Source of the DNA: Psilocybe cubensis
Lineage: Eukaryota
Reading direction: 5' to 3'
Length of the DNA: 64,000 nt
Assembly: GCA_017499595.2 (NCBI GenBank)
Contig: CM039003.1
Coordinates: 1 to 64,000 of the forward strand
In this document: positions 1 through 64,000 of the stretch, piece after piece
Numbering within the stretch: position 1 is the stretch's first letter
Layout of the letters: each line of letters begins with the position of its first letter
Notes under the pieces: model-generated
Told to the model about the DNA's origin: nothing
The model's database searches: none
Seen by the model: the letters and a program-made list of their open reading frames with translations, nothing else
Translations under genes and position numbers: made by a program

Positions 1-180
1 AAACCCTAAACCCTAAACCCTAAACCCTAAACCCTAAACCCTAAACCCTAAACCCTAAACCCTAAACCCTAAACCCTAAACCCTAAACCCTAAACCCTAA
101 ACCCTAAAACCTAAACCCTAAACCCTAAACCCTTAACCCTAAACCCTAACCCTAAACCCTAAACCCTAAACCCTAACCCC
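1..180 (+). repeat. Terminal telomeric tract (TAAACCC)n, i.e. TTTAGGG on the minus strand, with a few variant units
   Basis: Tandem AAACCCT from base 1, C-rich strand on + as expected for a left chromosome end. Confidence 0.98.
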
Positions 181-295
181 CGTTCAATCTCACAAGAGAG
201 GGAACATCCAGAATTCGGCAGAATATCCAAATCTTACAACCGATGAAAAGAATACTAGCGCGTAAGGCGTAAAGCATTAGAAAAAAACCCTAACC

Positions 296-358
296 GTAAG
301 TATTCCTTGCTACAAAGTAACAAACATCTACTTACAAGCAACACATTGGATTAAATAG
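296..358 (+). other. Putative 63-nt GT-AG intron in the element 3' UTR (also starting at 5494, 6604, 12614, 17746 and 20588)
   Basis: GTAAGT donor and ATAG acceptor; the predicted spliced sequence occurs verbatim at 1122-1185. Confidence 0.65.
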
Positions 359-962
359 CTAAACCTAAACCTAAACCCTAAACCCTAAACCCTAAACCCT
401 AACCTAACCCCAACCCTAAGCTAACTAAGTCTAACCTTAGTAGGAAGTAAGGTAGGCGTGTGAACTTCCGAACGGCATGTGATTGTGAAGGGCCGGATCT
501 AATTTAGTACATGGGAAAAGTTACTTAGTACTTCGGGAAAAGTTCCTTAGTACCGTGGAAACATTTTTGATGGACCGGATCATGAACTGTCCAATTAAGA
601 TTCACAACAATCAATCATTCTATTGTTTGATTGTTAGGTAAGGACCCAGGTAAGCTATTTATACTCTAGACATGTGAATATTCCCATGTCGCGGTTACTC
701 GGAGCCACGTAACCAGAGTAATCTATATCCATGTGATTCACATCACAGTCAATAACCCACGATGTCAAAGAACAAAAGTGTTGGATCCACTTTTGACAGG
801 TTACCATGTGCCACATCGACCCGTGACACTCTGTTCATCAGAGACCTGTCTAACTTGACAATAAACATTGACAGATTTGTGATAGTCGGTAAGATACATG
901 ACAGCTGCGCAGCATCACTTCACGCGCTGTCATCGGATGTCTAGAACATTCCTTCTAAGAAT

Positions 963-1026
963 AGCCACTGAAGAGTCTATAAAGACGAAAGGGCTGGTTG
1001 TTGGGATCCCCCAACAGCCCTCTGGC
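963..1026 (+). ncRNA. Type I hammerhead ribozyme (copy 1), predicted cleavage after C1022
   Basis: GCCA-CTGAAGA-GTCT(ATAA)AGAC-GAAA-GGGCTG...CAGCCC-TC^TGGC: complete core and stems I-III. Confidence 0.93.
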
Positions 1027-1736
1027 CTTCTTTCTATTTCAAACTCACAGTTTAAACTAGTCGCTCGCACCTCGCTTCGCTCGGTGCTCGCTCCCCCCCT
1101 AAACCCTAAACCCTAAACCCTAAACCCTAACCCTAAACCTAAACCTAAACCCTAAACCCTAAACCCTAAACCCTAACCTAACCCCAACCCTAAGCTAACT
1201 AAGTCTAACCTTAGTAGGAAGTAAGGTAGGCGTGTGAACTTCCGAACGGCATGTGATTGTGAAGGGCCGGATCTAATTTAGTACATGGGAAAAGTTACTT
1301 AGTACTTCGGGAAAAGTTCCTTAGTACCGTGGAAACATTTTTGATGGACCGGATCATGAACTGTCCAATTAAGATTCACAACAATCAATCATTCTATTGT
1401 TTGATTGTTAGGTAAGGACCCAGGTAAGCTATTTATACTCTAGACATGTGAATATTCCCATGTCGCGGTTACTCGGAGCCACGTAACCAGAGTAATCTAT
1501 ATCCATGTGATTCACATCACAGTCAATAACCCACGATGTCAAAGAACAAAAGTGTTGGATCCACTTTTGACAGGTTACCATGTGCCACATCGACCCGTGA
1601 CACTCTGTTCATCAGAGACCTGTCTAACTTGACAATAAACATTGACAGATTTGTGATAGTCGGTAAGATACATGACAGCTGCGCAGCATCACTTCACGCG
1701 CTGTCATCGGATGTCTAGAACATTCCTTCTAAGAAT

Positions 1737-1800
1737 AGCCACTGAAGAGTCTATAAAGACGAAAGGGCTGGTTGTTGGGATCCCCCAACAGCCCTCTGGC
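1737..1800 (+). ncRNA. Type I hammerhead ribozyme (copy 2), cleavage after 1796
   Basis: Identical to copy 1. Confidence 0.93.
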
Positions 1801-1909
1801 CTTCTTTCTATTTCAAACTCACAGTTTAAACTAGTCGCTCGCACCTCGCTTCGCTCGGTGCTCGCTCCCCCCCTAAACCCAACGACTTTGCTATCACCCA
1901 TCAGTTACC

Positions 1910-4900
1910 ATGTCATCCCAATACTCTGCTGCATTCTCTCGTGCCATGTCCCCTACCCTGGACGCACTCACCCAGGCCGTCGTCAACAACACTGTCTTCG
2001 GCGTCAACGATGAAGCAGGCCGCCATAACGCTCTTATCGACGAGCTGGCCACTGTGGTCATCAAAAAAATAGCTGAGTGCCGCTCCGTTGACCAAGTCAT
2101 AGACTGCGTCTTTTTTGACTATCGTGCTGCCCTCAGGGAGTTTCTCCTCAACCTCGCATCGTGGTGCGACAAGAGGGAAACAGTCAAGGCTAGCCTCGAG
2201 CGCCTTGAATCTGCCGTTAGCGCAGGCAACACGCCCAATCGCCTTAAGGTGAAGGCACCCGAGTTCCAACTTACGAAGGAATTCGCGGATGCCGGGTCAG
2301 CGGAGGCTCTTCGAGTCTCCACTACGTTCTCTTCCGCTCGTGATGCCTTCCAAAAGGCAATTAACGACGGCGCCGTTCAGGCGAAAAAGGACGAGCTGGC
2401 TTTTTGGGATGATAAATGCGCGCTCAACTCTTGCTACGAAGCTGCTGCCCTCATCGTTAAGGCAACTTACGATGATCGCAAATCCAGCTACAAGCTCCCT
2501 GTTTTCTCTACAGACAACAAGGGAGTTCGACGTATAGCAGAGTGGGTAGTGTCTCCGCAAAAGAAAGCCGAATGCAGTGCGCTGCAAACTATACTGCCGG
2601 CGATCTTTTCTCATATCAAACAGATTGTCAACATGCGCCACCGCGCCTTGGCAATTAAGATTGAGAAAAAGCGGACGACTGCGGCAACAGCCGATGTCGA
2701 GATGGCCGATGCGACCAAACCAGGTCCATCGATTCAATCCCTTATTGATAAGGGCTTGAATGCACGTCTCAAAAAGCTCAACCTTGGATCTGTGGGCAAG
2801 AAGGCAAGTTTTCGTAACCCTTCACCCATAATTCTGGACACTAATTATTACTCTAATTACCCAGACTTTGTCTGGCCAGAATTCGTCCAAGGCTCCTCAA
2901 CCTCAGGCCAGGAAAGCTGGCCCTTCGAAACCCAAGTCGTCGTCGACGCCTTCGCAGAGGAAGCCTCAAACCAAGGCTTCCAACAAGGTCGACAACAAGA
3001 AGAAAGGGAAGGGGAGAGCTCCCGTCAAGAACAACGATCCAAAGGGAAAGGGAAAGGCAAGAGCCTAGACGCGCGGTCTACTGTAGCATCATTTACGTCG
3101 GTGAGACCCGCCTTCCCCAACTCTATTCCTGACGATATACTCACCATGACTAAAACAGACGCAGTTTCTTTTGTACACCTCAATACCCCGATTTCATTCT
3201 TATTGGCTGGCCAGTATAGATCTAGTGTACACTGTAGTCCTGGTGTTTCGGTCCCTGTTGATGTAGCAAATGATTTATCTCTTGGACTCAATTATATGTT
3301 TTTTACACTGCCTTCTAAAAATCTGATCATGCAAGCATGGAATGATTTTCAACGAAGAATAAGATGGCGTATCTATTTTTTGTTTAAAGAAGGCATGAAT
3401 AAACCTTTCGATCCAGACTATGGAGTAAGCTCTAAAAAGAAAGAGAAACCTCCAATGTTACCCGCAATTTATGGAACTTGGCCTTTCAATGGGACGTCGG
3501 TACGTTATTAAAACGATCGCAAGTATCCCGGAAGAAGCCCTTAAAGAGATGCGAAAGCACGCGTTCTCTCCTAAAAGGGACAAGATCCAAAAGTTTCTTT
3601 TCGATAACAACTATGTTATTACGATGACAGATAAGAATCTTGGCCTCGCGGTGTCTGAACGCGACTGGATATTAAGGAATGAGCTCAATCTTCTTGAAGA
3701 TGAACGCAACTACGAAGAGTTAGAATTCGAAGTTGCGCAAGAAGTTATGAAGAGCAAAATGATTCAGATGCAAACTCTCGCACGTACCGTCGAAGATGAA
3801 CATCTGTTTCTATTTGAACTTGGGTTGTCTCGATTCTTTCTATCGAATGTACCGGAAGACGGATCATCGTTCAAGTATCCTCAATTTCATGGTATACCTA
3901 AAATCCACAAGAAACCTACTGGATTTAGGCCCATAATTCCGTGTCACTCTGTAGTATTTAATCCTGCAGCCAAGTTTGTATCAAAAGAGCTTAAGCCGAT
4001 TATTAAATCGACTCCTTCAATCATTCACGGAACGAAGGATCTCTTTACGAGATTAAGCCAATTGCGTATAGACCCCAAACGACAATGGTATTTTGTCACC
4101 GGGGATGTAGTTGCTTTCTATCCCAATATTCCGTTGGACTTGTGCATCGAAATCGTTTGTAATATGTACGAGGAATGGTTACTCAACGCTTCGGAAGAGA
4201 ACACTGCATTAGCCCATATTAATCCAAATTCGTTAGAGAATAACTTGGTTAAATTGGGCATCTTTAAACGTGCTATCGAGATTGGCAATACGCAATTGAT
4301 AACACAACATGGGTCTAGATATTTTAGACAAAAAAATGGCCTCGCAATGGGCGTCGCGGATTCTCCGGACCTTGCTAACCTCTTTGGAGCCCATTTTGAA
4401 ATAAAGTCAAAAATCTTAGACCACCCAAACGTGGCCTTCTATGGAAGGTACATCGACGATTGTTTCGCAATTGTTTACGCCGAGTCCGAAGCACTTGCAC
4501 TTAATCTTATTAAAGAAACAATAAAGTTCGATGGTTGTGTTATCGAATGGGCTGTCTCCTCGTCGGGATGTCAATTTCTCGATGCTTTCATATTCAAGGA
4601 GTCTGGAAAACTTCATTGGAAGCCATTTGTCAAGACAGGAAACAACCGAGAACGAGTTCCATGGGTATCACATCATCCTTTGGACGTCAAACGTGGCGTC
4701 TACATTGGAGAGTTATCCAGGTTAGCCGTGCTATGTAGTACCAAGGAAATCTACATCGGAGCAATTAGAGACCTTAACGCTCTCTATTTGATGCGCGGTT
4801 ATCCCGAAAACCTAGTCATGTCTTGGTGTAAGAAGAATATACAAGAACGTTGGGAAAAGCGATTCGCTTTACGAGTCGCAGAGCACGACGAATCCATTCT

Positions 4901-5444
4901 TGTACTTAAAACCAGATTTGATCAGGTATGGAATTGGTTTTCAGCTGCTGAACTTGGAAAGACTGTTACCGAGTACTGGTCGGCATGGTATGAACATGCC
5001 GAGAAAGGTTTGTATAGTGCAGACTCGTCCAGACCCCTTATCAAACCAGATCCAAATTACGTTCACGACCTCGATGATGTTCGCCCGGAGCTGTTCACAC
5101 AGATCCTCGTGGACGGAGAAACTGAGTTCGTACCGGATTTGAGGAAGATAGGACTACTCGGAAGTCGTTGGATAGTATCGCGAAAACGCAATACTAATCT
5201 TTTCGACCTTGCAAATGTGTGGAAGAAAACAGTCTTTCGTAAACTGGATGAAAACATCGCTGAAAAAGGTGGTGTTGTTCCCGAAACTCAAAACGTTAAT
5301 GAAACTTATCATTCTGCTTTAGTTGAAGCTGCTGAACAGATAAGTATCGAAAGTGATAACGAGATAATACTTCATAGACGTTCAATCTCACAAGAGAGGG
5401 AACATCCAGAATTCGGCAGAATATCCAAATCTTACAACCGATGA
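1910..5444 (+). pseudogene. ORF1-RT polyprotein of element A, split by a +1 frameshift near 3461-3463 (ORFs 1910-3511 and 3471-5444)
   Basis: TTACCCGCAA here versus TTACCGCAA in copies B and C; otherwise colinear with the 1176-aa ORF; could be a homopolymer assembly error. Confidence 0.8.
2804..2864 (+). other. Putative 61-nt GC-AG spliceosomal intron inside the element ORF (also 9928-9988 and 15057-15117)
   Basis: AAG|GCAAGT donor, CTAAT branch sites, CCCAG acceptor; removal joins ORF1 in frame to the Lys-rich ORF ending at 3068. Confidence 0.75.
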
Positions 5445-6160
5445 AAAGAATACTAGCGCGTAAGGCGTAAAGCATTAGAAAAAAACCCTAACCGTAAGTA
5501 TTCCTTGCTACAAAGTAACAAACATCTACTTACAAGCAACACATTGGATTAAATAGCTAAACCTAAACCTAAACCCTAAACCCTAAACCCTAAACCCTAA
5601 CCTAACCCCAACCCTAAGCTAACTAAGTCTAACCTTAGTAGGAAGTAAGGTAGGCGTGTGAACTTCCGAACGGCATGTGATTGTGAAGGGCCGGATCTAA
5701 TTTAGTACATGGGAAAAGTTACTTAGTACTTCGGGAAAAGTTCCTTAGTACCGTGGAAACATTTTTGATGGACCGGATCATGAACTGTCCAATTAAGATT
5801 CACAACAATCAATCATTCTATTGTTTGATTGTTAGGTAAGGACCCAGGTAAGCTATTTATACTCTAGACATGTGAATATTCCCATGTCGCGGTTACTCGG
5901 AGCCACGTAACCAGAGTAATCTATATCCATGTGATTCACATCACAGTCAATAACCCACGATGTCAAAGAACAAAAGTGTTGGATCCACTTTTGACAGGTT
6001 ACCATGTGCCACATCGACCCGTGACACTCTGTTCATCAGAGACCTGTCTAACTTGACAATAAACATTGACAGATTTGTGATAGTCGGTAAGATACATGAC
6101 AGCTGCGCAGCATCACTTCACGCGCTGTCATCGGATGTCTAGAACATTCCTTCTAAGAAT

Positions 6161-6224
6161 AGCCACTGAAGAGTCTATAAAGACGAAAGGGCTGGTTGTT
6201 GGGATCCCCCAACAGCCCTCTGGC
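6161..6224 (+). ncRNA. Type I hammerhead ribozyme (copy 3)
   Basis: Identical to copy 1. Confidence 0.93.
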
Positions 6225-6362
6225 CTTCTTTCTATTTCAAACTCACAGTTTAAACTAGTCGCTCGCACCTCGCTTCGCTCGGTGCTCGCTCCCCCCCTAA
6301 ACCCTAAACCCTAAACCCTAAAACCCTAAACCCTAACCCCTAAACCCTAAACCCTAAACCCT

Positions 6363-7401
6363 AACATCGCTGAAAAAGGTGGTGTTGTTCCCGAAACTCA
6401 AAACGTTAATGAAACTTATCATTCTGCTCTAGTTGAAGCTGCTGAACAGATAAGTATCGAAAGTGATAACGAGATAATACTTCATAGACGTTCAATCTCA
6501 CAAGAGAGGGAACATCCAGAATTCGGCAGAATATCCAAATCTTACAACCGATGAAAAGAATACTAGCGCGTAAGGCGTAAAGCATTAGAAAAAAACCCTA
6601 ACCGTAAGTATTCCTTGCTATAAAGTAACAAACATCTACTTACAAGCAACACTTTGGATTAAATAGCTAAACCTAAACCCTAAACCCTAAACCCTAAACC
6701 CTAACCTAACCCCAACCCTAAGCTAACTAAGTCTAACCTTAGTAGGAAGTAAGGTAGGCGTGTGAACTTCCGAACGGCATGTGATTGTGAAGGGCCGGAT
6801 CTAATTTAGTACATGGGAAAAGTTACTTAGTACTTCGGGAAAAGTTCCTTAGTACCGTGGAAACATTTTTGATGGACCGGATCATGAACTGTCCAATTAA
6901 GATTCACAACAATCAATCATTCTATTGTTTGATTGTTAGGTAAGGACCCAGGTAAGCTATTTATACTCTAGACATGTGAATATTCCCATGTCGCGGTTAC
7001 TCGGAGCCACGTAACCAGAGTAATCTATATCCATGTGATTCACATCACAGTCAATAACCCACGATGTCAAAGAACAAAAGTGTTGGATCCACTTTTGACA
7101 GGTTACCATGTGCCACATCGACCCGTGACACTCTGTTCATCAGAGACCTGTCTAACTTGACAATAAACATTGACAGATTTGTGATAGTCGGTAAGATACA
7201 TGACAGCTGCGCAGCATCACTTCACGCGCTGTCATCGGATGTCTAGAACATTCCTTCTAAGAATAGCCACTGAAGAGTCTATAAAGACGAAAGGGCTGGT
7301 TGTTGGGATCCCCCAACAGCCCTCTGGCCTTCTTTCTATTTCAAACTCACAGTTTAAACTAGTCGCTCGCACCTCGCTTCGCTCGGTGCTCGCTCCCCCC
7401 C
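6363..7401 (+). mobile_element. 5'-truncated Coprina-like copy (ORF 3' end plus terminal repeat)
   Basis: Begins mid-ORF (AACATCGCTGAAAAAGG) directly after telomeric tract 6298-6364. Confidence 0.92.
7265..7328 (+). ncRNA. Type I hammerhead ribozyme (copy 4)
   Basis: Identical to copy 1. Confidence 0.93.
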
Positions 7402-7521
7402 TAAACCCTAAACCCTAAACCCTAAACCCTAAACCCTAAACCCTAAACCCTAAACCCTAAACCCTAAACCCTAAACCCTAAACCCTAAACCCTAAACCCT
7501 AAACCCTAAACCCTAAACCCT
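7402..7521 (+). repeat. Internal telomeric tract; acts as the 5' exon of the group I intron
   Basis: About 17 TAAACCC units. Similar internal tracts at 1100-1176, 6298-6364, 18542-18626, 21393-21441 and 21629-21681. Confidence 0.95.
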
Positions 7522-8287
7522 AAAACCGTTACGGAGGTCATACAAACTCGTTTTAGTCTAGCTGCGGGGATATCCAGCTATGATGACTTTGTAATTCGAG
7601 GGCGCGCAGTTCTTCAATGGGTATGGACATCAGGTGAGAGTACACTGGGGGTTGTCAGGACCAGCTCTGCTGGATACGCTCCTGGCAAGTCGGTTGCAGC
7701 CGGCGACACTACCGAATTGCTGGGACGTCCTAAAGCTTGTGGGTACCGCCGACCGCTGGAAACAGCCTAGGCACCGGTGGCGACCGGGTATGGTAACAAT
7801 CCCCAAGATTCAGCGAAAGCTGGAATGGATAATCAGCAGCGAATCCGTAACGGTCACGCCGACGGAAGCGTTCAACGACTAGGTGGTAGTGGGGTCTTCG
7901 GATCTTAAGATATAGTCTTGGGAGTGGGGAAACCCACATCTGGTATCTAAACCGCGCCTCGCTGCTTACGAGGACGGCCCGAAGTCCAGAACCGCTTAAA
8001 ACGCGGGTGACCCGGCCTCCCCTTAGTAAAGGGAGTTAACACAAGGATGGACAAATAGTTCGTCGCCGGAAATGAACCTGTGGCTGTAATGGCTGATGTG
8101 GCGCCCCTTGGTAAAGGGCTTAAAGGGTATTAGCCTGCCATGTCCAATGGCATGAGAGTGTCCCTTGGTAAAGGACTTAATAGGCAATAGCCTGCTCTTT
8201 TGTCATGAGCGGTATGTAGTGATCGTTTGCCTGTACGGTAGCGCCCATTGCTTGCACTGGTCCACGCCCGTAAAAAATCACGAGCCG
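7522..8287 (+). ncRNA. Group I intron (subgroup IC1-like ribozyme), ORF-less, inserted in a telomeric repeat
   Basis: P3 CACTACCG 7707-14 / TGGTAGTG 7884-91; P4 TGCTGG 7718-23 / TCAGCA 7833-38; P5abc with A-rich bulge and GAAA tetraloop; R GTTCAACGACTA; S TAAGATATAGTC; P7 A(C)GACTA/TAGTCT; P8 UUCG hairpin; P9 GTGGG-GAAA-CCCAC; preceded by U7521 and ends in G8287. Confidence 0.93.
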
Positions 8288-8862
8288 AAACCCTAAACCC
8301 TAACCTAACCCCAACCCTAAGCTAACTAAGTCTAACCTTAGTAGGAAGTAAGGTAGGCGTGTGAACTTCCGAACGGCATGTGATTGTGAAGGGCCGGATC
8401 TAATTTAGTACATGGGAAAAGTTACTTAGTACTTCGGGAAAAGTTCCTTAGTACCGTGGAAACATTTTTGATGGACCGGATCATGAACTGTCCAATTAAG
8501 ATTCACAACAATCAATCATTCTATTGTTTGATTGTTAGGTAAGGACCCAGGTAAGTTATTTATACTCTAGACATGTGAATATTCCCATGTCGCGGTTACT
8601 CGGAGCCACGTAACCAGAGTAATCTATATCCATGTGATTCACATCACAGTCAATAACCCACGATGTCAAAGAACAAAAGTGTTGGATCCACTTTTGACAG
8701 GTTACCATGTGCCACATCGACCCGTGACACTCTGTTCATCAGAGACCTGTCTAACTTGACAATAAACATTGACAGATTTGTGATAGTCGGTAAGATACAT
8801 GACAGCTGCGCAGCATCACTTCACGCGCTGTCATCGGATGTCTAGAACATTCCTTCTAAGAA

Positions 8863-8929
8863 TAGCCACTGAAGAGTCTATAAAGACGAAAGGGCTGGTT
8901 GTTGGGATCCCCCAACAGCCCTCTGGCTA
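8863..8929 (+). ncRNA. Type I hammerhead ribozyme (copy 5), stem I extended to TAGCCA/TGGCTA
   Basis: Same core; variant lengthens stem I. Confidence 0.93.
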
Positions 8930-9033
8930 CTTTCCATTTAACTCCCAGTTTAAACTAGTCGCTCGCACCTCGCTTCGCTCGGTGCTCGCTCCCCCCCTAA
9001 ACCCAACGACTTTGCTATTATCCATCAGCCACT

Positions 9034-12000
9034 ATGTCATCTCAATACTCTGCTGCTTTCTCTCGTGCCATGTCCCCCACCCTGGACGCACTCACCCAGG
9101 CCGTCGTCAACAACACCGTTTTCGGCGTCAACGATGAAGCAGGCCGCCATAACGCTCTGATCGACGAGCTGGCCACTGTGGTCATCAAAAAAATAGCTGA
9201 GTGCCGCTCCGTTGACCAAGTCATAGACTGCGTCTTTTTTGACTATCGTGCTGCCCTTAGGGAGTTTCTCCTCAACCTCGCATCGTGGTGCGATAAGAGG
9301 GAAACAGTCAAGGCTAGCCTCGAGCGCCTTGAATCTGCCGTTAGCGCAGGCAACACGCCCAATCGCCTTAAGGTGAAGGCACCCGAGTTCCAACTTACGA
9401 AGGAATTCGCGAATGCCGGGTCAGCGGAGGCTCTTCGAGTCTCCACTACGTTCTCTACCGCTCGTGACGCCTTCCAAAAGGCAATTAACGACGGCGCCAT
9501 TCAGGCGAAAAAGGACGAGCTGACTTTTTGGGATGATAAATGCGCACTCAACTCTTGCTACGAAGCTGCTGCCCTCATCGTTAAGGCAACTTACGATGAT
9601 CGCAAATCCAGCTACAAGCTCCCTGTTTTCTCTACAGATAACAAGGGAGTTCGACGTATAGCAGAGTGGGTAGTGTCTCCGCAAAAGAAAGCCGAATGCA
9701 GTGCGCTGCAAACCATACTGCCGGCGATCTTTTCTCACATCAAACAAATTGTCAACATGCGCCACCGCGCTTTGGCAATTAAGATTGAGAAAAAGCGGAC
9801 GACTGCGGCAACAGCCGATGTCGAGATGGCCGACGCGACCAAACCAGGTCCGTCGATTCAATCCCTTATTGATAAGGGCTTGAATGCACGTCTCAAGAAG
9901 CTCAACCTTGGATCTGTGGGCAAGAAGGCAAGTTTTCGTAACCCTTCACCCATAATTCTGGATACTAATTACTACTCTAATTACCCAGACTTTGTCTGGC
10001 CAGAATTCATCCAAGGCTCCTCAACCTCAGGCCAAGAAAGCTGGCCCTTCGAAACCCAAGTCGTCGTCGACGCCTTCGCAACGCAAGCCTCAAACCAAGG
10101 CTTCCAACAAGGTCGACAACAAGAAGAAAGGGAAGGGGAGAGCTCCCGTCAAGAACGATCCAAAGGGAAAGGGAAAGGCAAGAGCCTAGATGCGCGGTCT
10201 AATGTAGTACCTTTTACGTCGGTGAGACCCGCCTTCCCCAACTCTATTCCTGACGATATACTCACCATGACTAAAACAGACGCAGTTTCTTTCGTACACT
10301 TACATACTCCAATATCATTCTTGTTGGCTGGCCAGTATCGTAGTAGTGTACATTGTAGTCCTGGTGTTTCTGTCCCTGTTGATGTAGCAAACGATCTCTC
10401 TCTCGGACTTAATTATATGTTTTTCACTCTGCCTTCTAAAAGTCTGATCATGCAAGCATGGAATGATTTCCAACGAAGAATAAGATGGCGTATCTATTTT
10501 TTGTTTAAGGAAGGCATGAATAAACCTTTTGATCCAGATTATGGAGTAAGCTCAAAAAAGAAAGAGAAACCTCCTGTATTACCGCAATATATGGAACTTG
10601 GCCTTTCGATGGGACGTCGGTACGTGCAACGCACGATCGCAAGTATCCCGGAAGAAGCCCTTACGGAGATGCGAAAGCACGCGTTCTCTCCTAAAAGGGA
10701 CAAGATCCGTAAGTTTCTTATCGATAACAACTATGTTATTACGATGACAGATAAGAATCTTGGCCTCGCGGTGTCTGAACGCGACTGGATATTAAGGAAT
10801 GAGCTCAATCTTCTTGAAGATGAACGTAATTACGAAGAGTTAGAATTCGAAGTTGCGCAAGAAGTTATGAAGAGCAAAATGATTCAGATGCAAACGCTCG
10901 CACGTACTGTCGAAGATGAACATCTGTTTCTATTTGAACTTGGGTTGTCTCGATTCTTTCTATCGAATGTACCGGAAGACGGATCATCGTTCAAGTATCC
11001 TCAATTTCATGGTATACCTAAAATCCACAAGAAACCTACTGGATTTAGGCCCATAATTCCGTGTCACTCTGTAGTATTTAATCCTGCAGCCAAGTTTGTA
11101 TCAAAAGAGCTTAAGCCGATTATTAAATCGACTCCTTCAATCATACACGGAACGAAGGATCTCTTTACGAGATTAAGCCAATTGCGTATAGACTCCAAAA
11201 GACAATGGTATTTTGTCACTGGAGATGTAGTTGCTTTCTATCCCAATATTCCGTTGGACTTGTGCATCGAAATCGTTTGTAGTATGTACGAGGAATGGTT
11301 ACTCAACGCTTCGGAAGAAAACACTGCATTAGCCCATATTAATCCAAATTCGTTAGAGAATAACTTGGTTAAATTGGGCATCTTTAAACGTGCTATCGAG
11401 ATTGGCAATACGCAATTGATAACACAACATGGGTCTAGATATTTTAGACAAAAAAATGGCCTCGCAATGGGCGTCGCGGATTCTCCGGACCTTGCTAACC
11501 TCTTTGGAGCCCATTTTGAAATAAAGTCAAAAATCTTAGACCACCCAAACGTGGCCTTCTATGGAAGGTACATCGACGATTGTTTCGCAATTGTTTACGC
11601 CGAGTCCGAAGCACTTGCACTTAATCTTATTAAAGAAACAATAAAGTTCGATGGTTGTGTTATCGAATGGGCTGTTTCCTCGTCGGGATGTCAATTTCTC
11701 GATGCTTTCATATTCAAGGAGTCTGGAAAACTTCATTGGAAGCCTTTTGTCAAGACAGGAAACAACCGAGAACGAGTTCCATGGGTATCACATCATCCTT
11801 TGGACGTCAAACGTGGCGTCTACATTGGAGAGTTATCCAGGTTAGCCGTGCTATGTAGTACCAAGGAAATCTACATCGGAGCAATTAGAGACCTTAACGC
11901 TCTCTATTTGATGCGCGGTTATCCCGAAAACCTAGTCATATCTTGGTGTAAGAAGAATATACAAGAACGTTGGGAAAAGCGATTCGCTTTACGAGTCGCA

Positions 12001-12564
12001 GAGCACGACGAATCCATTCTTGTACTTAAAACCAGATTTGATCAGGTATGGAATTGGTTTTCAGCTGCTGAACTTGGAAAAACTGTTACCGAGTACTGGT
12101 CGGCATGGTATGAACATGCCGAGAAAGGTTTGTATAGTGCAGACTCGTCCAGACCCCTTATCAAACCAGATCCAAATTACGTTCACGACCTCGATGATGT
12201 TCGCCCGGAGCTGTTCACACAGATCCTCGTGGACGGAGAAACTGAGTTCGTACCGGATTTGAGGAAGATAGGACTACTCGGAAGTCGTTGGATAGTATCG
12301 CGAAAACGCAATACTAATCTTTTCGACCTTGCAAATGTGTGGAAGAAAACAGTCTTTCGTAAACTGGATGAAGACATCGCTGAAAAAGGTGGTGTTGTTC
12401 CCGAAACTCAAAACGTTAATGAAACTTATCATTCTGCTTTAGTTGAAGCTGCTGAGCAGATAAGTATCGAAAGTGATAACGAGATAATACTTCATAGACG
12501 TTCAATCTCACAAGAGAGGGAACATCCAGAATTTGGCAGAATATCCAAATCTTACAACCGATGA
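9034..12564 (+). CDS. Penelope-like (Coprina) ORF1-reverse transcriptase polyprotein, 1176 aa, no endonuclease
   Basis: RT motifs PKIHK..FRPII, GDVVAFYPNIP, QKNGLAMG..SP.LANLF, YGRYIDD and FLD; helical, probably coiled-coil N-terminus; C-terminus lacks GIY-YIG. Confidence 0.95.
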   Translation: MSSQYSAAFSRAMSPTLDALTQAVVNNTVFGVNDEAGRHNALIDELATVVIKKIAECRSVDQVIDCVFFDYRAALREFLLNLASWCDKRETVKASLERLESAVSAGNTPNRLKVKAPEFQLTKEFANAGSAEALRVSTTFSTARDAFQKAINDGAIQAKKDELTFWDDKCALNSCYEAAALIVKATYDDRKSSYKLPVFSTDNKGVRRIAEWVVSPQKKAECSALQTILPAIFSHIKQIVNMRHRALAIKIEKKRTTAATADVEMADATKPGPSIQSLIDKGLNARLKKLNLGSVGKKASFRNPSPIILDTNYYSNYPDFVWPEFIQGSSTSGQESWPFETQVVVDAFATQASNQGFQQGRQQEEREGESSRQERSKGKGKGKSLDARSNVVPFTSVRPAFPNSIPDDILTMTKTDAVSFVHLHTPISFLLAGQYRSSVHCSPGVSVPVDVANDLSLGLNYMFFTLPSKSLIMQAWNDFQRRIRWRIYFLFKEGMNKPFDPDYGVSSKKKEKPPVLPQYMELGLSMGRRYVQRTIASIPEEALTEMRKHAFSPKRDKIRKFLIDNNYVITMTDKNLGLAVSERDWILRNELNLLEDERNYEELEFEVAQEVMKSKMIQMQTLARTVEDEHLFLFELGLSRFFLSNVPEDGSSFKYPQFHGIPKIHKKPTGFRPIIPCHSVVFNPAAKFVSKELKPIIKSTPSIIHGTKDLFTRLSQLRIDSKRQWYFVTGDVVAFYPNIPLDLCIEIVCSMYEEWLLNASEENTALAHINPNSLENNLVKLGIFKRAIEIGNTQLITQHGSRYFRQKNGLAMGVADSPDLANLFGAHFEIKSKILDHPNVAFYGRYIDDCFAIVYAESEALALNLIKETIKFDGCVIEWAVSSSGCQFLDAFIFKESGKLHWKPFVKTGNNRERVPWVSHHPLDVKRGVYIGELSRLAVLCSTKEIYIGAIRDLNALYLMRGYPENLVISWCKKNIQERWEKRFALRVAEHDESILVLKTRFDQVWNWFSAAELGKTVTEYWSAWYEHAEKGLYSADSSRPLIKPDPNYVHDLDDVRPELFTQILVDGETEFVPDLRKIGLLGSRWIVSRKRNTNLFDLANVWKKTVFRKLDEDIAEKGGVVPETQNVNETYHSALVEAAEQISIESDNEIILHRRSISQEREHPEFGRISKSYNR

Positions 12565-13279
12565 AAAGAATACTAGCGCTTAAGGCGTAAAGCATTAGAA
12601 AAAAACCCTAACCGTAAGTATTCCTTGCTATAAAGTAACAAACATCTACTTACAAGCAACACATTGGATTGAATAGCTAAACCTAAACCTAAACCCTAAA
12701 CCCTAAACCCTAAACCCTAACCTAACCCCAACCCTAAGCTAACTAAGTCTAACCTTAGTAGGAAGTAAGGTAGGCGTGTGAACTTCCGAACGGCATGTGA
12801 TTGTGAAGGGCCGGATCTAATTTAGTACATGGGAAAAGTTACTTAGTACTTCGGGAAAAGTTCCTTAGTACCGTGGAAACATTTTTGATGGACCGGATCA
12901 TGAACTGTCCAATTAAGATTCACAACAATCAATCATTCTATTGTTTGATTGTTAGGTAAGGACCCAGGTAAGTTATTTATACTCTAGACATGTGAATATT
13001 CCCATGTCGCGGTTACTCGGAGCCACGTAACCAGAGTAATCTATATCCATGTGATTCACATCACAGTCAATAACCCACGATGTCAAAGAACAAAAGTGTT
13101 GGATCCACTTTTGACAGGTTACCATGTGCCACATCGACCCGTGACACTCTGTTCATCAGAGACCTGTCTAACTTGACAATAAACATTGACAGATTTGTGA
13201 TAGTCGGTAAGATACATGACAGCTGCGCAGCATCACTTCACGCGCTGTCATCGGATGTCTAGAACATTCCTTCTAAGAA

Positions 13280-13346
13280 TAGCCACTGAAGAGTCTATAA
13301 AGACGAAAGGGCTGGTTGTTGGGATCCCCCAACAGCCCTCTGGCTA
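13280..13346 (+). ncRNA. Type I hammerhead ribozyme (copy 6)
   Basis: As copy 5. Confidence 0.93.
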
Positions 13347-13991
13347 CTTTCCATTTAACTCCCAGTTTAAACTAGTCGCTCGCACCTCGCTTCGCTCGGT
13401 GCTCGCTCCCCCCCTAAACCCTAAACCCTAACCTAACCCCAACCCTAAGCTAACTAAGTCTAACCTTAGTAGGAAGTAAGGTAGGCGTGTGAACTTCCGA
13501 ACGGCATGTGATTGTGAAGGGCCGGATCTAATTTAGTACATGGGAAAAGTTACTTAGTACTTCGGGAAAAGTTCCTTAGTACCGTGGAAACATTTTTGAT
13601 GGACCGGATCATGAACTGTCCAATTAAGATTCACAACAATCAATCATTCTATTGTTTGATTGTTAGGTAAGGACCCAGGTAAGCTATTTATACTCTAGAC
13701 ATGTGAATATTCCCATGTCGCGGTTACTCGGAGCCACGTAACCAGAGTAATCTATATCCATGTGATTCACATCACAGTCAATAACCCACGATGTCAAAGA
13801 ACAAAAGTGTTGGATCCACTTTTGACAGGTTACCATGTGCCACATCGACCCGTGGCACTCTGTTCATCAGAGACCTGTCTAACTTGACAATAAACATTGA
13901 CAGATTTGTGATAGTCGGTAAGATACATGACAGCTGCGCAGCATCACTTCACGCGCTGTCATCGGATGTCTAGAACATTCCTTCTACGAAT

Positions 13992-14056
13992 AGCCACTGA
14001 AGAGTCTATAAAGACGAAAGGGCTGGTTGTTGGGATCCCCCAACAGCCCTCTGGCT
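13992..14056 (+). ncRNA. Type I hammerhead ribozyme (copy 7)
   Basis: Same core; stem I AGCCA/TGGCT. Confidence 0.93.
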
Positions 14057-14162
14057 TCTTTCCATTTTAACTCCCAGTTTAAACTAGTCGCTCGCACCTC
14101 GCTTCGCTCGGTGCTCGCTCCCCCCCTAAACCCAACGACTTTGCTATCACCCATCAGCCACT

Positions 14163-17100
14163 ATGTCATCCCAATATTCTGCTGCTTTCTCTCGTGCCAT
14201 GTCCCCCTCCCTGGACGCACTCACCCAGGCCGTCGTCAACAACACCGTCTTCGGCGTCAACGATGAAGCAGGCCGCCAAAACGCTCTCATCGACGAGCTG
14301 GCCACTGTGGTCATCAAGAAAATAGCTGAGTGCCGCTCCGTTGATCAAATAATAGACTGCGTCTTTTTTGACTATCGCGCTGCCCTTAGGGAGTTTCTCC
14401 TCAACCTCGCATCGTGGTGCGACAAGAGGGAAACAGTCAGGGCTAGCCTTGAGCGCCTTGAACTTGCCGTTAGCGCAGGCAGCACCCCCAATCGCCTTAA
14501 GGTGAAGGCTCCCGAGTTCCAACTCACGAAGGAATTCGCGGATGCCGGGTCAGCGGAGGCTCTTCGAGTCTCTACTACGTTCTCCACCGCTCGTGACGTC
14601 TTCCAAAAGGCGATTAACGACGGCGCCATTCAGGCGAAAAAGGACGAACTGGCCTTTTGGGAGGATAAATGCGCACTCGCTTCTTGCTATGAAGCTGCTG
14701 CGGTCATCGTTAAGACAACTTACGAAGACCGCAAGTCCAGCTATAAGCTCCCCGTTTTCTCTACAGACAACAAGGGAGTTCGTCGCATAGCAGAGTGGGT
14801 AACGTCGCCGCAAAAGAAAGCCGAGTGCAGTGCGCTGCAAACTATACTGCCGGCTATCTTTTCTCATATCAAACAAATTGTCAAATTGCGCCACCGCGCT
14901 TTGGCAATTAAGATTGAGAAAAAGCGGTCGACCGCGGCTACAGCCGATGTCGAGATGGCCGACGCGACCAAACCAGGTCCGTCGATTCAATCCCTTATTG
15001 ATAAGGGCTTGAATGCACGTCTTAAGAAGCTCAACCTTGGATATGTGGGCAAGAAGGCAGGTTTTCGTAACCCTTCACCCATAACTTTGGATACTAATTA
15101 TTATTCTAATTACCCAGACTTCGTCTGGCCAGAGTTCGTCCAAGGCTCCTCAACCTCAGGCCAAGAAAACTGGCCCTTCGAAACCCAAGTCGTCGTCGAC
15201 GCCTTCGCAACGCAAGCCTCAAACCAAGGCTTCCAACAAGGTCGACAACAAGAAGAAAGGGAAGGGGAGAGCTCCCGTCAAGAACAACAATCCAAAGGGA
15301 AAGGGAAAGGCAAGAGCCTAAACGCGCGGTCTAATGTAGTACCTTTTACGTCGGTAAGACCCGCTTTCCCCAACTCTATTCCTGACGATATACTCACCAT
15401 GACTAAAACAGACGCAGTTTCATTTGTACACCTCAATACCCCAATTTCTTTCTTATTGGCTGGCCAGTATAGATCTAGTGTACATTGTAGTCCTGGTGTT
15501 GTAGTTCCGGTTGATGTAGCAAACGACTTATCTCTCGGTTTAAATTATATGTTTTTCACACTGCCTTCTCAAAGTCTGATCATGCAAGCATGGAATGATT
15601 TTCAACGAAGAATAAGATGGCGTATCTATTTTTTGTTTAAAGAAGGCATGAATAAACCTTTTGATCCAGATTATGGAGTAAGTTCTAAGAAAAAAGAAAA
15701 ACCTCCTGTATTACCGCAATATATGGAACTTGGCCTTTCGATGGGACGTCGGTACGTGCAACGCACGATCGCAAGTATCCCGGAAGAAGCCCTCACGGAG
15801 ATGCGAAAGCACGCGTTCTCTCCTAAAAGGGACAAGATCCGTAAGTTTCTTATCGATAACAACTATGTTATTACGATGACAGATAAGAATCTTGGCCTCG
15901 CGGTGTCTGAACGCGACTGGATAATAAGGAATGAGCTCAATCTTCTTGAAGATGAACGCAACTACGAAGAGTTAGAATTCGAAGTTGCTCAAGAAGTTAT
16001 GAAGAGCAAAATGATTCAGATGCAAACGCTCGCACGTACTGTCGAAGATGAACATCTGTTTCTATTTGAACTTGGGTTGTCTCGATTTTTTCTATCAAAT
16101 GTACCGGAAGACGGATCATCGTTCAAGTATCCTCAATTTCATGGTATACCTAAAATCCACAAAAAACCTACTGGATTTAGGCCCATAATTCCGTGTCACT
16201 CTGTAGTATTTAATCCTGCAGCCAAGTTTGTATCAAAAGAGCTTAAGCCGATTATTAAATCGACTCCTTCAATCATTCACGGAACGAAGGATCTCTTTAC
16301 GAGATTAAGCCAATTGCGTATAGACCCCAAACGACAATGGTATTTTGTCACCGGGGATGTAGTTGCTTTCTATCCCAATATTCCGTTGGACTTGTGCATC
16401 GAAATCGTTTGTAATATGTACGAGGAATGGTTACTCAACGCTTCGGAAGAAAACACTGCATTAGCCCATATTAATCCAAATTCGTTAGAGAATAACTTGG
16501 TTAAATTGGGCATCTTTAAACGTGCTATCGAGATTGGCAATACGCAATTGATAACACAACATGGGTCTAGATATTTTAGACAAAAAAATGGCCTCGCAAT
16601 GGGCGTCGCGGATTCTCCGGACCTTGCTAACCTCTTTGGAGCCCATTTTGAAATAAAGTCAAAAATCTTAGACCACCCAAACGTGGCCTTCTATGGAAGG
16701 TACATCGACGATTGTTTCGCAATTGTTTACGCCGAGTCCGAAGCACTTGCACTTAATCTTATTAAAGAAACAATAAAGTTCGATGGTTGTGTTATCGAAT
16801 GGGCTGTTTCCTCGTCGGGATGTCAATTTCTCGATGCTTTCATATTCAAGGAGTCTGGAAAACTTCATTGGAAGCCATTTGTCAAGACAGGAAACAACCG
16901 AGAACGAGTTCCATGGGTATCACATCATCCTTTGGACGTCAAACGTGGCGTCTACATTGGAGAGTTATCCAGGTTAGCCGTACTATGTAGTACCAAGGAA
17001 ATCTACATCGGAGCAATTAGAGACCTTAACGCTCTCTATTTGATGCGCGGTTATCCCGAAAACCTAGTCATGTCTTGGTGTAAGAAGAATATACAAGAAC

Positions 17101-17696
17101 GTTGGGAAAAGCGATTCGCTTTACGAGTCGCAGAGCACGACGAATCCATTCTTGTACTTAAAACCAGATTTGATCAGGTATGGAATTGGTTTTCAGCTGC
17201 TGAACTTGGAAAGACTGTTACCGAGTACTGGTCGGCATGGTATGAACATGCCGAGAAAGGTCTGTATAGTGCAGACTCGTCCAGACCCCTTATCAAACCA
17301 GATCCAAATTACGTTCACGACCTCGATGATGTTCGCCCGGAGCTGTTCACACAGATCCTCGTGGACGGAGAAACTGAGTTCGTACCGGATTTGAGGAAGA
17401 TAGGACTACTCGGAAGTCGTTGGATAGTATCGCGAAAGCGCAATACTAATCTTTTCGACCTTGCAAATGTGTGGAAGAAAACAGTCTTTCGTAAACTGGA
17501 TGAAAACATCGCTGAAAAAGGTGGTGTTGTTCCCGAAACTCAAAACGTTAATGAAACTTATCATTCTGCTCTAGTTGAAGCTGCTGAACAGATAAGTATC
17601 GAAAGTGATAACGAGATAATACTTCATAGACGTTCAACCTCACAAGAGAGGGAACATCCAGAATTCGGCAGAATATCCAAATCTTACAACCGATGA
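14163..17696 (+). CDS. Penelope-like (Coprina) ORF1-reverse transcriptase polyprotein, 1177 aa
   Basis: Same RT motifs (YIDD) as copy B; uninterrupted ORF. Confidence 0.95.
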   Translation: MSSQYSAAFSRAMSPSLDALTQAVVNNTVFGVNDEAGRQNALIDELATVVIKKIAECRSVDQIIDCVFFDYRAALREFLLNLASWCDKRETVRASLERLELAVSAGSTPNRLKVKAPEFQLTKEFADAGSAEALRVSTTFSTARDVFQKAINDGAIQAKKDELAFWEDKCALASCYEAAAVIVKTTYEDRKSSYKLPVFSTDNKGVRRIAEWVTSPQKKAECSALQTILPAIFSHIKQIVKLRHRALAIKIEKKRSTAATADVEMADATKPGPSIQSLIDKGLNARLKKLNLGYVGKKAGFRNPSPITLDTNYYSNYPDFVWPEFVQGSSTSGQENWPFETQVVVDAFATQASNQGFQQGRQQEEREGESSRQEQQSKGKGKGKSLNARSNVVPFTSVRPAFPNSIPDDILTMTKTDAVSFVHLNTPISFLLAGQYRSSVHCSPGVVVPVDVANDLSLGLNYMFFTLPSQSLIMQAWNDFQRRIRWRIYFLFKEGMNKPFDPDYGVSSKKKEKPPVLPQYMELGLSMGRRYVQRTIASIPEEALTEMRKHAFSPKRDKIRKFLIDNNYVITMTDKNLGLAVSERDWIIRNELNLLEDERNYEELEFEVAQEVMKSKMIQMQTLARTVEDEHLFLFELGLSRFFLSNVPEDGSSFKYPQFHGIPKIHKKPTGFRPIIPCHSVVFNPAAKFVSKELKPIIKSTPSIIHGTKDLFTRLSQLRIDPKRQWYFVTGDVVAFYPNIPLDLCIEIVCNMYEEWLLNASEENTALAHINPNSLENNLVKLGIFKRAIEIGNTQLITQHGSRYFRQKNGLAMGVADSPDLANLFGAHFEIKSKILDHPNVAFYGRYIDDCFAIVYAESEALALNLIKETIKFDGCVIEWAVSSSGCQFLDAFIFKESGKLHWKPFVKTGNNRERVPWVSHHPLDVKRGVYIGELSRLAVLCSTKEIYIGAIRDLNALYLMRGYPENLVMSWCKKNIQERWEKRFALRVAEHDESILVLKTRFDQVWNWFSAAELGKTVTEYWSAWYEHAEKGLYSADSSRPLIKPDPNYVHDLDDVRPELFTQILVDGETEFVPDLRKIGLLGSRWIVSRKRNTNLFDLANVWKKTVFRKLDENIAEKGGVVPETQNVNETYHSALVEAAEQISIESDNEIILHRRSTSQEREHPEFGRISKSYNR

Positions 17697-18406
17697 AAAG
17701 AATACTAGCGCGTAAGGCGTAAAGCATTAGAAAAAAACCCTAACCGTAAGTATTCCTTGCTATAAAGTAACAAACATCTACTTACAAGCAACACTTTGGA
17801 TTAAATAGCTAAACCTAAACCCTAAACCCTAAACCCTAAACCCTAACCTAACCCCAACCCTAAGCTAACTAAGTCTAACCTTAGTAGGAAGTAAGGTAGG
17901 CGTGTGAACTTCCGAACGGCATGTGATTGTGAAGGGCCGGATCTAATTTAGTACATGGGAAAAGTTACTTAGTACTTCGGGAAAAGTTCCTTAGTACCGT
18001 GGAAACATTTTTGATGGACCGGATCATGAACTGTCCAATTAAGATTCACAACAATCAATCATTCTATTGTTTGATTGTTAGGTAAGGACCCAGGTAAGCT
18101 ATTTATACTCTAGACATGTGAATATTCCCATGTCGCGGTTACTCGGAGCCACGTAACCAGAGTAATCTATATCCATGTGATTCACATCACAGTCAATAAC
18201 CCACGATGTCAAAGAACAAAAGTGTTGGATCCACTTTTGACAGGTTACCATGTGCCACATCGACCCGTGGCACTCTGTTCATCAGAGACCTGTCTAACTT
18301 GACAATAAACATTGACAGATTTGTGATAGTCGGTAAGATACATGACAGCTGCGCAGCATCACTTCACGCGCTGTCATCGGATGTCTAGAACATTCCTTCT
18401 ACGAAT

Positions 18407-18471
18407 AGCCACTGAAGAGTCTATAAAGACGAAAGGGCTGGTTGTTGGGATCCCCCAACAGCCCTCTGGCT
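18407..18471 (+). ncRNA. Type I hammerhead ribozyme (copy 8)
   Basis: As copy 7. Confidence 0.93.
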
Positions 18472-18626
18472 TCTTTCCATTTTAACTCCCAGTTTAAACT
18501 AGTCGCTCGCACCTCGCTTCGCTCGGTGCTCGCTCCCCCCCTAAACCCTAAACCCTAAACCCTAAACCCTAAACCCTAAACCCTAAACCCTAAACCCTAA
18601 ACCCTAAACCCTAAACCCTAAACCCT

Positions 18627-21392
18627 AGAAGCCCTCAAGGAGATGCGAAAGCACGCGTTCTCTCCTAAAAGGGACAAGATCCAAAAGTTTCTTATCGATA
18701 ACAACTATGTTATTACGATGACAGATAAGAATCTTGGCCTCGCGGTGTCTGAACGCGACTGGATATTAAGGAACGAGCTCAATCTTCTTGAAGATGAACG
18801 CAACTACGAAGAGTTAGAATTCGAAGTTGCTCAAGAAGTTATGAAGAGCAAAATGATTCAGATGCAAACTCTTGCACGTACCGTCGAAGATGAACATCTG
18901 TTTCTATTTGAACTTGGGTTGTCTCGATTTTTTCTATCGAATGTACCGGAAGATGGATCATCGTTCAAGTATCCTCAATTTCATGGTATACCTAAAATCC
19001 ACAAGAAACCTACTGGATTTAGGCCCATAATTCCGTGTCACTCTGTAGTATTTAATCCTGCAGCCAAGTTTGTATCAAAAGAGCTTAAGCCGATTATTAA
19101 ATCGACTCCTTCAATCATTCACGGAACGAAGGATCTCTTTACGAGATTAAGCCAATTGCGTATAGACTCCAAAAGACAATGGTATTTTGTCACTGGAGAT
19201 GTAGTTGCTTTCTATCCCAATATTCCGTTGGACTTGTGCATCGAAATCGTTTGTAGTATGTACGAGGAATGGTTACTCAACACTTCGGAAGAAAACACTA
19301 CATTAGCCCACATTAAGCCAAATTCGTTAGAGAATAACTTGGTTAAATTGGGCATCTTTAAACGTGCTATCGAGATTGGCAATACGCAATTGATAACACA
19401 ACATGGGTCTAGATATTTTAGACAAAAAAATGGCCTCGCAATGGGCGTCGCGGATTCTCCGGACCTTGCTAACCTCTTTGGAGCCCATTTTGAAATAAAG
19501 TCAAAAATCTTAGACCACCCAAACGTGGCCTTCTATGGAAGGTACATCGACGATTGTTTCGCAATTGTTTACGCCGAGTCCAAAGCACTTGCACTTAATC
19601 TTATTAAAGAAACAATAAAGTTCGATGGTTGTGTTATCGAATGGGCTGTTTCCTCGTCGGGATGTCAATTTCTCGATGCTTTCATATTCAAGGAGTCTGG
19701 AAAACTTCATTGGAAGCCATTTGTCAAGACAGGAAACAACCGAGAACGAGTTCCATGGGTATCACATCATCCTTTGGACGTCAAACGTGGCGTCTACATT
19801 GGAGAGTTATCCAGGCTAGCCGTGCTATGTAGTACCAAGGAAATCTACATCGGAGCAATTAGAGACCTTAACGCTCTCTATTTGATGCGCGGTTATCCCG
19901 AAAACCTAGTCATGTCTTGGTGTAAGAAGAATATACAAGAACGTTGGGAAAAGCGATTTGCTTTACGAGTCGCAGAGCACGACGAATCCATTCTTGTACT
20001 TAAAACCAGGTTTGATCAGGTATGGAATTGGTTTTCAGCTGCTGAACTTGGAAAAACTGTTACCGAGTACTGGTCGGCATGGTATGAACATGCCGAGAAA
20101 GGTCTGTATAGTGCAGACTCGTCCAGACCCCTTATCAAACCAGATCCAAATTACGTTCACGACCTCGATGATGTTCGCCCGGAGCTGTTCACACAGATCC
20201 TCGTGGACGGAGAAACTGAGTTCGTACCGGATTTGAGGAAGATAGGACTACTCGGAAGTCGTTGGATAGTATCGCGAAAGCGCAATACTAATCTTTTCGA
20301 CCTTGCAAATGTGTGGAAGAAAACAGTTTTTCGTAAACTGGATGAAGACATTGCCGAAAAAGGTGGTGTTGTTCCCGAAACTCAAAACGTTAATGAAACT
20401 TATCATTCTGCTCTAGTTGAAGCTGCTGAACAGATAAGTATCGAAAGCGATAACGAGATAATACTTCATAGACGTTCAATCTCACAAGAGAGGGAACATC
20501 CAGAATTCGGCAGAATATCCAAATCTTACAACCGATGAAAAGAATACTAGCGCTTAAGGCGTAAAGCATTAGAAAAAAACCCTAACCGTAAGTATTCATT
20601 GCTATAAAGTAACAAACATCTACTTACAAGCAACACATTGGATTGAATAGCTAAACCTAAACCTAAACCCTAAACCCTAAACCCTAAGCCCTAACCTAAC
20701 CCCAACCCTAAGCTAACTAAGTCTAACCTTAGTAGGAAATAAGGTAGGCGTGTGAACTTCCGAACGGCATGTGATTGTGAAGGGCCGGATCTAATTTAGT
20801 ACATGGGAAAAGTTACTTAGTACTTCGGGAAAAGTTCCTTAGTACCGTGGAAACATTTTTGATGGACCGGATCATGAATTGTCCAATTAAGATTCACAAC
20901 AATCAATCATTCTATTTTTTGATTGTTAGGTAAGGACCCAGGTAAGCTATTTATACTCTAGACATGTGAATATTCCCATGTCGCGGTTACTCGGAGCCAC
21001 GTAACCAGAGTAATCTATATCCATGTGATTCACATCACAGTCAATAACCCACGATGTCAAAGAACAAAAGTGTTGGATCCACTTTTGACAGGTTACCATG
21101 TGCCACATTGACCCGTGACACTCTGTTCATCAGAGACCTGTCTAACTTGACAATAAACATTGACAGATTTGTGATAGTCGGTAAGATACATGACAGCTGC
21201 GCAGCATCACTTCACGCGCTGTCATCGGATGTTCCAGAACATTCCTTCTAAGAATAGCCACTGAAGAGTCTATAAAGACGAAAGGGCTGGCCGTTTGTAC
21301 CCCCAAACAGCCCTCTGGCCTTCTTTCTATTTCAAACTCACAGTTTAAACTAGTCGCTCGCACCTCGCTTCGCTCGGTGCTCGCTCCCCCCC
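18627..21392 (+). mobile_element. 5'-truncated Coprina-like element D (retains the RT domain, ORF 18643-20538)
   Basis: Starts mid-ORF directly after telomeric tract 18542-18626. Confidence 0.92.
21256..21319 (+). ncRNA. Type I hammerhead ribozyme (copy 9), variant stem III loop
   Basis: Core and stems unchanged; only the distal part of stem III differs (GCCGTTTGTACCCCCAAA). Confidence 0.92.
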
Positions 21393-21440
21393 TAAACCCT
21401 AAACCCTAAACCCTAAACCCTAAACCCTAAACCCTAAACC

Positions 21441-21628
21441 CAGCATCACTTCACGCGCTGTCATCGGATGTCTAGAACATTCCTTCTAAGAATAGCCACT
21501 GAAGAGTCTATAAAGACGAAAGGGCTGGTTGTTGGGATCCCCCAACAGCCCTCTGGCCTTCTTTCCATTTAACTCACAGTTTAAACAAGTCGCTCGCACC
21601 TCGCTTCGCTTGGTGCTCGCTCCCCCCC
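21441..21628 (+). mobile_element. Innermost short 3' fragment of the terminal repeat (hammerhead plus terminal hairpin only)
   Basis: Last ~190 nt of the repeat, lying between two telomeric tracts. Confidence 0.9.
21494..21557 (+). ncRNA. Type I hammerhead ribozyme (copy 10)
   Basis: Same as copy 1. Confidence 0.92.
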
Positions 21629-22984
21629 TAAACCCTAAACCCTAAACCCTAAACCCTAAACCCTAAACCCCTAAACCCTAACGTCTCTCGCTCGTCTCCA
21701 TGTCGTCTTTTATGAAAGTGCAAGAATGGGTCCCGAGAGGCTTTTAGAAGCAGCAGCAGAAGACGCGGCTTATCTCCAATCCTCGTCAAGCCTCCGCACT
21801 TCAAATATTACCCTTTGACACATTCTCCCTACTGCCACTGCATGTCGAAAGCACGGCCATGGCCAGTTCCTCCGTCTTCTTCCTTACCGCAACCATATCA
21901 CACCGCCCCTCATCTGAATATCCGCGGAGCAGCTCAATAACGGCCTCTATACTCAAGCTGAAGTGGTGACGGACACCTCCTCGATTTACATATCACGCTT
22001 TAATGGTACGTACACTTCCACATTTACCATCACATCCGTCTCCGTCTACTCCACAATGTCACCATCACTGACTCCCGCCATATACAACCTCACCAACTCC
22101 CCCTTTTACAACCACCCCCCGCAGATCCTCTCCTACGGATACCGGATACATCCGCCACCAATTTGACAACCAATAAGTCAACACTCACAAAATAAGTCAA
22201 CACTCACAAGACGCAAGCGAAATTGACTGAAGACAGAGGAGGATGATACGAGTGTAATGGGTACCATTCAATCGTGCGTATTCCCATCCTCCTATCTTAA
22301 TCCCACTCCGTAACCACAACCAACTGTGTCCAGCTCAACACTGTTGCCCAACTCTTGCACCATTTTCAAGCAAACCCGCCTCCAAACACACACACAATTT
22401 ATACATCCCCCCCAACCTCACTTCATGACCACAATGGCAACTTTGACATTAACATCAACACACTAGCTGCAAAAAGTCATACGTGCACAATCCGCTGCAG
22501 ACCCCCTCCACCCACTCATGACTTACAGCTCCCCCGCTCGTCTCTGTGCCTGTCCCAGTGCCGCGTCAACTCTGCGCAGGGCGTCTCGATATGCCATATG
22601 CGCAAACCGCTAATGTCCATATATTAAAGTTGGCAATCGCCCATGCGGACTCTGGGTTACTCGCTAATAACGAACGTGATGCTGTGTGGACGCTTCTATT
22701 TCCACCTCCTTCCTTGGTGTTTGGATGGGTGTTGCGATGGAAGGAAAATATACAGAAGGATGCAGGCCTGCTTCCATGTGTGGATTCCAGGGTTTAGCTA
22801 CATCCCCGTCCGATAACCTATGTTACCTACTAATTCAACATCAAATATACATACTCGCCTACAATATGCAAAGACCTCATGATCTAAACTACATCCCCAA
22901 CCTTCTTGTCTGCTAGAAACTCGCTGCGTAGTATGGGTGCTATAGTACATTAGACACCATGTATCGCCGCCCGAACGTGGAATC

Positions 22985-23170
22985 CAATCCTAACCAGCTA
23001 AATATTTAATTGTAATTACCAACCCTAACCAATGCTAACCATCCCTAACCGGACTAATCTGTGCTTTTGTGGTATATCGAATCCCAACCAACCCTAAAAA
23101 CTAAACCCTAAACCATCCTAATCTGTATTTTTGTGGTCACCACCAACCCTAATCCCTAACCCCAACCAAG
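22985..23170 (+). repeat. Degenerate telomere-like subtelomeric repeats
   Basis: Scattered AACCCTAA/CCCTAAC units interspersed with three TAAT.TGT..TTTGTGGT motifs. Confidence 0.6.
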
Positions 23171-25599
23171 GCTAATATGTGTTTTGTGGTGTATTCACGA
23201 CAACACCAGCGGGGTTTCAACTTTGCGAGTAGTGTTGGATATATTTATACCAGTAGGTTCTTTGAATTCTTGTTGCCATTAATCTCACAGACTCACTCAA
23301 AAGTGTTTGAAACTTTTCACTTTATTCAAATGCAGGCCTGCAGTGTCCCACTGGACCAAAACATCTCGTCTTGCCTGTCCATACTCTTTGGCTTTCAATG
23401 AAATGGACAAGTGCATCGGGGATTCAGGAGTCGCTAGATTTGAGTACGCCCGAAACCATATCTTTACAGCAATGTCAAGGTGAGTACTCTGACGGGGTTT
23501 AGGGTTTGTTATCTCACGTTTTGGTTATGTAGATGTGCCATGACCTCCATGTGAATATTGAAGAGGTGATTTATGGTAACATTTCACCTCTATTACAATG
23601 TATCCCTAGTTTAACATGGTATGTCAACCGTGGCGCGAACGCTCTCCTCGTGCCCTAATTCATCATTACTCCGCGTTTAAATCGTCTCATTTACCTCGCT
23701 TCCAGGAATAGGCTAGTCTAGATTGCTCAGATTGGTCGGTAACGACTAACGAGAGTTGGAAGCTCACGGAACTGAGCAACCAATATGAATGCGCTGACAA
23801 ACATACCTATATGGCAGCCGTTCCCAAGCCATTTCGCACTTTTAACCGTACTCACTTTGTAAACACGCCATTATCCCACCAACGAGGTGCAGTGTTTTCT
23901 TCTAGTGGGTACTCACTTGGTTACCGCGCTGTCATATATCCCTCCCAGACTATTGCCATCAACGCTGAGATCTTCGCTGTCTATGGCGAGGTCTATGACA
24001 AGCCTAGGGTAGGCATTAGCAGTGTTATTCTGCGAGTGTGTACTCACTTGGTCACTGTGCTGTCATATCTCACTCTCAGCCTCCAGCTAATCCCCCTATC
24101 CCATCAACGACAAGGTCGACGACGAGCCTAAGGTGGACATTAACAGTGTTACTCGACAAAAAGGCGGTACTCACGTCGATACTGCCCCTATGCACCTCTG
24201 TGAACAGCCAATGCCTAGTCTAGGGTGCATCCACACACTGGAATTACCATTCTGCGCGTCTTTTGCTGATACACGTCTGTCCAGTTGGTTGAGCTCTGCC
24301 AATAATGAGTCTAGGCATCAGCAGTCGTTCCGCAAGTGTGTCGGTACTCATGTCGTCACTGTACTGTCCTGCCCTCACTCCTGCTATTCACTTTGGGAAC
24401 CCCTGAGCAAGTGACATGACACACGAAGAGGTGCATGCTCACCCTCAGATACATGTAGCCACAATACCATCATCATTTCGCGGAAATGGTGGGGGCACTC
24501 ACCTGGTCAGTGAGTCGGGTGTCCCTGTTTCGTCGGCGGTGGCAGCAGTCTGCAGAATGAGTGACACCGCGACCCGTCGAGCGACAAACACTTACCATTC
24601 CTTTGTGCAGGTGCGGCCGGAGAGGGGTGCACTATAACGCTGGCACGTCATAGTCAGTTTGTGGTCCTCAATGAAAGGTGTGTTGACTTGCCATGAAAGA
24701 ATGCAATGACTGTCAGCTCGCTGTCCAGCTCAGATGCGATGCTGTGTGCTCACCGTCGGCCACTGTGCTTAGGGGGTCCAGTGGGCGGAGACTAGGAAAA
24801 GGTGGCAGTGTAGAAGAGAGGAGGGAAGAGGGATGCAGTAAACGAAAAAAGTACGTACCCTTATATACCCGTGTGCCATACACAGGTTACGTTACGCTTG
24901 TTGTAGCCCGAATAATGCAAATTTTTTTCTTTGTTTTCGATTTCGTGTTGCGAGAGATGTTACAAGAGTCAAATGGGCCGATCCTCCGTGTTTGTATGCT
25001 CGGATTTCAATTGAACTCGATCATATATTCTGAGAACGAGTGCCTGCGTATTAGGAGAGATTTGCTTCGTTGAATCAATTGTCCACTCGTCTGCTGGGTG
25101 CTGTGATTTTTTTCAGAACACGTTCATACAGTTATCAGACGGCAAGAAAACATTCCATTATCTGACAGCAAGAAAACTCATTCCATTATCTGACAGTCCA
25201 CAGTATCACACAATCCAGTTGATTTCCACTCAGACTTGAACAAGTATAGCAAACTCGAATACACATATTCATTGTCCGGCAAACACGAGTATGCAAATTC
25301 ATTGTGAATGAAAGAACATCCAGCCCTCTTGACACTGTGCTTGATCTAGACACCTTCACGAGGGCGATGGCGGGGATTAGAGGAGTGCAAAACGATGGGA
25401 AAACGACAGTGAGTAACAGAGCGGGTCATATGTTGTTCAAATAACTGACCTATCTATGATTAACACCCCTTGCAGTGACTGCGCCATGCAACACCACATT
25501 CCAGACCTCTGCGGGTTTACACCAACGTACAGCCCAATGAGGCGCATATATTCGCTGATATCAAAGATATGAGTCTCAGACACTCGTTATCACCCTCTC

Positions 25600-26690
25600 A
25601 ATCCTGCTCACCTTCGAGTAAAACAACAATTGACAATAATCAATATGAAACCGACTTGATCCCGAAGACAATGCGTAAGGTGGCAGGCAACACACTACCG
25701 ACATTCGGAAGCGGGGCACCACCAGACGCTGGGGACGGGAATGTTTTTGAGAGTGCAGAGTCAGACAGAAGCTGTGTATGACGACGATGTGGAATGAAAG
25801 GGAAAAATGAGGAAGAAACAACAAGACCCATTCACATACGAACACACACACACACCTCAGTTAAAATAAAATACATTGTCTAGCCTCCCATTCCCGCCCA
25901 GTTCCACAGTGGAAACCACTTTGGTACCCCTCAACCCCTTACTCCCCGAAGCTTTTACTCTCGCATACACTCCTCCAATGCCAATGTGCTTGTATCGAGG
26001 CCAGAAGCTGAGAGTCTCGCACACAACGCATGCATGCTTCGTATAGAGGGTATGGAGGATGAGTCAATACAGACAAGGATGGGAATGCGGGTGTTTAGGC
26101 TGCGGGGTCAACGTGAGATTGAGTGTTGTGATTTTGCATTGACGTTGACTGTGAGGTAGTAAAGAGAGGGAGGGGGGTGCGTGCATTGTCCAGGTTGTGA
26201 AGGAAAGTGGAAGAAAGAAGTGGGATAGGCGGATATGGTGACTCACCAGCACTGAGATAAACACAGAATCTAGCGAACGTGTGAAACCGGCTGAGAGAGG
26301 GACACAAATGCTGGCAGACGCTGGCAGTACAACAAATCTCACATATACGTATGTGGACGCTGTGCAGCTGCAGCGGCGTTGATGTTAAGTATGTGGCTGC
26401 TTAATGGGAAGCTGAGGGTGGTAGTGGTGGAGAGGGAAGGGTTGCCGAGTCGCAAAAAACAAAAAAGAAAACATACACGAACCACTCACCCAACTTCTCT
26501 CCCTGCTCTGTGCATCAACCTTGCTGTCCTGCATCCCCTCTGACCAGTTGCGTATTCCTGGAGTCCCGCAATGTTCATTTTGTTGTTAGAGTGGTTGGGG
26601 AGGAGTCTAGATATGGTGGTGGAAGACGACAAATGTCTCGTTGTTTGTCTCTGCTGTTGTCAGGGACATTCAAACTCCGCGCACGGCGGT
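25600..26690 (-). repeat. Degenerate dispersed repeat family, copy 1 (boundaries approximate)
   Basis: Anchor GCGGAGTTTGAATGTCC..ACAACAGCA..GACAAACAAC at 26641-80 (minus); further blocks homologous to 31850-32040 and 32960-32990. Confidence 0.6.
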
Positions 26691-27034
26691 GAAGATGTCG
26701 AGCAACAAACAGAACACAACAACTCACGAAGCGGGGGGGTGGAGGCGGCGGCAGCGGGAGGGCGGTAGCGGCGGCATCAGCGCGGGGGTGGCGGTGCAAC
26801 GATACGCAGCAGAGTGCGTGTTGTTGTGGGCGGCAAGTGGACGTGACGGCGGGACGACAGCCGGCGAGGGGAGGCGGCACGGCGGCAGCGACAGGTGACA
26901 AGTGGAGGCGGCGGCAGCGGCAGCGGCCCGGAGGTGGCGGCGCAACGACACGCAGCGGCGAGCGCGAGTGTCGGGACGGCAAGCGCAGGCGTCGGGACGG
27001 CGAGCGCAGGCATTGGGGGGCGGTGAGACAGGCG

Positions 27035-27270
27035 GGAGGCCGGCCTCCAGTGGCTGGCACGTACGAGTGGAGGCCGGCCTCCACTCGCGTGTACGACGCG
27101 TGTACAAATCGAGGCCGGCCTCAGGTGGCCTCGAGGTGTTTATTTTTAGATGGAGGCCGGCCTCCAGTCCCTGTCAAAAAATATTTTTAGACAGAGGCCG
27201 GCCTCCAGTGGCCTCCATCAATTTGGAGGCCGGCCTCCAGTGACCTCCATCAATTTGGAGGCCGGCCTCG
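27035..27270. repeat. Cluster of seven palindromic GAGGCCGGCCTC repeats
   Basis: Directly visible; several copies extend to TGGAGGCCGGCCTCCA followed by GTGGCCTCCA-like tails. Confidence 0.85.
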
Positions 27271-28094
27271 GTAAAATACACATTTAATTATGTAGCACCT
27301 CCGTATGTACAAAATAAAATATTTTAAAAGTGCATTTGGGGGTTTTTGAGGTCGAGGAATCCAAATCTGGCATCGGATTTCCGGAATTCTGCACAGGAGG
27401 CCCAATGCAACGAAGGCCCCCCCTTTGGGGGGGAATAAGCTTAGGGCCTCTCCTGTGAGTGGCGGTGGCTGCCTGTTGTTGCACAACGGAATATGTGTGT
27501 TTTGCGGGATTGCAACTGGGGGTTATGATAGTGGATACTTAATAGCCGCCTATAGCTGCTAGTAGGATATATATATATGTACACAATCTCTTGCACACTC
27601 AATAATCTTCTATTTTAATGGTCTGATCTGTTCTGATGAAGGAATGAGATATTTTCACATGCACAGAATATGCAGATGTTGCATCACTGCCGCCTTGGAG
27701 ATGGATAGATAAGATCAAAACTTGTTTATGAGCATTTCAGTTCTTGTCAGTGTGGTATTATGTGCCATGTAAGATCTTTCAACAAAGCTACTGACACCTA
27801 TATCCATATAATAACCTAATTATATCTCCTTTTATAGAACCTCTCGTAGCTTGCATGTTCAGTCACACATGTGTTTCGCATAATTTGACCCCAGAAATGG
27901 AGATTATCAAGTTTTGATTTCCATACGCCATCTTTCCATTATGATTTAATCTAGTGTTTAAACTCCAGTGATATTGTCATGGTGTCAGTGGAGACTAGAT
28001 TGTCTCTAAGGAATTACGTGTATCGACGATACGCAGGAAGTTAAATAGGCCAGACAAGATTTGTATTTCCATCTCCCCCCCAACATCCTCCCAA

Positions 28095-29770
28095 ATGGCT
28101 GACAACGCCACAAATTATTTCACTTCTTATCGTGGTCTTGAAATGGTCAAGTATGCTTATTGTTCGTCCTTTTCATTTTTTCTCATTGAAACAACATTTA
28201 CGAGTGTATCTAGTGTCTGCCCAATCGATTGTTATCTTTGATCATAGTCAGTGTCATTAAATGGATTAAAATGCATTATCAGCTAACTGAACGGTAATCT
28301 GGTAGTTATAACATTTGACCAGGAGGTGAGACTCGGAGCATAAATATCAGACGAATTACTCACTCGGGTGTAAGGTTGAGTTGGTTTGGGTAATTAATTT
28401 GACTCTTTTCTTCAATTTTGCGAAGGTTCCAAGTGTCTGCTTTCATAGAATCGACAATTGTCATTGTTCAAGGTTCTATTCTTATGTGTGCGTTGCACTT
28501 AGAGCGTTTTGCCTACAAATTTCCAAGTTAAACATTAAAAGTACAGATCCGCTACTACACGCTGGCGTGTACAACGTAGGTCAATCTCACTTACCTCTTT
28601 GAATTCATCCCATAAACCGATTTAATGACATACGGCACACAGTTTCAATAGTTACAGTGGGTTTTTGACAACTATTGCATGATATATTACCGACTTAAGC
28701 ATTCTCATCAGTGTTATTCCCAATGTCAGCTACCAACAACGTAAGTGAATATTATAATGCAAGTAGATACTTCTCAGTAACATTTTATTTCTAGAGGCGA
28801 GTACATCATTACATACTTCTGTGATAAATCTTATATTTTTTGAACCTGAGGCAGCTGTGAGTTTGAACAGTGCTTCTGTTCAGGGAGATTAAGTATCAGC
28901 AACTTTCTATAGGTTTAGCCTACTTTAGATGGCAAGCGTGGACTACTTTATCGATCAGTATGATGAGCCAAGGTCTGTACAGTGCTTAACTCTTTTAACC
29001 CTTGTACTGACCCATCTCCGTTACAATATTATGCTTTCAGGAATTCTCCAAATCAGGATATATGCCATGTACTTCAATAAGAAATTGGCATTTATCCTCT
29101 TAATAATCTTTCTCCTTTTGTCCGCAATATCTGGTATAATAATAGAGCTTTCTCTTCAAGATATGAAAGGTGATTACATGGATTACTCGTTGATGATCAC
29201 TTCTCTAACAGCTAAATAACATAAGCCAAAGTGATATCAAATCCCAAAGGCATTGCATGTATAGCACTGCATTCCACGCATTACTTTTTTGCCTTTTGGA
29301 TCCCTATATTCTGCTTTGAGGCATTATTGTGTATCCTAGCATTGATTAAAGGTATAGAAGTAACCGATTCTCTGGAATTGGTAGGACATAGACAACACTC
29401 GTCAGTTACGAGTGGAAAACAGTTGATAGAAATGCTCTACCGCGGCTCAGCCATATACTTTGTAATGTATGTCCCTCTGCAATTGCTACGACAAAAAAAT
29501 GCTGACATATGTATCCTCACAACATGTAGCATTGGCCTGATATATATCACATTAACACTGATGTGGGTTGCTTTCCCTGTATGTATAAATCCTTTGTTTG
29601 GTGTTCCGTCTCATTATGGTATCTTTATTAGTCCAGTGAGTTGGGTCAAACTCCATTGGGATTTTGCCTTGCGTTCCCCTGTATCGTATCGAGTCGACTT
29701 GTTCTCAGCATTCGTGGTACCTCCAAGAGTAATTCAATCAATTGATTTGTCTATATACATGGTGTAGAAA
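28095..29770 (+). CDS. Multi-exon membrane protein, DUF6533-like (basidiomycete multi-TM family); end approximate
   Basis: Exons read MADNATNY...VKYAY / SAQSIVIFDH / ITFDQE / VELVW, matching the 'D..lTf..Ev..iW' signature; later TM exons (ILQIRIYAMY..., FWIPIFCFEALL). Confidence 0.7.
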
Positions 29771-29819
29771 AACAATAATCTAACACCGTACTAAATATTG
29801 TACATGAGTGTCAGTTACA

Positions 29820-30330
29820 GACCTTGTTTTCCTCTAGTTTACCACAGAGATAAATACCGCGCAGGGACAAGCTCGAATCAACTATATCGCAGGCGCGACA
29901 CTGCTCTCATCCCTGTGTACCACTCTGTACGCAACCATCCTCATTGGATACAAAATCTACACCTCTACACGTGAGATATACCACTCACAACACCGATACA
30001 TGCGTATACTCGCTATAGTAATCAAGACATCCGCAATATACTCTATCGTTCTCATAGTTGTTGCGCTTGGCCTGGTAGTTCCCCTGCTAAGCAATGTAGC
30101 TTCTCCGTTGGTTGCGTTGGAAACCTATGCTACTGTGGCAGAAAATGTGCTGGTAAGTTTCCTTGAGTTATTACGTGATTAGTGCTTTACGCGAAGCCGT
30201 TGGTATTTCAGCGACTTGTTCCGACTGCTATGGTACTACGACTAGTGCTTGCAAGCCACCATGCTACTATGTCTTCCCACGCTTCGCTTCCCCAAGTTAG
30301 TGCTATTGTTTCTGATGGGCAGTGAATCGT
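29820..30330 (+). pseudogene. 3' fragment of a basidiomycete multi-TM membrane protein gene
   Basis: TTLYATILIGYKIY...RILAIVIKTSAIYS resembles the 33.1-34.5 kb gene; no 5' half visible. Confidence 0.5.
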
Positions 30331-30669
30331 TTATAGAAATTTTAAAGATACGCAGTAGACAGTTTCATAATCAACTAAGCAGAACACAGAAGATGTTTAC
30401 TTCTCTCATTCTCTCGACATTTCTTGAAAGAGAAAATGAACCGTGCCATAGAGATTGGAAAGGTCGGGCAATGATGTCACTCCCATTGGTTCATCAGTTT
30501 CTCATTCAAATATGTAAAATTTGTATAATTACAGTAAAGATACACTGAAAACTAGCATTGAATGATATTTCAATCGGTTCTTTCATATCATCTGTTGACT
30601 AGACTGACCAGTGGAGTCTCGCATCTGCAACAGTGCCTGCGCCCGCGCGGGCGGCACGGGTCGGCCGGT

Positions 30670-33000
30670 CAAAGCGGGGTTTGAATAGACATAACCACAT
30701 CAAGGACAAACAATGCGCGACTTCGTAGTTCGTTCGTCATCTCCAGGTTCCCCAGCCGCTCGACTGACGCCAGAATCATTGCAGGAATCTAAACCGGAGA
30801 TATAGGAAGAGGGACATGCAGTCTGAGGAATAGAGGAAGGGGCGATCTAGGTGAGTGATTCATGTTTGATATGTTTTTTGTTGCTTTCGCGTACGGAATC
30901 GATACGAGGAACCCTACGGCTTTCCTCCGACCCCCCCTCCCCATCGTTATCAGCCTCATTTTCCAACTGCACTGGAAGACTTTCTACATCGAAGCCGGGA
31001 AGCCTACCCTGGGCTCATATGACAGTTGATGTGCTACCTGTGCCGTGAGGTGAATGTGTAACATTGTCCTATCCAATGCAGTAGAAATTGTGGTACATGC
31101 TATGTTGCGTTCTCAATGACATTCCCCTATATCCTCTATCGTTGATTTTTATCCTTTTTCAATATAAAAAACAAGTGCTTCGGGACATGTAGCGGTTTGA
31201 ACCGCTGTTGGCAAGCGGGTTGGAGCATGCTGCGCGGTGTAGAGTCGGATACGGGATTGGAAGGTTACGGGTCGTCTGCATCAACGGTTCGAGGTGGAGG
31301 AAGCGTTGGTATTCGTTTGTGTTTGCTCAGACTATCCACAGTCCCTGTATGTTTTCTGTCCCCACCCGCTCTTCCTGAATGCGTGCGTATAAACATGGAC
31401 GACAATGCGCCCACTCTTTTTTCAACCACTCGCACTCCCAGAGGCAGACACCGCTGCTATCTGCATTCACCTTTGTATTAGGGGTTGCAAAATATGCCCA
31501 CTCTCATCGAGTCAAGGCCTTCTTGCTATTTACCTCTGGGCGGCGGATTGCAACAAGGTGCGTCAACCTCCACCACTGCCTCCTCGACCTCCGTATCCTC
31601 TGCATCTTGTCCCTCCTAGCTTGATCAGATACAACCCCACCACTGACAATCCGAGACGCCGTCAAACGAATAGACGACACAGAGGGTCGCGTGCACAACC
31701 TTGATTGCCAGGGCGATGTGATAGAGCATGAGTGAGAATGAAGGAGCACAACGTCGAGCTTGACATGGATGCCAAACACAGCGACGACCTCTCAACCGCG
31801 CACAACGACGACTCGTCGGCACTCTGCCTGTCTCACAACCCTGCCACCACTCTCACCCGGCTTCACCCGCTCTCTGCGTTCTGTGGTTATCTCAGTCCTG
31901 GTGAGTGATAATCATCGTCTATATCCTACTTCTTTCTTCCGCTTTTCCCAGTAACGCTCTCAACCCCGCTTGATCCTAACCTTCCTCCCCACTCAACACA
32001 ACCGCTTTACCCTCGATCTCGCGCTCACCCCGCAACGCACTCCCTCCCCTTTACATTTCCTCTCATTTATGCGGCTAAACACCTGACATTCTTCCTAAAC
32101 ATTGCAACTCGCCGCACTGTGTGTGGCCTTCCACAGGCGGCGATGGTTTGATGCGCATCACACGGGTCTCGACGGACGACTTCTAATACACCTTTATGGG
32201 TGTTGAAGTTGGGATGGGCGTGGGTGTGGGCGTCAAACAGGTTGATGGGGCACACGATGCAGAACAGGGAACACGGCGAGAGAAACACACACTCAGTCCC
32301 GGATGTTGAATCCGGGTTTTATGAAGAGTTTCTGTTCGACTCATCTGCGCGTGCTACTTCTGCTAGTGTTATTTTTGGCTCTGGCTCTGGTCCTGTTTCT
32401 AGTTCTGTGCTGCTCCTGTCGAGCCCTCTCTTTCTTCTACGCTTTCAACCGCACCATCCCTCAATGAATACGTCATGAGATGCATCCCGCATTCTGATAA
32501 ACACTGACTCCACACACTTGGAACTTGAGCTGACGGCTGACTCTGCAGTCTCGGTCAGCAGCAGCAGCAGCAGCACTGCCCATCCTTGCCTGCGTCTACA
32601 TCACACTCTGTACATTTCATACTCATCGCTCATGCTCTACGTGGTGTTGAACAAGAACACAACCACGATGCCGCTTGGTCCTTGGAGCACAGGCAGGGGA
32701 TTGATCACCAGCACGAGCACTCGGCACTCGGGATGACGAGGGTGCTGTGCGGGCGACTCCCCTGCCTGGAGCTGAGCGCATATATGCGCTTCATCGTCCC
32801 ATGGAGGCGTACAGATGTAGATATGTATGGGTTTGATGTTTGAAGGGCGGATCGTGGGCAAAGTTGACCACATGTTGCTCACAGAATACAAATGCCTATC
32901 TCAAACTGCGAATTCTGAATCGAATGCGGAACGTGGTGAAGAGTTCCCCTTCTCCGCGACCTGTCCTGCGCGTTGTATCTCGGATCAGGGCTCTCGCGCA
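30670..33000 (+). repeat. Degenerate dispersed repeat family, copy 2 (boundaries approximate)
   Basis: Anchor at 30674; shared downstream blocks (CTGCACTGGAA, GGTTATCTCAGTCCTGGTGAGT). Confidence 0.55.
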
Positions 33001-33147
33001 CTTCAGCGACTTCTCGTTTGATTCCTCTGGGTTGCCCACTCATTTCTCCGCAACTTAACTTCTCAGAGATGCAGCAATTTCTGTCGTAGAGTGCCTCGAA
33101 AGCATTTAGTCCATGTATATCATCGTTCTATCCTACAAACGCATTTC

Positions 33148-34524
33148 TTATAATTCCTTATTCCAGACAATCTCTCCAGACTTGGGCAATCTTTCTGAAT
33201 CCAACACCCGCTGTTCTGCTTCTGCTGGTTGGAATGGAGTTCCGCCATTTGGTCTAACAGAAGCCACATCGTTCCAAGCGGCAACTTGCGAATCAGGATG
33301 CTGATGCACCCCAAATTGAATGGCCGTTAAATGGGAAACTGGGTTCAACGATGCTGTTGTGTGGGCAGCTGGATTAGTGAGGACAATCCTTGCCACTAGT
33401 ATCGTTGGCGCCAACCCCTATGTGGTTCATAAATTAATAACATAAATTAATAACAGACGCACTACATTGGGAAAGACACTTACCGCAATTATGACTGCAA
33501 CTGCTTGTACATAGTACAAGGCGATGTACACAGGAGCCTCCAACGATGGGAAAGACGAAGGAAGAGCTGTGATTATAGCCATGACAAGTAATATCAAAGA
33601 ATACACCGCAGCCGACTCGACAATCATCGCGGCAATGCGAATAAACCTTCTCCTATACGACAGGTTGCTGGACCTCGACGCGCGATGGATCTTGAATGCA
33701 ATGAGGAATGTAGTACTGACTGCCGTGCCAAGGATGATAAAAGGTAGAGCACTTTCAATCCTGTTACTGGCCAATATGGCACTTGAACTACTGAGTCCAT
33801 TGGCAAATAGAGCGTCAAAGATGGTCGCAGACAATGATAATCCTTTAATGGAGAGGTAAATGAGAAGGTTATCAATAAAATTTCGAGGATATTAATGTAC
33901 CAAACTCAGCAACTAAAAGGAGAAGTGGGAGTGTGATTGCCAGTATAGAGCGTCCCCACACATGGTAACATCTCCATATCTAGTTAAAGAGTATCAGCAA
34001 TACATACGAATCTTAGTGGTCAGTTTTACTGACGAGTAACCCATCCGAAATGATAAATAGTGCATAAAAGAAGATATCATTGAGGACCCGTGTGATCCAT
34101 TGAGATTGAAGGCCTCCTAATGCTCCCCAGTATATCGAGTTTGAGGTGTTGGTGTTATTCAAAACCAACCGATTCAGAAAATACCATTGCAGTATAACCT
34201 CCATGAGACAGGACAAATATAAGCTTGACATTGCCACTAGTACAACAATGTTTGTTGTACTAGACTGCCTCTTGCATACTGTATAAAAACGTATGTCAAT
34301 TGATATCCAGTGTACAAAATAATAAACATACAATAGATATACACAGTTCCTGAGTAAACCATCGTGTAAATGCCTAAAATTCTACCGATTCAGCATTCCT
34401 AATTGTTAACCAGCACTGGTGCATTACACATACCCATTAAGAAACTCAGTGCAAGTGTAGAATTAAGACTAGCGCTGATGACATCTTGTATTCCGACTGG
34501 GACTGCAATGCTAGGCGTAGACAT
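33148..34524 (-). CDS. Multi-exon basidiomycete multi-TM membrane protein of unknown function
   Basis: MSTPSIAVPVGIQDVISASLNSTLALSFLMG start; TM-rich exons at 34013-34333 and 33427-33834 (IVESAAVYS) and final exon APTILVARI; canonical introns. Confidence 0.75.
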
Positions 34525-36304
34525 AATGATGCGTAGCAGATTGCCCACACCAGATTATTCGTTCGCCTTATATACACGCTTAGGGACAGCTCTCACAACT
34601 CATGGGGGTGATATTCGGATCGGTGTTTTTAAAGTATCTCACAATGTGTCCGATGTCCATCATATACCCTCTCGAAATCACATCACGATCAATGGATTTT
34701 ATAATTATCATATTTGAGATATTTGCACACATACCCATTGAGTTGTGTCATCTTCGTTCTGTGCCACGAGACACATCCGTATCCCTGATAGATAAAGGCT
34801 CGAAACCGTCTGTTTAATAACAATATCTGACTCCATGCACTTGCAGACGCTCGTTGTTTGCGTCAAAGATAACTGATGCCAAGGTTGTACAGTATACGTC
34901 TTGTCTTGATGTATAGATACGCAACTTTCAATTGAAAAAGCATTGATATACCGGGAGCTATTGGTTATTTTTTGACCTGTGACCCATCTGATGTCTCCCA
35001 GCCACTGTCACCGCCGTAGAACGTGGAAAAGAATATTTCCCCTCCCTCCGCAAATCTCGCTCGGTCATGGGGGCCATAATCTCCGAAAGTGTTTTAATCC
35101 TTACACATTATCTAGGAGAATGATTCCGGCCCCTATCTCTCACATAACTGTTCAGAAAATTAAAGAAATGGAAGGATTAATTACCCCCAAACCCTTGTTG
35201 AGGGTTCCGTCAGTTACTCCCACATGACACGATACCTATCTATCTTCTGCAACAGAATCTGTTGGCTAATATTGCAATCTTGAATTGCACGGGCATTCTG
35301 GATTTACAGATTGATGCTTGACAAAGATTTTGTTGAAGACATTATTTTTAACATCCCAAATTGTGCACGATGCTCGTTATCAGAGGATATTTTTGATGGA
35401 TACATCACTCACAGGGCTGATTTAAAGTCATATGAACAACAAGACCCATACCGGTTGAAATCGTCGTTGACCCACATTTCGCGCCAGAGAATTCAGATAC
35501 CAAGTCTTTCCATCCAGTGCTCCAAAATGTCAAATACGCCCCTATTAATAGTATCATTAACTAGGCATAAATAACTATCCTCACAATTCCACGTGGAAAA
35601 GTCAGTATTTACTGTCATGGGTCCATGTGGCTTGAATTGATCATTTCATTGATTTGGGAACTATTTCACAGGAAGACTCGTCCACGAGTTTTCTTTTTCT
35701 ACACGTTCCGCATTTCTATCGACTTCTGTCATCTATATCCTTATTTGCATACATGACATTGGTGTCTTTCTCGGCATCAGCATTGTTCTAGCCCATTCTT
35801 CATGAAATTGTAGAGACCGCGGGGAAATAGTCAGTACTCATTGCTCTATAAGCATTCTTGATGGTGCTTGTTGGCAGTACTGTAAGTTAAATAGAGGATT
35901 TGGGTGCCTTTGAGGAGTAAAGAGGTATTTGAAGGGGTATTTATGTGTTCTCTTGGTGTGCCATTAATGTGCAATCTGATCATCGGAGACGAGTGGAGGT
36001 GTTCTTAAAATAAATAAGGCTGTACCTAGGAAGCCACCACATGCTCCCTCTGTTAACGAAGATAGCAATGTACATACATTGTCGGTTGTGTGATACAGTG
36101 CACAGCGCCCGGAGTCGAAGAAGAGTTTTCGGCTCGGAACCCTACAATGCAACATAATATCACACAAATCTCGGTAGTTTCAACTTATTTCTGAAATTAA
36201 GCTTGAATTTCCTTCAACTAGCGGTGCTGTACGTTGGTGTGGACTCGGATGCGTATAGGTTAACGAGTATTTGTAGATGCGGTGTTCGTGGGTGCGGCGG
36301 TGAG

Positions 36305-37300
36305 TGAAAGCGGAGTTTGAATGTCCTTAACAACAGCAAGGACAAACAACGTGTCGTTTGTTCATTCCCAATAACAAGACTTTCCCTCCTTGTGCTTTTC
36401 CACTTACTTCCACCTCTACTGAAGCCACTCAGAAGATGAAATTTTGAATGCAAGGCGCGTGGAACACGATAGACGCAGGGCGACAGTGGACAATGGATGT
36501 CGATGAGGCAGGGAGCCAGTTGAGGAGTCGGGGGAGGATTTCGGTGAGTACTTGCTCCTGATCGTTGTCGTGCATAAATTTCAATAGTCCACGGCAAAAA
36601 CCCCCCTTCCCTCGCTGTTCCTCTCCACTGCACTGGAACATGCAAGATATCGACGCTGTGGCACTCACACGGGGCTTATATATGACTTGTGGTATACTGT
36701 GTGCAGCGTCGTCGGTGAGATGCGTCAGTGCAGTGGAATGTGAGGTCCATGCTACCTTGTTCCATGTATCGTGTGTTATTTGGCACATACAAACTATACC
36801 TTCGTCTTTCCTACGCCGCTACACCACGCCGCTTCATCAGTTCGCCTCCCGCCCGCCCTACATTCGTGTTCCCATTATCTTCACAGGCTTCACAGGCCTC
36901 CCTAACTGTGTAATGCTTCAATCAAGGGTATCCGGGTTTCTTCGTGTCCGTTGACCTCCGGCGTGAGTCAATGATGCTAGATATAGGCCGTGTTTAACTT
37001 TGTGCTGGCTGCATACGTGGCAGAAGCACGAGTCGCGCGTCCACAGCTTTCTTGGCCTTTCAGGCCTTTTTGAGTGCGCGTGGACGTCTTTTCCTACCTT
37101 TCATTTCCCATTGCGCAGGTACTGGCGCCAGAACCCCTACCATCTCTATTCTGACGTGTCCCCGTGGCTTCCATGTGTGTCTCGCTGTTCCTATCCACCA
37201 CCTTGGAGATGAAGTTAAATGACAACGCTTGCCAAAGCAGACTGCAGAGACTGATTTGAGATCTAGTTTGCTCTGAGCGCCCGACTGCCCCTTTGTCAGG
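36305..37300 (+). repeat. Degenerate dispersed repeat family, copy 3 (boundaries approximate)
   Basis: Anchor at 36310; CCACTGCACTGGAA block near 36625. Confidence 0.55.
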
Positions 37301-37559
37301 TCAGTTCCAGTGTGCGTCGCAACCTATTTCTCAAATATAGCGCGATTTTGCGGGTGTTTTCGAACGGTGTATATCTCTAGAGCTGTAATGTCAACCCTTC
37401 TATACTTTTAGTCAAACTAGACTCGACCTCCTTCCATGCCCAGCTCAAGCGCCTTTGGCATCTCCTCGAGCACATGATCCATCACTATTTTGTCCTGTCC
37501 CCATGGCCTCGATGAGTGTCCCGCTATTCTCACCCGCAACAGGTGTATCGACATCTCCA

Positions 37560-38730
37560 TCGCTCAGAGCGCGTAGGTGACTTTAACGAGGTCAGCTCCA
37601 ATGTACGTTGCATCCTATTTTGTGAAAATTTGAATGATTTAATGCATGTTATGCACCACTTGAAACGCATATGTTGGCCTGTCTTGTAAATTATTGACGA
37701 TTGGTGACACATATATGCGCATACATTTCCAACAATCAAAAGGTAGTTCACATGTTGTGGTAACTGTTATAGCAATTGAGAACGATACCTTATCATCGCA
37801 TCCGACCCCGCTCACTGCCATGAGGCCTTTTCGGGAAGACGTTGCATTCACTGACAAGATTCAACCCGCAAAAGTATGACTAAGACTACGATTCGACTGT
37901 TCCACGTATGTCAGTAATCAATGTTTTTTTCCTGTTCCCTTTTCTCACCCTCTTAACCCTCTACTTTCCTCGTCTTTCTTTTTTACGCCAAAGTCGCCAA
38001 TGAACGGGTGCTTTCCGCTTCAACGACGCGAGATGAGCAACCGTGTATCTCAGTCTCTGTGCAGTCTTTGGGTATCAAATGTATTAGAAACCATATTCAG
38101 GAAGTCTACAAACGAGGTTCTGACGTACGGGACCCTGATCACCTGGACGCCTTTCTCTTTGACTGCGCGGTTGAATACATGAAGGTCCACATCAAGTTCC
38201 AGCCATTTCGGATTAGGTCCCTCCGCAAGATACGTTCTGATGGTTCCTTGCATCGAAGCAACATCGTAACCGACAGCCAAAGTGATCCCAGGGAGAAGAT
38301 TCCCAGATATAGTCCCAATTTGTCCTCCGCTTCCGTTTGGCCATCCACGTATGCCAACGGTGATGTCTATACAACAATTCGCAACTGCCAAATCAATTGA
38401 TCCGCGCAGCTTTTGAAGTAGAAAAGGGAAGGATCAAGTTTGATCAGTGAATAACAGTGCAGAGACGGTATGGTGTTGGTTGGTTGCGTACCCCGATCCA
38501 GATAAAGTCCACCGGGACTTCAACTTGCAGGTCCCACACTTGGAGTTTGCTCACTGGATCCCCTGAAAATTCATGAAGATCATCTGAGACGCCGTGTTGG
38601 CGAAGCCATTCGTGGACTTGTTCAGTCTCTACAGAATCGAAGTTAAATCTTGACTGAAGGATAGAACACTGCACATCCCTGCGGAAAATTGGAATGAGTA
38701 CATACCTTTCTCGACTGCGTCGTTGGACAT
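37560..38730 (-). CDS. Hypothetical multi-exon protein (3' end uncertain)
   Basis: ATG at 38730 (MSNDAVEK) followed by a GTATGT donor; coding-like exons 38444-38674 and 38050-38391. Confidence 0.4.
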
Positions 38731-39470
38731 GAGTGTAATCCAGCTGTCAATGTGGTGGAATGACTATTCAACGTTTGCGATGCCCTTTATATACTTGTTA
38801 ATACCAACTCAGTACCGTATACATGTGTGACTTCACCAGGTCACTTGCCTTTGTTGTTTGCATACGGAGATTTTCATTGTGCGGATGTTCCAGGTATCTC
38901 TACTCAAAAACTACTAAATAAACTAACTATCTCTCTTCATAATAACCCATGGGAAACGGTACCTGAAAGAACCTTTAAATCTAGGTTACACTTAGCATGT
39001 TTTTTGGTCTTACAGAGATTCCGCAACACTAGAATTGCCGTGTACAAACAAACAAGCGTTTATTTATGGCTTACCCATGCCCCTTCCAGTATCGTATTCT
39101 CATATTGCATCTCTAAATACACAATAAGGTACTTCCTGGAATCTCATCTGTATACCGCTAGCCTCTTGTAAACCTTGCCATACGGTAATTTGTACCAATC
39201 AAAGACTTTATAATTGAATGATCACGGCGATGTAATAACTCCTGAGCCAAATATGTTCATCTCCATGTTCAAAATTCCTATGTTGACTCCCGCATGGACT
39301 GCTATTATCTATGACATGCGAAGAAGATAACAGAAGATTTTACTCGGTTGTGAGGGCGTGAGTGAGACTGTTCCCCGGTGTAAGATATAATAAAACCATT
39401 GGACCACGAAGGAGTATTTAACATCAGTCCTCTCACAACAAGTCGCCAAATAACCACGCTCCTCTGAAGT

Positions 39471-41480
39471 ATGTCAGAAAGCCAAGAAGTCCCAATTGCC
39501 ACAGACTCGGAGGCAAACACGTACATCATCGTTCTACGTGACGGGGTATCGACGTCGTCATTCCTAAGATCACAGGAAGAACAAGTCAACGCATTCTCTG
39601 CTTCCTCCGTCCATGTGTTTGAGCACGTCCTGAATGGGTTTACCGGTGAGCGATTTCATGCACTGCAAGGTTGCTTTACGACTCGGGGAAACTAACGGGC
39701 CATTTTCAGGAAGTTTTTCTGAAAGCCATATTGAAAGTATAAAGGCCCACTCAGACGTCAAATACGTGGAAGCCGATGCCAAATGTTATGCATATGGACA
39801 TCAGTATGCTATTCTTCACCTTCTGTGCAGTGGTTTCAAGATATAATAAATTGTGCATGTTAGATCCGACGCAACATGGAATTTAGCAAGATTGAGTCGG
39901 ATCGCCCCACTTGAGAAAGTCGAACCCAAGTATCACTACTACTATGATACCCCAGCCGGTAGAGGTGTAGATATCTACATTGTTGGTGAGCAGCCTGATA
40001 CAAACCTTTTTGAGCAGATACATGGTATTGACGTATCTGAAACAGACACGGGTAAATTATATTACAACTGTGATCATAATATCACTTACCTGCTTTTGAT
40101 TTGACTCGATTTAGGGATTGATACATCTCATGTAAGATCGTCATTTCTCCACCCGGGTATTGGCTTTGAATTGATAATAATATAATGGTCAGCCATCCTT
40201 TGAGAATCGCGCATCTTGGGGAATAACCCTTACAGGAAAGGTAAGTTGGGAACCAATGTATACCGTTCGTCACTGAACCCTATTTTTATTGAAATTTACA
40301 GCCCAACGTAGATACCGATGGGTAAGTGCCATGATATAATTACTGTTTCAACATCTTATATCATTTTATTCCAGTCATGGTACGCACGTCGCAGGGATAG
40401 CAATGTCGAAGCAATAGTGAGTATGTAACGAACTGTCTTCAAAACCAGGATGATATAATGTGTCATTTTTTCCGTTGTAGCGGCGTTGCCAAAGAGGCAA
40501 ACGCCATAGCCGTAAAGGTCCTGGAAAATAAGTAAGTAATTGGATGATAAGTAATGTTTATAAACAACTAAACACACTGGCATCAGAGATTCCCGCACCA
40601 CTTTACTGTTTGATTAATTCCTTTCATTCGTAATAAGCTTCATTGATTATCACTTCAGTGTCAAGGTGTTAGACTGGATACTTATCAATGTCAAATTTAC
40701 CAAACGTCCAAGTATAGTCAACATGAGCATTGGAGGTGATGCAAGTCAAGCACTTGACGATTCTGTCAAAAAGGTAAGTCAGTCGATTCTTATATTTATT
40801 TCGAAATTTTTTACATAGTTTGTTATAGCTGTTTGACACAAAGATATCTGTTGTAGCCGCAGCTGGAAATGATAACAAGGATGCAAAATTCGTTAGCCCT
40901 GCTCGCTCTCCCTTTGCAATAACCGTTGGTGCAACTACCTTCCGTGATAAACGGTACAAACATTCAAACTACGGGAGTGTAGTCAATGTATTTGCCCCTG
41001 GTAACCATGATCTTATACCTACTTGACTCCTATGAGTAAACCATTTCAGGCGAGGACATAATATCAACCTGGTTGCACGGAGGGAGCACTACATACACTG
41101 GCACTTCAATGGTAGCGTCACTGACTCAGAAATTGTACATTTCATAGGCAATTAACCATGAATTACACAGGCTGCACCGCATGTATCTGGACTTATGGCC
41201 TGCCTGAAGTCTCTAGAATCAACAAGAATACCTTCAAACTTCTGGGCATACGTACATGGGGGAATATTACATGACATCCGTACGCCTTTCTTGTCTTATC
41301 AGCGTTGTATAAAAGCATGACATCAAATTGTAGCGGACAAAACACCTAACCTGCTTGCGTACAACGGATTTTACAATCTTGGTGGCTGGCCCTCGTCGGT
41401 CAGTTCGTGGCATGGATGATTAATTTTAATTTTAATCATATAACACTTTGCAGGCAGCAGATGGAGATGAGACCAATGAG
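39471..41480 (+). CDS. Subtilisin-like serine protease (S8, proteinase K type) with I9 prodomain, multi-exon; end approximate
   Basis: YIIVL..G prodomain, ATWNLARLS, GRGVDIYIV-DTG, HGTHVAG, AAGNDN, SPAR..AITVGA, GTSM-AAPHVSG catalytic triad motifs. Confidence 0.9.
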
Positions 41481-41609
41481 ACATCCCGCTCGAGTCATGA
41501 TCAGCAGTATCTCTACTCATAATTCAAAACCTGTCAACGTTTGCTCAAGCTTAAAAAAATCACATATATACACTAAGAAACACAAATATCAAACAGCTGT
41601 CGAGTCATA

Positions 41610-43130
41610 GTAATATCCAGCGTCCAGGGGCCCCCACATCCCTGATCACGGTGCAATCTCCTGAATTGAGGATATGCGCTGAGATAGTTTCATAACGTAC
41701 TCTATTCATCACAATAAATGCTCATCAGCAGTATAATTTTGCGAAGGAGAGAATGTGGCTTACCCGTCATTGTGTACCATACTCTGTTGTTTCCAACAAA
41801 GGGTACTTCCCCATAATATATGTTTCAATTTTATTAAATGTTGCCTTGTGATTGCAACAGCAGATCGCCAACATTAATACCTGTGCTGGTTTATAGATCT
41901 CCCATGGGTCCGGGCCCCAAGGCCATGCATCTTCTAGTGGAATATTATTCGGTATTTTGAGGGTTGAACGAACCACCCTGTCTGTATACTCTGCGGACGG
42001 CAGAGCATCCACTTCGTAAGGGGTTAGCACCACACTAGTACGATTGCGCCGCGCACTCCTTCGCGGAGGGGTTTCTCCAACGCGACTCTGAGTCGGACGT
42101 GACTTCGGCGCCTTGTGTGGGTGCGCGGAGGCGCCTCGCTTGCGTGCGGGGGCCTGAGGAGAATTATAAGGAATTAGTCCATGAATTTTGACTGATGAAT
42201 AAAGAGAACGTACCTTCGACGACCTGGCCTTGCCTTTGAGATGATAGGGATCCGACGTGGATGACGATGAGGAAGTTGGCGTTGAAGAGGTGGTTAGAGC
42301 ATGTGACGTAGATGAGAAGAAGTGAGCGTTTGCTGTAGCTGGAGAAGCCGGAGGCAGTGTCCATGGTGGCATGACAGAAAAGGCCGGATAAGACCTATAT
42401 GCATACAAACTTGAAGGGAAATTATGTATGTTCTTCATCTCAGAAAATTTAATATCTAGCAGTTTTAATGATAGAAAATTACGCACCGTATATCGACTAG
42501 ATGATACAGGCTGAGGGATCGGCAATGTGGCGATGGAGCCTGCAGAAGTTGACGGAATCCTCCAGCTAGATGGTGCATGGCTGGTGGTGTTACCAATGTT
42601 GAGGTAATCGGAGTCATCGTTATAATTGACGTAGGGCCCCATTTCATTGAACCCTTCCTCCGACTGCTCATCCGACAAGACTGGAAAGTCGTGCACAGAT
42701 ACGGTCTCCTTAACCTTGTCCTTTTTTCATTATTTTCGTAGCTGGGGTCCATGCTATGGTTGGTGAGCTCCTCCATGTCCGGGTACCACATATCTTCCTC
42801 TGACTCCGTCTCGGGCTCGTTGTAATTGACGTAGCGCTCCATTTCCCTGAAGCTGAACAATTCCTCTGACTGTTCATCTGACAAGATTGGAGAGTCTTGT
42901 GCAGATACAGTGTCCTTAACCTCGTCCTTAGCTGTACAGTTAACATCAGCGCGCTGGAACGACAAAGAGGGGAAAGGGACTGTATACCTTTGATCCTTGT
43001 TTGGGTATATTGAGGCATTGGCACTATATCTACAGGATCGTATATTGAGCCTGGAACCGTGCCATGTACTCGTTGATGATGGATGTATCACGTTGAAGTT
43101 TACTTTCCCCTCTCTTGCTCGTTGTGACAA
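41610..43130 (-). pseudogene. Forkhead-like domain protein pseudogene
   Basis: C-terminus KPAQVLMLAI...IETYIMGKYP...Q*R/STL*NYLS...F.R..R..G.GGPWTLD matches the forkhead pattern, with TGA stops at the conserved W (41767-69) and R (41690-92). Confidence 0.6.
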
Positions 43131-45538
43131 AGGCGTGCATTGATGTTTGATGTTGGATTGAAATGCTCGTTGGTGTACTCAATGGCACTATAGCCAATAC
43201 GAACGGGCGATGGGAATGATTGTGACGGCAATGAACTGATCAAACTGTTTGACAATGCAGTTGCGGTCAGGGCTGTAATAGTGTGGTAGGCATGACATCA
43301 TTTGCGATAACTGACAAACCATCCGACTCACTTGAAAGGCTGGCAATCTCTCGAAGAGCGTCGATCATCGTGTTTTGTAAGGCTGCGCGATATACGAGGA
43401 TTTTGGGTAGCAGTAATTCCTGCGCACAGAGAACAATGGGACTCTTATCGATGAATCTCACAGGCTCCATATGGTGGGTCTCAACCCAGACTTGTGATTT
43501 TTGCCACAACGTGTACAATATGAAAAAATATGCCGATAATTGGCCATGAAAGCTGTTCTTGTACTAATAACCTCAAATGTATCATATTTTTTATTTACAG
43601 AATGTCGCATGGTGAGTGCTTTATCAGCCATTAAGTCGCGGAGCCAACGAATCAAGATGTTGCAGCCCCTGAATCATATTCCCGGCCGTTCCCGGCATGC
43701 CACGACATTGCTCTGCCAACAACAAGACCAAACAAACGCCACTTTTCTTCACTCACCCATCACCACGTCCAATCGCACAGTCAACGACGACACGATGCCC
43801 AGCTAGAAGTTCTTGAGTATTGGCGGAAAGATTGCATCTACTGTCAAAAGAAGGCACTTGGGTATGTAGTGGTGATTTTGTGTGTGGGTAGTACAGTGCG
43901 AATGGAGCTCGGGTCGTTGAAAGTAAGTCGTTTACGATCTTTTTGAACCTGTTCTTTTTCTGAATCCACCGTCGACGATTTCTCGAGACCCTCCACTCCT
44001 AGGCTGACCACCTCCCCGTCGAATTTTGCTGATGATGCACATGAAATCCAGTTGCTCCACGAACAAGGAAGAAGCGAACGCCACGAAAACTCAGAGTCAG
44101 GAGTGTCTCCCACTCACTTTGACCGCGCGTTCATGCTCTTCTGTGTTGCCTTATCACGTCCGTCTATGATGCATTATTATCCCGCGGCTTTAGGATGTCA
44201 AATGCAGGACAGAACACGGCCTTTCGCGGCGTTCAGGTTGCAATTGATGCAGTAACAGCTTAATGCTACGGTGCACGCTGTTCTCGACGGCTGGGCCATT
44301 GTACGGCCCTTCTCAACTGATGTGTTACTTTGTGTTTCGTGAGCCCTGCGTATGAGACCCCCGTAGTCGAGCGATTTTCTCTGTCACCGTCAACGTCACT
44401 TGGGTTTCCTGTGGCCAGTAACATATCGGTATGCATACATTCACCAACAATGGCGAGTGGAGCTCACACATCGGACTCAGAGGACTCAGGTTAGTTACGA
44501 TGGCGGAACTGTGAGTGTGTTGCGCTGAGGTGATGTATGGTAAATCCATGGCAGCATCGAATGTACAGCAGGACCTTTGGCATATGTGACCAGGGTCTGA
44601 GTCACATTCTCCGTTGACCGGGTGCTCCTCATCTTCTTGAATCGCCGACATGCTTTGGCATCTTCTTTGTAACGCGGTTGGCCTCATGCTGTGAGTGGAA
44701 ATGAGTGGCAGCAAAACTATTCACACACTAAATCAGACGGTATTATTCTAAAGGGAGGTTGCTCATTGGTTAATCAACTCGTCTTCTTGTTGCCTTGGCC
44801 CGGACTAGTCTCCCGTTTCTCTCGAATCTCACCCTCTCTCCAGAACCGCAATACTGCTTAGACTAGAGAAGGATGGTAGTGTAGTATGATACCTAAAAGC
44901 CCGTGTTAGAAACATGAGTCCTCGATCGTTGTCTTAACTGTAGTGTTGGGTCATAGAGGTCTGCCTAACTGTTACACCCAAGGCCAGAAAGTCAGCTGGA
45001 ACCTAGACGAACCTCATTGTAATCAGTGGTTCTTTTTATAAATAGACCTGTGAAAAATGACACATTAACCAATCACTAGTCACTTTTTGTGTGGTGGAAA
45101 TAGGACATGAGGTGGATGCATGACAGGTCACTTCTGCCGGCACGTCAGGGCAATGGTGCGGCCGTAAGCACACAAAGACGTTGATTGTGTGTGTTCATGG
45201 GAAACAGAACACTTTTTTGCCTAAAAAGCTACAACATCATTTTATACACGAGGACTCGACTAAGAACCGAAAACATGAGAAATACCCCTTCACACTGGCG
45301 AAATATTGTTTCCCCCATTCCCTCTTCCATTGCTACCCCAAGCCCTCCCGCACAACAAAACACTAGTACATCCTGTTTGAATCATGGATTATTGTGACAC
45401 ACTCGACTGGAGCCTCTTTGTTTCCGGACTCTCCGATGGCGAGTATCTTCCATACTAGTACTTCAGCTGGATCTCTTATCGATTTTCAATGTGTTTACAG
45501 AAAGTTCAGATACTATACTACCCGGGAGCGCATCATCC

Positions 45539-47153
45539 ATGGCTTACATTCCAGACAACAACGCCGCCGCTCAGGATGTAACCACCGGCTCTCAGCACAC
45601 GGCGGCACTGTTTTTGAGTAACCTCCACAATCCCATTCAACCTACCTTCGTATCGGGATCATATCCTTCTACAAATCTGGAAGACACAAACAGTAAGCAA
45701 TAGGGCTGTTTATTTGTGCTGCGCGACGCTTACAGTAGCACGATAAGCAGCGATATTCACCGAGTCGGATGAAGGATGCTCATACCCACTATTTCCAACC
45801 CCAGCCACTCACTCGTCTTCGATTTCCCATGTTCAACAAGCGTCAGGTTCCTCATCCCGCCATAAACTGTCCCCGGAGCCTACACTAGAGCCATTTCCCG
45901 ATTATTCTTTTGAAGACATCAATCGTAAGGATTGAGTTCTTATGCACGATTTCACGCTGACCGAGCATCGACAAATAGCATTGTTTAGTTCCTCGTTTGA
46001 CCTTGTCCCCATGATAGGTCCAGGACGCGTGTCAAGTCCCAATCCATACACAGTATTTCCAGACCCTGCTATTCAACCATCCACTTGGTATTCAAAAATT
46101 CGTCCAACCAGTCCAAAAACCTCTCATCAGACAAGCAGGCGTCAATCTCTACCTCCCACAAACTTTGGCAAACATGCGTCAACGAACGTGGATGATGGGT
46201 GCGTCTATCGTGGCGGAATTAGGTTAAAACTAATCAATTTCTTCAGGAATTATCCATCCACGTCCTCAACAAGTGCTGCCCCAGACCATGTGCAGCCAAA
46301 TCGTTTTATCGATGTCATTCACAGTGGAGTTTGCTTTGCCGACACCAATCCATCTATACAGGCGGCACATACCCATACTAGGGTGCCCACAGAAGATGAG
46401 AAACGAAGACGAGAATTGCTTCCAACGCCTTCAAGCGTTGAGCAATTGATTTCATACTATCACATTGGGAGCCAACGTCATCTCTCAGGCGATAGTGCCA
46501 GCAGTTTCCACTCCTATATGGGAGAAAAGGAAATAAATTATCAGGGATCCATTCAGATGGACTTGAACCGCGAGGGAAGCTCCGGGGGTAAGCCCGTCGA
46601 GCCTCTTCCTAGGCTTGGACGCCATGATGGAGGGTATGATAACCTGTTTCCCTTTCTCATTTCCAGAGTGTGAAACTGAATCCAATGTGTCGCATAATTT
46701 CTTTAGAATGGCAAACTATACCCCAAAAATAAAGAGGTACGAGTCATCCTATCGTCCAATGAACGAACATATGCCAACTGACTGTGACTGTTGAAACTAG
46801 GCGAGCAGCCAATGCTTCCCAATATACTCGGAAGCGAAGAATATCGACGGCAGACAGCGAGAGGTATGTTCCACTCACTATTTCTCATTAATCTCAACCT
46901 CTGACATTCCATCCCATCCCAATTGCACTTTGATCTAGGTGTGAACCCGCTTCTGCCGTTAAGCGGGCACGAACATGGTCGCCACTGGACCCATGTCGTG
47001 AAACAAGCACTTCGGCAGGGACCGAGGTTCTTCGGGAAGAAAGGGCGGCCACAGACAGGGTCGCAGAGACAAAGAGGGCCGCACCGAGGCCGCAGATTCA
47101 GCCGGCACAACCGAGGTGCCTGGCTGACGGGTTCTCGCAGGGACGTTTGGTAA
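45539..47153 (+). CDS. Hypothetical multi-exon Ser/Pro-rich protein, possibly decayed
   Basis: Coding-like ORFs 45491-45703, 45942-46673 and 46923-47153 with splice-like boundaries; no recognised domain. Confidence 0.3.
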
Positions 47154-47626
47154 TAAAAGAGCGCCCGCGTCACCGAAAAAAAGGCGGAGAACTCGCCTTT
47201 CAGGTGATAGAGGCTCCCTGAGAGCAGCTCCCAGAGTTTGATGCCATATAGGCACCAAACAAAAAGTAGTTAGTATCCAATAAAAATTTAATATAGTACA
47301 AATACCTTGGACTCCACAAAATATTGATAAGTCTGACCACTATTCAACTCTTTCATGGTGTGAATATTGTTGTCGCACAAAGGGTTCAGTGTTGGGGAGT
47401 GAGATAAGAATTCGGTTATCTTCGAGATAATCAAAATGTCATGTGACCATGTGAAATTCAGTTCCTTGAATCCCAAGTGCCGAAATGCCTAGGAATATCC
47501 GGGTCCAAGGGTCAAGGATGCAGGAGATAGAATGAAGCAAAGAAAGGGCGTTCATGTTTTTTCAGAGTGAATATTGTCTATGATCAGAGATGCCGTTCTC
47601 AAACTGAGCCTGCTAAATTCCCATTC

Positions 47627-48036
47627 ACCCACTCAGCTTACGAGGCAGTGATTTAGATTTGGGTGATATCAGACAGGAGAAAAATTGGTAGATGAGCAGC
47701 ATGTGTTCATTGTGTTCATTCTCATACTGTATATATCAAAAAAGGCCACTCTCAAGGACCAGAAACACAGTACTAGTAATGTCCGGTCATCAGTATTGTG
47801 ACATGGATAGATCAGCGAATCACCTACTTCGAGCCCCAGTTGAAGGTTAGTGCAATCAGAATTAATCTCGGGATTCCATTCCAAGAACTGCGCCAAGGTG
47901 ATATTGAACTGGGTCTCGATCTTGAAGCAGAATTCTCCAGAGACTGCGGTGTAATATAGCTTGCACCCCTGTGCCGGTGTAATTGTGCCACTTGCCGTTG
48001 GGCTTGTAGCTGGGGCAGTAGTGATTGTGCTTGTGG
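47627..48036 (-). pseudogene. Duplicate of the last LysM module and 3' UTR of the LysM gene
   Basis: Nearly identical to 54428-54839 ([42 protein letters not shown]). Confidence 0.8.
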
Positions 48037-48319
48037 CCGTTCCAGACAACACGGCCTAAGATGTAGTCAGTACATGGCAGCACTGTGTTCTGTGTGGAAG
48101 GCTATCACTCGCTTAATGAATTTTCTGGCGAGTTTGTACTCGGATAAATGTCGAGATCTAAAAATAGCCTCAAAAGTCCATGCATTGTAACACCTTCAAT
48201 TTATCGTACAAGCAGAGGTTAGCCCCGCCCGAAGGCCATACTGGGGCGTAACCGGTCTATCTACAGAGGAAATAACTTACGTGATACCACCAACTGCGAG
48301 CGGGAAGGTCACCCGAAAC

Positions 48320-49745
48320 ATTGAGTTGGCGCATAACTAACAATTCTGGGTAAGTACAGTTTAAATGCTCATACTGGAATCAACTTACCATTCTCACATT
48401 GCAGCACACATACACCGCAGACTCTGAAAATCCGTCGTAGTGCTGTGAAACTCTCCTACAGTTTAAAGGCCAGCTTCTGGGCGGTATAACAGCAAAGTGC
48501 TTGCAAATAACTGACGGCCAGACCGCAGGATGCGTCGGGGCATAACTAACAATTCCGGGTAAGCAGAGTTTCAACGCGCATACTGTAATCAACTTACCAC
48601 TAGCTATATCTGCACAACCGCATACATGCAACCACGGTATTCGAGTAGTGTGGAACCGTTGTCCCATCACAGGACCCATAGACTGCGCAAAAGACCGCAG
48701 ATCCCACAAAGATGTTGTGGCACGGGAAGGGGATATATAGCGGCGGCGTATGTGACAAGGTTGCTTGGAAACAGCTGACGGCCAGACCGCCGGAAATCAA
48801 TACGGACTAACTAACAATTCCAGGTAAGCAGAGTTTCAATGCGCATACTTTCATCAAGTTACCTCAACCTGTATCCAGCGGCTCACGGGATTGTCTTACA
48901 AAACGAGGCCAAGGCAGCTCGTCCGACGTTGATACGTTGCGTCAGAGCACAACGAGTTCACAAAACCTGGGTAAAAAAAGTCAAGGAAGGAATAGAACAA
49001 GTATAAGGCGTCAACTTACACCTCGCAGGACATGGTCCACCTATCCACATGATCGGCTTGACAACGCAGCTCGGCGGACGTCGATACATTGTGTCAGTGC
49101 ATAAATCTGAATAAAACGGTCAAAGAAGGTTTGATACGAGTACAGAACATGGACTTACAGTTCCCACAACACCGACAGACCTATCAACATACAGCGGCTC
49201 ATGGTATGAGAGTGGGGAAGGCAGCACGACACCATATCTCGGCCTAACTTCATAGCATTACGAGTAAAAAACCTGGATAAAAAGTCAGCTAGAGACTGAA
49301 AAAGACAATGAATGCTTCTTGAAAACGGGCCACGGAACCGCAACACCCTAGCTCGGGGGACATCGATATGTTGTGTCACAGCATTACGAATGAAAAACCT
49401 GGATAAAAAGTCAGACAGAGCGTAGAAAAGTGGGAGACATAGACTCACAGTGCATACATCTCGAAAACGGGCCAGGGGAGCCCAATATCCTAGCTCGGCG
49501 GACGTCGATATGTTGCGTCAGAGCAACACGAGTGGAAAAACCTGAATAAAAAGTCAACGAGGGAATCAAACATACACAAAACGTGAACTTACCATTGCCA
49601 CAACCCCAACATGACTGTCCTGCTCACCGGAACTCGATAAATAGCGTCGAGATGAAAACTACAATACAAGGTCAGACATAGGCCAGCAAAGCAACAGGCA
49701 AAACATACCTTGTTCAACCTTGCAACAGCGCTCGGCGGACGTCCA
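48320..49745. repeat. Degenerate tandem repeats of two unit types carrying splice-like signals
   Basis: Three copies of ACTAACAATTC..GGTAAG.A.AGTTT.AA.GC..ATACT..ATCAA.TTACC and five copies of GCTCGGCGGACGTCGATA..TTG.GTCA. Confidence 0.65.
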
Positions 49746-51869
49746 AAAATCAAATCAGAATCTGCAGAGCATCGTTAGCGTGGTGCTACAAAAAAGAAAC
49801 AAGAAAACCTTCACTCAATGATGGGGTTCGCGGTCAAGAGCGGTGACCGTGCGCATCAACAAGAGTTGTTTGGCACAGCCAAACACTTGATAGGGGCATA
49901 GCGACGGATGAACAGACATACTGAAAGCATGGACGCATAACGAACTGCTGCTGCATATTCAAAACAAGTCAGCCTTTATACATTTCTCCTGTAAGGGTCT
50001 AAGGGTCTTTCTTATTTTTTCCAGTTTTTTAACGCACCACTTTGCTAGTCTGATCACTTGGACTAGTGTTCTCGTCATCCATTCTCGTCTCCGAGACTCA
50101 CGAAATATGTAAAAAAAATTTAATGCCATAACCCGTCTTAGAATATCCTGTGCAGTATTACTCGGTCAAATGCAATGTAGTATCTAATCTCACGGCACTT
50201 GGACTGCAGCAAGCTCTCACAGCATTAGGGCTACAGCAAGCAGATTTCACAGACTACATGCCAGGGGGGGCTGGCCATGGCATAGGCACGCATACTCACA
50301 GAAAACTGCAATAAAGAAACTAATTTTGCAACCTCGTAAGTACATCGTCTAGCCTCGGCGGTGCTTCAATCCAGCGCCTGGCTGTTAGGAAGCCCGTTCG
50401 ATGGTTTAATGTTGCCTACCAACAGGCATGAGTTCTGCTTCAATTTACGTCTCGTCCGCACGCTAGCCTCGCTGGCAGAACGTACATTGCTCCTATTTCT
50501 TACCAAACAATCTTGCTGGCAGCACTTGGAGCGTAATTCCTGTTCCCAAAATAAACATCTAATTTGGTCACGACGCGTCGCGTCCGAGATGCGTATCAAA
50601 CACCTAATCAATGACGACCGACAGTGTAACATGTTGTAAAAGTGATTAGGTGCGGGTGATTCCTCGAAATCCACATTAGGTCTAGTGAAACACGCCCGAT
50701 TTTTTTTGGAATCGCAATCTCGGTCAATAATTTTAAATCTGCCTAAAATGGCGTCGAGGCACCGACATACGTAAATCTGTGCAATGACGCAGATTTCAAA
50801 ATAGAACGCCATGTCCCAGATGGTGGAGGTACGCACATAGTTGATTACTGGAGTACAGATCTATGCCACATGGATTCCAAAGCGATACACTATAATTGAA
50901 CAGAGTTGCGTACCTTGATTTTCTCTCGTCAATCATACAAACCCGCAATGCGATCGAGGTAAAGCTTATCATTTGTACCTTGAATTTCTACTTACTTATT
51001 TTAAACATGCAGTCGGTTTGCACTGGCTCTTTTGGGATTAGCGCGCCGAACCTTTGGGTCAAAATCAAGGCCGGAATACTACTTTGAGGCGGCAAATGCA
51101 GTGTGGGAAGGATAACACAAAGATGACGTGGAGGCTCGAATCGTGAATTGGGCATAGATAAGTTATGTAGACGAGATGAGACGACCTCTTAACTGTGTAT
51201 AGAGTAAATGTGGAGATTCATTGAATGCAAATGTACCTTTATAAGAACTCAAAACGCATAAACGCGGCTATTTACCATTGAACACGAAATCTAAACGCAA
51301 TGCGATACCTGGGGAAGATGAATACGTTTGCAATGCATCAGTACATCGTATACAAGGGAGATCAAACTGTTCATCAAAACCCAGAAAATCATACCATACT
51401 CAAAGGTCAATATCATCTTCCTCCCCCGATACATCGTTCCAGCTCATTCCAGTCGCTTTATTTCTGCACCATTCCAAGTTCAGGTTAGGCTAACAGCGCT
51501 CAGCTAAACATAACGTTGTCACGGCGATTCGAAGTTTCCCAGAAGTTTGGTGAATTCCAGTTGCAATATGAGCATTTCCAGGAGGAAACACATAAGTGGG
51601 GGCCGTGTTAGAGCTGTTTTAAGCGTTATCGACCTTCTGTGGTACATATACAGTACACAAGGCTGTGTAGATGGTTGATTGAGAATATGAAGCCGGCGGA
51701 ATGGGTGGAAAATGCCGAAATTTTGAGATGATCCTCAGAGTAAATAAACACGATGAAAGCTCTCGTGTTGGTCATACCGTGGGTAATACATGTTTCTTAG
51801 ACTTTGCAATGTGTAGTAAAGTTATAAAACAGCGGTGAAGTGATAGCAATGCCCTGCCGAGCGTGTCAG

Positions 51870-53500
51870 GCAAAGCGGAGTTTGAATGTCCTTGACAACA
51901 GCAAGGACAAACAACGCGACTCTTGTCGTGTTCCACCACCATCCACGACCGCGACCCGTCTCTTCCCCCAGCCACTCGAATGACAACACAAACTCCGAAA
52001 TACGCGACTGGGGGGATGGGTTGAAGGATACCAGGGTCTAAGCACAGAGGAGGGGGGAGGAGCATCTAGGTGAGTGGTAATGTTTGATTTTTTTTTTCTT
52101 TTCGCTTTGGCGCCTGGAACCGACACTGCGGGAATACTGCAAGCCTCCACCTCCACCTCTATCATCCTCGTTTCCCCACTGCACTGGAAACACATTCTGC
52201 ATCGACGCCAGTGCAGCAACACTGTGTCCATATGACATTTGTGTGCTGGCCTGTGTCGTGACGGATGATCAAGTTCGTGATATCCAGTGCAGTGGAAATG
52301 ATGTTTTTGCTATCTCGTGTTCTATATGTTGTTTGCTGTGCGCAAACTCATGCCTTATGCGCTACCCCGTTAATACGACGGCGAGCTCGACATGGACGCC
52401 AAGCATCTCTCCTCCGGTTTCATCCGTTTGTTGGAATCTGCGGTTATATCAATGCTGGTGAGTCAGGTTACTTCACACTTCACGCTCATTCTCTATACCA
52501 CCATTCCGTTGATATCTTGACGACATACTACCCTCACCCTCCTGTTTACCCCCAACTCACTCCCCTCAATGTTCTTCGATTTTTGCACCCATCTATGTCG
52601 TGTTATTTGCTAGGCCAAAGGCAGCACAGCACAGGGTTCCATGAGCTCCATTTGGTTTGATGCCCTCCAGAGCGATCTCGAGAGCCGACTTCTAATACAT
52701 CTTTAAGAGTGTTGTCGTCGGGATGGGCGCAGACATGGGCGTGGGTTTCAGTGTGGTGAATATGAACCACACTGATGCCTTCCCCATCTGCACTGTACCT
52801 CAACAGGTCCATGTACTCCCCATCCAATTGTCCGCCTGATTATGCACTTCACATTTTCCATCACCTCTACCAGGAACACCTTTTTGTCTCACCATCCTTC
52901 TCTGTGTTGGCGTCACCCCCACACCCTCAATAATGATCTCACATGTGTCGCAGGGTCTTAAAAAAAGCTACGATGACGCTTGGGATGCTCCCCAGCCTCT
53001 AGACGGCGCATATATGCACTTAGACATCCAAGCGCAGTGCACAAATACTTACGTTTACAGGTCTGAGGACAGTGTCTTGGTGTACATGGTGATGCGGTTG
53101 CTCCCTTCGAGAAGCTCGATGTGCATGCAGGCGTGTAGGAGGGTTGTACAGTGGTTTTGCAGGTGTGTGCTTTGACTCTACTTTGCGTGCATATAATACG
53201 CCATCTCCTGCGCTGCGGTGCGATGGTTATCTGATTTGAGCAGCTAAGCGCTACGGGAGTGTCTGTCGTCCCTATCTTGCTGTCTGGAAAGTTCTTTTTA
53301 GTGTTTTGTTTCCATCGGCACTCGGGACTGGACGTTGACCCTGTATACATAGCGAACGCCGTGGTCGTCTCTATGGCTGTATTTGAGTCTGAGTCTCAGG
53401 CTGGCTGGAAAATCGGTCTCTCGTGCCTCTGAGTGTGTACCTGGGTGTCGACTCACAGCACAGAACATGTGATTGTCTATGTGTCTGTGTTTTTTATTGA
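51870..53500 (+). repeat. Degenerate dispersed repeat family, copy 4 (boundaries approximate)
   Basis: Anchor at 51875; shared blocks near 52176, 52442 and 52730. Confidence 0.55.
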
Positions 53501-54554
53501 CTGGTTTACCACGACCCCTCTGGTGGCCTATGCCAGTGCCGTACAACCTCTGTGTAGGTCGTATAATTTCTAAAAACTGGCATGTATCGTATTTCTGCCG
53601 CTCGTCATCTGTGCTGCGCCCGAAAGTGTGACATCCTCAAATTGCTTTGCAAGGCGGCTCTGGAATTTGACTCTCGACGGCCGCCGTATGCTCAGCTCTG
53701 TGCCTCAAGGCACAGTTTATCTGCGCATTCCCGTCATCCGTGTAGTACACAGATACGAATGCTGCCTCTGGTGCGTATGAATTCTTGCGTACACCAGTGT
53801 TTTCATTTTTATGGGTTTCTGCCACACCCACCAAATCTACAACATAATTCGATCCAGACCCGTACACGTCAATATTGAGGTCAACACCTGCGCATTCAAA
53901 GAGCATGTCGGCGTCGAGTTTACAGACATCCCTGTCATCGTGCTCGTGCTCGTGCTCGTGCTCGTGTATGTGTTTGCGTTCGTGTTGTCTCTCTTCATCT
54001 TACTATCATTATTCCTTGTTTTAGAAATAACCAAAATCAAAATCAAAACGAAAGAGAAGATGAAACCAGAGAGGTATGCGCAACGCTGATGGAGGGTGTA
54101 ACCGCATAATATACCACCCGTGCCGAACTACGAGGTGAGTGGGAGCGAGACGGTATTAGACGCGTAAACGTACGGACTAACAAGCACAACTCAAACTAGC
54201 GCGAGAGAGAGTAATTGAGCAAAATTTGATGCGTAAATTTGTTGTGAGTGGTGTGTGGAGTTGCTTGAATTTCTTCAGTAGCCAGCTAAGCTTAGAGAGC
54301 GATGCAGGGGCAAGAAGATTGTGAGGCTCAGAGGGTATATTCCACTGGGGTCCTTCAAGGTCCCCCTTCGAATAACCAAGGTCCGTTCATTCTTTGTTCC
54401 GTCCCCAGCACCATACCGGTTCCTACAACCCACTCAGCTTACGAGGCAGTGATTTAGATTTGGGTGATATCAGACAAGAGAAAATTTGGTAGATGAGCAG
54501 TGTGTGTTCATTGTGTTCATCCTCATACTGTATATATCAAAAAAAAGGCCACTC

Positions 54555-57500
54555 TCAAGGACCAGAAACACAGTACTAGTAATGTCCGGTCATCAGTATT
54601 GTGACATGGATAGATCAGCGAATCACCTACTTCGAGCCCCAGTTGAAGGTTAGTGCAATCAGAATTAATCTCGGGATTCCATTCCAAGAACTGCGCCAAG
54701 GTGATATTGAATTGGGTCTCGATCTTGAAGCAGAAATCTCCAGAGACTGTGGTGTAATATAGCTTGCACCCCTGTGCCGGTGTAATTGTGCCACTTGCCG
54801 TTGGGCTTGCAGCTGGGGAAGTGGTGATCGTGCTTGTGGACGCCGCTAGATCAAGGTAAGTATATGGATTATATGGTTGCGTTGTTTGGATACTCACGAC
54901 CAGCAACACAGTATTGAAGCCCAACGAAGATATTGTCGCCTATGTGCGTGTGGGTTAGATGGTGAGCCTTTTATGGCGGAGCCGACTCACAGTTAGCGTC
55001 AACTTCTGGATTCCATTGTTGGAATTGCGCAAACGTTATAGAGAATTTTGACTCTATCGCTGGGCATGAGTCGCCTGAGCTGGTGGACTGTTAACGTACG
55101 ACTCAAGCAATTTTTAAATTGAACTTACACAACGGTGTAGTATTCTGTGCATCCGACGGTTCTATTTGCAACCATTTCGATCAGTCATATCACGAGATAC
55201 TAGACACGCTGGCAGCTTACATTGTTCCGGAGGCTGTTGGACTTGGTACAGGTGTTGAACTGGAAGAAACTGTGCTCGCTGGGCCGCTGACACAGTACGC
55301 CAAACCTACTTGAATATTTGTGCCTTCCAGGGTCCTGTCAGTCGAAATAAAGACGCTGAATTAGAGGCCTAGGCTCACATCCAGAATTGCTATTCAGCTC
55401 TGACGTTAATATGAGGACTTAAAAAGGAACTGAAAGAATGTTACATTTCAGGATTCCAAGTAAGCAGTTGGTCAAGTGTGATCCCGAATTGATCGTCTAT
55501 CTTTCCGCACAAATCACCAGATCTGTGAATGAATCTTAATTGTTGCCGATTGATCAATGAAGAATACAGTGACGCACTGAACAGTGTAATATTCTGACAT
55601 TTTTCAAGACGTTAATAGGGCGAGCTGAAGGAGCTTACAGACTGGACAGACCTAAGCATCCCGTTGTGATCGTACCACTCGCAATATTCGTTGGAGTGCT
55701 TGATGGAATCCCAGAGGTAGGGCTAGAAGCTGAGACAGTCGAGGATGCGACAGTCGATGTTGGTAGAAGCGTGATGATGGGAGTCGTGAATGTAATCGGC
55801 CCATATACACAATACGCCAGTCCGACCTAAGTGGTAGTCAGACATGAATTACTACAGGGATCAGTAGAACACGGTCTTTCCACCTCTATGTTAGTGCATT
55901 CCGAGTTGACCTAATCGGGTCTCAGCTCGCGTAATTGGCCATGTAGAAATAAAGCAATGCAGACCTGTGGGTTCCACTGATGGAACCAACTATCCTGGAT
56001 ATTGAATATAACTTCAATCCCGAAGCAAGTATCACCCGGTTGGACAGTGTAGTCTTCATGTACGCCATGAAATCGAGTGAGTATAGAGCTTGTTAGATAG
56101 TTTACGGCTTACATCGAAGACATGTGCTATTATCTATCGTTCCTGGGGCAATTGTAGGGGGAATGATAACTTGTTGGGTCCGAGTAGGGGCAGTTGGTGG
56201 GACGGTCACCGGGGAAGCGCTGACATTTCCGGTGGCAGTTACCTGGGCAAATCCTGTACCCACTGGGAAATCGGAGCCATCTGAATCATATAAAGGTATC
56301 AGTGCTAGGTTTTGGCACCTATTACTGATCAATCCTCACTGAAATAATTTATCATAGACGCAAAGGTGGATGTAGGCAGAGGAGTCGTTGTTGTTCCAGA
56401 AGTATCTTCTCACAAATTTATTTAGATTGTGGTATACGATATAGAATGATCTTCGTCGAGACACACCTTGAAAAGCGGCGACGCAATAGTCAAACCCTGC
56501 TAGCAGATTATCGCACTATGTGACAATGTGTTCAGCCACAGACACCCAAAGATTACGGTCTGCCGACTCACATTTTGGTCTAGAGAGGGGTTCAACTACA
56601 CGGTAAATATTAATTACGAATTTACGTTGGAAATAAAGTGGAGAAGATGGCTCACCTCATAGAAAGTGTCGTTCGTAATTTGGAAATGCTGTACTATTTG
56701 TGGGCAAGTGTCTTGTAACAGGGGTAAATCCGAAGTACCAGCATTGACAAAGCACTGGCTCACCTCCTGCCACTGCTTGGTACCAAAGACCGCATTCGCG
56801 GTCAGAGCCTGGAGCAATTGCGGCAGTAGGTGTACTGCATCAGCTACATCAGATAAATTTGTTTCGAAATACTTAAAATTCATACGCAATAGCAGTGGGC
56901 GACCCTAATTTGACAAAATGCCTTCACATCGTGATCGAACCTAGTAGATATGGAGTCACCTGTGACAATTGGCACCGTCGTAGTCGGTGTATATCCACCC
57001 CCAGGCGGACTAATACATATCCCTTTCCCGACTTGGCTATCGATATTGGAGCAATAGCTATCAAGTTGCCTAGATGCATGAAACGACGATTCAGAGCTAG
57101 AGACGAGGTTTACAAACATGCAGACATACGGGTTCCATGCAATGAGCTGTGTCCAGCCAATGTTGTTTGCCTGATAAATCGTAACACACGTATCATTCGC
57201 TTGTACTGTGTAAAGGGTGCAGGATCCAGGGAGACATATGGGCTGTCCACCGGCTGGAAGCGTGGTACAATTGACGTCCAGCCCGTTGACCGATATTAAT
57301 TGGTCATACGAGAGGCTGTGACTTTGTGCAATGGATTGACATGTGTCTCCGTTCTAGACTTGAAGGTTGGATAAGTTGCAGGACAGTTTGGTGCATTCAG
57401 CTTACCTGTACTGTATAGGTACTGAAAACGCAGTTATCTGCGGATGCTGGTGCAACCATTGGTTTCCTGGTAAAATTAACAATGCTAAGACAAAGTATGG

Positions 57501-58405
57501 TGTAAAAGTTGGATTTGGCTCACGCTGTGACATTGAATGTTGTAGCATTGGCATTGATTTCGTTCAGTAGAAGACTTGGTGGAATAGTATTGTCGAACGA
57601 GACTCCGCATTCAGTCTGTATCGCAGTCCAATTTTGAACGCTTCCCATGACATTATCAGATTTTGTGCATTCAGCTAGATGATAACTTACAAATTTGAAT
57701 CCCACCCAAAGGAGCTTTCCATTTGAACTGCTAAGGGTTGAATGGTACACGTAGAGCAGAGCTCAGATTTAGGTAAAGTAAGTAGTGAGGTATCAGTTGT
57801 TGAGGTCGAATTCTAAAAAGTGTCTGAATCACACACACTCTCGAGGCAGCCGTCACGACAAACTCACTTGAGCAATGTTAAGACAAAATGTGGATCCCGA
57901 CATGACACAGGACTGGAATGTTGGTTTAGGAAGGTACGTGGCTAACTAGATTGGCTCGAAAATACCAGGTTTAAATGATACTGAAGCCAGCGAACCCTAT
58001 AGATTTTGAGAGGCGGTTGGTCAATATTTTGTTCCGCTTGATCCAAATGTTCAATACAAACGGAAAAGATGGGATGTAGCTTGTATCTCCCAGTATAAAT
58101 GGCCATCCTGAACAGACTGTATCGATGTTTTTAATTGTATTTGCAAGCGAAGAAAAGCAAGTAGGGGTGCATAACAACGACAAATCAGATGAGGTGAGGT
58201 TTGGTAGAGGTGATGCAGAACTCGGAATTGTAAATGCAATTGTGCTATTGCACTGAAACTGCGTAGCAAGTGCATTGGCGCAGTTTGGGTCTGAAGGGAG
58301 AGGATAGATGTCGGATGCATTGGAGAATATGGAAAATGTTGCCTGTGTTTGGGCTCTCACAGAAGTGAGAAAATATGCTAACAAAAAGAGGGCCATTAAG
58401 GCCAT
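54555..58405 (-). CDS. Secreted multi-LysM (CBM50) domain protein, multi-exon
   Basis: Signal peptide [18 protein letters not shown]; several fungal LysM modules (YTV.SGD.C..I...F.I....F..WNP..N..C.N); Thr/Pro linkers; ends YCVSGP*. Confidence 0.88.
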
Positions 58406-59519
58406 AGTGGATTCTCAAAGATGGTGGGCCACAGATAGATTCGAGCATTTTGTAAAACCCATTAAGAGGGTAGGAGCACGCCGCCACGTGGCGTGTGCTC
58501 CTCATTACAGTAACCGTGCTCTACATGGATTATTGTTGAGCAAATTAGTCACTTGAGCGCCTAGCTGTCAGCGTGAATTGGAATGAAGAGCATGGTTCCC
58601 GTCTATCAATGCTCAATGCCCACCCACGGATTGTATTAATAGGATACATAGGTTGCTATTTAAATTACTACCACAAGGTCGTGTATTTATTAATGGTCAA
58701 AAAATTGCTAATCGGCCTTCAGGGTATTCAATTTTCTGGGTACTGGTCAGACTCGGGATATTTCCGAACGTGGAATAGCACAGGATACTTGTCGAGTGCT
58801 CAGGTGGTTTAGGTTAAGAAACTTCAGGCTTTAAAGATTCCCTAAGAAGCTCCAATAGCGGTCCACTATCCGTTGGTTGTCAGAGATTATCCGTGGGAAG
58901 GCCGCCTACCGCGCCGACCAGATATCCAACGTGTGGAAACCTTGTTTCACCTGTTTTAACTTTGACAGCTCTCTTGAGTTTCGTATCATGGAAGCCCGCT
59001 CAAACTCTGGTGCTTGATCTCTCAAACCATTTTTTAGAAGGCTACACCCCGAATTAAGCACGCCCAAACGAACAACTTTCAACCTACTTAATTAGCAGAT
59101 AAAGGTCCTTTTCTGTCTGCAGCGTTAATTAACACCGTGTATATAGGCTGGTGACGTGGCTGGGTTCAAGGATTCCCATTACTTTGTCAATTGCCATTTC
59201 TACATTCTGGTTGAGTCTTCTCAATGCTCGTCATGATATTTGGGGCTCCTCATGACACTTGGGCATGACATATACTCTCCTTGTTCTCCCGTGGGCGTCA
59301 ACAGGTTGTCAATAAAACGGTCCAGCCACTCCGGTCTAATGCCACGTCACGTAGAGGAAGGCGAGTAATTATATCTTGTTTTGTTCGGCACTGAATCTTA
59401 CGATCAGGTTAATGACTAAATACAGCAGAAAGTAATAAAGGATCTCTCAGATTAATTTTGCTAGATATTCAAAGCGAGTGTCTCTTTTCTTGTCGTTCGA
59501 TAAATCCCGACTGGACGCC

Positions 59520-62500
59520 ATGCGACTACGGCTTTTCCGTTTTGGACTAGCGGGCATTGTATTGCTCATCTTACTTCTATCATATGTTGAAGTCTTTGCA
59601 CTCAAGCTTGTTGATGTTACACCTTCGGTTGAAAGGTATCGACGAAACCTAGCAGCTGATTACAAGAGAAAAAGGGACATCGTAAAGAGGTCAAGATCAG
59701 CCTCATATTCTCCTCGCAGCACCCAGACAGCACCGCGAACCTTGGATTACCGCACGTCTTCTGCCCGAACGTCCAACCACTTCAACAAACGACAGGATTT
59801 AAATCTCTCGTGCAACAATGTCACTATCACGCCGCCCGGTTTTGACGGTTCTTGTGGGGCAGGTCGCCCATGTCCGAACGGCGCTTGCTGGTATCTCTTA
59901 CAAACTCTCGACTCCATGCTTGCTGTCGCTAATTCCTTGTCTCTAGTGGACCATCCGGCTTTTGTGGATATGGTAAGATATTCATTAATCGTACCTTTGA
60001 CCTGACTCTAATTCTTAGCCAGGTTCCACTTTCTGCGGTGTTGGTTGCTTGAGTAACTGCGACGCTCTTGCTGAATGTGGCCCCAATGCTGCACCCGGGA
60101 ATAGTATTTGTGCTTTGAACGTCTGCTGCAGTCAATTTGGCTTTGTATGTATTCCAATTGTTCGAATTATTTGACTTTGTTGGACTTGGCAAATTTTGTC
60201 AGTGCGGAACAACCGATGATTTTTGTGGGACTGGGTGCACAGGACCAAACTGTGGTCAGCCTAAGATACCGACGGGGGTTAATAGCGATGTAACATCTAG
60301 GGTTATCGGCTATTACGAGGTATTCATGGTATCCCTGATTCTCTTTCTGTCAGCTGATCAATTCTTAGGGATGGTACGTTATGAATACAAGTATTTTTTA
60401 TGTGTAGCCATTTCTGAATACAGTACAGGGCATCAAGTCGTGTTTGTGATGCATGGTAAGGCGCTACGCTGTTCGACATGTTTCAAGTTATCCATCGGGC
60501 CCTGGAAAACCGTAGGTTCCCTCAGAATATACCTGCTTCCGGCTATACCCACCTTAACTATGCTTTTGCATCCATTGATCCAGTGAGTATTGTTAATTTC
60601 AAACAATGTGGTCTACGATCGGAAACTTATGTTATTGGGAAGAATACATTTGAAGTCGTTCCAGCATTAGCTGATGACATTCCCAATTATACCGCGTTTA
60701 CAGGGCTTAAGCAGGCAAACTCTAATCTCAAAACTTATATCTCCGTTGGGGGCTGGTCGTTCAACGATCCACCTACTCAGCATGTCTTTAGTGATACGGC
60801 ATCTAGCTTGGTAAATCAGCGAGCATTTGCGAAATCATTAGTGAGGTATGTAGAGGGCCTCTCAATTGTTGGGATGTTTCTCACATTTAAATAATTTAGT
60901 TTTATGGTTCAGTATGGATTCGATGGGGTAGATATGTATGTTATCTATATATGAAGTAGGACTCAAACTCACACCATTGACATATAGCGACTGGGAATAC
61001 CCAGGTTTGTATTAGTCCCCCATTTTTATGGTCCTTTCTGATGAGGCGTCATAATTCAGTGGCCTGTGAGCGTGGAGGTGTACCGGCTGATAAGGAAAAC
61101 ATGGTGGCTCTTTTTAAAACTATGCGCGAAACCGTAGGTCTTAATTTGAACCCTCTTGGAAGCGCTATGATTAACACTCAATTCTTGATTTGTAGTTCGA
61201 CGCTTCAGGTCATACCTTTGGAATCACATTCACAGCACCCTCGTCCTTCTGGTATCTGCAGCACTACGATCTCTTGGGTCTACTCTCTTACGCCGATTGG
61301 GTCAACCTGATGTCCTACGATCTTCATGGTGTATGGGACGAGAAGGATATCTACATTGGAAGCGTTGTCCAGGCCCATACAAATCTCACTGAGATAGTTC
61401 AGTCCGTTCAATTGTTCCAAAGAGTTGGGGTACCTCTCGAGAAAATTGTTCTCGGCATGGGTTTCTATGGACGTACCTTCCAACTGACTGATCCCACTTG
61501 CACCACACCGGGATGTCATTTCTCTGGTCCTGCGCCCGGCGGACGTTAGTCCCCTCTTATTCACAATGAATGTTTCGTGGCTGATCTCGTTGTAGCCTGT
61601 ACTGCTTCTGATGGTATTCTAAGCTTTGCGGAGATAGAGCAAATAGTTGCACAGTCCAATAGCACTCCCGTGTACGATAAAACAGCACAAGTGAAATACC
61701 TTGTTTATGATGATGTGAGTACATCAACATTTTTTCTTCGAGTTGAAAACACTAGTTATCATTTCTCTTTAATCAAGGACAATTGGGTGAGCTATGACGA
61801 CGCTGTTACATTTCAGGCGAAGGTTTCATGGGCCAAAGGAGCTGGACTAGGTTTGTTCTATCACTCTGAGCACTGATAGCATTTTATATATGTATTGTAG
61901 GTGGCCTCATGGTGTGGGCACTTGATCTGGATGATTTCGAGTAAGTCGTTGTTCACGCAATCCAATGTTATAAGACTATGATAATGTTTAAATCATGCTG
62001 ACCTGCCGTTTAGCTCCACGGTAAGTCTTTTTCTCCCATAATCAACAACATTGTCTGACCCATTCATCAATATTCAGGCGAACAATGCCCTGCTTGGTAT
62101 TTCAATTCAAGGTTGTGCTTGTTTATTTGTCTCCATTCCGCTCATGTGGCTGACTCATGTTAGACGGCAACATCCCTAAAGCTCATGATTTGAACTCTGG
62201 TGATGGGCAGAACTGTATGTTGGGTACATGTGGTTCAAAATGTCCCTCAGGATACGTGCAGATGACTGGTGTGTTACGAACATTGTTCCCATTTCAGTCA
62301 ATTAAACAAAGGATCGCAGATGTAACTGACGGAAAGCTTGGTATATCCATATCTATTACATTCATTCTATAGACAGCGTGCTAAAAACATACAATTTGTA
62401 GCCAATCCAACAAGCGGTACGTGAAACTCTTTCACTGGTGTGTCTGGTACCAAACTAACCATGTCATTAGCTTGCGGAGGAAAATCTGTTGGGCAGCCAG

Positions 62501-64000
62501 TTTGCTGTCCTGTTAAGTGAGTTTATCTGAAGACGCATTGTATGATACAGATTATAATGTTTTGATAGTCAGCAACCGAAAGGCTGTCAGTGGAGAGGTA
62601 CTGCACCATTCTGCAACGGTGTTTGTGAACGTATGTCATCAATTTGCTCCAGACATTTCTTGAATGACATAATAGTCAACAGCGGGGGAGATTTCATTGG
62701 CAAGTGACTCCTGGGGTACAGGCCATAAGTGTAGCTCTGGGCACAAAGAATTTTGCTGCCAGTCTGGATTAAGCAGCGAGCAAATTGATGAAGCAACTGA
62801 CTGCCAATGGTGAGATAAACTGATTTGAACTCTAAATAGATAATTTGAATCCTAATCTTCCGTGCAGGTGTACGTTTGTCTTGGAATTCTACCCTGTAGA
62901 AAATTTATACTGATTTCGGCGTCATAATTTAATGGAATTTGTAGACGGTGAGATAATTCTGAATCTTCGTCACGTAAATTCTAGTCATTTATTCAGTTTA
63001 TAGGACACCAATCAAAAAAGTATGCATAAATACATCAACCTATATTTTTGTATAACTTACGCCGCTGTCGTTTTTAAGCTGTAATGATAATGTAGGTTTG
63101 ATGAAAATGACTCCCAAATAATTCCCACAACTTATTCCTACTATTAGGTCTGCCCAACCGGCACCTTTGTCAAAGACAGAGATTGTGCGTGGAATACTCT
63201 TGCGCGTGTGACTCACTTATTAATTGTCTATATTCTAGATTACGGAGATACCGGTATATTTCATGCATGTTTCATGCAAGAGAAACAGCTGTGCTGGTAA
63301 GTATAATGTTTTGACCGTTATCAAGACTTTTCAATGAGACTTTTATCAGTGCACCACCAAAAGGTGCATCGACAACTTCTCCGTTCAATCCGGTTCGCAG
63401 ATTCAAGCAATACACATTCTTTTCTTTGACATTTTCACTGAGTAGGCTGATCTATTTCCTAATCCTCCAGCCGATGGAGACCTTGATTGGGATTTACAAG
63501 ACGACCCTATTGACGAGAGTGCTCCAAATGGCGGTGATGCTGCCAATGACAACTCATTTGGATTGCTTGCACTGGATGTGGGTGTAGTGGTGTTGATACC
63601 TGAAAAAAATGACTTACTTTAATGCTAGGGACCGTCCAACCTCCTTTCAAGCGTTGGGATATCATCTGATTGGGTAATCCTGGGTTGTCAGGATAACAGT
63701 GATACTCTCCAGACAGTAACAGCTTTCTGCAGTAAGTCGGAGGATGATCCCACGTCGGGATGTTCTGCGGTTTTTGAATCAGGTGCCAAAAATACGTAGG
63801 TCCACTTTTGACAACACTCGGATAGAAAGTTGAAACCGAGTTTTTTATTTGCAAAGAATTGTCAAGATGCCTCCCGGATGCGGAGGGACGTTTGCTCGAT
63901 TGGCTCATCTTGAAATCAACCCTGATATGACAGTTCCTGACACGCACGCTGGCCGCAAACCAGAAGCGAATCCAGTCTATGAAATGCATTTTGACTACAA
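59520..64000 (+). CDS. GH18 chitinase with N-terminal Cys-rich chitin-binding (CBM18-like) modules, subgroup-C/killer-toxin-like; runs off the window
   Basis: Signal peptide; C..G.PC.NGAC and ECGP...C.LNVCCS modules; RVIGYYE, YTHLNYAFA, SVGGWSFND, FDGVD-I-DWEYP (DxxDxDxE), MSYDLHG, KIVLGMGFYGR. Confidence 0.92.

Follow-up and report, generated by a model that had tools for sequence, protein, structure and literature searches.

The DNA analysed here, a stretch of 64,000 nucleotides of Psilocybe cubensis called below the window, begins at a chromosome end, recognized by the sequence of the terminal telomeric repeat (CCCTAAA)n at positions 1–180, and continues as an array of endonuclease-less Penelope-like retroelements (PLEs) of the Coprina type. 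The proteins matched best are those of P. cubensis. The units follow each other head-to-tail on the plus strand with CCCTAAA runs at their junctions, their ORFs being directed away from the chromosome end and the telomeric repeats between units lying in reverse complement. Among the best 80 of 207 related stretches from metagenome contigs, C-strand telomeric repeats were registered on the plus strand at 23 loci by a 6-mer and at 18 loci by a 7-mer; G-strand repeats were found at none of these 80. Three copies of the coding region, designated A, B and C, are considered below. A pLTR-like terminal repeat of ~720 nt is located upstream of ORF1 in copy B (8285–9004, plus strand), and further copies of it occupy positions 384–1106, 1158–1880, 5582–6304, 6686–7408, 12702–13421, 13413–14133, 17828–18548 and 20676–21399. 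Within the pLTR there is a hammerhead-ribozyme-like motif (8844–8928, plus strand; second copy at 13261–13345), which scored 29.1 bits against RF03152 (E 0.089), under the gathering score of 56.3, and in which the motif cores CUGAAGAG and GACGAAA are visible.

The long product of copy B (P0001) contains the motif TDKNLG at residues 572–577, upstream of the reverse transcriptase (RT) core; it is invariant in 43 sequences, being at the same time one of the two patterns used in the scan for relatives. A DKN motif is typical of PLEs, as stated in the available excerpts of PMC13159263. By means of Foldseek the RT of the modelled fusion was matched to telomerase reverse transcriptases (TERTs) at ranks 1–8 (E 1.5e-7 to 3.5e-6), then to group II intron RTs and to LINE-1 ORF2p. 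A Pfam search with the fusion returned no family, RT included, and the best match to a PDB sequence profile reached only E 0.43. A GIY-YIG endonuclease domain is absent, as the ORF ends 58 residues past the last structured element and has no Pfam match for it; the Pfam blank is a weak argument on the endonuclease because the same search missed the RT too. The element thus labelled appears to be an endonuclease-deficient PLE of the Coprina type, the label being taken from these features and the basidiomycete host.

Predicted intron and dual-coding exon in the window

The coding region of copy A (1910–5444, plus strand here and for all features of the three copies) starts with an ORF1 core of 298 amino acids (1910–2803), followed by a putative 61-nt phase-0 GC-AG intron (2804–2864; AAG/GCAAGT...CTAAT...CCCAG/AC, slashes marking splice sites) and by an exon (2865–3068) whose +1 frame encodes a 67-aa basic tail with the stop TAG at 3066 and whose frame 0 belongs to the disordered linker between ORF1 and RT. 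In copy B the corresponding segments are the ORF1 core at 9034–9927, the 61-nt GC-AG intron at 9928–9988 and the dual-coding exon at 9989–10189, with a tail of 66 aa and TAG at 10187; in copy C they lie at 14163–15056, 15057–15117 (61 nt) and 15118–15321, the tail having 67 aa and ending with TAA at 15319. All three introns are in phase 0, have the same length and contain no stop codon in the frame of ORF1; CTAAT branch-like motifs precede the acceptor, TTACCCAG/AC, and the peptides encoded by the intron (ASFRNPSPIILDTNYYSNYPDFVWPEF) belong to the fusion reading.

Most of what an earlier reading of the sequence only had claimed for this segment was found as described in all three copies: the phase-0 stop-free intron, the open tail frame with its three stops, the single indel of 3 nt (AAC missing from B), and a spliced ORF1 of ~365 aa, which measures 365 aa in A, 364 in B and 365 in C with tails of 67, 66 and 67 aa. 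Two of its claims were only partly correct. The donor AAG/GCAAGT is present in copies A and B but is replaced by AAG/GCAGGT in copy C. The 1176-aa ORF1–RT fusion expected upon intron retention is intact in copy B (9034–12564, 1176 aa) and in copy C (14163–17696, 1177 aa), but is broken in copy A, where a 1-nt insertion near 3461 leaves separate ORFs 1910–3511 and 3471–5444.

In the AlphaFold model of the spliced ORF1, a helical structure is predicted with high confidence for residues 35–266, and disorder for the tail (291–361). A Foldseek search with this model gave nothing under E 0.2, the fold being a generic helical bundle. For the copy B fusion the prediction comprises the helical ORF1 domain (~35–260), a disordered linker (290–394), a TERT-like RT (~400–1118) and disordered residues 1119–1176.

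Taken within the window alone, the case for a more-than-chance arrangement is modest, relatives giving the decisive support. Across 2865–3065 none of the three forward frames has a stop, so that an open tail frame means little by itself. When the codons of the copy B tail were shuffled 2000 times, frame 0 stayed open in 0.2% of the trials, and the shuffled intron was stop-free in 48%. Since the three copies are mutually 96–97% identical, with ~4 tail-synonymous vs 3 frame-0-synonymous changes counted by eye, they are too similar for the frame under selection to be read from them.

Conservation and selection among relatives

Of the 207 related stretches the best 80 by tblastn score were kept, which favours intact copies. 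Loci were taken as analysable if they matched the ORF1 C-terminus as well as the RT N-terminus; 33 of the 80 missed one or both, and the remaining 47 formed 30 clusters at 80% nucleotide identity, or 31 together with the window. The automated pipeline was applied to these 47, and 10 more of the 80 were checked by relaxed inspection. In 47/47 analysable loci ORF1 and RT lie in a common frame that no stop interrupts between the two, and the homologous intron occupies an identical position in 31/31 clusters, with consensus AAG/GTAAGT donors, branch motifs and YAG acceptors. Its length is 46, 49, 52, 55, 58 or 61 nt, i.e. 3n+1 throughout, so that its removal shifts the frame by one, and it is stop-free in every one of the 31 cluster representatives. 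In each analysable relative splicing would produce a basic tail. The donor logo of the 31 representatives has G at +1 in 31, T at +2 in 30, G at +5 in 28 and G at −1 in 21, and the acceptor has a pyrimidine at −3 in all of them, GT, AG and a score threshold being partly built into the intron picker. The conservation check proposed in the sequence-only reading has come out in its favour, splice signals and tail frame being present across the 31 clusters.

The regularity of intron length was also registered when the picker was blind to frame. The length of the best-scoring candidate was 1 mod 3 in 44/47 loci and the first-donor rule gave the same class in 47/49, window copies counted; the misses were L056, L057 and L066 under the former rule and L003 and L033 under the latter, which made no pick for L074, and all six came to 1 mod 3 by eye or by the other rule. 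In random windows of the same ORFs candidates appeared in 110 of 915, spread over the three length classes as 55, 27 and 28, and none of these 110 was followed by a basic tail of at least 40 aa. The same arrangement was picked automatically in a more distant clade (L027, L034, L041 and L079), where the introns measure 49–79 nt, all 3n+1, and the tails are RGG-rich. In five further loci (L025, L029, L030, L032 and L075) it was seen only with the acceptor moved by eye: the automatic pick of 59 nt (2 mod 3) used a first AG located 2 nt past the branch motif, and with the AG that follows the introns measure 76–79 nt and the tail is a homologue of the one in L027 and L034. L064 was left out of judgement, as its contig begins too near the intron site.

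Among the 47 loci and three window copies no intronless copy was found. The RT has no conserved start codon of its own: in 24/31 representatives no frame-0 ATG occurs between the tail stop and the conserved RT N-terminal region, the first one being situated within the latter. Intron-aware gene models from at least 10 Agaricomycete species terminate in a similar tail, ...KGKGKA(K/R)A, and the exon may have been kept as a dual-coding one across Agaricomycete families that have only ~45% identity to the window in the RT N-terminal region. Protein calls from ENA, JGI and Logan in which introns were not modelled never contained a contiguous ORF1 core and tail, the informative ones all reading through; this negative is weak because the underlying data are probably mostly DNA.

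Selection was estimated from nearest-neighbour pairs within clusters as the observed/expected ratio of substitutions synonymous in one frame only. At the ORF1 C-terminus this ratio was 2.43 for frame 0 and 0.44 for the +1 (tail) frame (p 2e-48), and in the intron interior 1.68 and 0.81, respectively (p 0.001). Values of 0.72 and 1.77 were obtained for the first half of the overlap (p 4e-9) and 0.69 and 1.78 for its second half (p 1.6e-7). In the linker after the tail stop the two ratios were 1.07 and 0.89 (p 0.44), and at the RT N-terminus 2.54 and 0.54 (p 1e-61). These data strongly suggest that amino-acid-level constraint acts on frame 0 in ORF1 and the intron, passes to the +1 tail frame past the acceptor and is back on frame 0 in the RT.

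Over the tail, frame 0 is actively held open by stop avoidance but shows no more than that. Tail codons that precede codons starting with AA, AG or GA ended with T in 0 of 694 cases, compared with 287 of 1362 before other codons, and tail codon shuffles gave a median probability of an open frame 0 of 0.013. The third frame over the tail has stops in 12/31 representatives. With frame-0 codons shuffled the tail frame was always open in 19/31 representatives; it is thus nearly free once the frame-0 codons are given, and its openness is little evidence. An antisense ORF as the source of the tail-frame signal was rejected, as in 22/31 representatives stops interrupt the antisense frame whose wobble sites coincide with those of the tail frame.

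Proposed splice switch, its donor and competing readings

Based on this anatomy and on the comparative data, we consider it probable that a telomeric Coprina-type PLE is expressed through a splice-controlled switch, in which removal of the intron would give a small ORF1 protein and its retention the ORF1–RT fusion. The gag/gag-pol-like switch of the sequence-only reading gains support from the intron conserved in 31 clusters and from selection on both readings. The helical ORF1 domain and the RT would lie in a single long frame, with a very short spliceosomal intron placed between them. If the intron is kept, the ribosome should pass through it and through ~100 aa of disordered linker into the RT, producing the 1176-aa fusion. 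If it is spliced out, the downstream nucleotides would instead encode a disordered basic tail, rich in K, G, P and S residues and with the end ...KGKGKARA, and this reading would terminate ~40 nt before the conserved RT region, yielding an ORF1 of 364–365 aa without RT. One transcript may thus supply a structural protein, whose tail presumably binds nucleic acid, and a catalytic fusion, in a ratio that splicing efficiency would set. As the RT would be made from unspliced RNA only and, given a presumed cis-preference, would copy the RNA that encodes it, the intron would be copied each time and every copy would keep it. Unspliced RNA as the sole source of RT and the sole form retrotransposed had been proposed from the sequence, and the lack of intronless copies reported above is consistent with this.

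One element of the original proposal, a weak GC donor as the basis of the switch, failed: the donor is GT in 30/31 clusters, in many of them consensus, and the family of Psilocybe is the sole exception, so that the general mechanism does not lie in donor weakness. Bearing a donor that follows the consensus at all positions bar +2, the branch motif CTAAT and the YAG-type acceptor CCCAG, the Psilocybe intron looks like a U2-type GC-AG intron, the positional homologue of the GT-AG introns in the 30 other clusters. Its donor is a variant of the Psilocybe lineage, derived from an ancestral AAG/GTAAGT by change to AAG/GCAAGT, which should alter the efficiency of splicing and leave the logic of the switch unaffected. 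An alternative GT donor, TCT/GTGGGC, is located 12 nt upstream in copy A (2792–2797, plus strand), with equivalents at 9916 in B (TCT/GTGGGC) and at 15045 in C (TAT/GTGGGC); it would define a 73-nt intron with unchanged frame. Splicing in this family could therefore be weak or proceed via the upstream GT.

A stronger form of this thought, that the switch is real in the family but the Psilocybe GC donor is unused, splicing either taking the upstream GT or being largely lost to leave the fusion only, seems unlikely. It would agree with the isolated position of Psilocybe as the one non-GT cluster of 31, with the weaker GCAGGT of copy C, and with NCBI models of P. cubensis (P0002, P0004, P0005 and P0006), which take the upstream GT (...NLGY/TSSGQ...). 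However, GTGGGC matches the consensus poorly and has no counterpart in relatives, AAG/GCAAGT differs from the consensus at one position, and the tail frame with its stop has stayed intact in 3/3 window copies of 96–97% identity. Besides, the Psilocybe cyanescens model P0036 reads ...GKKAS... at the GC-donor site, which suggests persistence of the GC donor across ORF1 families that are 60% identical.

Two other readings deny the switch itself. If the intron were always removed, ORF1 with its tail would be the sole first-cistron product, the RT would be translated separately by reinitiation or internal entry, and the open frame of the intron would be incidental. Two-ORF Coprina elements have been reported for Ascochyta lentis (PMC13159263, in the excerpts at hand), and the window has a frame-0 ATG 12 codons into the RT N-terminal region; nevertheless, this seems very improbable, since a constantly removed intron is contradicted by its 3n+1 length in 31 clusters with no stop in 31/31, by the enrichment of frame-0-synonymous changes inside it and by the complete avoidance (0/694) of T-ending codons ahead of stop-prone ones in the tail, and the RT start codon is not conserved. 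The reverse assumption, that nothing is spliced, that the element has one ORF and that the open basic +1 frame is a by-product of a T-poor, purine-rich linker, would account for the three open frames of the window segment and for the tail frame that survives every frame-0 codon shuffle in 19/31 representatives, and it accords with the description of Coprina as typically one-ORF elements in the accessible text of PMC13159263. We regard it as scarcely credible, because selection shifts to the +1 frame exactly past the acceptor and back to frame 0 in the RT, the splice signals are kept at a single position, and the tail end KGKGK... and the motif AKxR...YVPPPY are preserved in the +1 frame.

Relation to known retroelements and significance

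In retroviral gag and gag-pol one RNA gives, as its minor product, a fusion of the structural part to the catalytic one, which depends on frameshift or readthrough; there the control is translational, whereas here it would belong to RNA processing. In Ty1/copia elements the control lies in splicing. Drosophila copia uses a spliced 2-kb RNA for GAG. Arabidopsis EVD produces a spliced subgenomic shGAG RNA (Oberlin et al. 2017, PMC5580714, as far as the quoted part describes it). In both cases a single gag-pol-type ORF is translated into a polyprotein from unspliced RNA and into structural protein only from alternatively spliced RNA, which allows an excess of the latter. Judged by its sequence the present element would behave likewise, unspliced RNA encoding the structural–catalytic fusion and spliced RNA the structural part only, which would be a variant of the splice-controlled gag vs gag-pol logic already known from Ty1/copia. 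In copia and EVD, however, splicing goes together with premature termination and takes out coding sequence in the region of the protease, whereas here an intron of 46–79 nt shifts the frame and one exon is read as tail or linker; besides, the element is Penelope-like and not an LTR element.

Among PLEs a parallel is offered by Athena of rotifers, an endonuclease-deficient group for which a frameshift with a pseudoknot between ORF1 and RT is described (PMC8557442, consulted excerpts). Both are telomeric and endonuclease-less, with a coiled-coil-type ORF1 upstream of the RT and a recoding device between them, but here ORF1 and RT have a common frame and the device would be an intron. Ribosomal frameshifting of the Athena kind was rejected for the present family: the window copies and 47/47 loci have the common frame, and stops occur within the intron in the +1 frame. 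Coprina-1_Alen of Ascochyta lentis, located at telomere ends, has an ORF1 with coil and disorder followed by DKN, RT and thumb, a layout similar to ours and in the same orientation to the telomere; the available part of PMC13159263 reports it as two separate ORFs and mentions no intron. Among the papers searched none describes a splice switch in Coprina; the original Coprina papers may already describe an intron.

PLE copies are known to retain spliceosomal introns through retrotransposition (Arkhipova et al. 2003, 2013; PMC3846280, PMC8557442, in the parts available), and the 2021 survey of PLEs, in its available part, calls the significance of this retention unknown (PMC8557442). The retained introns described in these excerpts are situated in the 5'-UTR or inside an ORF, whereas here the intron would have a coding role in both states. 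That retention has a functional cause in Coprina, combining the coding switch, a cis-acting RT and a maintained dual-coding exon, seems to us an evenly balanced proposition.

The arrangement is widespread, the 207 related stretches of metagenome contigs, of which the best 80 were kept for checking, being one measure of it, and fungal annotation of such elements is inconsistent, with a 'hypothetical protein' of ~360 aa in some models and an RT protein of ~1100 aa in others. It would also offer a clean natural case of dual coding via alternative splicing in which the two signatures can be told apart, one frame being selected for its amino acids and the other for the avoidance of stops. Among retroelements PLEs stand nearest to telomerase, and little is understood of how they are expressed. 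If the switch operates as proposed, the intron would acquire a testable rationale, giving tailed ORF1 when removed and the only RT-containing product when kept; the ratio of structural to catalytic protein would then be set as by the alternative splicing of Ty1/copia, and RT synthesis would be tied to the intron-bearing template.

Two readings of one element in the telomeric array

The chromosome end opens with the telomeric repeat (CCCTAAA)n at 1–180, and the same 7-mer (TTTAGGG type) recurs at 7405–7525 and 12677–12737; the usual basidiomycete telomeric repeat is the 6-mer TTAGGG. Among the best 80 of 207 related metagenome loci, + strand repeats of the 7-mer were registered in 18 and of the 6-mer in 23. 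Beyond the telomere, to about 21.7 kb, a single retroelement family is arrayed head-to-tail on the + strand, with short runs of CCCTAAA marking the unit junctions and one terminal repeat of about 720 nt per unit (e.g. 8285–9004 and 12702–13421). The full coding region is present in copies A (1910–5444), B (9034–12564) and C (14163–17696), all on the + strand, and a fourth, 5′-truncated copy starts at 18627. Severely 5′-truncated units consisting of the 3′ end and the terminal repeat, together with one copy cut at the equivalent of position 10653 in copy B (181–1136, 6364–7439, 18627–21430 and 21441–21666), recall the 5′ truncation known from target-primed reverse transcription. The rest of the window (21700–64000) contains just three ORFs of at least 180 aa in the standard code: 41767–42696 and 42465–43130 on the − strand and 45942–46673 on the + strand.

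The best protein matches to the element come from Psilocybe cubensis, a 1176-aa UniRef “reverse transcriptase domain-containing protein” being 100% identical across the queried region. Because the reverse transcriptase (RT) carries the motif TDKNLG (DKN), its AlphaFold model is matched best by telomerase RTs (E 1.5e-7), the space after the RT thumb in the AlphaFold fusion model is too small for an endonuclease, and the terminal repeat preceding ORF1 holds a weak motif resembling a hammerhead ribozyme, its cores being CUGAAGAG and GACGAAA (8844–8928 and 13261–13345; E 0.089, below the Rfam gathering threshold), we identify the element as an endonuclease-deficient Penelope-like element of Coprina type, the class being assigned by these features rather than by an RT tree. 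At gathering score a hammerhead was found in none of the 80 related loci.

A full-length group I intron-like ribozyme (RF00028, 70.9 bits; core 7643–7939, + strand) sits inside the array in a 759-nt non-Coprina unit (7526–8284) flanked by telomeric repeats, as though the chromosome end had received a copy of some separate RNA. Two such ribozymes (643–961 and 1518–1831) lie upstream of the element in metagenome locus L080, which has only 31% RT identity to the window; window 7870–8083 and L080 889–1108 share 74% identity over 230 nt, a match that continues past the 3′ edge of the ribozyme core. The remaining 79 loci gave no such ribozyme, and the unit may be a non-autonomous passenger of Coprina-type elements.

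According to the sequence-only reading, a GC-AG intron toggles the element between ORF1 and an ORF1-RT fusion. Its coordinates all hold: a 61-nt phase-0 intron at 2804–2864, 9928–9988 and 15057–15117 is free of stops in the ORF1/RT frame (frame 0) in all three copies, and its removal would give ORF1 of 365, 364 and 365 aa in A, B and C, with a basic tail of 67, 66 and 67 aa read in the +1 frame and closed by TAG (3066), TAG (10187) and TAA (15319); a 3-nt indel is the only one in the dual-coding segment downstream of the acceptor (the overlap). Retention would yield the fusion as claimed except in copy A, where the frame is broken by a 1-nt insertion near 3461. The tail segment of the window is open in all three forward frames, so that an open second frame alone is no evidence. 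At the end of the overlap AAAGGGAAAGGG reads KGKG, and the run AAAGGGAAAGGGAAAGG (3040–3062 and its equivalents in B and C) reads KGKGK, in both frame 0 and +1; these motifs would therefore be carried by spliced and unspliced products alike.

Intron and tail across the family

A search with the ORF1 core returned annotated proteins of 335–400 aa in many Agaricomycetes (Psilocybe cyanescens, Hypholoma, Trametes, Plicaturopsis, Mycena, Mucidula, Lenzites), which share the basic tail end ...KGKGKA(K/R)A. A junction-spanning search gave 89 proteins of 655–1251 aa with 28–100% identity to the window protein; the conserved ORF1 end was located in 51 of them, and most of these run through the intron position into RT, the donor often being K-V-S (AAG/GTAAGT), and K-A-S (AAG/GCAAGT) in the window. 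The related DNA loci were the best 80 of 207 confirmed metagenome contig stretches, a choice that favours intact copies. Those with both ORF1 C-terminal and RT N-terminal matches (47 of 80) were analysed, the 33 left out being mostly contigs that start within RT or loci with too divergent ORF1. In 47 of 47 both matches share a frame and no stop intervenes, and among these loci and the three window copies no intronless copy was found.

Introns were picked without regard to frame by two rules. With the best-scoring donor–acceptor pair, 44 of 47 loci had an intron length of 1 mod 3; with the first good donor it was 47 of 49 (window copies counted). Inspection by eye or the alternative rule brought the mis-picked introns to 1 mod 3 as well, and some boundaries were set by eye. 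Over the 31 clusters of 80% nucleotide identity the lengths are 46, 49, 52, 55, 58 and 61 nt, varying by multiples of three only, within clusters too, where net length changes within pairs are likewise multiples of three. A GT donor (consensus AAG/GTAAGT) is present in 30 of 31 representatives, and a pyrimidine at acceptor position −3 together with branch-like motifs in all 31, the picker itself partly building in GT, AG and a score threshold. As a control, 915 random windows of the same ORFs gave candidates in 110 (length classes 55, 27 and 28), none of which produced a basic tail of at least 40 aa. The sequence-only reading had named conservation in other families as a check, and splice signals and both readings are kept across the 31 clusters.

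The weak GC donor, proposed as the switch, is seen in Psilocybe but with GT in nearly all representatives it is not the device of the family, and its role is, on sequence grounds, lineage-specific. In copy C the donor is GCAGGT. An alternative GT donor 12 nt upstream, used in the NCBI gene models of P. cubensis (P0002), would make the intron 73 nt long and leave the frame unchanged, so that the products of the two donors would differ by four residues. Since the P. cyanescens model P0036 also reads ...GKKAS... through the donor site, the GC donor seems to have lasted some time, which is compatible with activity.

A more distant clade has the same arrangement, with introns of 49–79 nt, all 3n+1, and RGG-rich tails; the picker succeeded there in L027, L034, L041 and L079, in L025, L029, L030, L032 and L075 the arrangement appeared only after the acceptor was shifted by eye to the next AG, and L064 was left out. 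The +1 tail of L025, L027, L029, L030, L032, L034 and L075 opens with the conserved peptide (K/R)Y..(I/L)AK(L/I)R...YVPPP(Y/F) before its RGG- or KG-rich end, as does the tail of L017, L033, L065–L067 and L078, so that the tail is more than a low-complexity stretch. Just 3′ of the acceptor TCTGGC (window 2871–2880; same place in L001–L009, L018 and L020), translated as S-G in the tail frame and as x-W in frame 0, is conserved across distant clusters even at tail-frame wobble sites, a pattern that may reflect constraint on both frames or a splicing signal in the exon.

Selection on the two frames

Substitutions between nearest neighbours within clusters were classified as synonymous or not in frames 0 and +1, and those synonymous in one frame only were related to the expectation from all possible single changes. 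For these pairs, which are not fully independent, the observed/expected values in frame 0 and +1 were 2.43 and 0.44 in the ORF1 C-terminus (p 2e-48), 1.68 and 0.81 in the intron interior (p 0.001), 0.72 and 1.77 in the first half of the overlap (p 4e-9), 0.69 and 1.78 in its second half (p 1.6e-7), 1.07 and 0.89 in the linker after the tail stop (p 0.44), and 2.54 and 0.54 in the RT N-terminus (p 1e-61). Selection at the amino-acid level thus passes from frame 0 to the tail frame exactly at the acceptor, stays there until the tail stop and is again in frame 0 in RT, which is the pattern predicted by splicing. An antisense gene as the source of the tail-frame signal was rejected: the antisense frame that shares its wobble positions is interrupted by stops in 22 of 31 representatives.

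Frame 0 acquires a stop where the last base of a tail codon is T and the next codon begins with AA, AG or GA, and such codons are common in the lysine-rich tail. T-ending codons occupy 0 of 694 stop-prone junctions versus 287 of 1362 other codons, the median probability that frame 0 stays open when the tail codons are shuffled is 0.013 per representative, and the third frame has stops across the tail in 12 of 31. Judged by this codon usage, frame 0 across the tail is actively kept open, not selected for amino acids. The reverse test is weak: with frame-0 codons given, not one shuffle closed the tail frame in 19 of 31 representatives. None of the 31 representatives has a frame-0 stop in its intron, where shuffles stay stop-free at about 0.6 each. 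From the open frame 0, the 3n+1 length, the stop-free intron and its enrichment in frame-0-synonymous changes we infer that ribosomes on unspliced RNA read across the intron into RT. RT has no conserved start codon; in 24 of 31 representatives the ATG that comes first in frame 0 beyond the tail stop lies within the conserved N-terminal region of RT, so RT is probably made as the fusion.

A proposed splice-dependent switch and its counterparts

Comparison at the sequence level shows one transcript that would be readable in two ways, with signatures of selection left by both readings in at least 31 diverged lineages; the original observation is confirmed and its interpretation supported at the family level. 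Part of the transcripts would lose the intron and give ORF1 protein with a basic, disordered tail, which may bind nucleic acid or direct nuclear import, and unspliced transcripts would give ORF1-RT, the efficiency of splicing setting the ratio of the two. RT would then act on its own coding RNA, and this would account for the retained intron. The ORF1 model has a confident helical domain (35–266) with a β-hairpin, a conserved short helix (275–289) and a disordered tail (291–361), and does not clearly resemble any solved structure; the fusion model is disordered at residues 290–394, a stretch coded by the intron, overlap and following linker.

Drosophila copia makes a spliced GAG RNA. Another Ty1/copia element, EVD, is described as producing such an RNA, shGAG (PMC5580714), and the expression logic of both is matched by the proposed Coprina-type switch, which, unlike Ty1/copia, would use a tiny intron and act by a frame shift into an overlapping tail. 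In the account of rotifer Athena a frameshift with a pseudoknot separates ORF1 from RT, and the same account states the significance of intron retention in Penelope-like elements as unknown (PMC8557442). In Coprina, splicing would take the place of the Athena frameshift. Coprina is described as typically having one ORF, with two-ORF Coprina reported in Ascochyta (PMC13159263). Our literature search found no description of a Coprina splice switch, and primary Coprina papers may mention the intron. The splice-controlled logic itself is known, and the Penelope-like class is where it had not been shown.

Follow-up and report, generated by a model that had tools for sequence, protein, structure and literature searches.

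A group I intron at a boundary between stacked telomeric retroelements of Psilocybe cubensis, and its possible arrival by reverse splicing

Organization of the chromosome end

The window, by which we mean the whole 64,000 nt stretch of Psilocybe cubensis DNA analysed here, is a chromosome end. Seven additions of a Coprina-like retroelement that lacks an endonuclease are stacked on it, each in + orientation and set apart from the next by telomere tracts. The array is 21.7 kb long, and its anatomy was determined by BLAST against a reference element at 13426-17819. The name Coprina is taken from the original prediction and from the architecture of the element, and the array shows the traits of that type, namely a terminal location, copies parted by telomere repeats, and telomere-complementary repeats in the RNA. 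The ORF of 1176 aa in the full-length element E4 (9034-12564) gives no Pfam match at E≤0.001 and is 99 % identical to proteins named reverse transcriptase domain-containing, for which PF00078 is precomputed; in a truncated copy RVT_1 reaches 27.3 bits, against a cut-off of 29.6. Pfam reports no endonuclease family for the reverse transcriptase (RT) ORF. The truncated elements E1, E3, E6 and E7 have 5′ ends healed with perfect repeats in varying repeat phase, and only about two repeats lie at the boundary between the E4 unit and E5, so that additions onto very short tracts do happen here. The terminal units are closely alike: the units at 397, 1171 and 5595 share 100 % identity with that of E3, and the units flanking the insert described below are 99-100 % identical repeats. 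A hammerhead-like motif recurs in them, with nine exact copies of its core and ten CUGAAGAG boxes; the copy at 13261-13345 scores 29.1 bits (E 0.013) with RF03152, which is below the gathering score of 56.3.

A 766 nt insert (7522-8287) is unique in the window by sequence comparison and is the sole foreign sequence in the array (Table 1). It is placed exactly at the boundary of two end-additions, in the same sense as these, 10 nt upstream of the full-length E4; the other full-length elements, E2 and E5, lack it. CCCTAAA repeats flank it on both sides in phase with each other, and when the 766 nt are taken out the telomere repeat is continuous again, as had been predicted, although phase continuity by itself is about a 1-in-7 event. 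The 5′ flank is (CCCTAAA)18 (7399-7524), most likely a telomerase product, and AACCCT at 7516-7521 forms the 5′ strand of the proposed helix P1. At the 3′ junction the final G of the insert is followed by AAACCCTAAA and then by unit position 1. We read AAACCCTAAA as a remnant of the (CCCUAAA)n 5′ leader of E4. The joint between insert and E4 corresponds to one CCCT/AAA bond (the slash marking the bond) of the leader present in all other copies, and this is the bond that the guide sequence specifies.

The junctions are those of the assembly, and because AAA is present at both of them their ends can shift by up to 3 nt. The U before the insert and its terminal G, both named in the original prediction, are present but depend on picking one of four equivalent cuts. 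The description of the intron as inserted precisely into a telomeric repeat is weaker than it was made to be, since the insert lies at an addition boundary and its 5′ end, with 18 perfect repeats, looks like the other telomerase-healed 5′ ends in the array. Telomerase healing, which had been allowed for as an alternative account of the 5′ junction, yields an identical result, and this junction thus carries no independent information; the 3′ junction is the informative one of the two. Element E3 would have joined the chromosome end later than the insert. The flanks are telomeric as predicted, and the Rfam search of 7300-8500 gave no rRNA family match, even at E≤10. An organellar origin of the insert was considered and is unlikely, the G+C content being 57 % in the core and 53 % in the insert.

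Table 1. Features of the insert and of its immediate surroundings (window coordinates)
Feature	Position	Strand	Details
E3, 5′-truncated Coprina-like element	6363-7398	+	315 nt 3′ UTR, telomere-like linker, 700-nt terminal unit
Hammerhead-like motif, E3 terminal unit	7245-7329	+	Recurs in every unit
Perfect CCCTAAA tract, 5′ of insert	7399-7521	+	18 units including 7522-7524
Insert, read as the whole group I intron	7522-8287	+	766 nt; ends ambiguous by ≤3 nt
Leader (proposed loop L1)	7522-7647	+	126 nt, proposed 5′ splice site to guide
Guide GGGGUU	7648-7653	+	Adjoins P2; pairs 6/6 with AACCCU 7516-7521
P2 and P2.1 region	7654-7704	+	Pair check
P2	7654-60/7680-86	+	Inner hairpin 7661-65/7669-73; pair check
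P2.1	7689-93/7700-04	+	Pair check
Catalytic core	7707-7937	+	Rfam alignment and pair check
P3	7707-13/7885-91	+	Pair check
P4	7718-23/7833-38	+	Pair check
P5b	7755-58/7763-66	+	GAAA loop 7759-62; by eye
P5c	7774-77/7784-87	+	By eye
Extra GAAA hairpin	7811-22	+	
P7	7877-81/7913-17	+	5 bp; G-binding pair G7877-C7917
P8	7892-96/7901-05	+	UUCG loop; pair check
P9	7924-28/7933-37	+	GAAA loop; pair check
3′ tail	7940-8287	+	348 nt; ends in G8287 (proposed omega-G)
AAACCCTAAA, 3′ flank of insert	8288-8297	+	Other copies carry (CCCTAAA)2-3 just before unit position 1
E4, full-length Coprina-like element	8298-13421	+	Unit, RT ORF, 3′ UTR, linker, unit

The ribozyme and its guide sequence

The search with group I models that the original prediction had proposed showed Rfam RF00028 (Intron_gpI) matching the + strand at 7643-7939 over the full model (1-253), with a score of 70.9 bits and an E-value of 5.6e-16. 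This exceeds the gathering score of 50, and nowhere else in the 64 kb does an Rfam model reach its gathering score. A script check with standard pairing supports P1, P2, P2.1, P3, P4, P5, P5a, P6, P6a, P7, P8, P9 and a 2 bp P9.0, while the pairing of P5b and P5c was read by eye; the predicted G-binding pair is present in P7, and J8/7 together with the 3′ strand of P7 reads UAAGAUAUAGUC. Subgroup IC1 is defined by the P5abc extension and P2.1, and the insert has P5a, P5b with its GAAA loop, P5c, the A-rich bulge GUAUGGUAA, and P2.1 at 7689-7704; the assignment to IC1 is thus one made from helix features under the customary definition of the subgroup. Judged from its sequence, the insert holds a real group I ribozyme of IC1 type that looks complete; it is on the strand in which the retroelements are sense, with no rRNA gene detectable around it, and the complete core claimed for this single-copy segment stands. 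No homing endonuclease had been predicted, and none of the seven insert frames matches any Pfam family, an endonuclease family included, at E<0.1; the longest stop-to-stop frame has 101 aa and no protein homologue at E≤10. Translations of six insert ORFs gave no exact protein match, which is a fair test only for the one starting with ATG, since the other five start with GTG or TTG and their first residue was translated as V or L.

The guide pairs with the 5′ flank as described in the original prediction, and P1 ends in a U.G wobble at the proposed splice site, a pairing that applies to the present flanks only. GGGGTT occurs once in the insert, immediately 5′ of P2. Among 20,000 first-order Markov versions of the insert it fell 0-3 nt from P2 in 0.15 %, and anywhere in the 132 nt leader in 5.9 %. 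In 93 other group I introns (40 nt window around the Rfam model start) GGGGTT was found in none and GGGG in four, these controls being mostly not nuclear rDNA introns (eukaryotic rRNA match at 1 of 66 scanned loci). The match of guide and flank is a precondition of the reverse-splicing model set out below, not evidence that separates it from capture in a genome where the intron had this guide beforehand. An alternative guide, GGAGGU at 7533-38, was rejected, as it would separate P1 from P2 by a hairpin plus about 60 nt more. The segment 7640-7647 (GUACACUG) has no pairing to the telomeric 3′ exon AAACCC, and there is therefore no P10.

The 126 nt that separate the splice site from the guide are unusual. 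This leader lacks CCC as well as any alternative 5′ splice site, and its fold is no stabler than those of shuffled versions (z +0.58); it was also considered as a remnant of the home 5′ exon and rejected, since no U in 7522-7646 has guide-complementary bases before it. At the other end CC at 8285-86, just before G8287, can pair with GG 7920-21 as the predicted P9.0. The fold energy of the tail is unremarkable (z -0.89), and three hairpins in it (8017-35, 8103-19 and 8160-76) have a common 9 nt loop, CUURGUAAA, on differing stems, a motif that within the window is confined to the insert. Comparison within the window found no similarity of the tail to the 3′ module of the retroelement, which rules out the tail as a mimic of the retroelement 3′ end.

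The insert, or a version about 99 % similar to it, is found in sequencing runs under four organism labels (A, B, C and D; word shares 0.62-1.00), and such near-identity across strains and species suggests that the intron has a stable home at another locus. All of its sampled words are present in seven runs of two studies (P1 and P2), four of which are possibly the source of the DNA; this supports the sequence of the insert, not its junctions. Small word shares (0.04-0.07) were also seen in air and ice metagenomes and in organisms E-G, and were not used as evidence. The exact core 22-mer has no match in metagenome, genome or viral contigs. A looser core pattern gave 120 loci, six of which have BLAST matches to the core of 29-60 nt (eight alignments), and by BLAST there is no close relative among the 120. 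Of these loci 66 were scanned with Rfam; most of them lie outside rDNA and are rich in introns, so they were used solely as a control set. Telomeres and rDNA do not come up in the P. cubensis genome paper.

Origin of the insert

We suggest, with a probability of roughly 0.55, that the insert goes back to a complete nuclear IC1 intron RNA which was reverse-spliced, fully or half-way, into retroelement RNA and copied as DNA onto the chromosome end. The starting point would be free intron RNA from a home locus elsewhere, for which rDNA is the obvious candidate. Its guide GGGGUU would bind AACCCU in the (CCCUAAA)n 5′ leader of the sense transcript of E4, the proposed carrier RNA, and its terminal G would attack the CCCU/AAA bond and so carry out step one of reverse splicing; step two would be optional. 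The chimeric RNA (intron, AAACCCUAAA and element) could then be copied by the RT of the element onto an exposed G-strand end, as any other element copy would be. Telomerase would put 18 perfect repeats on the cDNA end, and more elements would later be stacked on. The half-reaction needs no extra assumptions, because the perfect repeats at the 5′ side are like those of the healed truncated copies E1, E3, E6 and E7. The position of the insert at an array boundary and its sense orientation are as expected of an RNA-templated addition, and the insert belongs to the one RNA class able to ligate itself to complementary RNA. The ribozyme may still be active. The original prediction had joined reverse splicing and the Coprina RT to an intron lineage specialized as a parasite of the element; the RNA route through the RT of the retroelement is the most economical placement, but the specialized lineage is not supported.

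Passive capture would give the same end structure with no ribozyme chemistry, the match between guide and telomere being inherited by coincidence from the home exon. RTs of the non-LTR type are capable of end-to-end template jumping, and chimeric retrocopies occur; an enzyme copying E4 might, at the 5′ end of its template, have switched to a free and abundant intron RNA and entered that at its 3′ end, or a short telomere might have primed directly on the intron RNA, with telomerase healing the end afterwards. The 5′ junction is indeed a typical healed end, and the E4 unit-E5 boundary illustrates addition onto about two repeats. In addition, rDNA sites with a 5′ exon ending in CCCU exist (S497 and S1210, in the relevant passage of PMC1299323), so a GGGG-type guide need not relate to telomeres. 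We nevertheless think these two routes, taken together, rather unlikely. The E4 template must have ended exactly at CCCU/AAA; we estimate that a random 5′ end in the leader of about 38 nt would coincide with one of the four such bonds there in about 1 of 10 cases, and over the whole element an exact end is far less likely. Moreover, the intron must have been taken instead of far more abundant RNA, the seven additions hold no other foreign RNA, and the full six-base match of the guide, including that of its UU to the AA of the repeat, is left unexplained.

Reverse splicing is also part of a more ambitious reading, in which the intron lineage is normally housed in the C-strand telomeric repeat RNA of Coprina, is spliced from the Coprina transcripts and spreads along with these between chromosome ends and species as a ribozyme parasite. 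The guide in its canonical position forms a perfect 6 bp P1 with the repeat, the core is intact, the flanks are devoid of rRNA, and the sequence persists beyond one strain, in the runs of organisms A-D, all of which fits with this reading. However, the window has one copy despite its many CCCT/AAA sites, P10 with the repeat is absent, and the tail, with a motif found only in the insert, bears no likeness to the retroelement 3′ module, all of which tells against the lineage specialized for telomeric RNA in the original prediction. Upstream of the insert there are perfect repeats, not leader variants, and a stable home locus such as rDNA would account at least equally well for the presence of the sequence in several strains and species. 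We therefore regard such a parasite as quite improbable, and hold much the same low opinion of an intron family that has its regular home in the C-strand telomeric repeat RNA of such retroelements, leaves it by splicing, reverse-splices at CCCU/AAA and is copied by the retroelement RT onto chromosome ends in several Psilocybe-related species. Least likely, and to our minds very improbable, is an event without an RNA intermediate, whether capture of a DNA fragment (e.g. of rDNA) during repair of a break in the telomere tract or a mis-join in a long-read assembly. The near-identical flanking units are hard to assemble and the junctions come from that assembly, but the insert is unique sequence amid in-phase repeats, is oriented in the retroelement sense, has no rRNA at its edges, and ends with the G and CC required of a group I 3′ end. 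All its sampled words, moreover, recur in seven runs of the two studies, which bears on the sequence and not on the junctions.

Relation to known introns and retroelements

Nuclear rRNA introns of subgroup IC1 are of the Tetrahymena LSU intron type. The insert resembles them in its P3-P8 core, in P2 and P2.1 right before P3, in the G-binding pair of P7, in P5abc with a GAAA loop and A-rich bulge, in its GAAA-capped P9, in having the guide immediately 5′ of P2, and in having no endonuclease gene. It differs from them in that its host is not an rRNA gene, P10 is absent, 126 nt lie between splice site and guide, and its 348 nt tail has three repeated hairpins. Template switching by RTs makes chimeric retrocopies, such as snRNA/LINE chimeras, and like these the insert is a foreign RNA copied in the sense direction and joined to the 5′ end of a retroelement; unlike the RNA in those chimeras, an intron RNA can form the RNA-RNA joint itself, at the place where its guide predicts.

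The array is like those of the Coprina and Athena endonuclease-deficient elements (Gladyshev & Arkhipova 2007, as described in passages of PMC8557442 and PMC13159263) in its co-oriented terminal stacks, telomere-repeat spacing, terminal direct repeats, telomere-complementary repeats, a nearby candidate hammerhead-like motif (sub-threshold) and telomerase-healed 5′ truncations; it is unlike them in that one member is a ribozyme intron and not an element copy. According to the same passages, Penelope-like elements without an endonuclease join G-overhangs by means of telomere-complementary RNA repeats, and telomerase addition follows (PMC8557442, PMC13159263). As in the model of transposition by reverse splicing (parts of Bhattacharya et al. 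2005, PMC1299323, and of a 2013 review, PMC3679873), the intron follows 6 nt complementary to its guide, an endonuclease is absent and an RT step is required; a match of 4-8 nt to the 5′ exon suffices for reverse splicing, and most fungal rDNA introns have no endonuclease gene (both in passages of PMC1299323). The usual target in that model is rRNA, with an unknown RT and recombination into rDNA to follow (PMC1299323, PMC3679873, in part), whereas here a retroelement transcript is proposed as target, which supplies the RT itself and has its own route to the chromosome end.

According to the 2013 review (PMC3679873), every known nuclear group I intron interrupts a functional rRNA gene, in agreement with the original prediction, and spread by reverse splicing has never been followed through to reverse transcription and genomic integration. 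Our search of the openly accessible literature, main texts only, turned up no group I intron described in a telomeric or retroelement context. The locus described here is that of a nuclear group I intron outside rDNA whose junction and guide are compatible with the reverse-splicing route, and a retroelement RNA that is copied to chromosome ends supplies the missing RT and integration steps ready-made. Were the intron captured passively, it would still be the first recorded intron retrocopy at a telomere, of modest interest, and a family at home in telomeric RNA would amount to a hyper-parasitic ribozyme and, among nuclear group I lineages, to the first that does not depend on rDNA. If, as we favour, the intron was reverse-spliced into the leader of the retroelement RNA, the locus would be a natural fossil of the whole reverse-splicing pathway and would offer a simple experimental system consisting of the intron, an RNA with a CCCUAAA leader and the retroelement RT. 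It would also show arrays of telomeric retroelements to be capable of recording RNA-RNA ligation.

The insert and its ribozyme core

A single match at the gathering score was found when the whole window was scanned with Rfam, to RF00028 (Intron_gpI; 70.9 bits, E-value 5.6e-16), covering the full model on the + strand. It lies inside a 766-nt stretch (the insert) that occurs once within the window and has (CCCTAAA)18 as its left and AAACCCTAAA as its right border, so that the group I intron of the original prediction is confirmed. The rRNA flanks and homing endonuclease noted as absent are indeed missing: a permissive scan of 7300-8500 (E<=10) gave no rRNA beside the core and only a chance-level SRP match (14.7 bits, gathering score 65), and the longest frame within the insert is 101 aa, with no Pfam family at E<0.1 in any of seven frames.

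Helix pairing was verified by script, except for P5b and P5c, which were placed by eye. Its layout follows the nuclear IC1 pattern and, judged by the predicted core, the ribozyme belongs to this type of group I intron. An unusual 126 nt, folding no better than shuffles (z +0.58), separates the guide (GGGGUU) from the putative 5′ splice site, and the 3′ tail is also unusual at 348 nt (z -0.89). A conserved loop of 9 nt, CUURGUAAA, caps three hairpins of the tail with different but consistently paired stems (CUCCC/GGGAG, GCCC/GGGC, GUCC/GGAC); the motif was not found elsewhere in the window, and these hairpins could form a protein- or RNA-docking module.

Features of the chromosome end (positions in the window)
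Feature	Position	Strand	Description
E1	181-1106	+	189 nt of 3′ end, linker, 700-nt unit
E2	1171-6304	+	full length
E3	6363-7408	+	315 nt, linker, unit
Left border	7399-7524		(CCCTAAA)18
Insert	7522-8287		766 nt
RF00028	7643-7939	+	full model
Guide	7648-7653		GGGGTT
P2	7654-60/7680-86		standard pairing, script
P2.1	7689-93/7700-04		standard pairing, script
P3	7707-13/7885-91		standard pairing, script
P4	7718-23/7833-38		standard pairing, script
P5, P5a, P6, P6a			standard pairing, script
P5b, P5c			by eye; P5b GAAA loop
P7	7877-81/7913-17		standard pairing, script; includes G7877-C7917
P8			standard pairing, script; UUCG loop
P9			standard pairing, script; GAAA loop
Tail hairpin	8017-8035		
Tail hairpins	8103-8119, 8160-8176		within 57-nt tandem duplication
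E4	8298-13421	+	full length
RT ORF	9034-12564		1176 aa
E5	13426-18548	+	full length
E6	18627-21399	+	2035 nt, linker, unit
E7	21441-21635	+	part of a unit
Linker copies	355-396, 5550-5594, 6660-6698, 12670-12714, 17800-17840, 20645-20688		between 3′ UTR and unit
Hammerhead-like motif	13261-13345		copies at 943, 1717, 6141, 7245, 8844, 13972, 18387, 21474

The retroelement array

The window opens with about 26 AAACCCT units and is thus a chromosome end. Positions 1-21,700, dissected by BLAST against one full copy (13426-17819), hold seven stacked + strand end-additions (E1-E7) of a Coprina-like retroelement. Every addition is closed by a common terminal unit, behind which come 2 to 18 telomere repeats; the units distal to the insert are 100 % identical to each other and the proximal ones 99 % identical to the distal. 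The ORF is 99 % identical to proteins named Psilocybe cubensis reverse transcriptase domain-containing, RVT_1 in a truncated copy falls just below the Pfam cut-off, and no endonuclease family appeared in the element with Pfam. The array agrees with published descriptions of endonuclease-less Penelope-like elements, whose RNA is said to anneal to the G-overhang through telomere-complementary repeats and to be reverse-transcribed before telomerase re-caps the end (PMC8557442, PMC13159263). In E2 the RT ORF is split over overlapping frames (1910-3511 and 3471-5444), and this copy is thus frameshifted, unlike E4 and E5.

The conserved linker, present inside every element, consists of one to two CTAAACC variants, three perfect CCCTAAA and then degenerate repeats at the unit start. 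The fullest 5′ end, that of E2 at ~1133, begins inside it, which suggests that element transcripts start there. Each unit also contains a hammerhead-like motif (CUGAAGAG ... GACGAAA ... helix ... CUC) ~70 nt upstream of the unit end and telomere repeats, which scores below threshold in Rfam (29.1 bits for RF03152, gathering score 56.3; 19.5 bits for RF00008). The telomere repeat is the 7-nt CCCTAAA/TTTAGGG at 1-180 and in all internal tracts (e.g. 7399-7524, 18539-18622), and a 6-nt CCCTAA/TTAGGG repeat is described for the related agaric Agrocybe chaxingu (PMC11433599); a change of repeat within Agaricales would direct interest to the telomerase RNA template.

The guide and the two junctions

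The insert occupies the exact boundary between E3 and E4 and is oriented as the elements are. GGGGTT occurs in it once, adjoining P2, and pairs at 6/6 positions with AACCCT (7516-7521), ending in U.G, as predicted for a guide complementary to the telomere. By chance the hexamer would lie 0-3 nt from P2 in ~0.15 % of cases (20,000 Markov simulations). Control introns came from 94 full-length Rfam matches in 66 of 120 fetched loci, one being too near its locus end; near the model start the hexamer is present in 0/93 and GGGG in 4/93 of these, which are mostly not nuclear rDNA introns.

The 5′ junction is uninformative, since the left side of the insert resembles the starts of the truncated E1, E3, E6 and E7, each preceded by perfect repeats ending at differing phases, as telomerase leaves any cDNA end. 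The claim of precise telomeric insertion therefore holds only in part: the CCCTAAA flanks are in phase, but this continuity is a ~1-in-7 event, and AAA at both junctions leaves the exact cut open to choice. The 3′ junction is informative. Here the final G is followed by AAACCCTAAA and then unit position 1 of E4; all other copies have (CCCTAAA)2-3 before the unit and the fullest leader (the 5′ repeat stretch of the element RNA), that of E2, is ~38 nt, so the joint falls at one of four CCCU/AAA bonds of the E4 leader. CCCU/AAA is the bond which the guide specifies, and we estimate that a random end within the leader would hit one of the four about 1 time in 10, and far less often over the whole element. 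P10 cannot form, as GUACACUG 5′ of the guide has no pairing to AAACCC.

Entry, source and significance

Every route that fits is RNA-mediated, since the insert is in sense orientation and placed as one more end-addition; DNA capture or an artefact seems very improbable. We favour ribozyme-guided entry from an external home, with a probability of about 0.55. Free intron RNA would pair with AACCCU within the leader that an E4-type transcript carries, its terminal G would attack CCCU/AAA, the element RT would copy the intron-element chimera, and telomerase would then append 18 repeats. This half-reaction most simply accounts for perfect repeats upstream of the insert, rather than the leader variant CTAAACC that is seen upstream of E2; under full reverse splicing, cDNA synthesis would have to end within ~11 nt. 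Passive capture is the chief alternative: on reaching the 5′ end of the E4 template, the RT would jump to a free intron RNA. Ribozyme-guided entry presupposes the guide/telomere match, which alone cannot separate the two if the intron already had the guide. They are separated by the position of the 3′ joint and by the self-ligating ability of the sole foreign RNA among the seven additions. We regard capture as a distinctly less probable explanation. The telomere-specialised parasite originally proposed is unsupported, with one copy only in the window, and such an intron lineage is unlikely.

As to the home locus, the 5′ exons of fungal rDNA sites S497 and S1210 are reported to end in CCCU, with 4-8 matching bases sufficing for reverse splicing (PMC1299323), which makes an rDNA intron carrying a guide of the GGGG type plausible. 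According to a run index, seven runs of the two studies P1 and P2 contain shares of 0.97-1.00 of the insert words, 4/7 being possibly the source of this DNA, and three further runs (organism labels A, C and D) contain shares of 0.62-0.71. We calculate that the latter shares correspond to ~1 % divergence, which argues for a heritable locus that is steadier than a single telomeric joint and whose location the shares do not indicate. In a related agaric, rDNA is described within ~10 kb of the telomere (PMC11433599), and such an arrangement would put intron RNA close to chromosome ends. Searches of public contigs with exact and with looser patterns found no close relative, nor did translations of the insert ORFs, a proxy for other copies, match the protein databases. 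Several fetched metagenome contigs (loci L001, L017, L029, L036, L089, L007 and L117) have 4-7 group I introns crowded into a few kb, gave no match to rRNA and resemble intron-dense genes of phages or organelles.

The core is like that of nuclear IC1 introns, but the insert lies outside an rRNA gene, their one common context and that in which all known nuclear group I introns are described as residing (PMC3679873). Mechanistically, the case comes closest to the model in which introns transpose by reverse splicing, whose RT and integration steps are described as never demonstrated (PMC3679873). There is a single copy in the window, with junctions as given by the assembly. The observation of an intron at this site is solid and its context unprecedented, and the proposed mechanism is plausible and testable.

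Follow-up and report, generated by a model that had tools for sequence, protein, structure and literature searches.

Three paralogous three-way-junction modules follow helix P9 of a group I ribozyme near the start of the 64-kb stretch of DNA analysed here (64,000 nucleotides, hereafter the window), and these repeats are a real, selected RNA module. Comparison of the modules indicates that their stems have changed by pair-preserving substitution since a duplication that produced two of them, while a CUURGUAAA top and a UUAA strand have stayed fixed. On balance, we lean towards the view that the three modules, placed after P9 of a canonical ribozyme, are maintained as a multi-copy docking platform.

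The Intron Unit and Its Group I Core

The intron unit occupies 760 nt of the forward strand (7528..8287), with limits that are shared with copies elsewhere, and it ends in a candidate terminal guanosine, G8287. Its ribozyme core lies on the same strand at 7643..7939 and comprises P2 to P9, with an extended P5 domain and a GAAA loop on P9. The match to RF00028 at these positions covers the whole model (1-253 of 253) and scores 70.9 bits against a gathering score of 50 (E 5.6e-16), which establishes the intron identity from which the earlier note had started; the host of the hairpins is a canonical group I ribozyme. In the interval 7400-8400, a search of Rfam at E up to 1 returned RF00028 alone, so the modules match no RNA family there; rRNA families were found neither in this interval at the same threshold nor window-wide at the gathering score. 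The unit sits outside rDNA, with telomere repeats on one side and a Coprina pLTR on the other. When the first 24 kb were compared with the whole window by self-BLAST, no second copy of the unit appeared.

The 3' peripheral extension after P9 (7940..8287, forward strand) carries no ORF and contains all three modules. It had been claimed that a homing endonuclease gene is absent from this intron, and this holds, the longest stop-to-stop frame in 7525-8290 being at most 101 codons. When the extension is folded alone, its z score is -1.32. In the fold of the whole unit, the 3' tail (8240..8287, forward strand) is predicted to form a panhandle with 7601-7652. The duplex between 7601-7652 and 8241-8286 is long and imperfect, with a Duplexfold energy of -40.1 kcal/mol and a z score of -2.9 (5 of 1000 shuffles were as good), and as modelled it would bring G8287 beside about position 7600. 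To our knowledge, such a 5'/3' panhandle is not standard among group I features. The minimum free energy (MFE) structure of the whole unit also predicts a closed domain at 8083..8239 on the forward strand, which would hold M2, M3, and a hairpin at 8207-8228 within closing stems 8083-8088/8234-8239 and 8091-8093/8229-8231. Two candidate internal guides were picked out by eye, GGAGG at 7534-7538 and GGGGGU at 7647-7652.

The Telomeric Array Around the Unit

The window opens with (AAACCCT)n at 1-180, and the telomere unit is the 7-mer CCCTAAA. This 7-mer is found although the neighbouring genes look fungal (LysM and GH18 at 47-61 kb). After the opening tract begins a head-to-tail array of forward-strand elements of about 5.2 kb each, with full copies at 1133-6364, 8285-13448, and 13412-18607 and truncated copies at 181-1106, 6364-7408, and 18627-21441. 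At both of its ends, every element carries a repeat of 720-750 nt (the pLTR), and a CCCTAAA tract follows the element. Distal to the intron unit lies a perfect (CCCTAAA)18 tract (7399..7524, forward strand; period 7, 18 copies, 100% matches in TRF), and on the other side, at 8288..9004 on the forward strand, lies the 5' pLTR of the next full-length Coprina-like element, whose ORF spans 9034-12564. At the inner edge of the array, a 236-bp tandem duplication (21202-21678; 2 copies, 94% matches) consists of a pLTR end and telomere repeats.

Intact element copies contain a single ORF of 1176-1177 aa (9034-12564 and 14163-17696), and in element copy 1 (1910-5444) a frameshift near residue 518-520 divides this single ORF into two. 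The "ORF1" that had been taken for an element protein is therefore a frameshift product of copy 1, the intact copies having one 1176-aa ORF. The ORF matches RVT_1 with 26.7-27.3 bits, below the cut-off of 29.6, and a DKN motif is present in the alignment; beyond this weak match no Pfam domain was found, and a PDB sequence search with the ORF gave no match at E up to 1. The anatomy of the array matches that of EN-deficient Penelope-like elements (PLEs) of the Coprina type, as these are portrayed in passages of two publications (PMC8557442, PMC13159263). The terminal position, the telomere repeats between copies, and the pLTRs are all as expected of such an element.

Every pLTR also contains a sub-threshold hammerhead (RAGATH-1-HH, 29.1 bits, E 0.011, against a gathering score of 56.3) with the core sequences CUGAAGA and GAAA. 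In the 5' pLTR of the next element it spans 8844-8928 on the forward strand, with predicted cleavage at 8923|8924. The predicted cut falls after CAGCCCTC, as at 7324|7325 and 8923|8924, and this sequence occurs 10 times in the first 22 kb of the window. Near the pLTR start, at 8336-8470 and correspondingly in each pLTR, there are three direct repeats of about 22 nt that begin with TTAGTAC, and beside them a possible hairpin, ACCTTA...TAAGGT.

Architecture of the Junction Modules

The three hairpins reported earlier are present in the sequence at 8017-8035, 8103-8119, and 8160-8176. Their tops are near-invariant (CCTTAGTAAAGG in copy 1 and CCTTGGTAAAGG in copies 2 and 3), their lower stems (CTCCC/GGGAG, GCCC/GGGC, and GTCC/GGAC) differ by compensatory change, and each is followed by TTAA, all as had been described. 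The motif CTTRGTAAAGG has three matches on both strands of the 64-kb window, all of them here (at 8022, 8107, and 8164); shuffled sequences led to an expectation of 0.08, and three matches were reached in 0 of 100 shuffles. Within the 9-nt top CUURGUAAA, R is the sole variable position among the three copies. In a 4-bp frame, the stems of this hairpin (hairpin I) read U-A/C-G/C-G/C-G, G-C/C-G/C-G/C-G, and G-C/U-A/C-G/C-G, so that two of the four pairs are double compensatory, without a broken pair in any copy. Folded in isolation, the hairpins do not exceed shuffled sequences in stability (z -0.31, +0.20, and -0.65); the support for them is covariation, not stability.

Each hairpin is predicted to be one arm of a three-way junction composed of an outer stem, hairpin I, a UUAA strand, and a second hairpin (hairpin II). 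The same junction was obtained from the fold of the whole unit, from RNAalifold on M2 and M3, and from each module folded alone. Hairpin I is stacked directly on the 5' strand of the outer stem, and hairpin II directly abuts the 3' strand. The earlier note had continued copies 2 and 3 with two further hairpins, which fared differently. The first of these (GGGT-ATTA-GCCT or AGGC-AATA-GCCT) corresponds to the predicted second hairpin, with a probability of 0.57-1.0, and the other (GCCAT/ATGGC or GCTC/GAGC) is not upheld, its ensemble probability being 0.01 or less. In the models, the 5' strand of this third hairpin is more likely the closing 3' strand of an outer stem that begins upstream of hairpin I. 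Both pairings of this strand are formally possible, and the third-hairpin version also has two compensatory pairs.

All three modules lie on the forward strand. M1 (8012..8069) folds alone as a three-way junction with an outer stem at 8012-8016/8065-8069, hairpin I at 8017-8035, the joining strand UUAACACAAG, and hairpin II at 8046-8064; a further stem surrounds it at 8002-8008/8076-8082. Folded by itself it has a z score of -3.22, and none of 200 shuffles was as good. It shares the three-way topology of the other modules but has a hairpin II of its own, which is longer, as is its joining strand; it lies 26 nt upstream of M2. M2 (8095..8144), delimited by folding and RNAalifold, has an outer stem at 8095-8102/8137-8144, hairpin I at 8103-8119, the strand UUAAA, and hairpin II at 8125-8136. 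M3 (8152..8201), delimited in the same way, is a tandem duplicate of M2 with a 57-nt period; its outer stem lies at 8154-8159/8194-8199, with an extension at 8147-8152/8201-8206, and it has hairpin I at 8160-8176, the strand UUAAU, and hairpin II at 8182-8193. Whole modules range in z score from -1.25 to -3.22, and M2 and M3 are not unusually stable (to z about -1.5). TRF did not call the M2/M3 array as a tandem repeat. The pair has the layout of a direct-repeat array, lying head to tail in a peripheral extension without an ORF of more than 101 codons.

Covariation and Selection on the Fold

M2 and M3 align without gaps and are identical at 33 of 50 positions, from which it is apparent that a 57-nt unit was duplicated in tandem to give rise to them; M1 has in common with them the topology as well as the hairpin I and UUAA part. 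The pair counts given here refer to M2 and M3 only, as MAFFT misaligns M1 when all three modules are aligned. Between M2 and M3 there are 17 differences, 15 of them in stems, and 14 of these 15 keep the pairing, a pattern that indicates selection for an RNA fold whose unpaired bases are fixed. Differing columns make up 15 of the 32 paired positions and 2 of the 18 unpaired ones (Fisher p 0.013). In an explicit model of 16 pairs, 15 are standard in M2 as well as in M3 and one is broken; five pairs show double compensatory and four show one-sided changes. The observed result was reached in 0 of 20000 column shuffles, and slid partners gave only 4-5 of 16. RNAalifold arrived unprompted at the three-way junction, with 16 pairs, of which four changed on both sides, four on one side, and none was broken. 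These numbers are small, and they come from two to three paralogues within one molecule rather than from independent homologues.

A covariance model built from M2 and M3 (R1) was searched against 128 kb, that is, both strands of the window, and its best match outside the training sequences was M1 (8009-8072; 14.1 bits, E 0.21). Near-identical copies of the unit in three public sequencing runs (X8, X9, and X10, see below) contain too few changes for a test of covariation. X8 has seven substitutions in 7681-8287, none within 8089-8256. At M1, the change 8002 C>T leaves a G-U pair, and those at 8054 and 8055 fall in the loop of hairpin II. A metagenome scan with a two-module pattern returned 26 loci, none with a blastn match to the unit; these were rejected as homologues and read as chance matches, many of them in AT-rich DNA.

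Copies in Other Genomes and the Origin of the Unit

Logan contigs from four public runs (X8, X9, X10, and X11) were compared with window positions 7525-8500. Contigs from X8, X9, and X10 are 99% alike, and their fit to the window starts exactly at 7528, preceded by a different left flank that is non-telomeric and absent from the window at up to three mismatches. The window copy begins at 7528 after telomere repeats and lacks this flank. The contigs of X8 and X10 fit precisely up to 8287, after which other sequence follows. In the window G8287 is followed by the pLTR start, whereas X8 and X10 have the last approximately 80 nt of a pLTR at this place. The Coprina sequence in X10 starts one base before the predicted hammerhead cut, and that in X8 starts about 7 nt further on. 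Read depth of the unit is 8-51 in three runs, compared with 538-2713 for the pLTR in X10. The X11 contig is an 85%-identical relative of 7591-8046 (63 differences from the window unit) with a depth of 2903; it then diverges and covers neither M2 nor M3. Two diverged 5' variants (7528-7710) with a common left flank were seen in X8 (0 versus 17 differences) and X10 (3 versus 13), which points to two or more paralogous copies in each genome. Runs labelled as RNA from this species contained almost none of the unit's words, and this is not evidence of absence.

The position G8287 is shared by the window, X8, and X10 with three different continuations, and judging from these junctions it fits a 3' end made by the ribozyme. 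A constant 3' end joined to differing Coprina partners suggests reverse-transcribed intron RNA, and together with a truncated, telomere-healed 5' end it is what copying of an RNA from its 3' end would leave behind. The unit is most simply explained as a reverse-transcribed copy of an intron RNA that ended in the ribozyme's own terminal G (8287). Such an RNA would arise after splicing or after hydrolysis at the 3' splice site, and passages of one review call hydrolysis that leaves the terminal G common in nuclear group I introns (PMC3679873). The Coprina reverse transcriptase would then add the intron RNA to a chromosome end, or would reach it by template switching. Synthesis of cDNA would stop near 7528, and telomerase would heal the truncated 5' end, giving the perfect telomere tract. 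Guide-directed reverse splicing into Coprina or telomere RNA was considered and rejected: neither of the observed 5' flanks has a U as its last base (7527), and the 3' junctions of X8 and X10 do not follow sites that pair with the candidate guides.

What the Modules May Do

Fixed unpaired bases on compensating stems have, in sequence terms, the look of a sequence-specific recognition site. Each module would be maintained as a unit that folds independently and exposes fixed single-stranded bases, and from this we infer the multi-copy docking platform. The earlier proposal of protein-binding sites survives in this general form, with the 9-nt top, the UUAA, and the hairpin II loop as the fixed unpaired bases on compensating stems; its specific form, mimicry of Coprina RNA that recruits ORF1 or reverse transcriptase, is not supported. 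The most likely docking partner, which we put forward tentatively, would be a protein able to bind the intron RNA or to act as its chaperone. Contact with another part of the intron's own RNA is a good deal less likely. A triple set of sites complementary to the loop was found nowhere else in the unit, which favours an external partner.

Neutral expansion of a direct repeat, in which a small recent duplication is tolerated away from the core and has no function of its own, is the strongest of the competing explanations, and we consider it unlikely. Direct-repeat arrays in P9, P1, and P2 are known and are discussed as possibly neutral in passages of two studies of nuclear introns (PMC8395846, PMC9223047), and the lack of unusual stability in the modules would suit such an origin. 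Neutral drift, however, would be expected to break pairs and to spare unpaired bases no more than stems; instead, stems took 15 of the 17 differences, with pairing kept in 14 of those, and M1 retains the top and the UUAA although all else in it has diverged.

Peripheral domains after P9 commonly brace group I cores, and it is conceivable, if rather improbable, that the modules are folding scaffolds whose fixed loops contact the core or each other and thereby stabilise the fold or position the 3' splice site. The predicted return of the 3' tail to 7601-7652 requires a compact extension and would agree with a scaffold. Three identical loops would, however, need three equivalent receptors, and the unit contains no repeated complementary site; pairing between loop I and loop II, examined by eye, is possible in M2 but is not kept in M3.

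Lower still stands the idea, to which we attach little probability, that the hairpins imitate a site by which Coprina RNA is recognised and attract the element protein or reverse transcriptase, the intron being a non-autonomous passenger. The unit does lie within an array of Coprina elements, and YTTAGTA words occur in both. In different genomes, its exact 3' end also meets Coprina sequence at two or three different positions, which would mean that the unit encountered the reverse transcriptase more than once. The TTAGTA motif that the earlier note had pointed to in the Coprina repeat is indeed present (for example at 8338, 8405, 8426, and 8448), but its likeness to the hairpin top is at chance level. 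A blastn-short comparison of the unit with a full element gave only 8-10-mers with E of at least 3: CCTTAGTA is shared at E 46 and is one shared 8-mer among dozens of equally good chance 8-mers, and the best 10-mers are at E 3, so no likeness goes beyond chance. Among the matches that R1 lists at E up to 10 there is none to Coprina in the sense orientation; the antisense Coprina matches score 8.6-12.8 bits. In the pLTR, moreover, the YTTAGTA word lies within a predicted stem and not in an apical loop. The junctions could have arisen by a switch of template to the 3' end of any abundant RNA, and they fit recruitment and plain template switching equally well.

Hardly credible is a role as decoy 5' splice sites for the U1 snRNP, or as RNase III-type hairpins with RGUA-loop helices, with an influence on how the RNA is processed or retained in the nucleus. 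The words G|GUAAAG and A|GUAAAG do occur three times, which is a resemblance to the consensus only, but these RGUAAAG words are partly paired in the predicted fold.

Relation to Known Systems and Significance

The closest known counterpart of the modules is the set of direct-repeat arrays of myxomycete nuclear introns, which occur in extensions of P9, P1, and P2 and whose role is unknown according to passages of two reports (PMC8395846, PMC9223047). As portrayed there, those arrays are likewise ORF-less repeated motifs in or after P9 of an IC1-type intron, some of them hairpins, at the site where other introns carry homing endonuclease genes (PMC8395846, PMC9223047). The present array differs in having three copies only, three-way junctions, compensatory stems, and fixed loops, and it belongs to an intron copy outside rDNA in an organism that looks fungal (LysM, GH18). 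In Tetrahymena-type IC1 introns, the P9.1 and P9.2 domains are likewise structured helices after P9 that end shortly before the terminal G. Unlike these, the extension described here consists of about 350 nt of repeated junction modules, with no sign of the known loop-loop contacts.

The junctions of the unit also have relatives. Template switching by the reverse transcriptase of a retroelement makes chimeric retrocopies, such as chimeras of small RNAs and LINEs. Such chimeras, and the terminal additions made by the EN-deficient Penelope-like elements Athena and Coprina (PMC8557442, PMC13159263), resemble the present case in that the exact 3' end of a foreign RNA joins the 5' part of an element, with variation or truncation at the 5' end and with telomere repeats separating successive additions. 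What sets the present case apart is the passenger, a whole group I ribozyme. Among the publications returned by literature searches that were not aimed at this exact case, none reported a telomeric group I intron or one joined to a PLE.

Retrozymes, described in a preprint as hammerhead-bearing non-autonomous partners of Penelope-like elements (bioRxiv 10.64898/2026.07.22.740005), share with the intron unit a ribozyme-bearing non-coding RNA and an association with a PLE. They differ in ribozyme class, and in the unit no tandem or circular organisation was seen and depth is low. The group I ribozyme RNA might be a recurrent non-autonomous passenger of Coprina, a "group I retrozyme" with a self-made 3'-OH at G8287 and with the junction array as its capture handle, a speculation that we regard as doubtful. 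The handle would serve capture by the Coprina protein, or by a host protein bound to the telomere or nucleolus, before reverse transcription onto chromosome ends, and this extension of the idea is just as doubtful.

The significance of the modules lies in the combination of a small array with a signature of selection, in which stems covary and loops are fixed, so that they constitute a defined and testable RNA motif. The telomeric retro-copied ribozyme is the more surprising item of the two. As described in three sources, nuclear group I introns interrupt functional rRNA genes, and all known ones reside in rDNA (PMC3679873, PMC8395846, PMC9223047); reverse transcription and genomic integration of intron RNA are stated in the first of these never to have been demonstrated (PMC3679873). 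A complete ribozyme with a constant 3' G and varied retroelement junctions looks like a natural product of this undemonstrated integration step. The "group I retrozyme", if true, would be natural evidence for the step of reverse transcription and integration that has long been assumed in the RNA-level mobility of introns.
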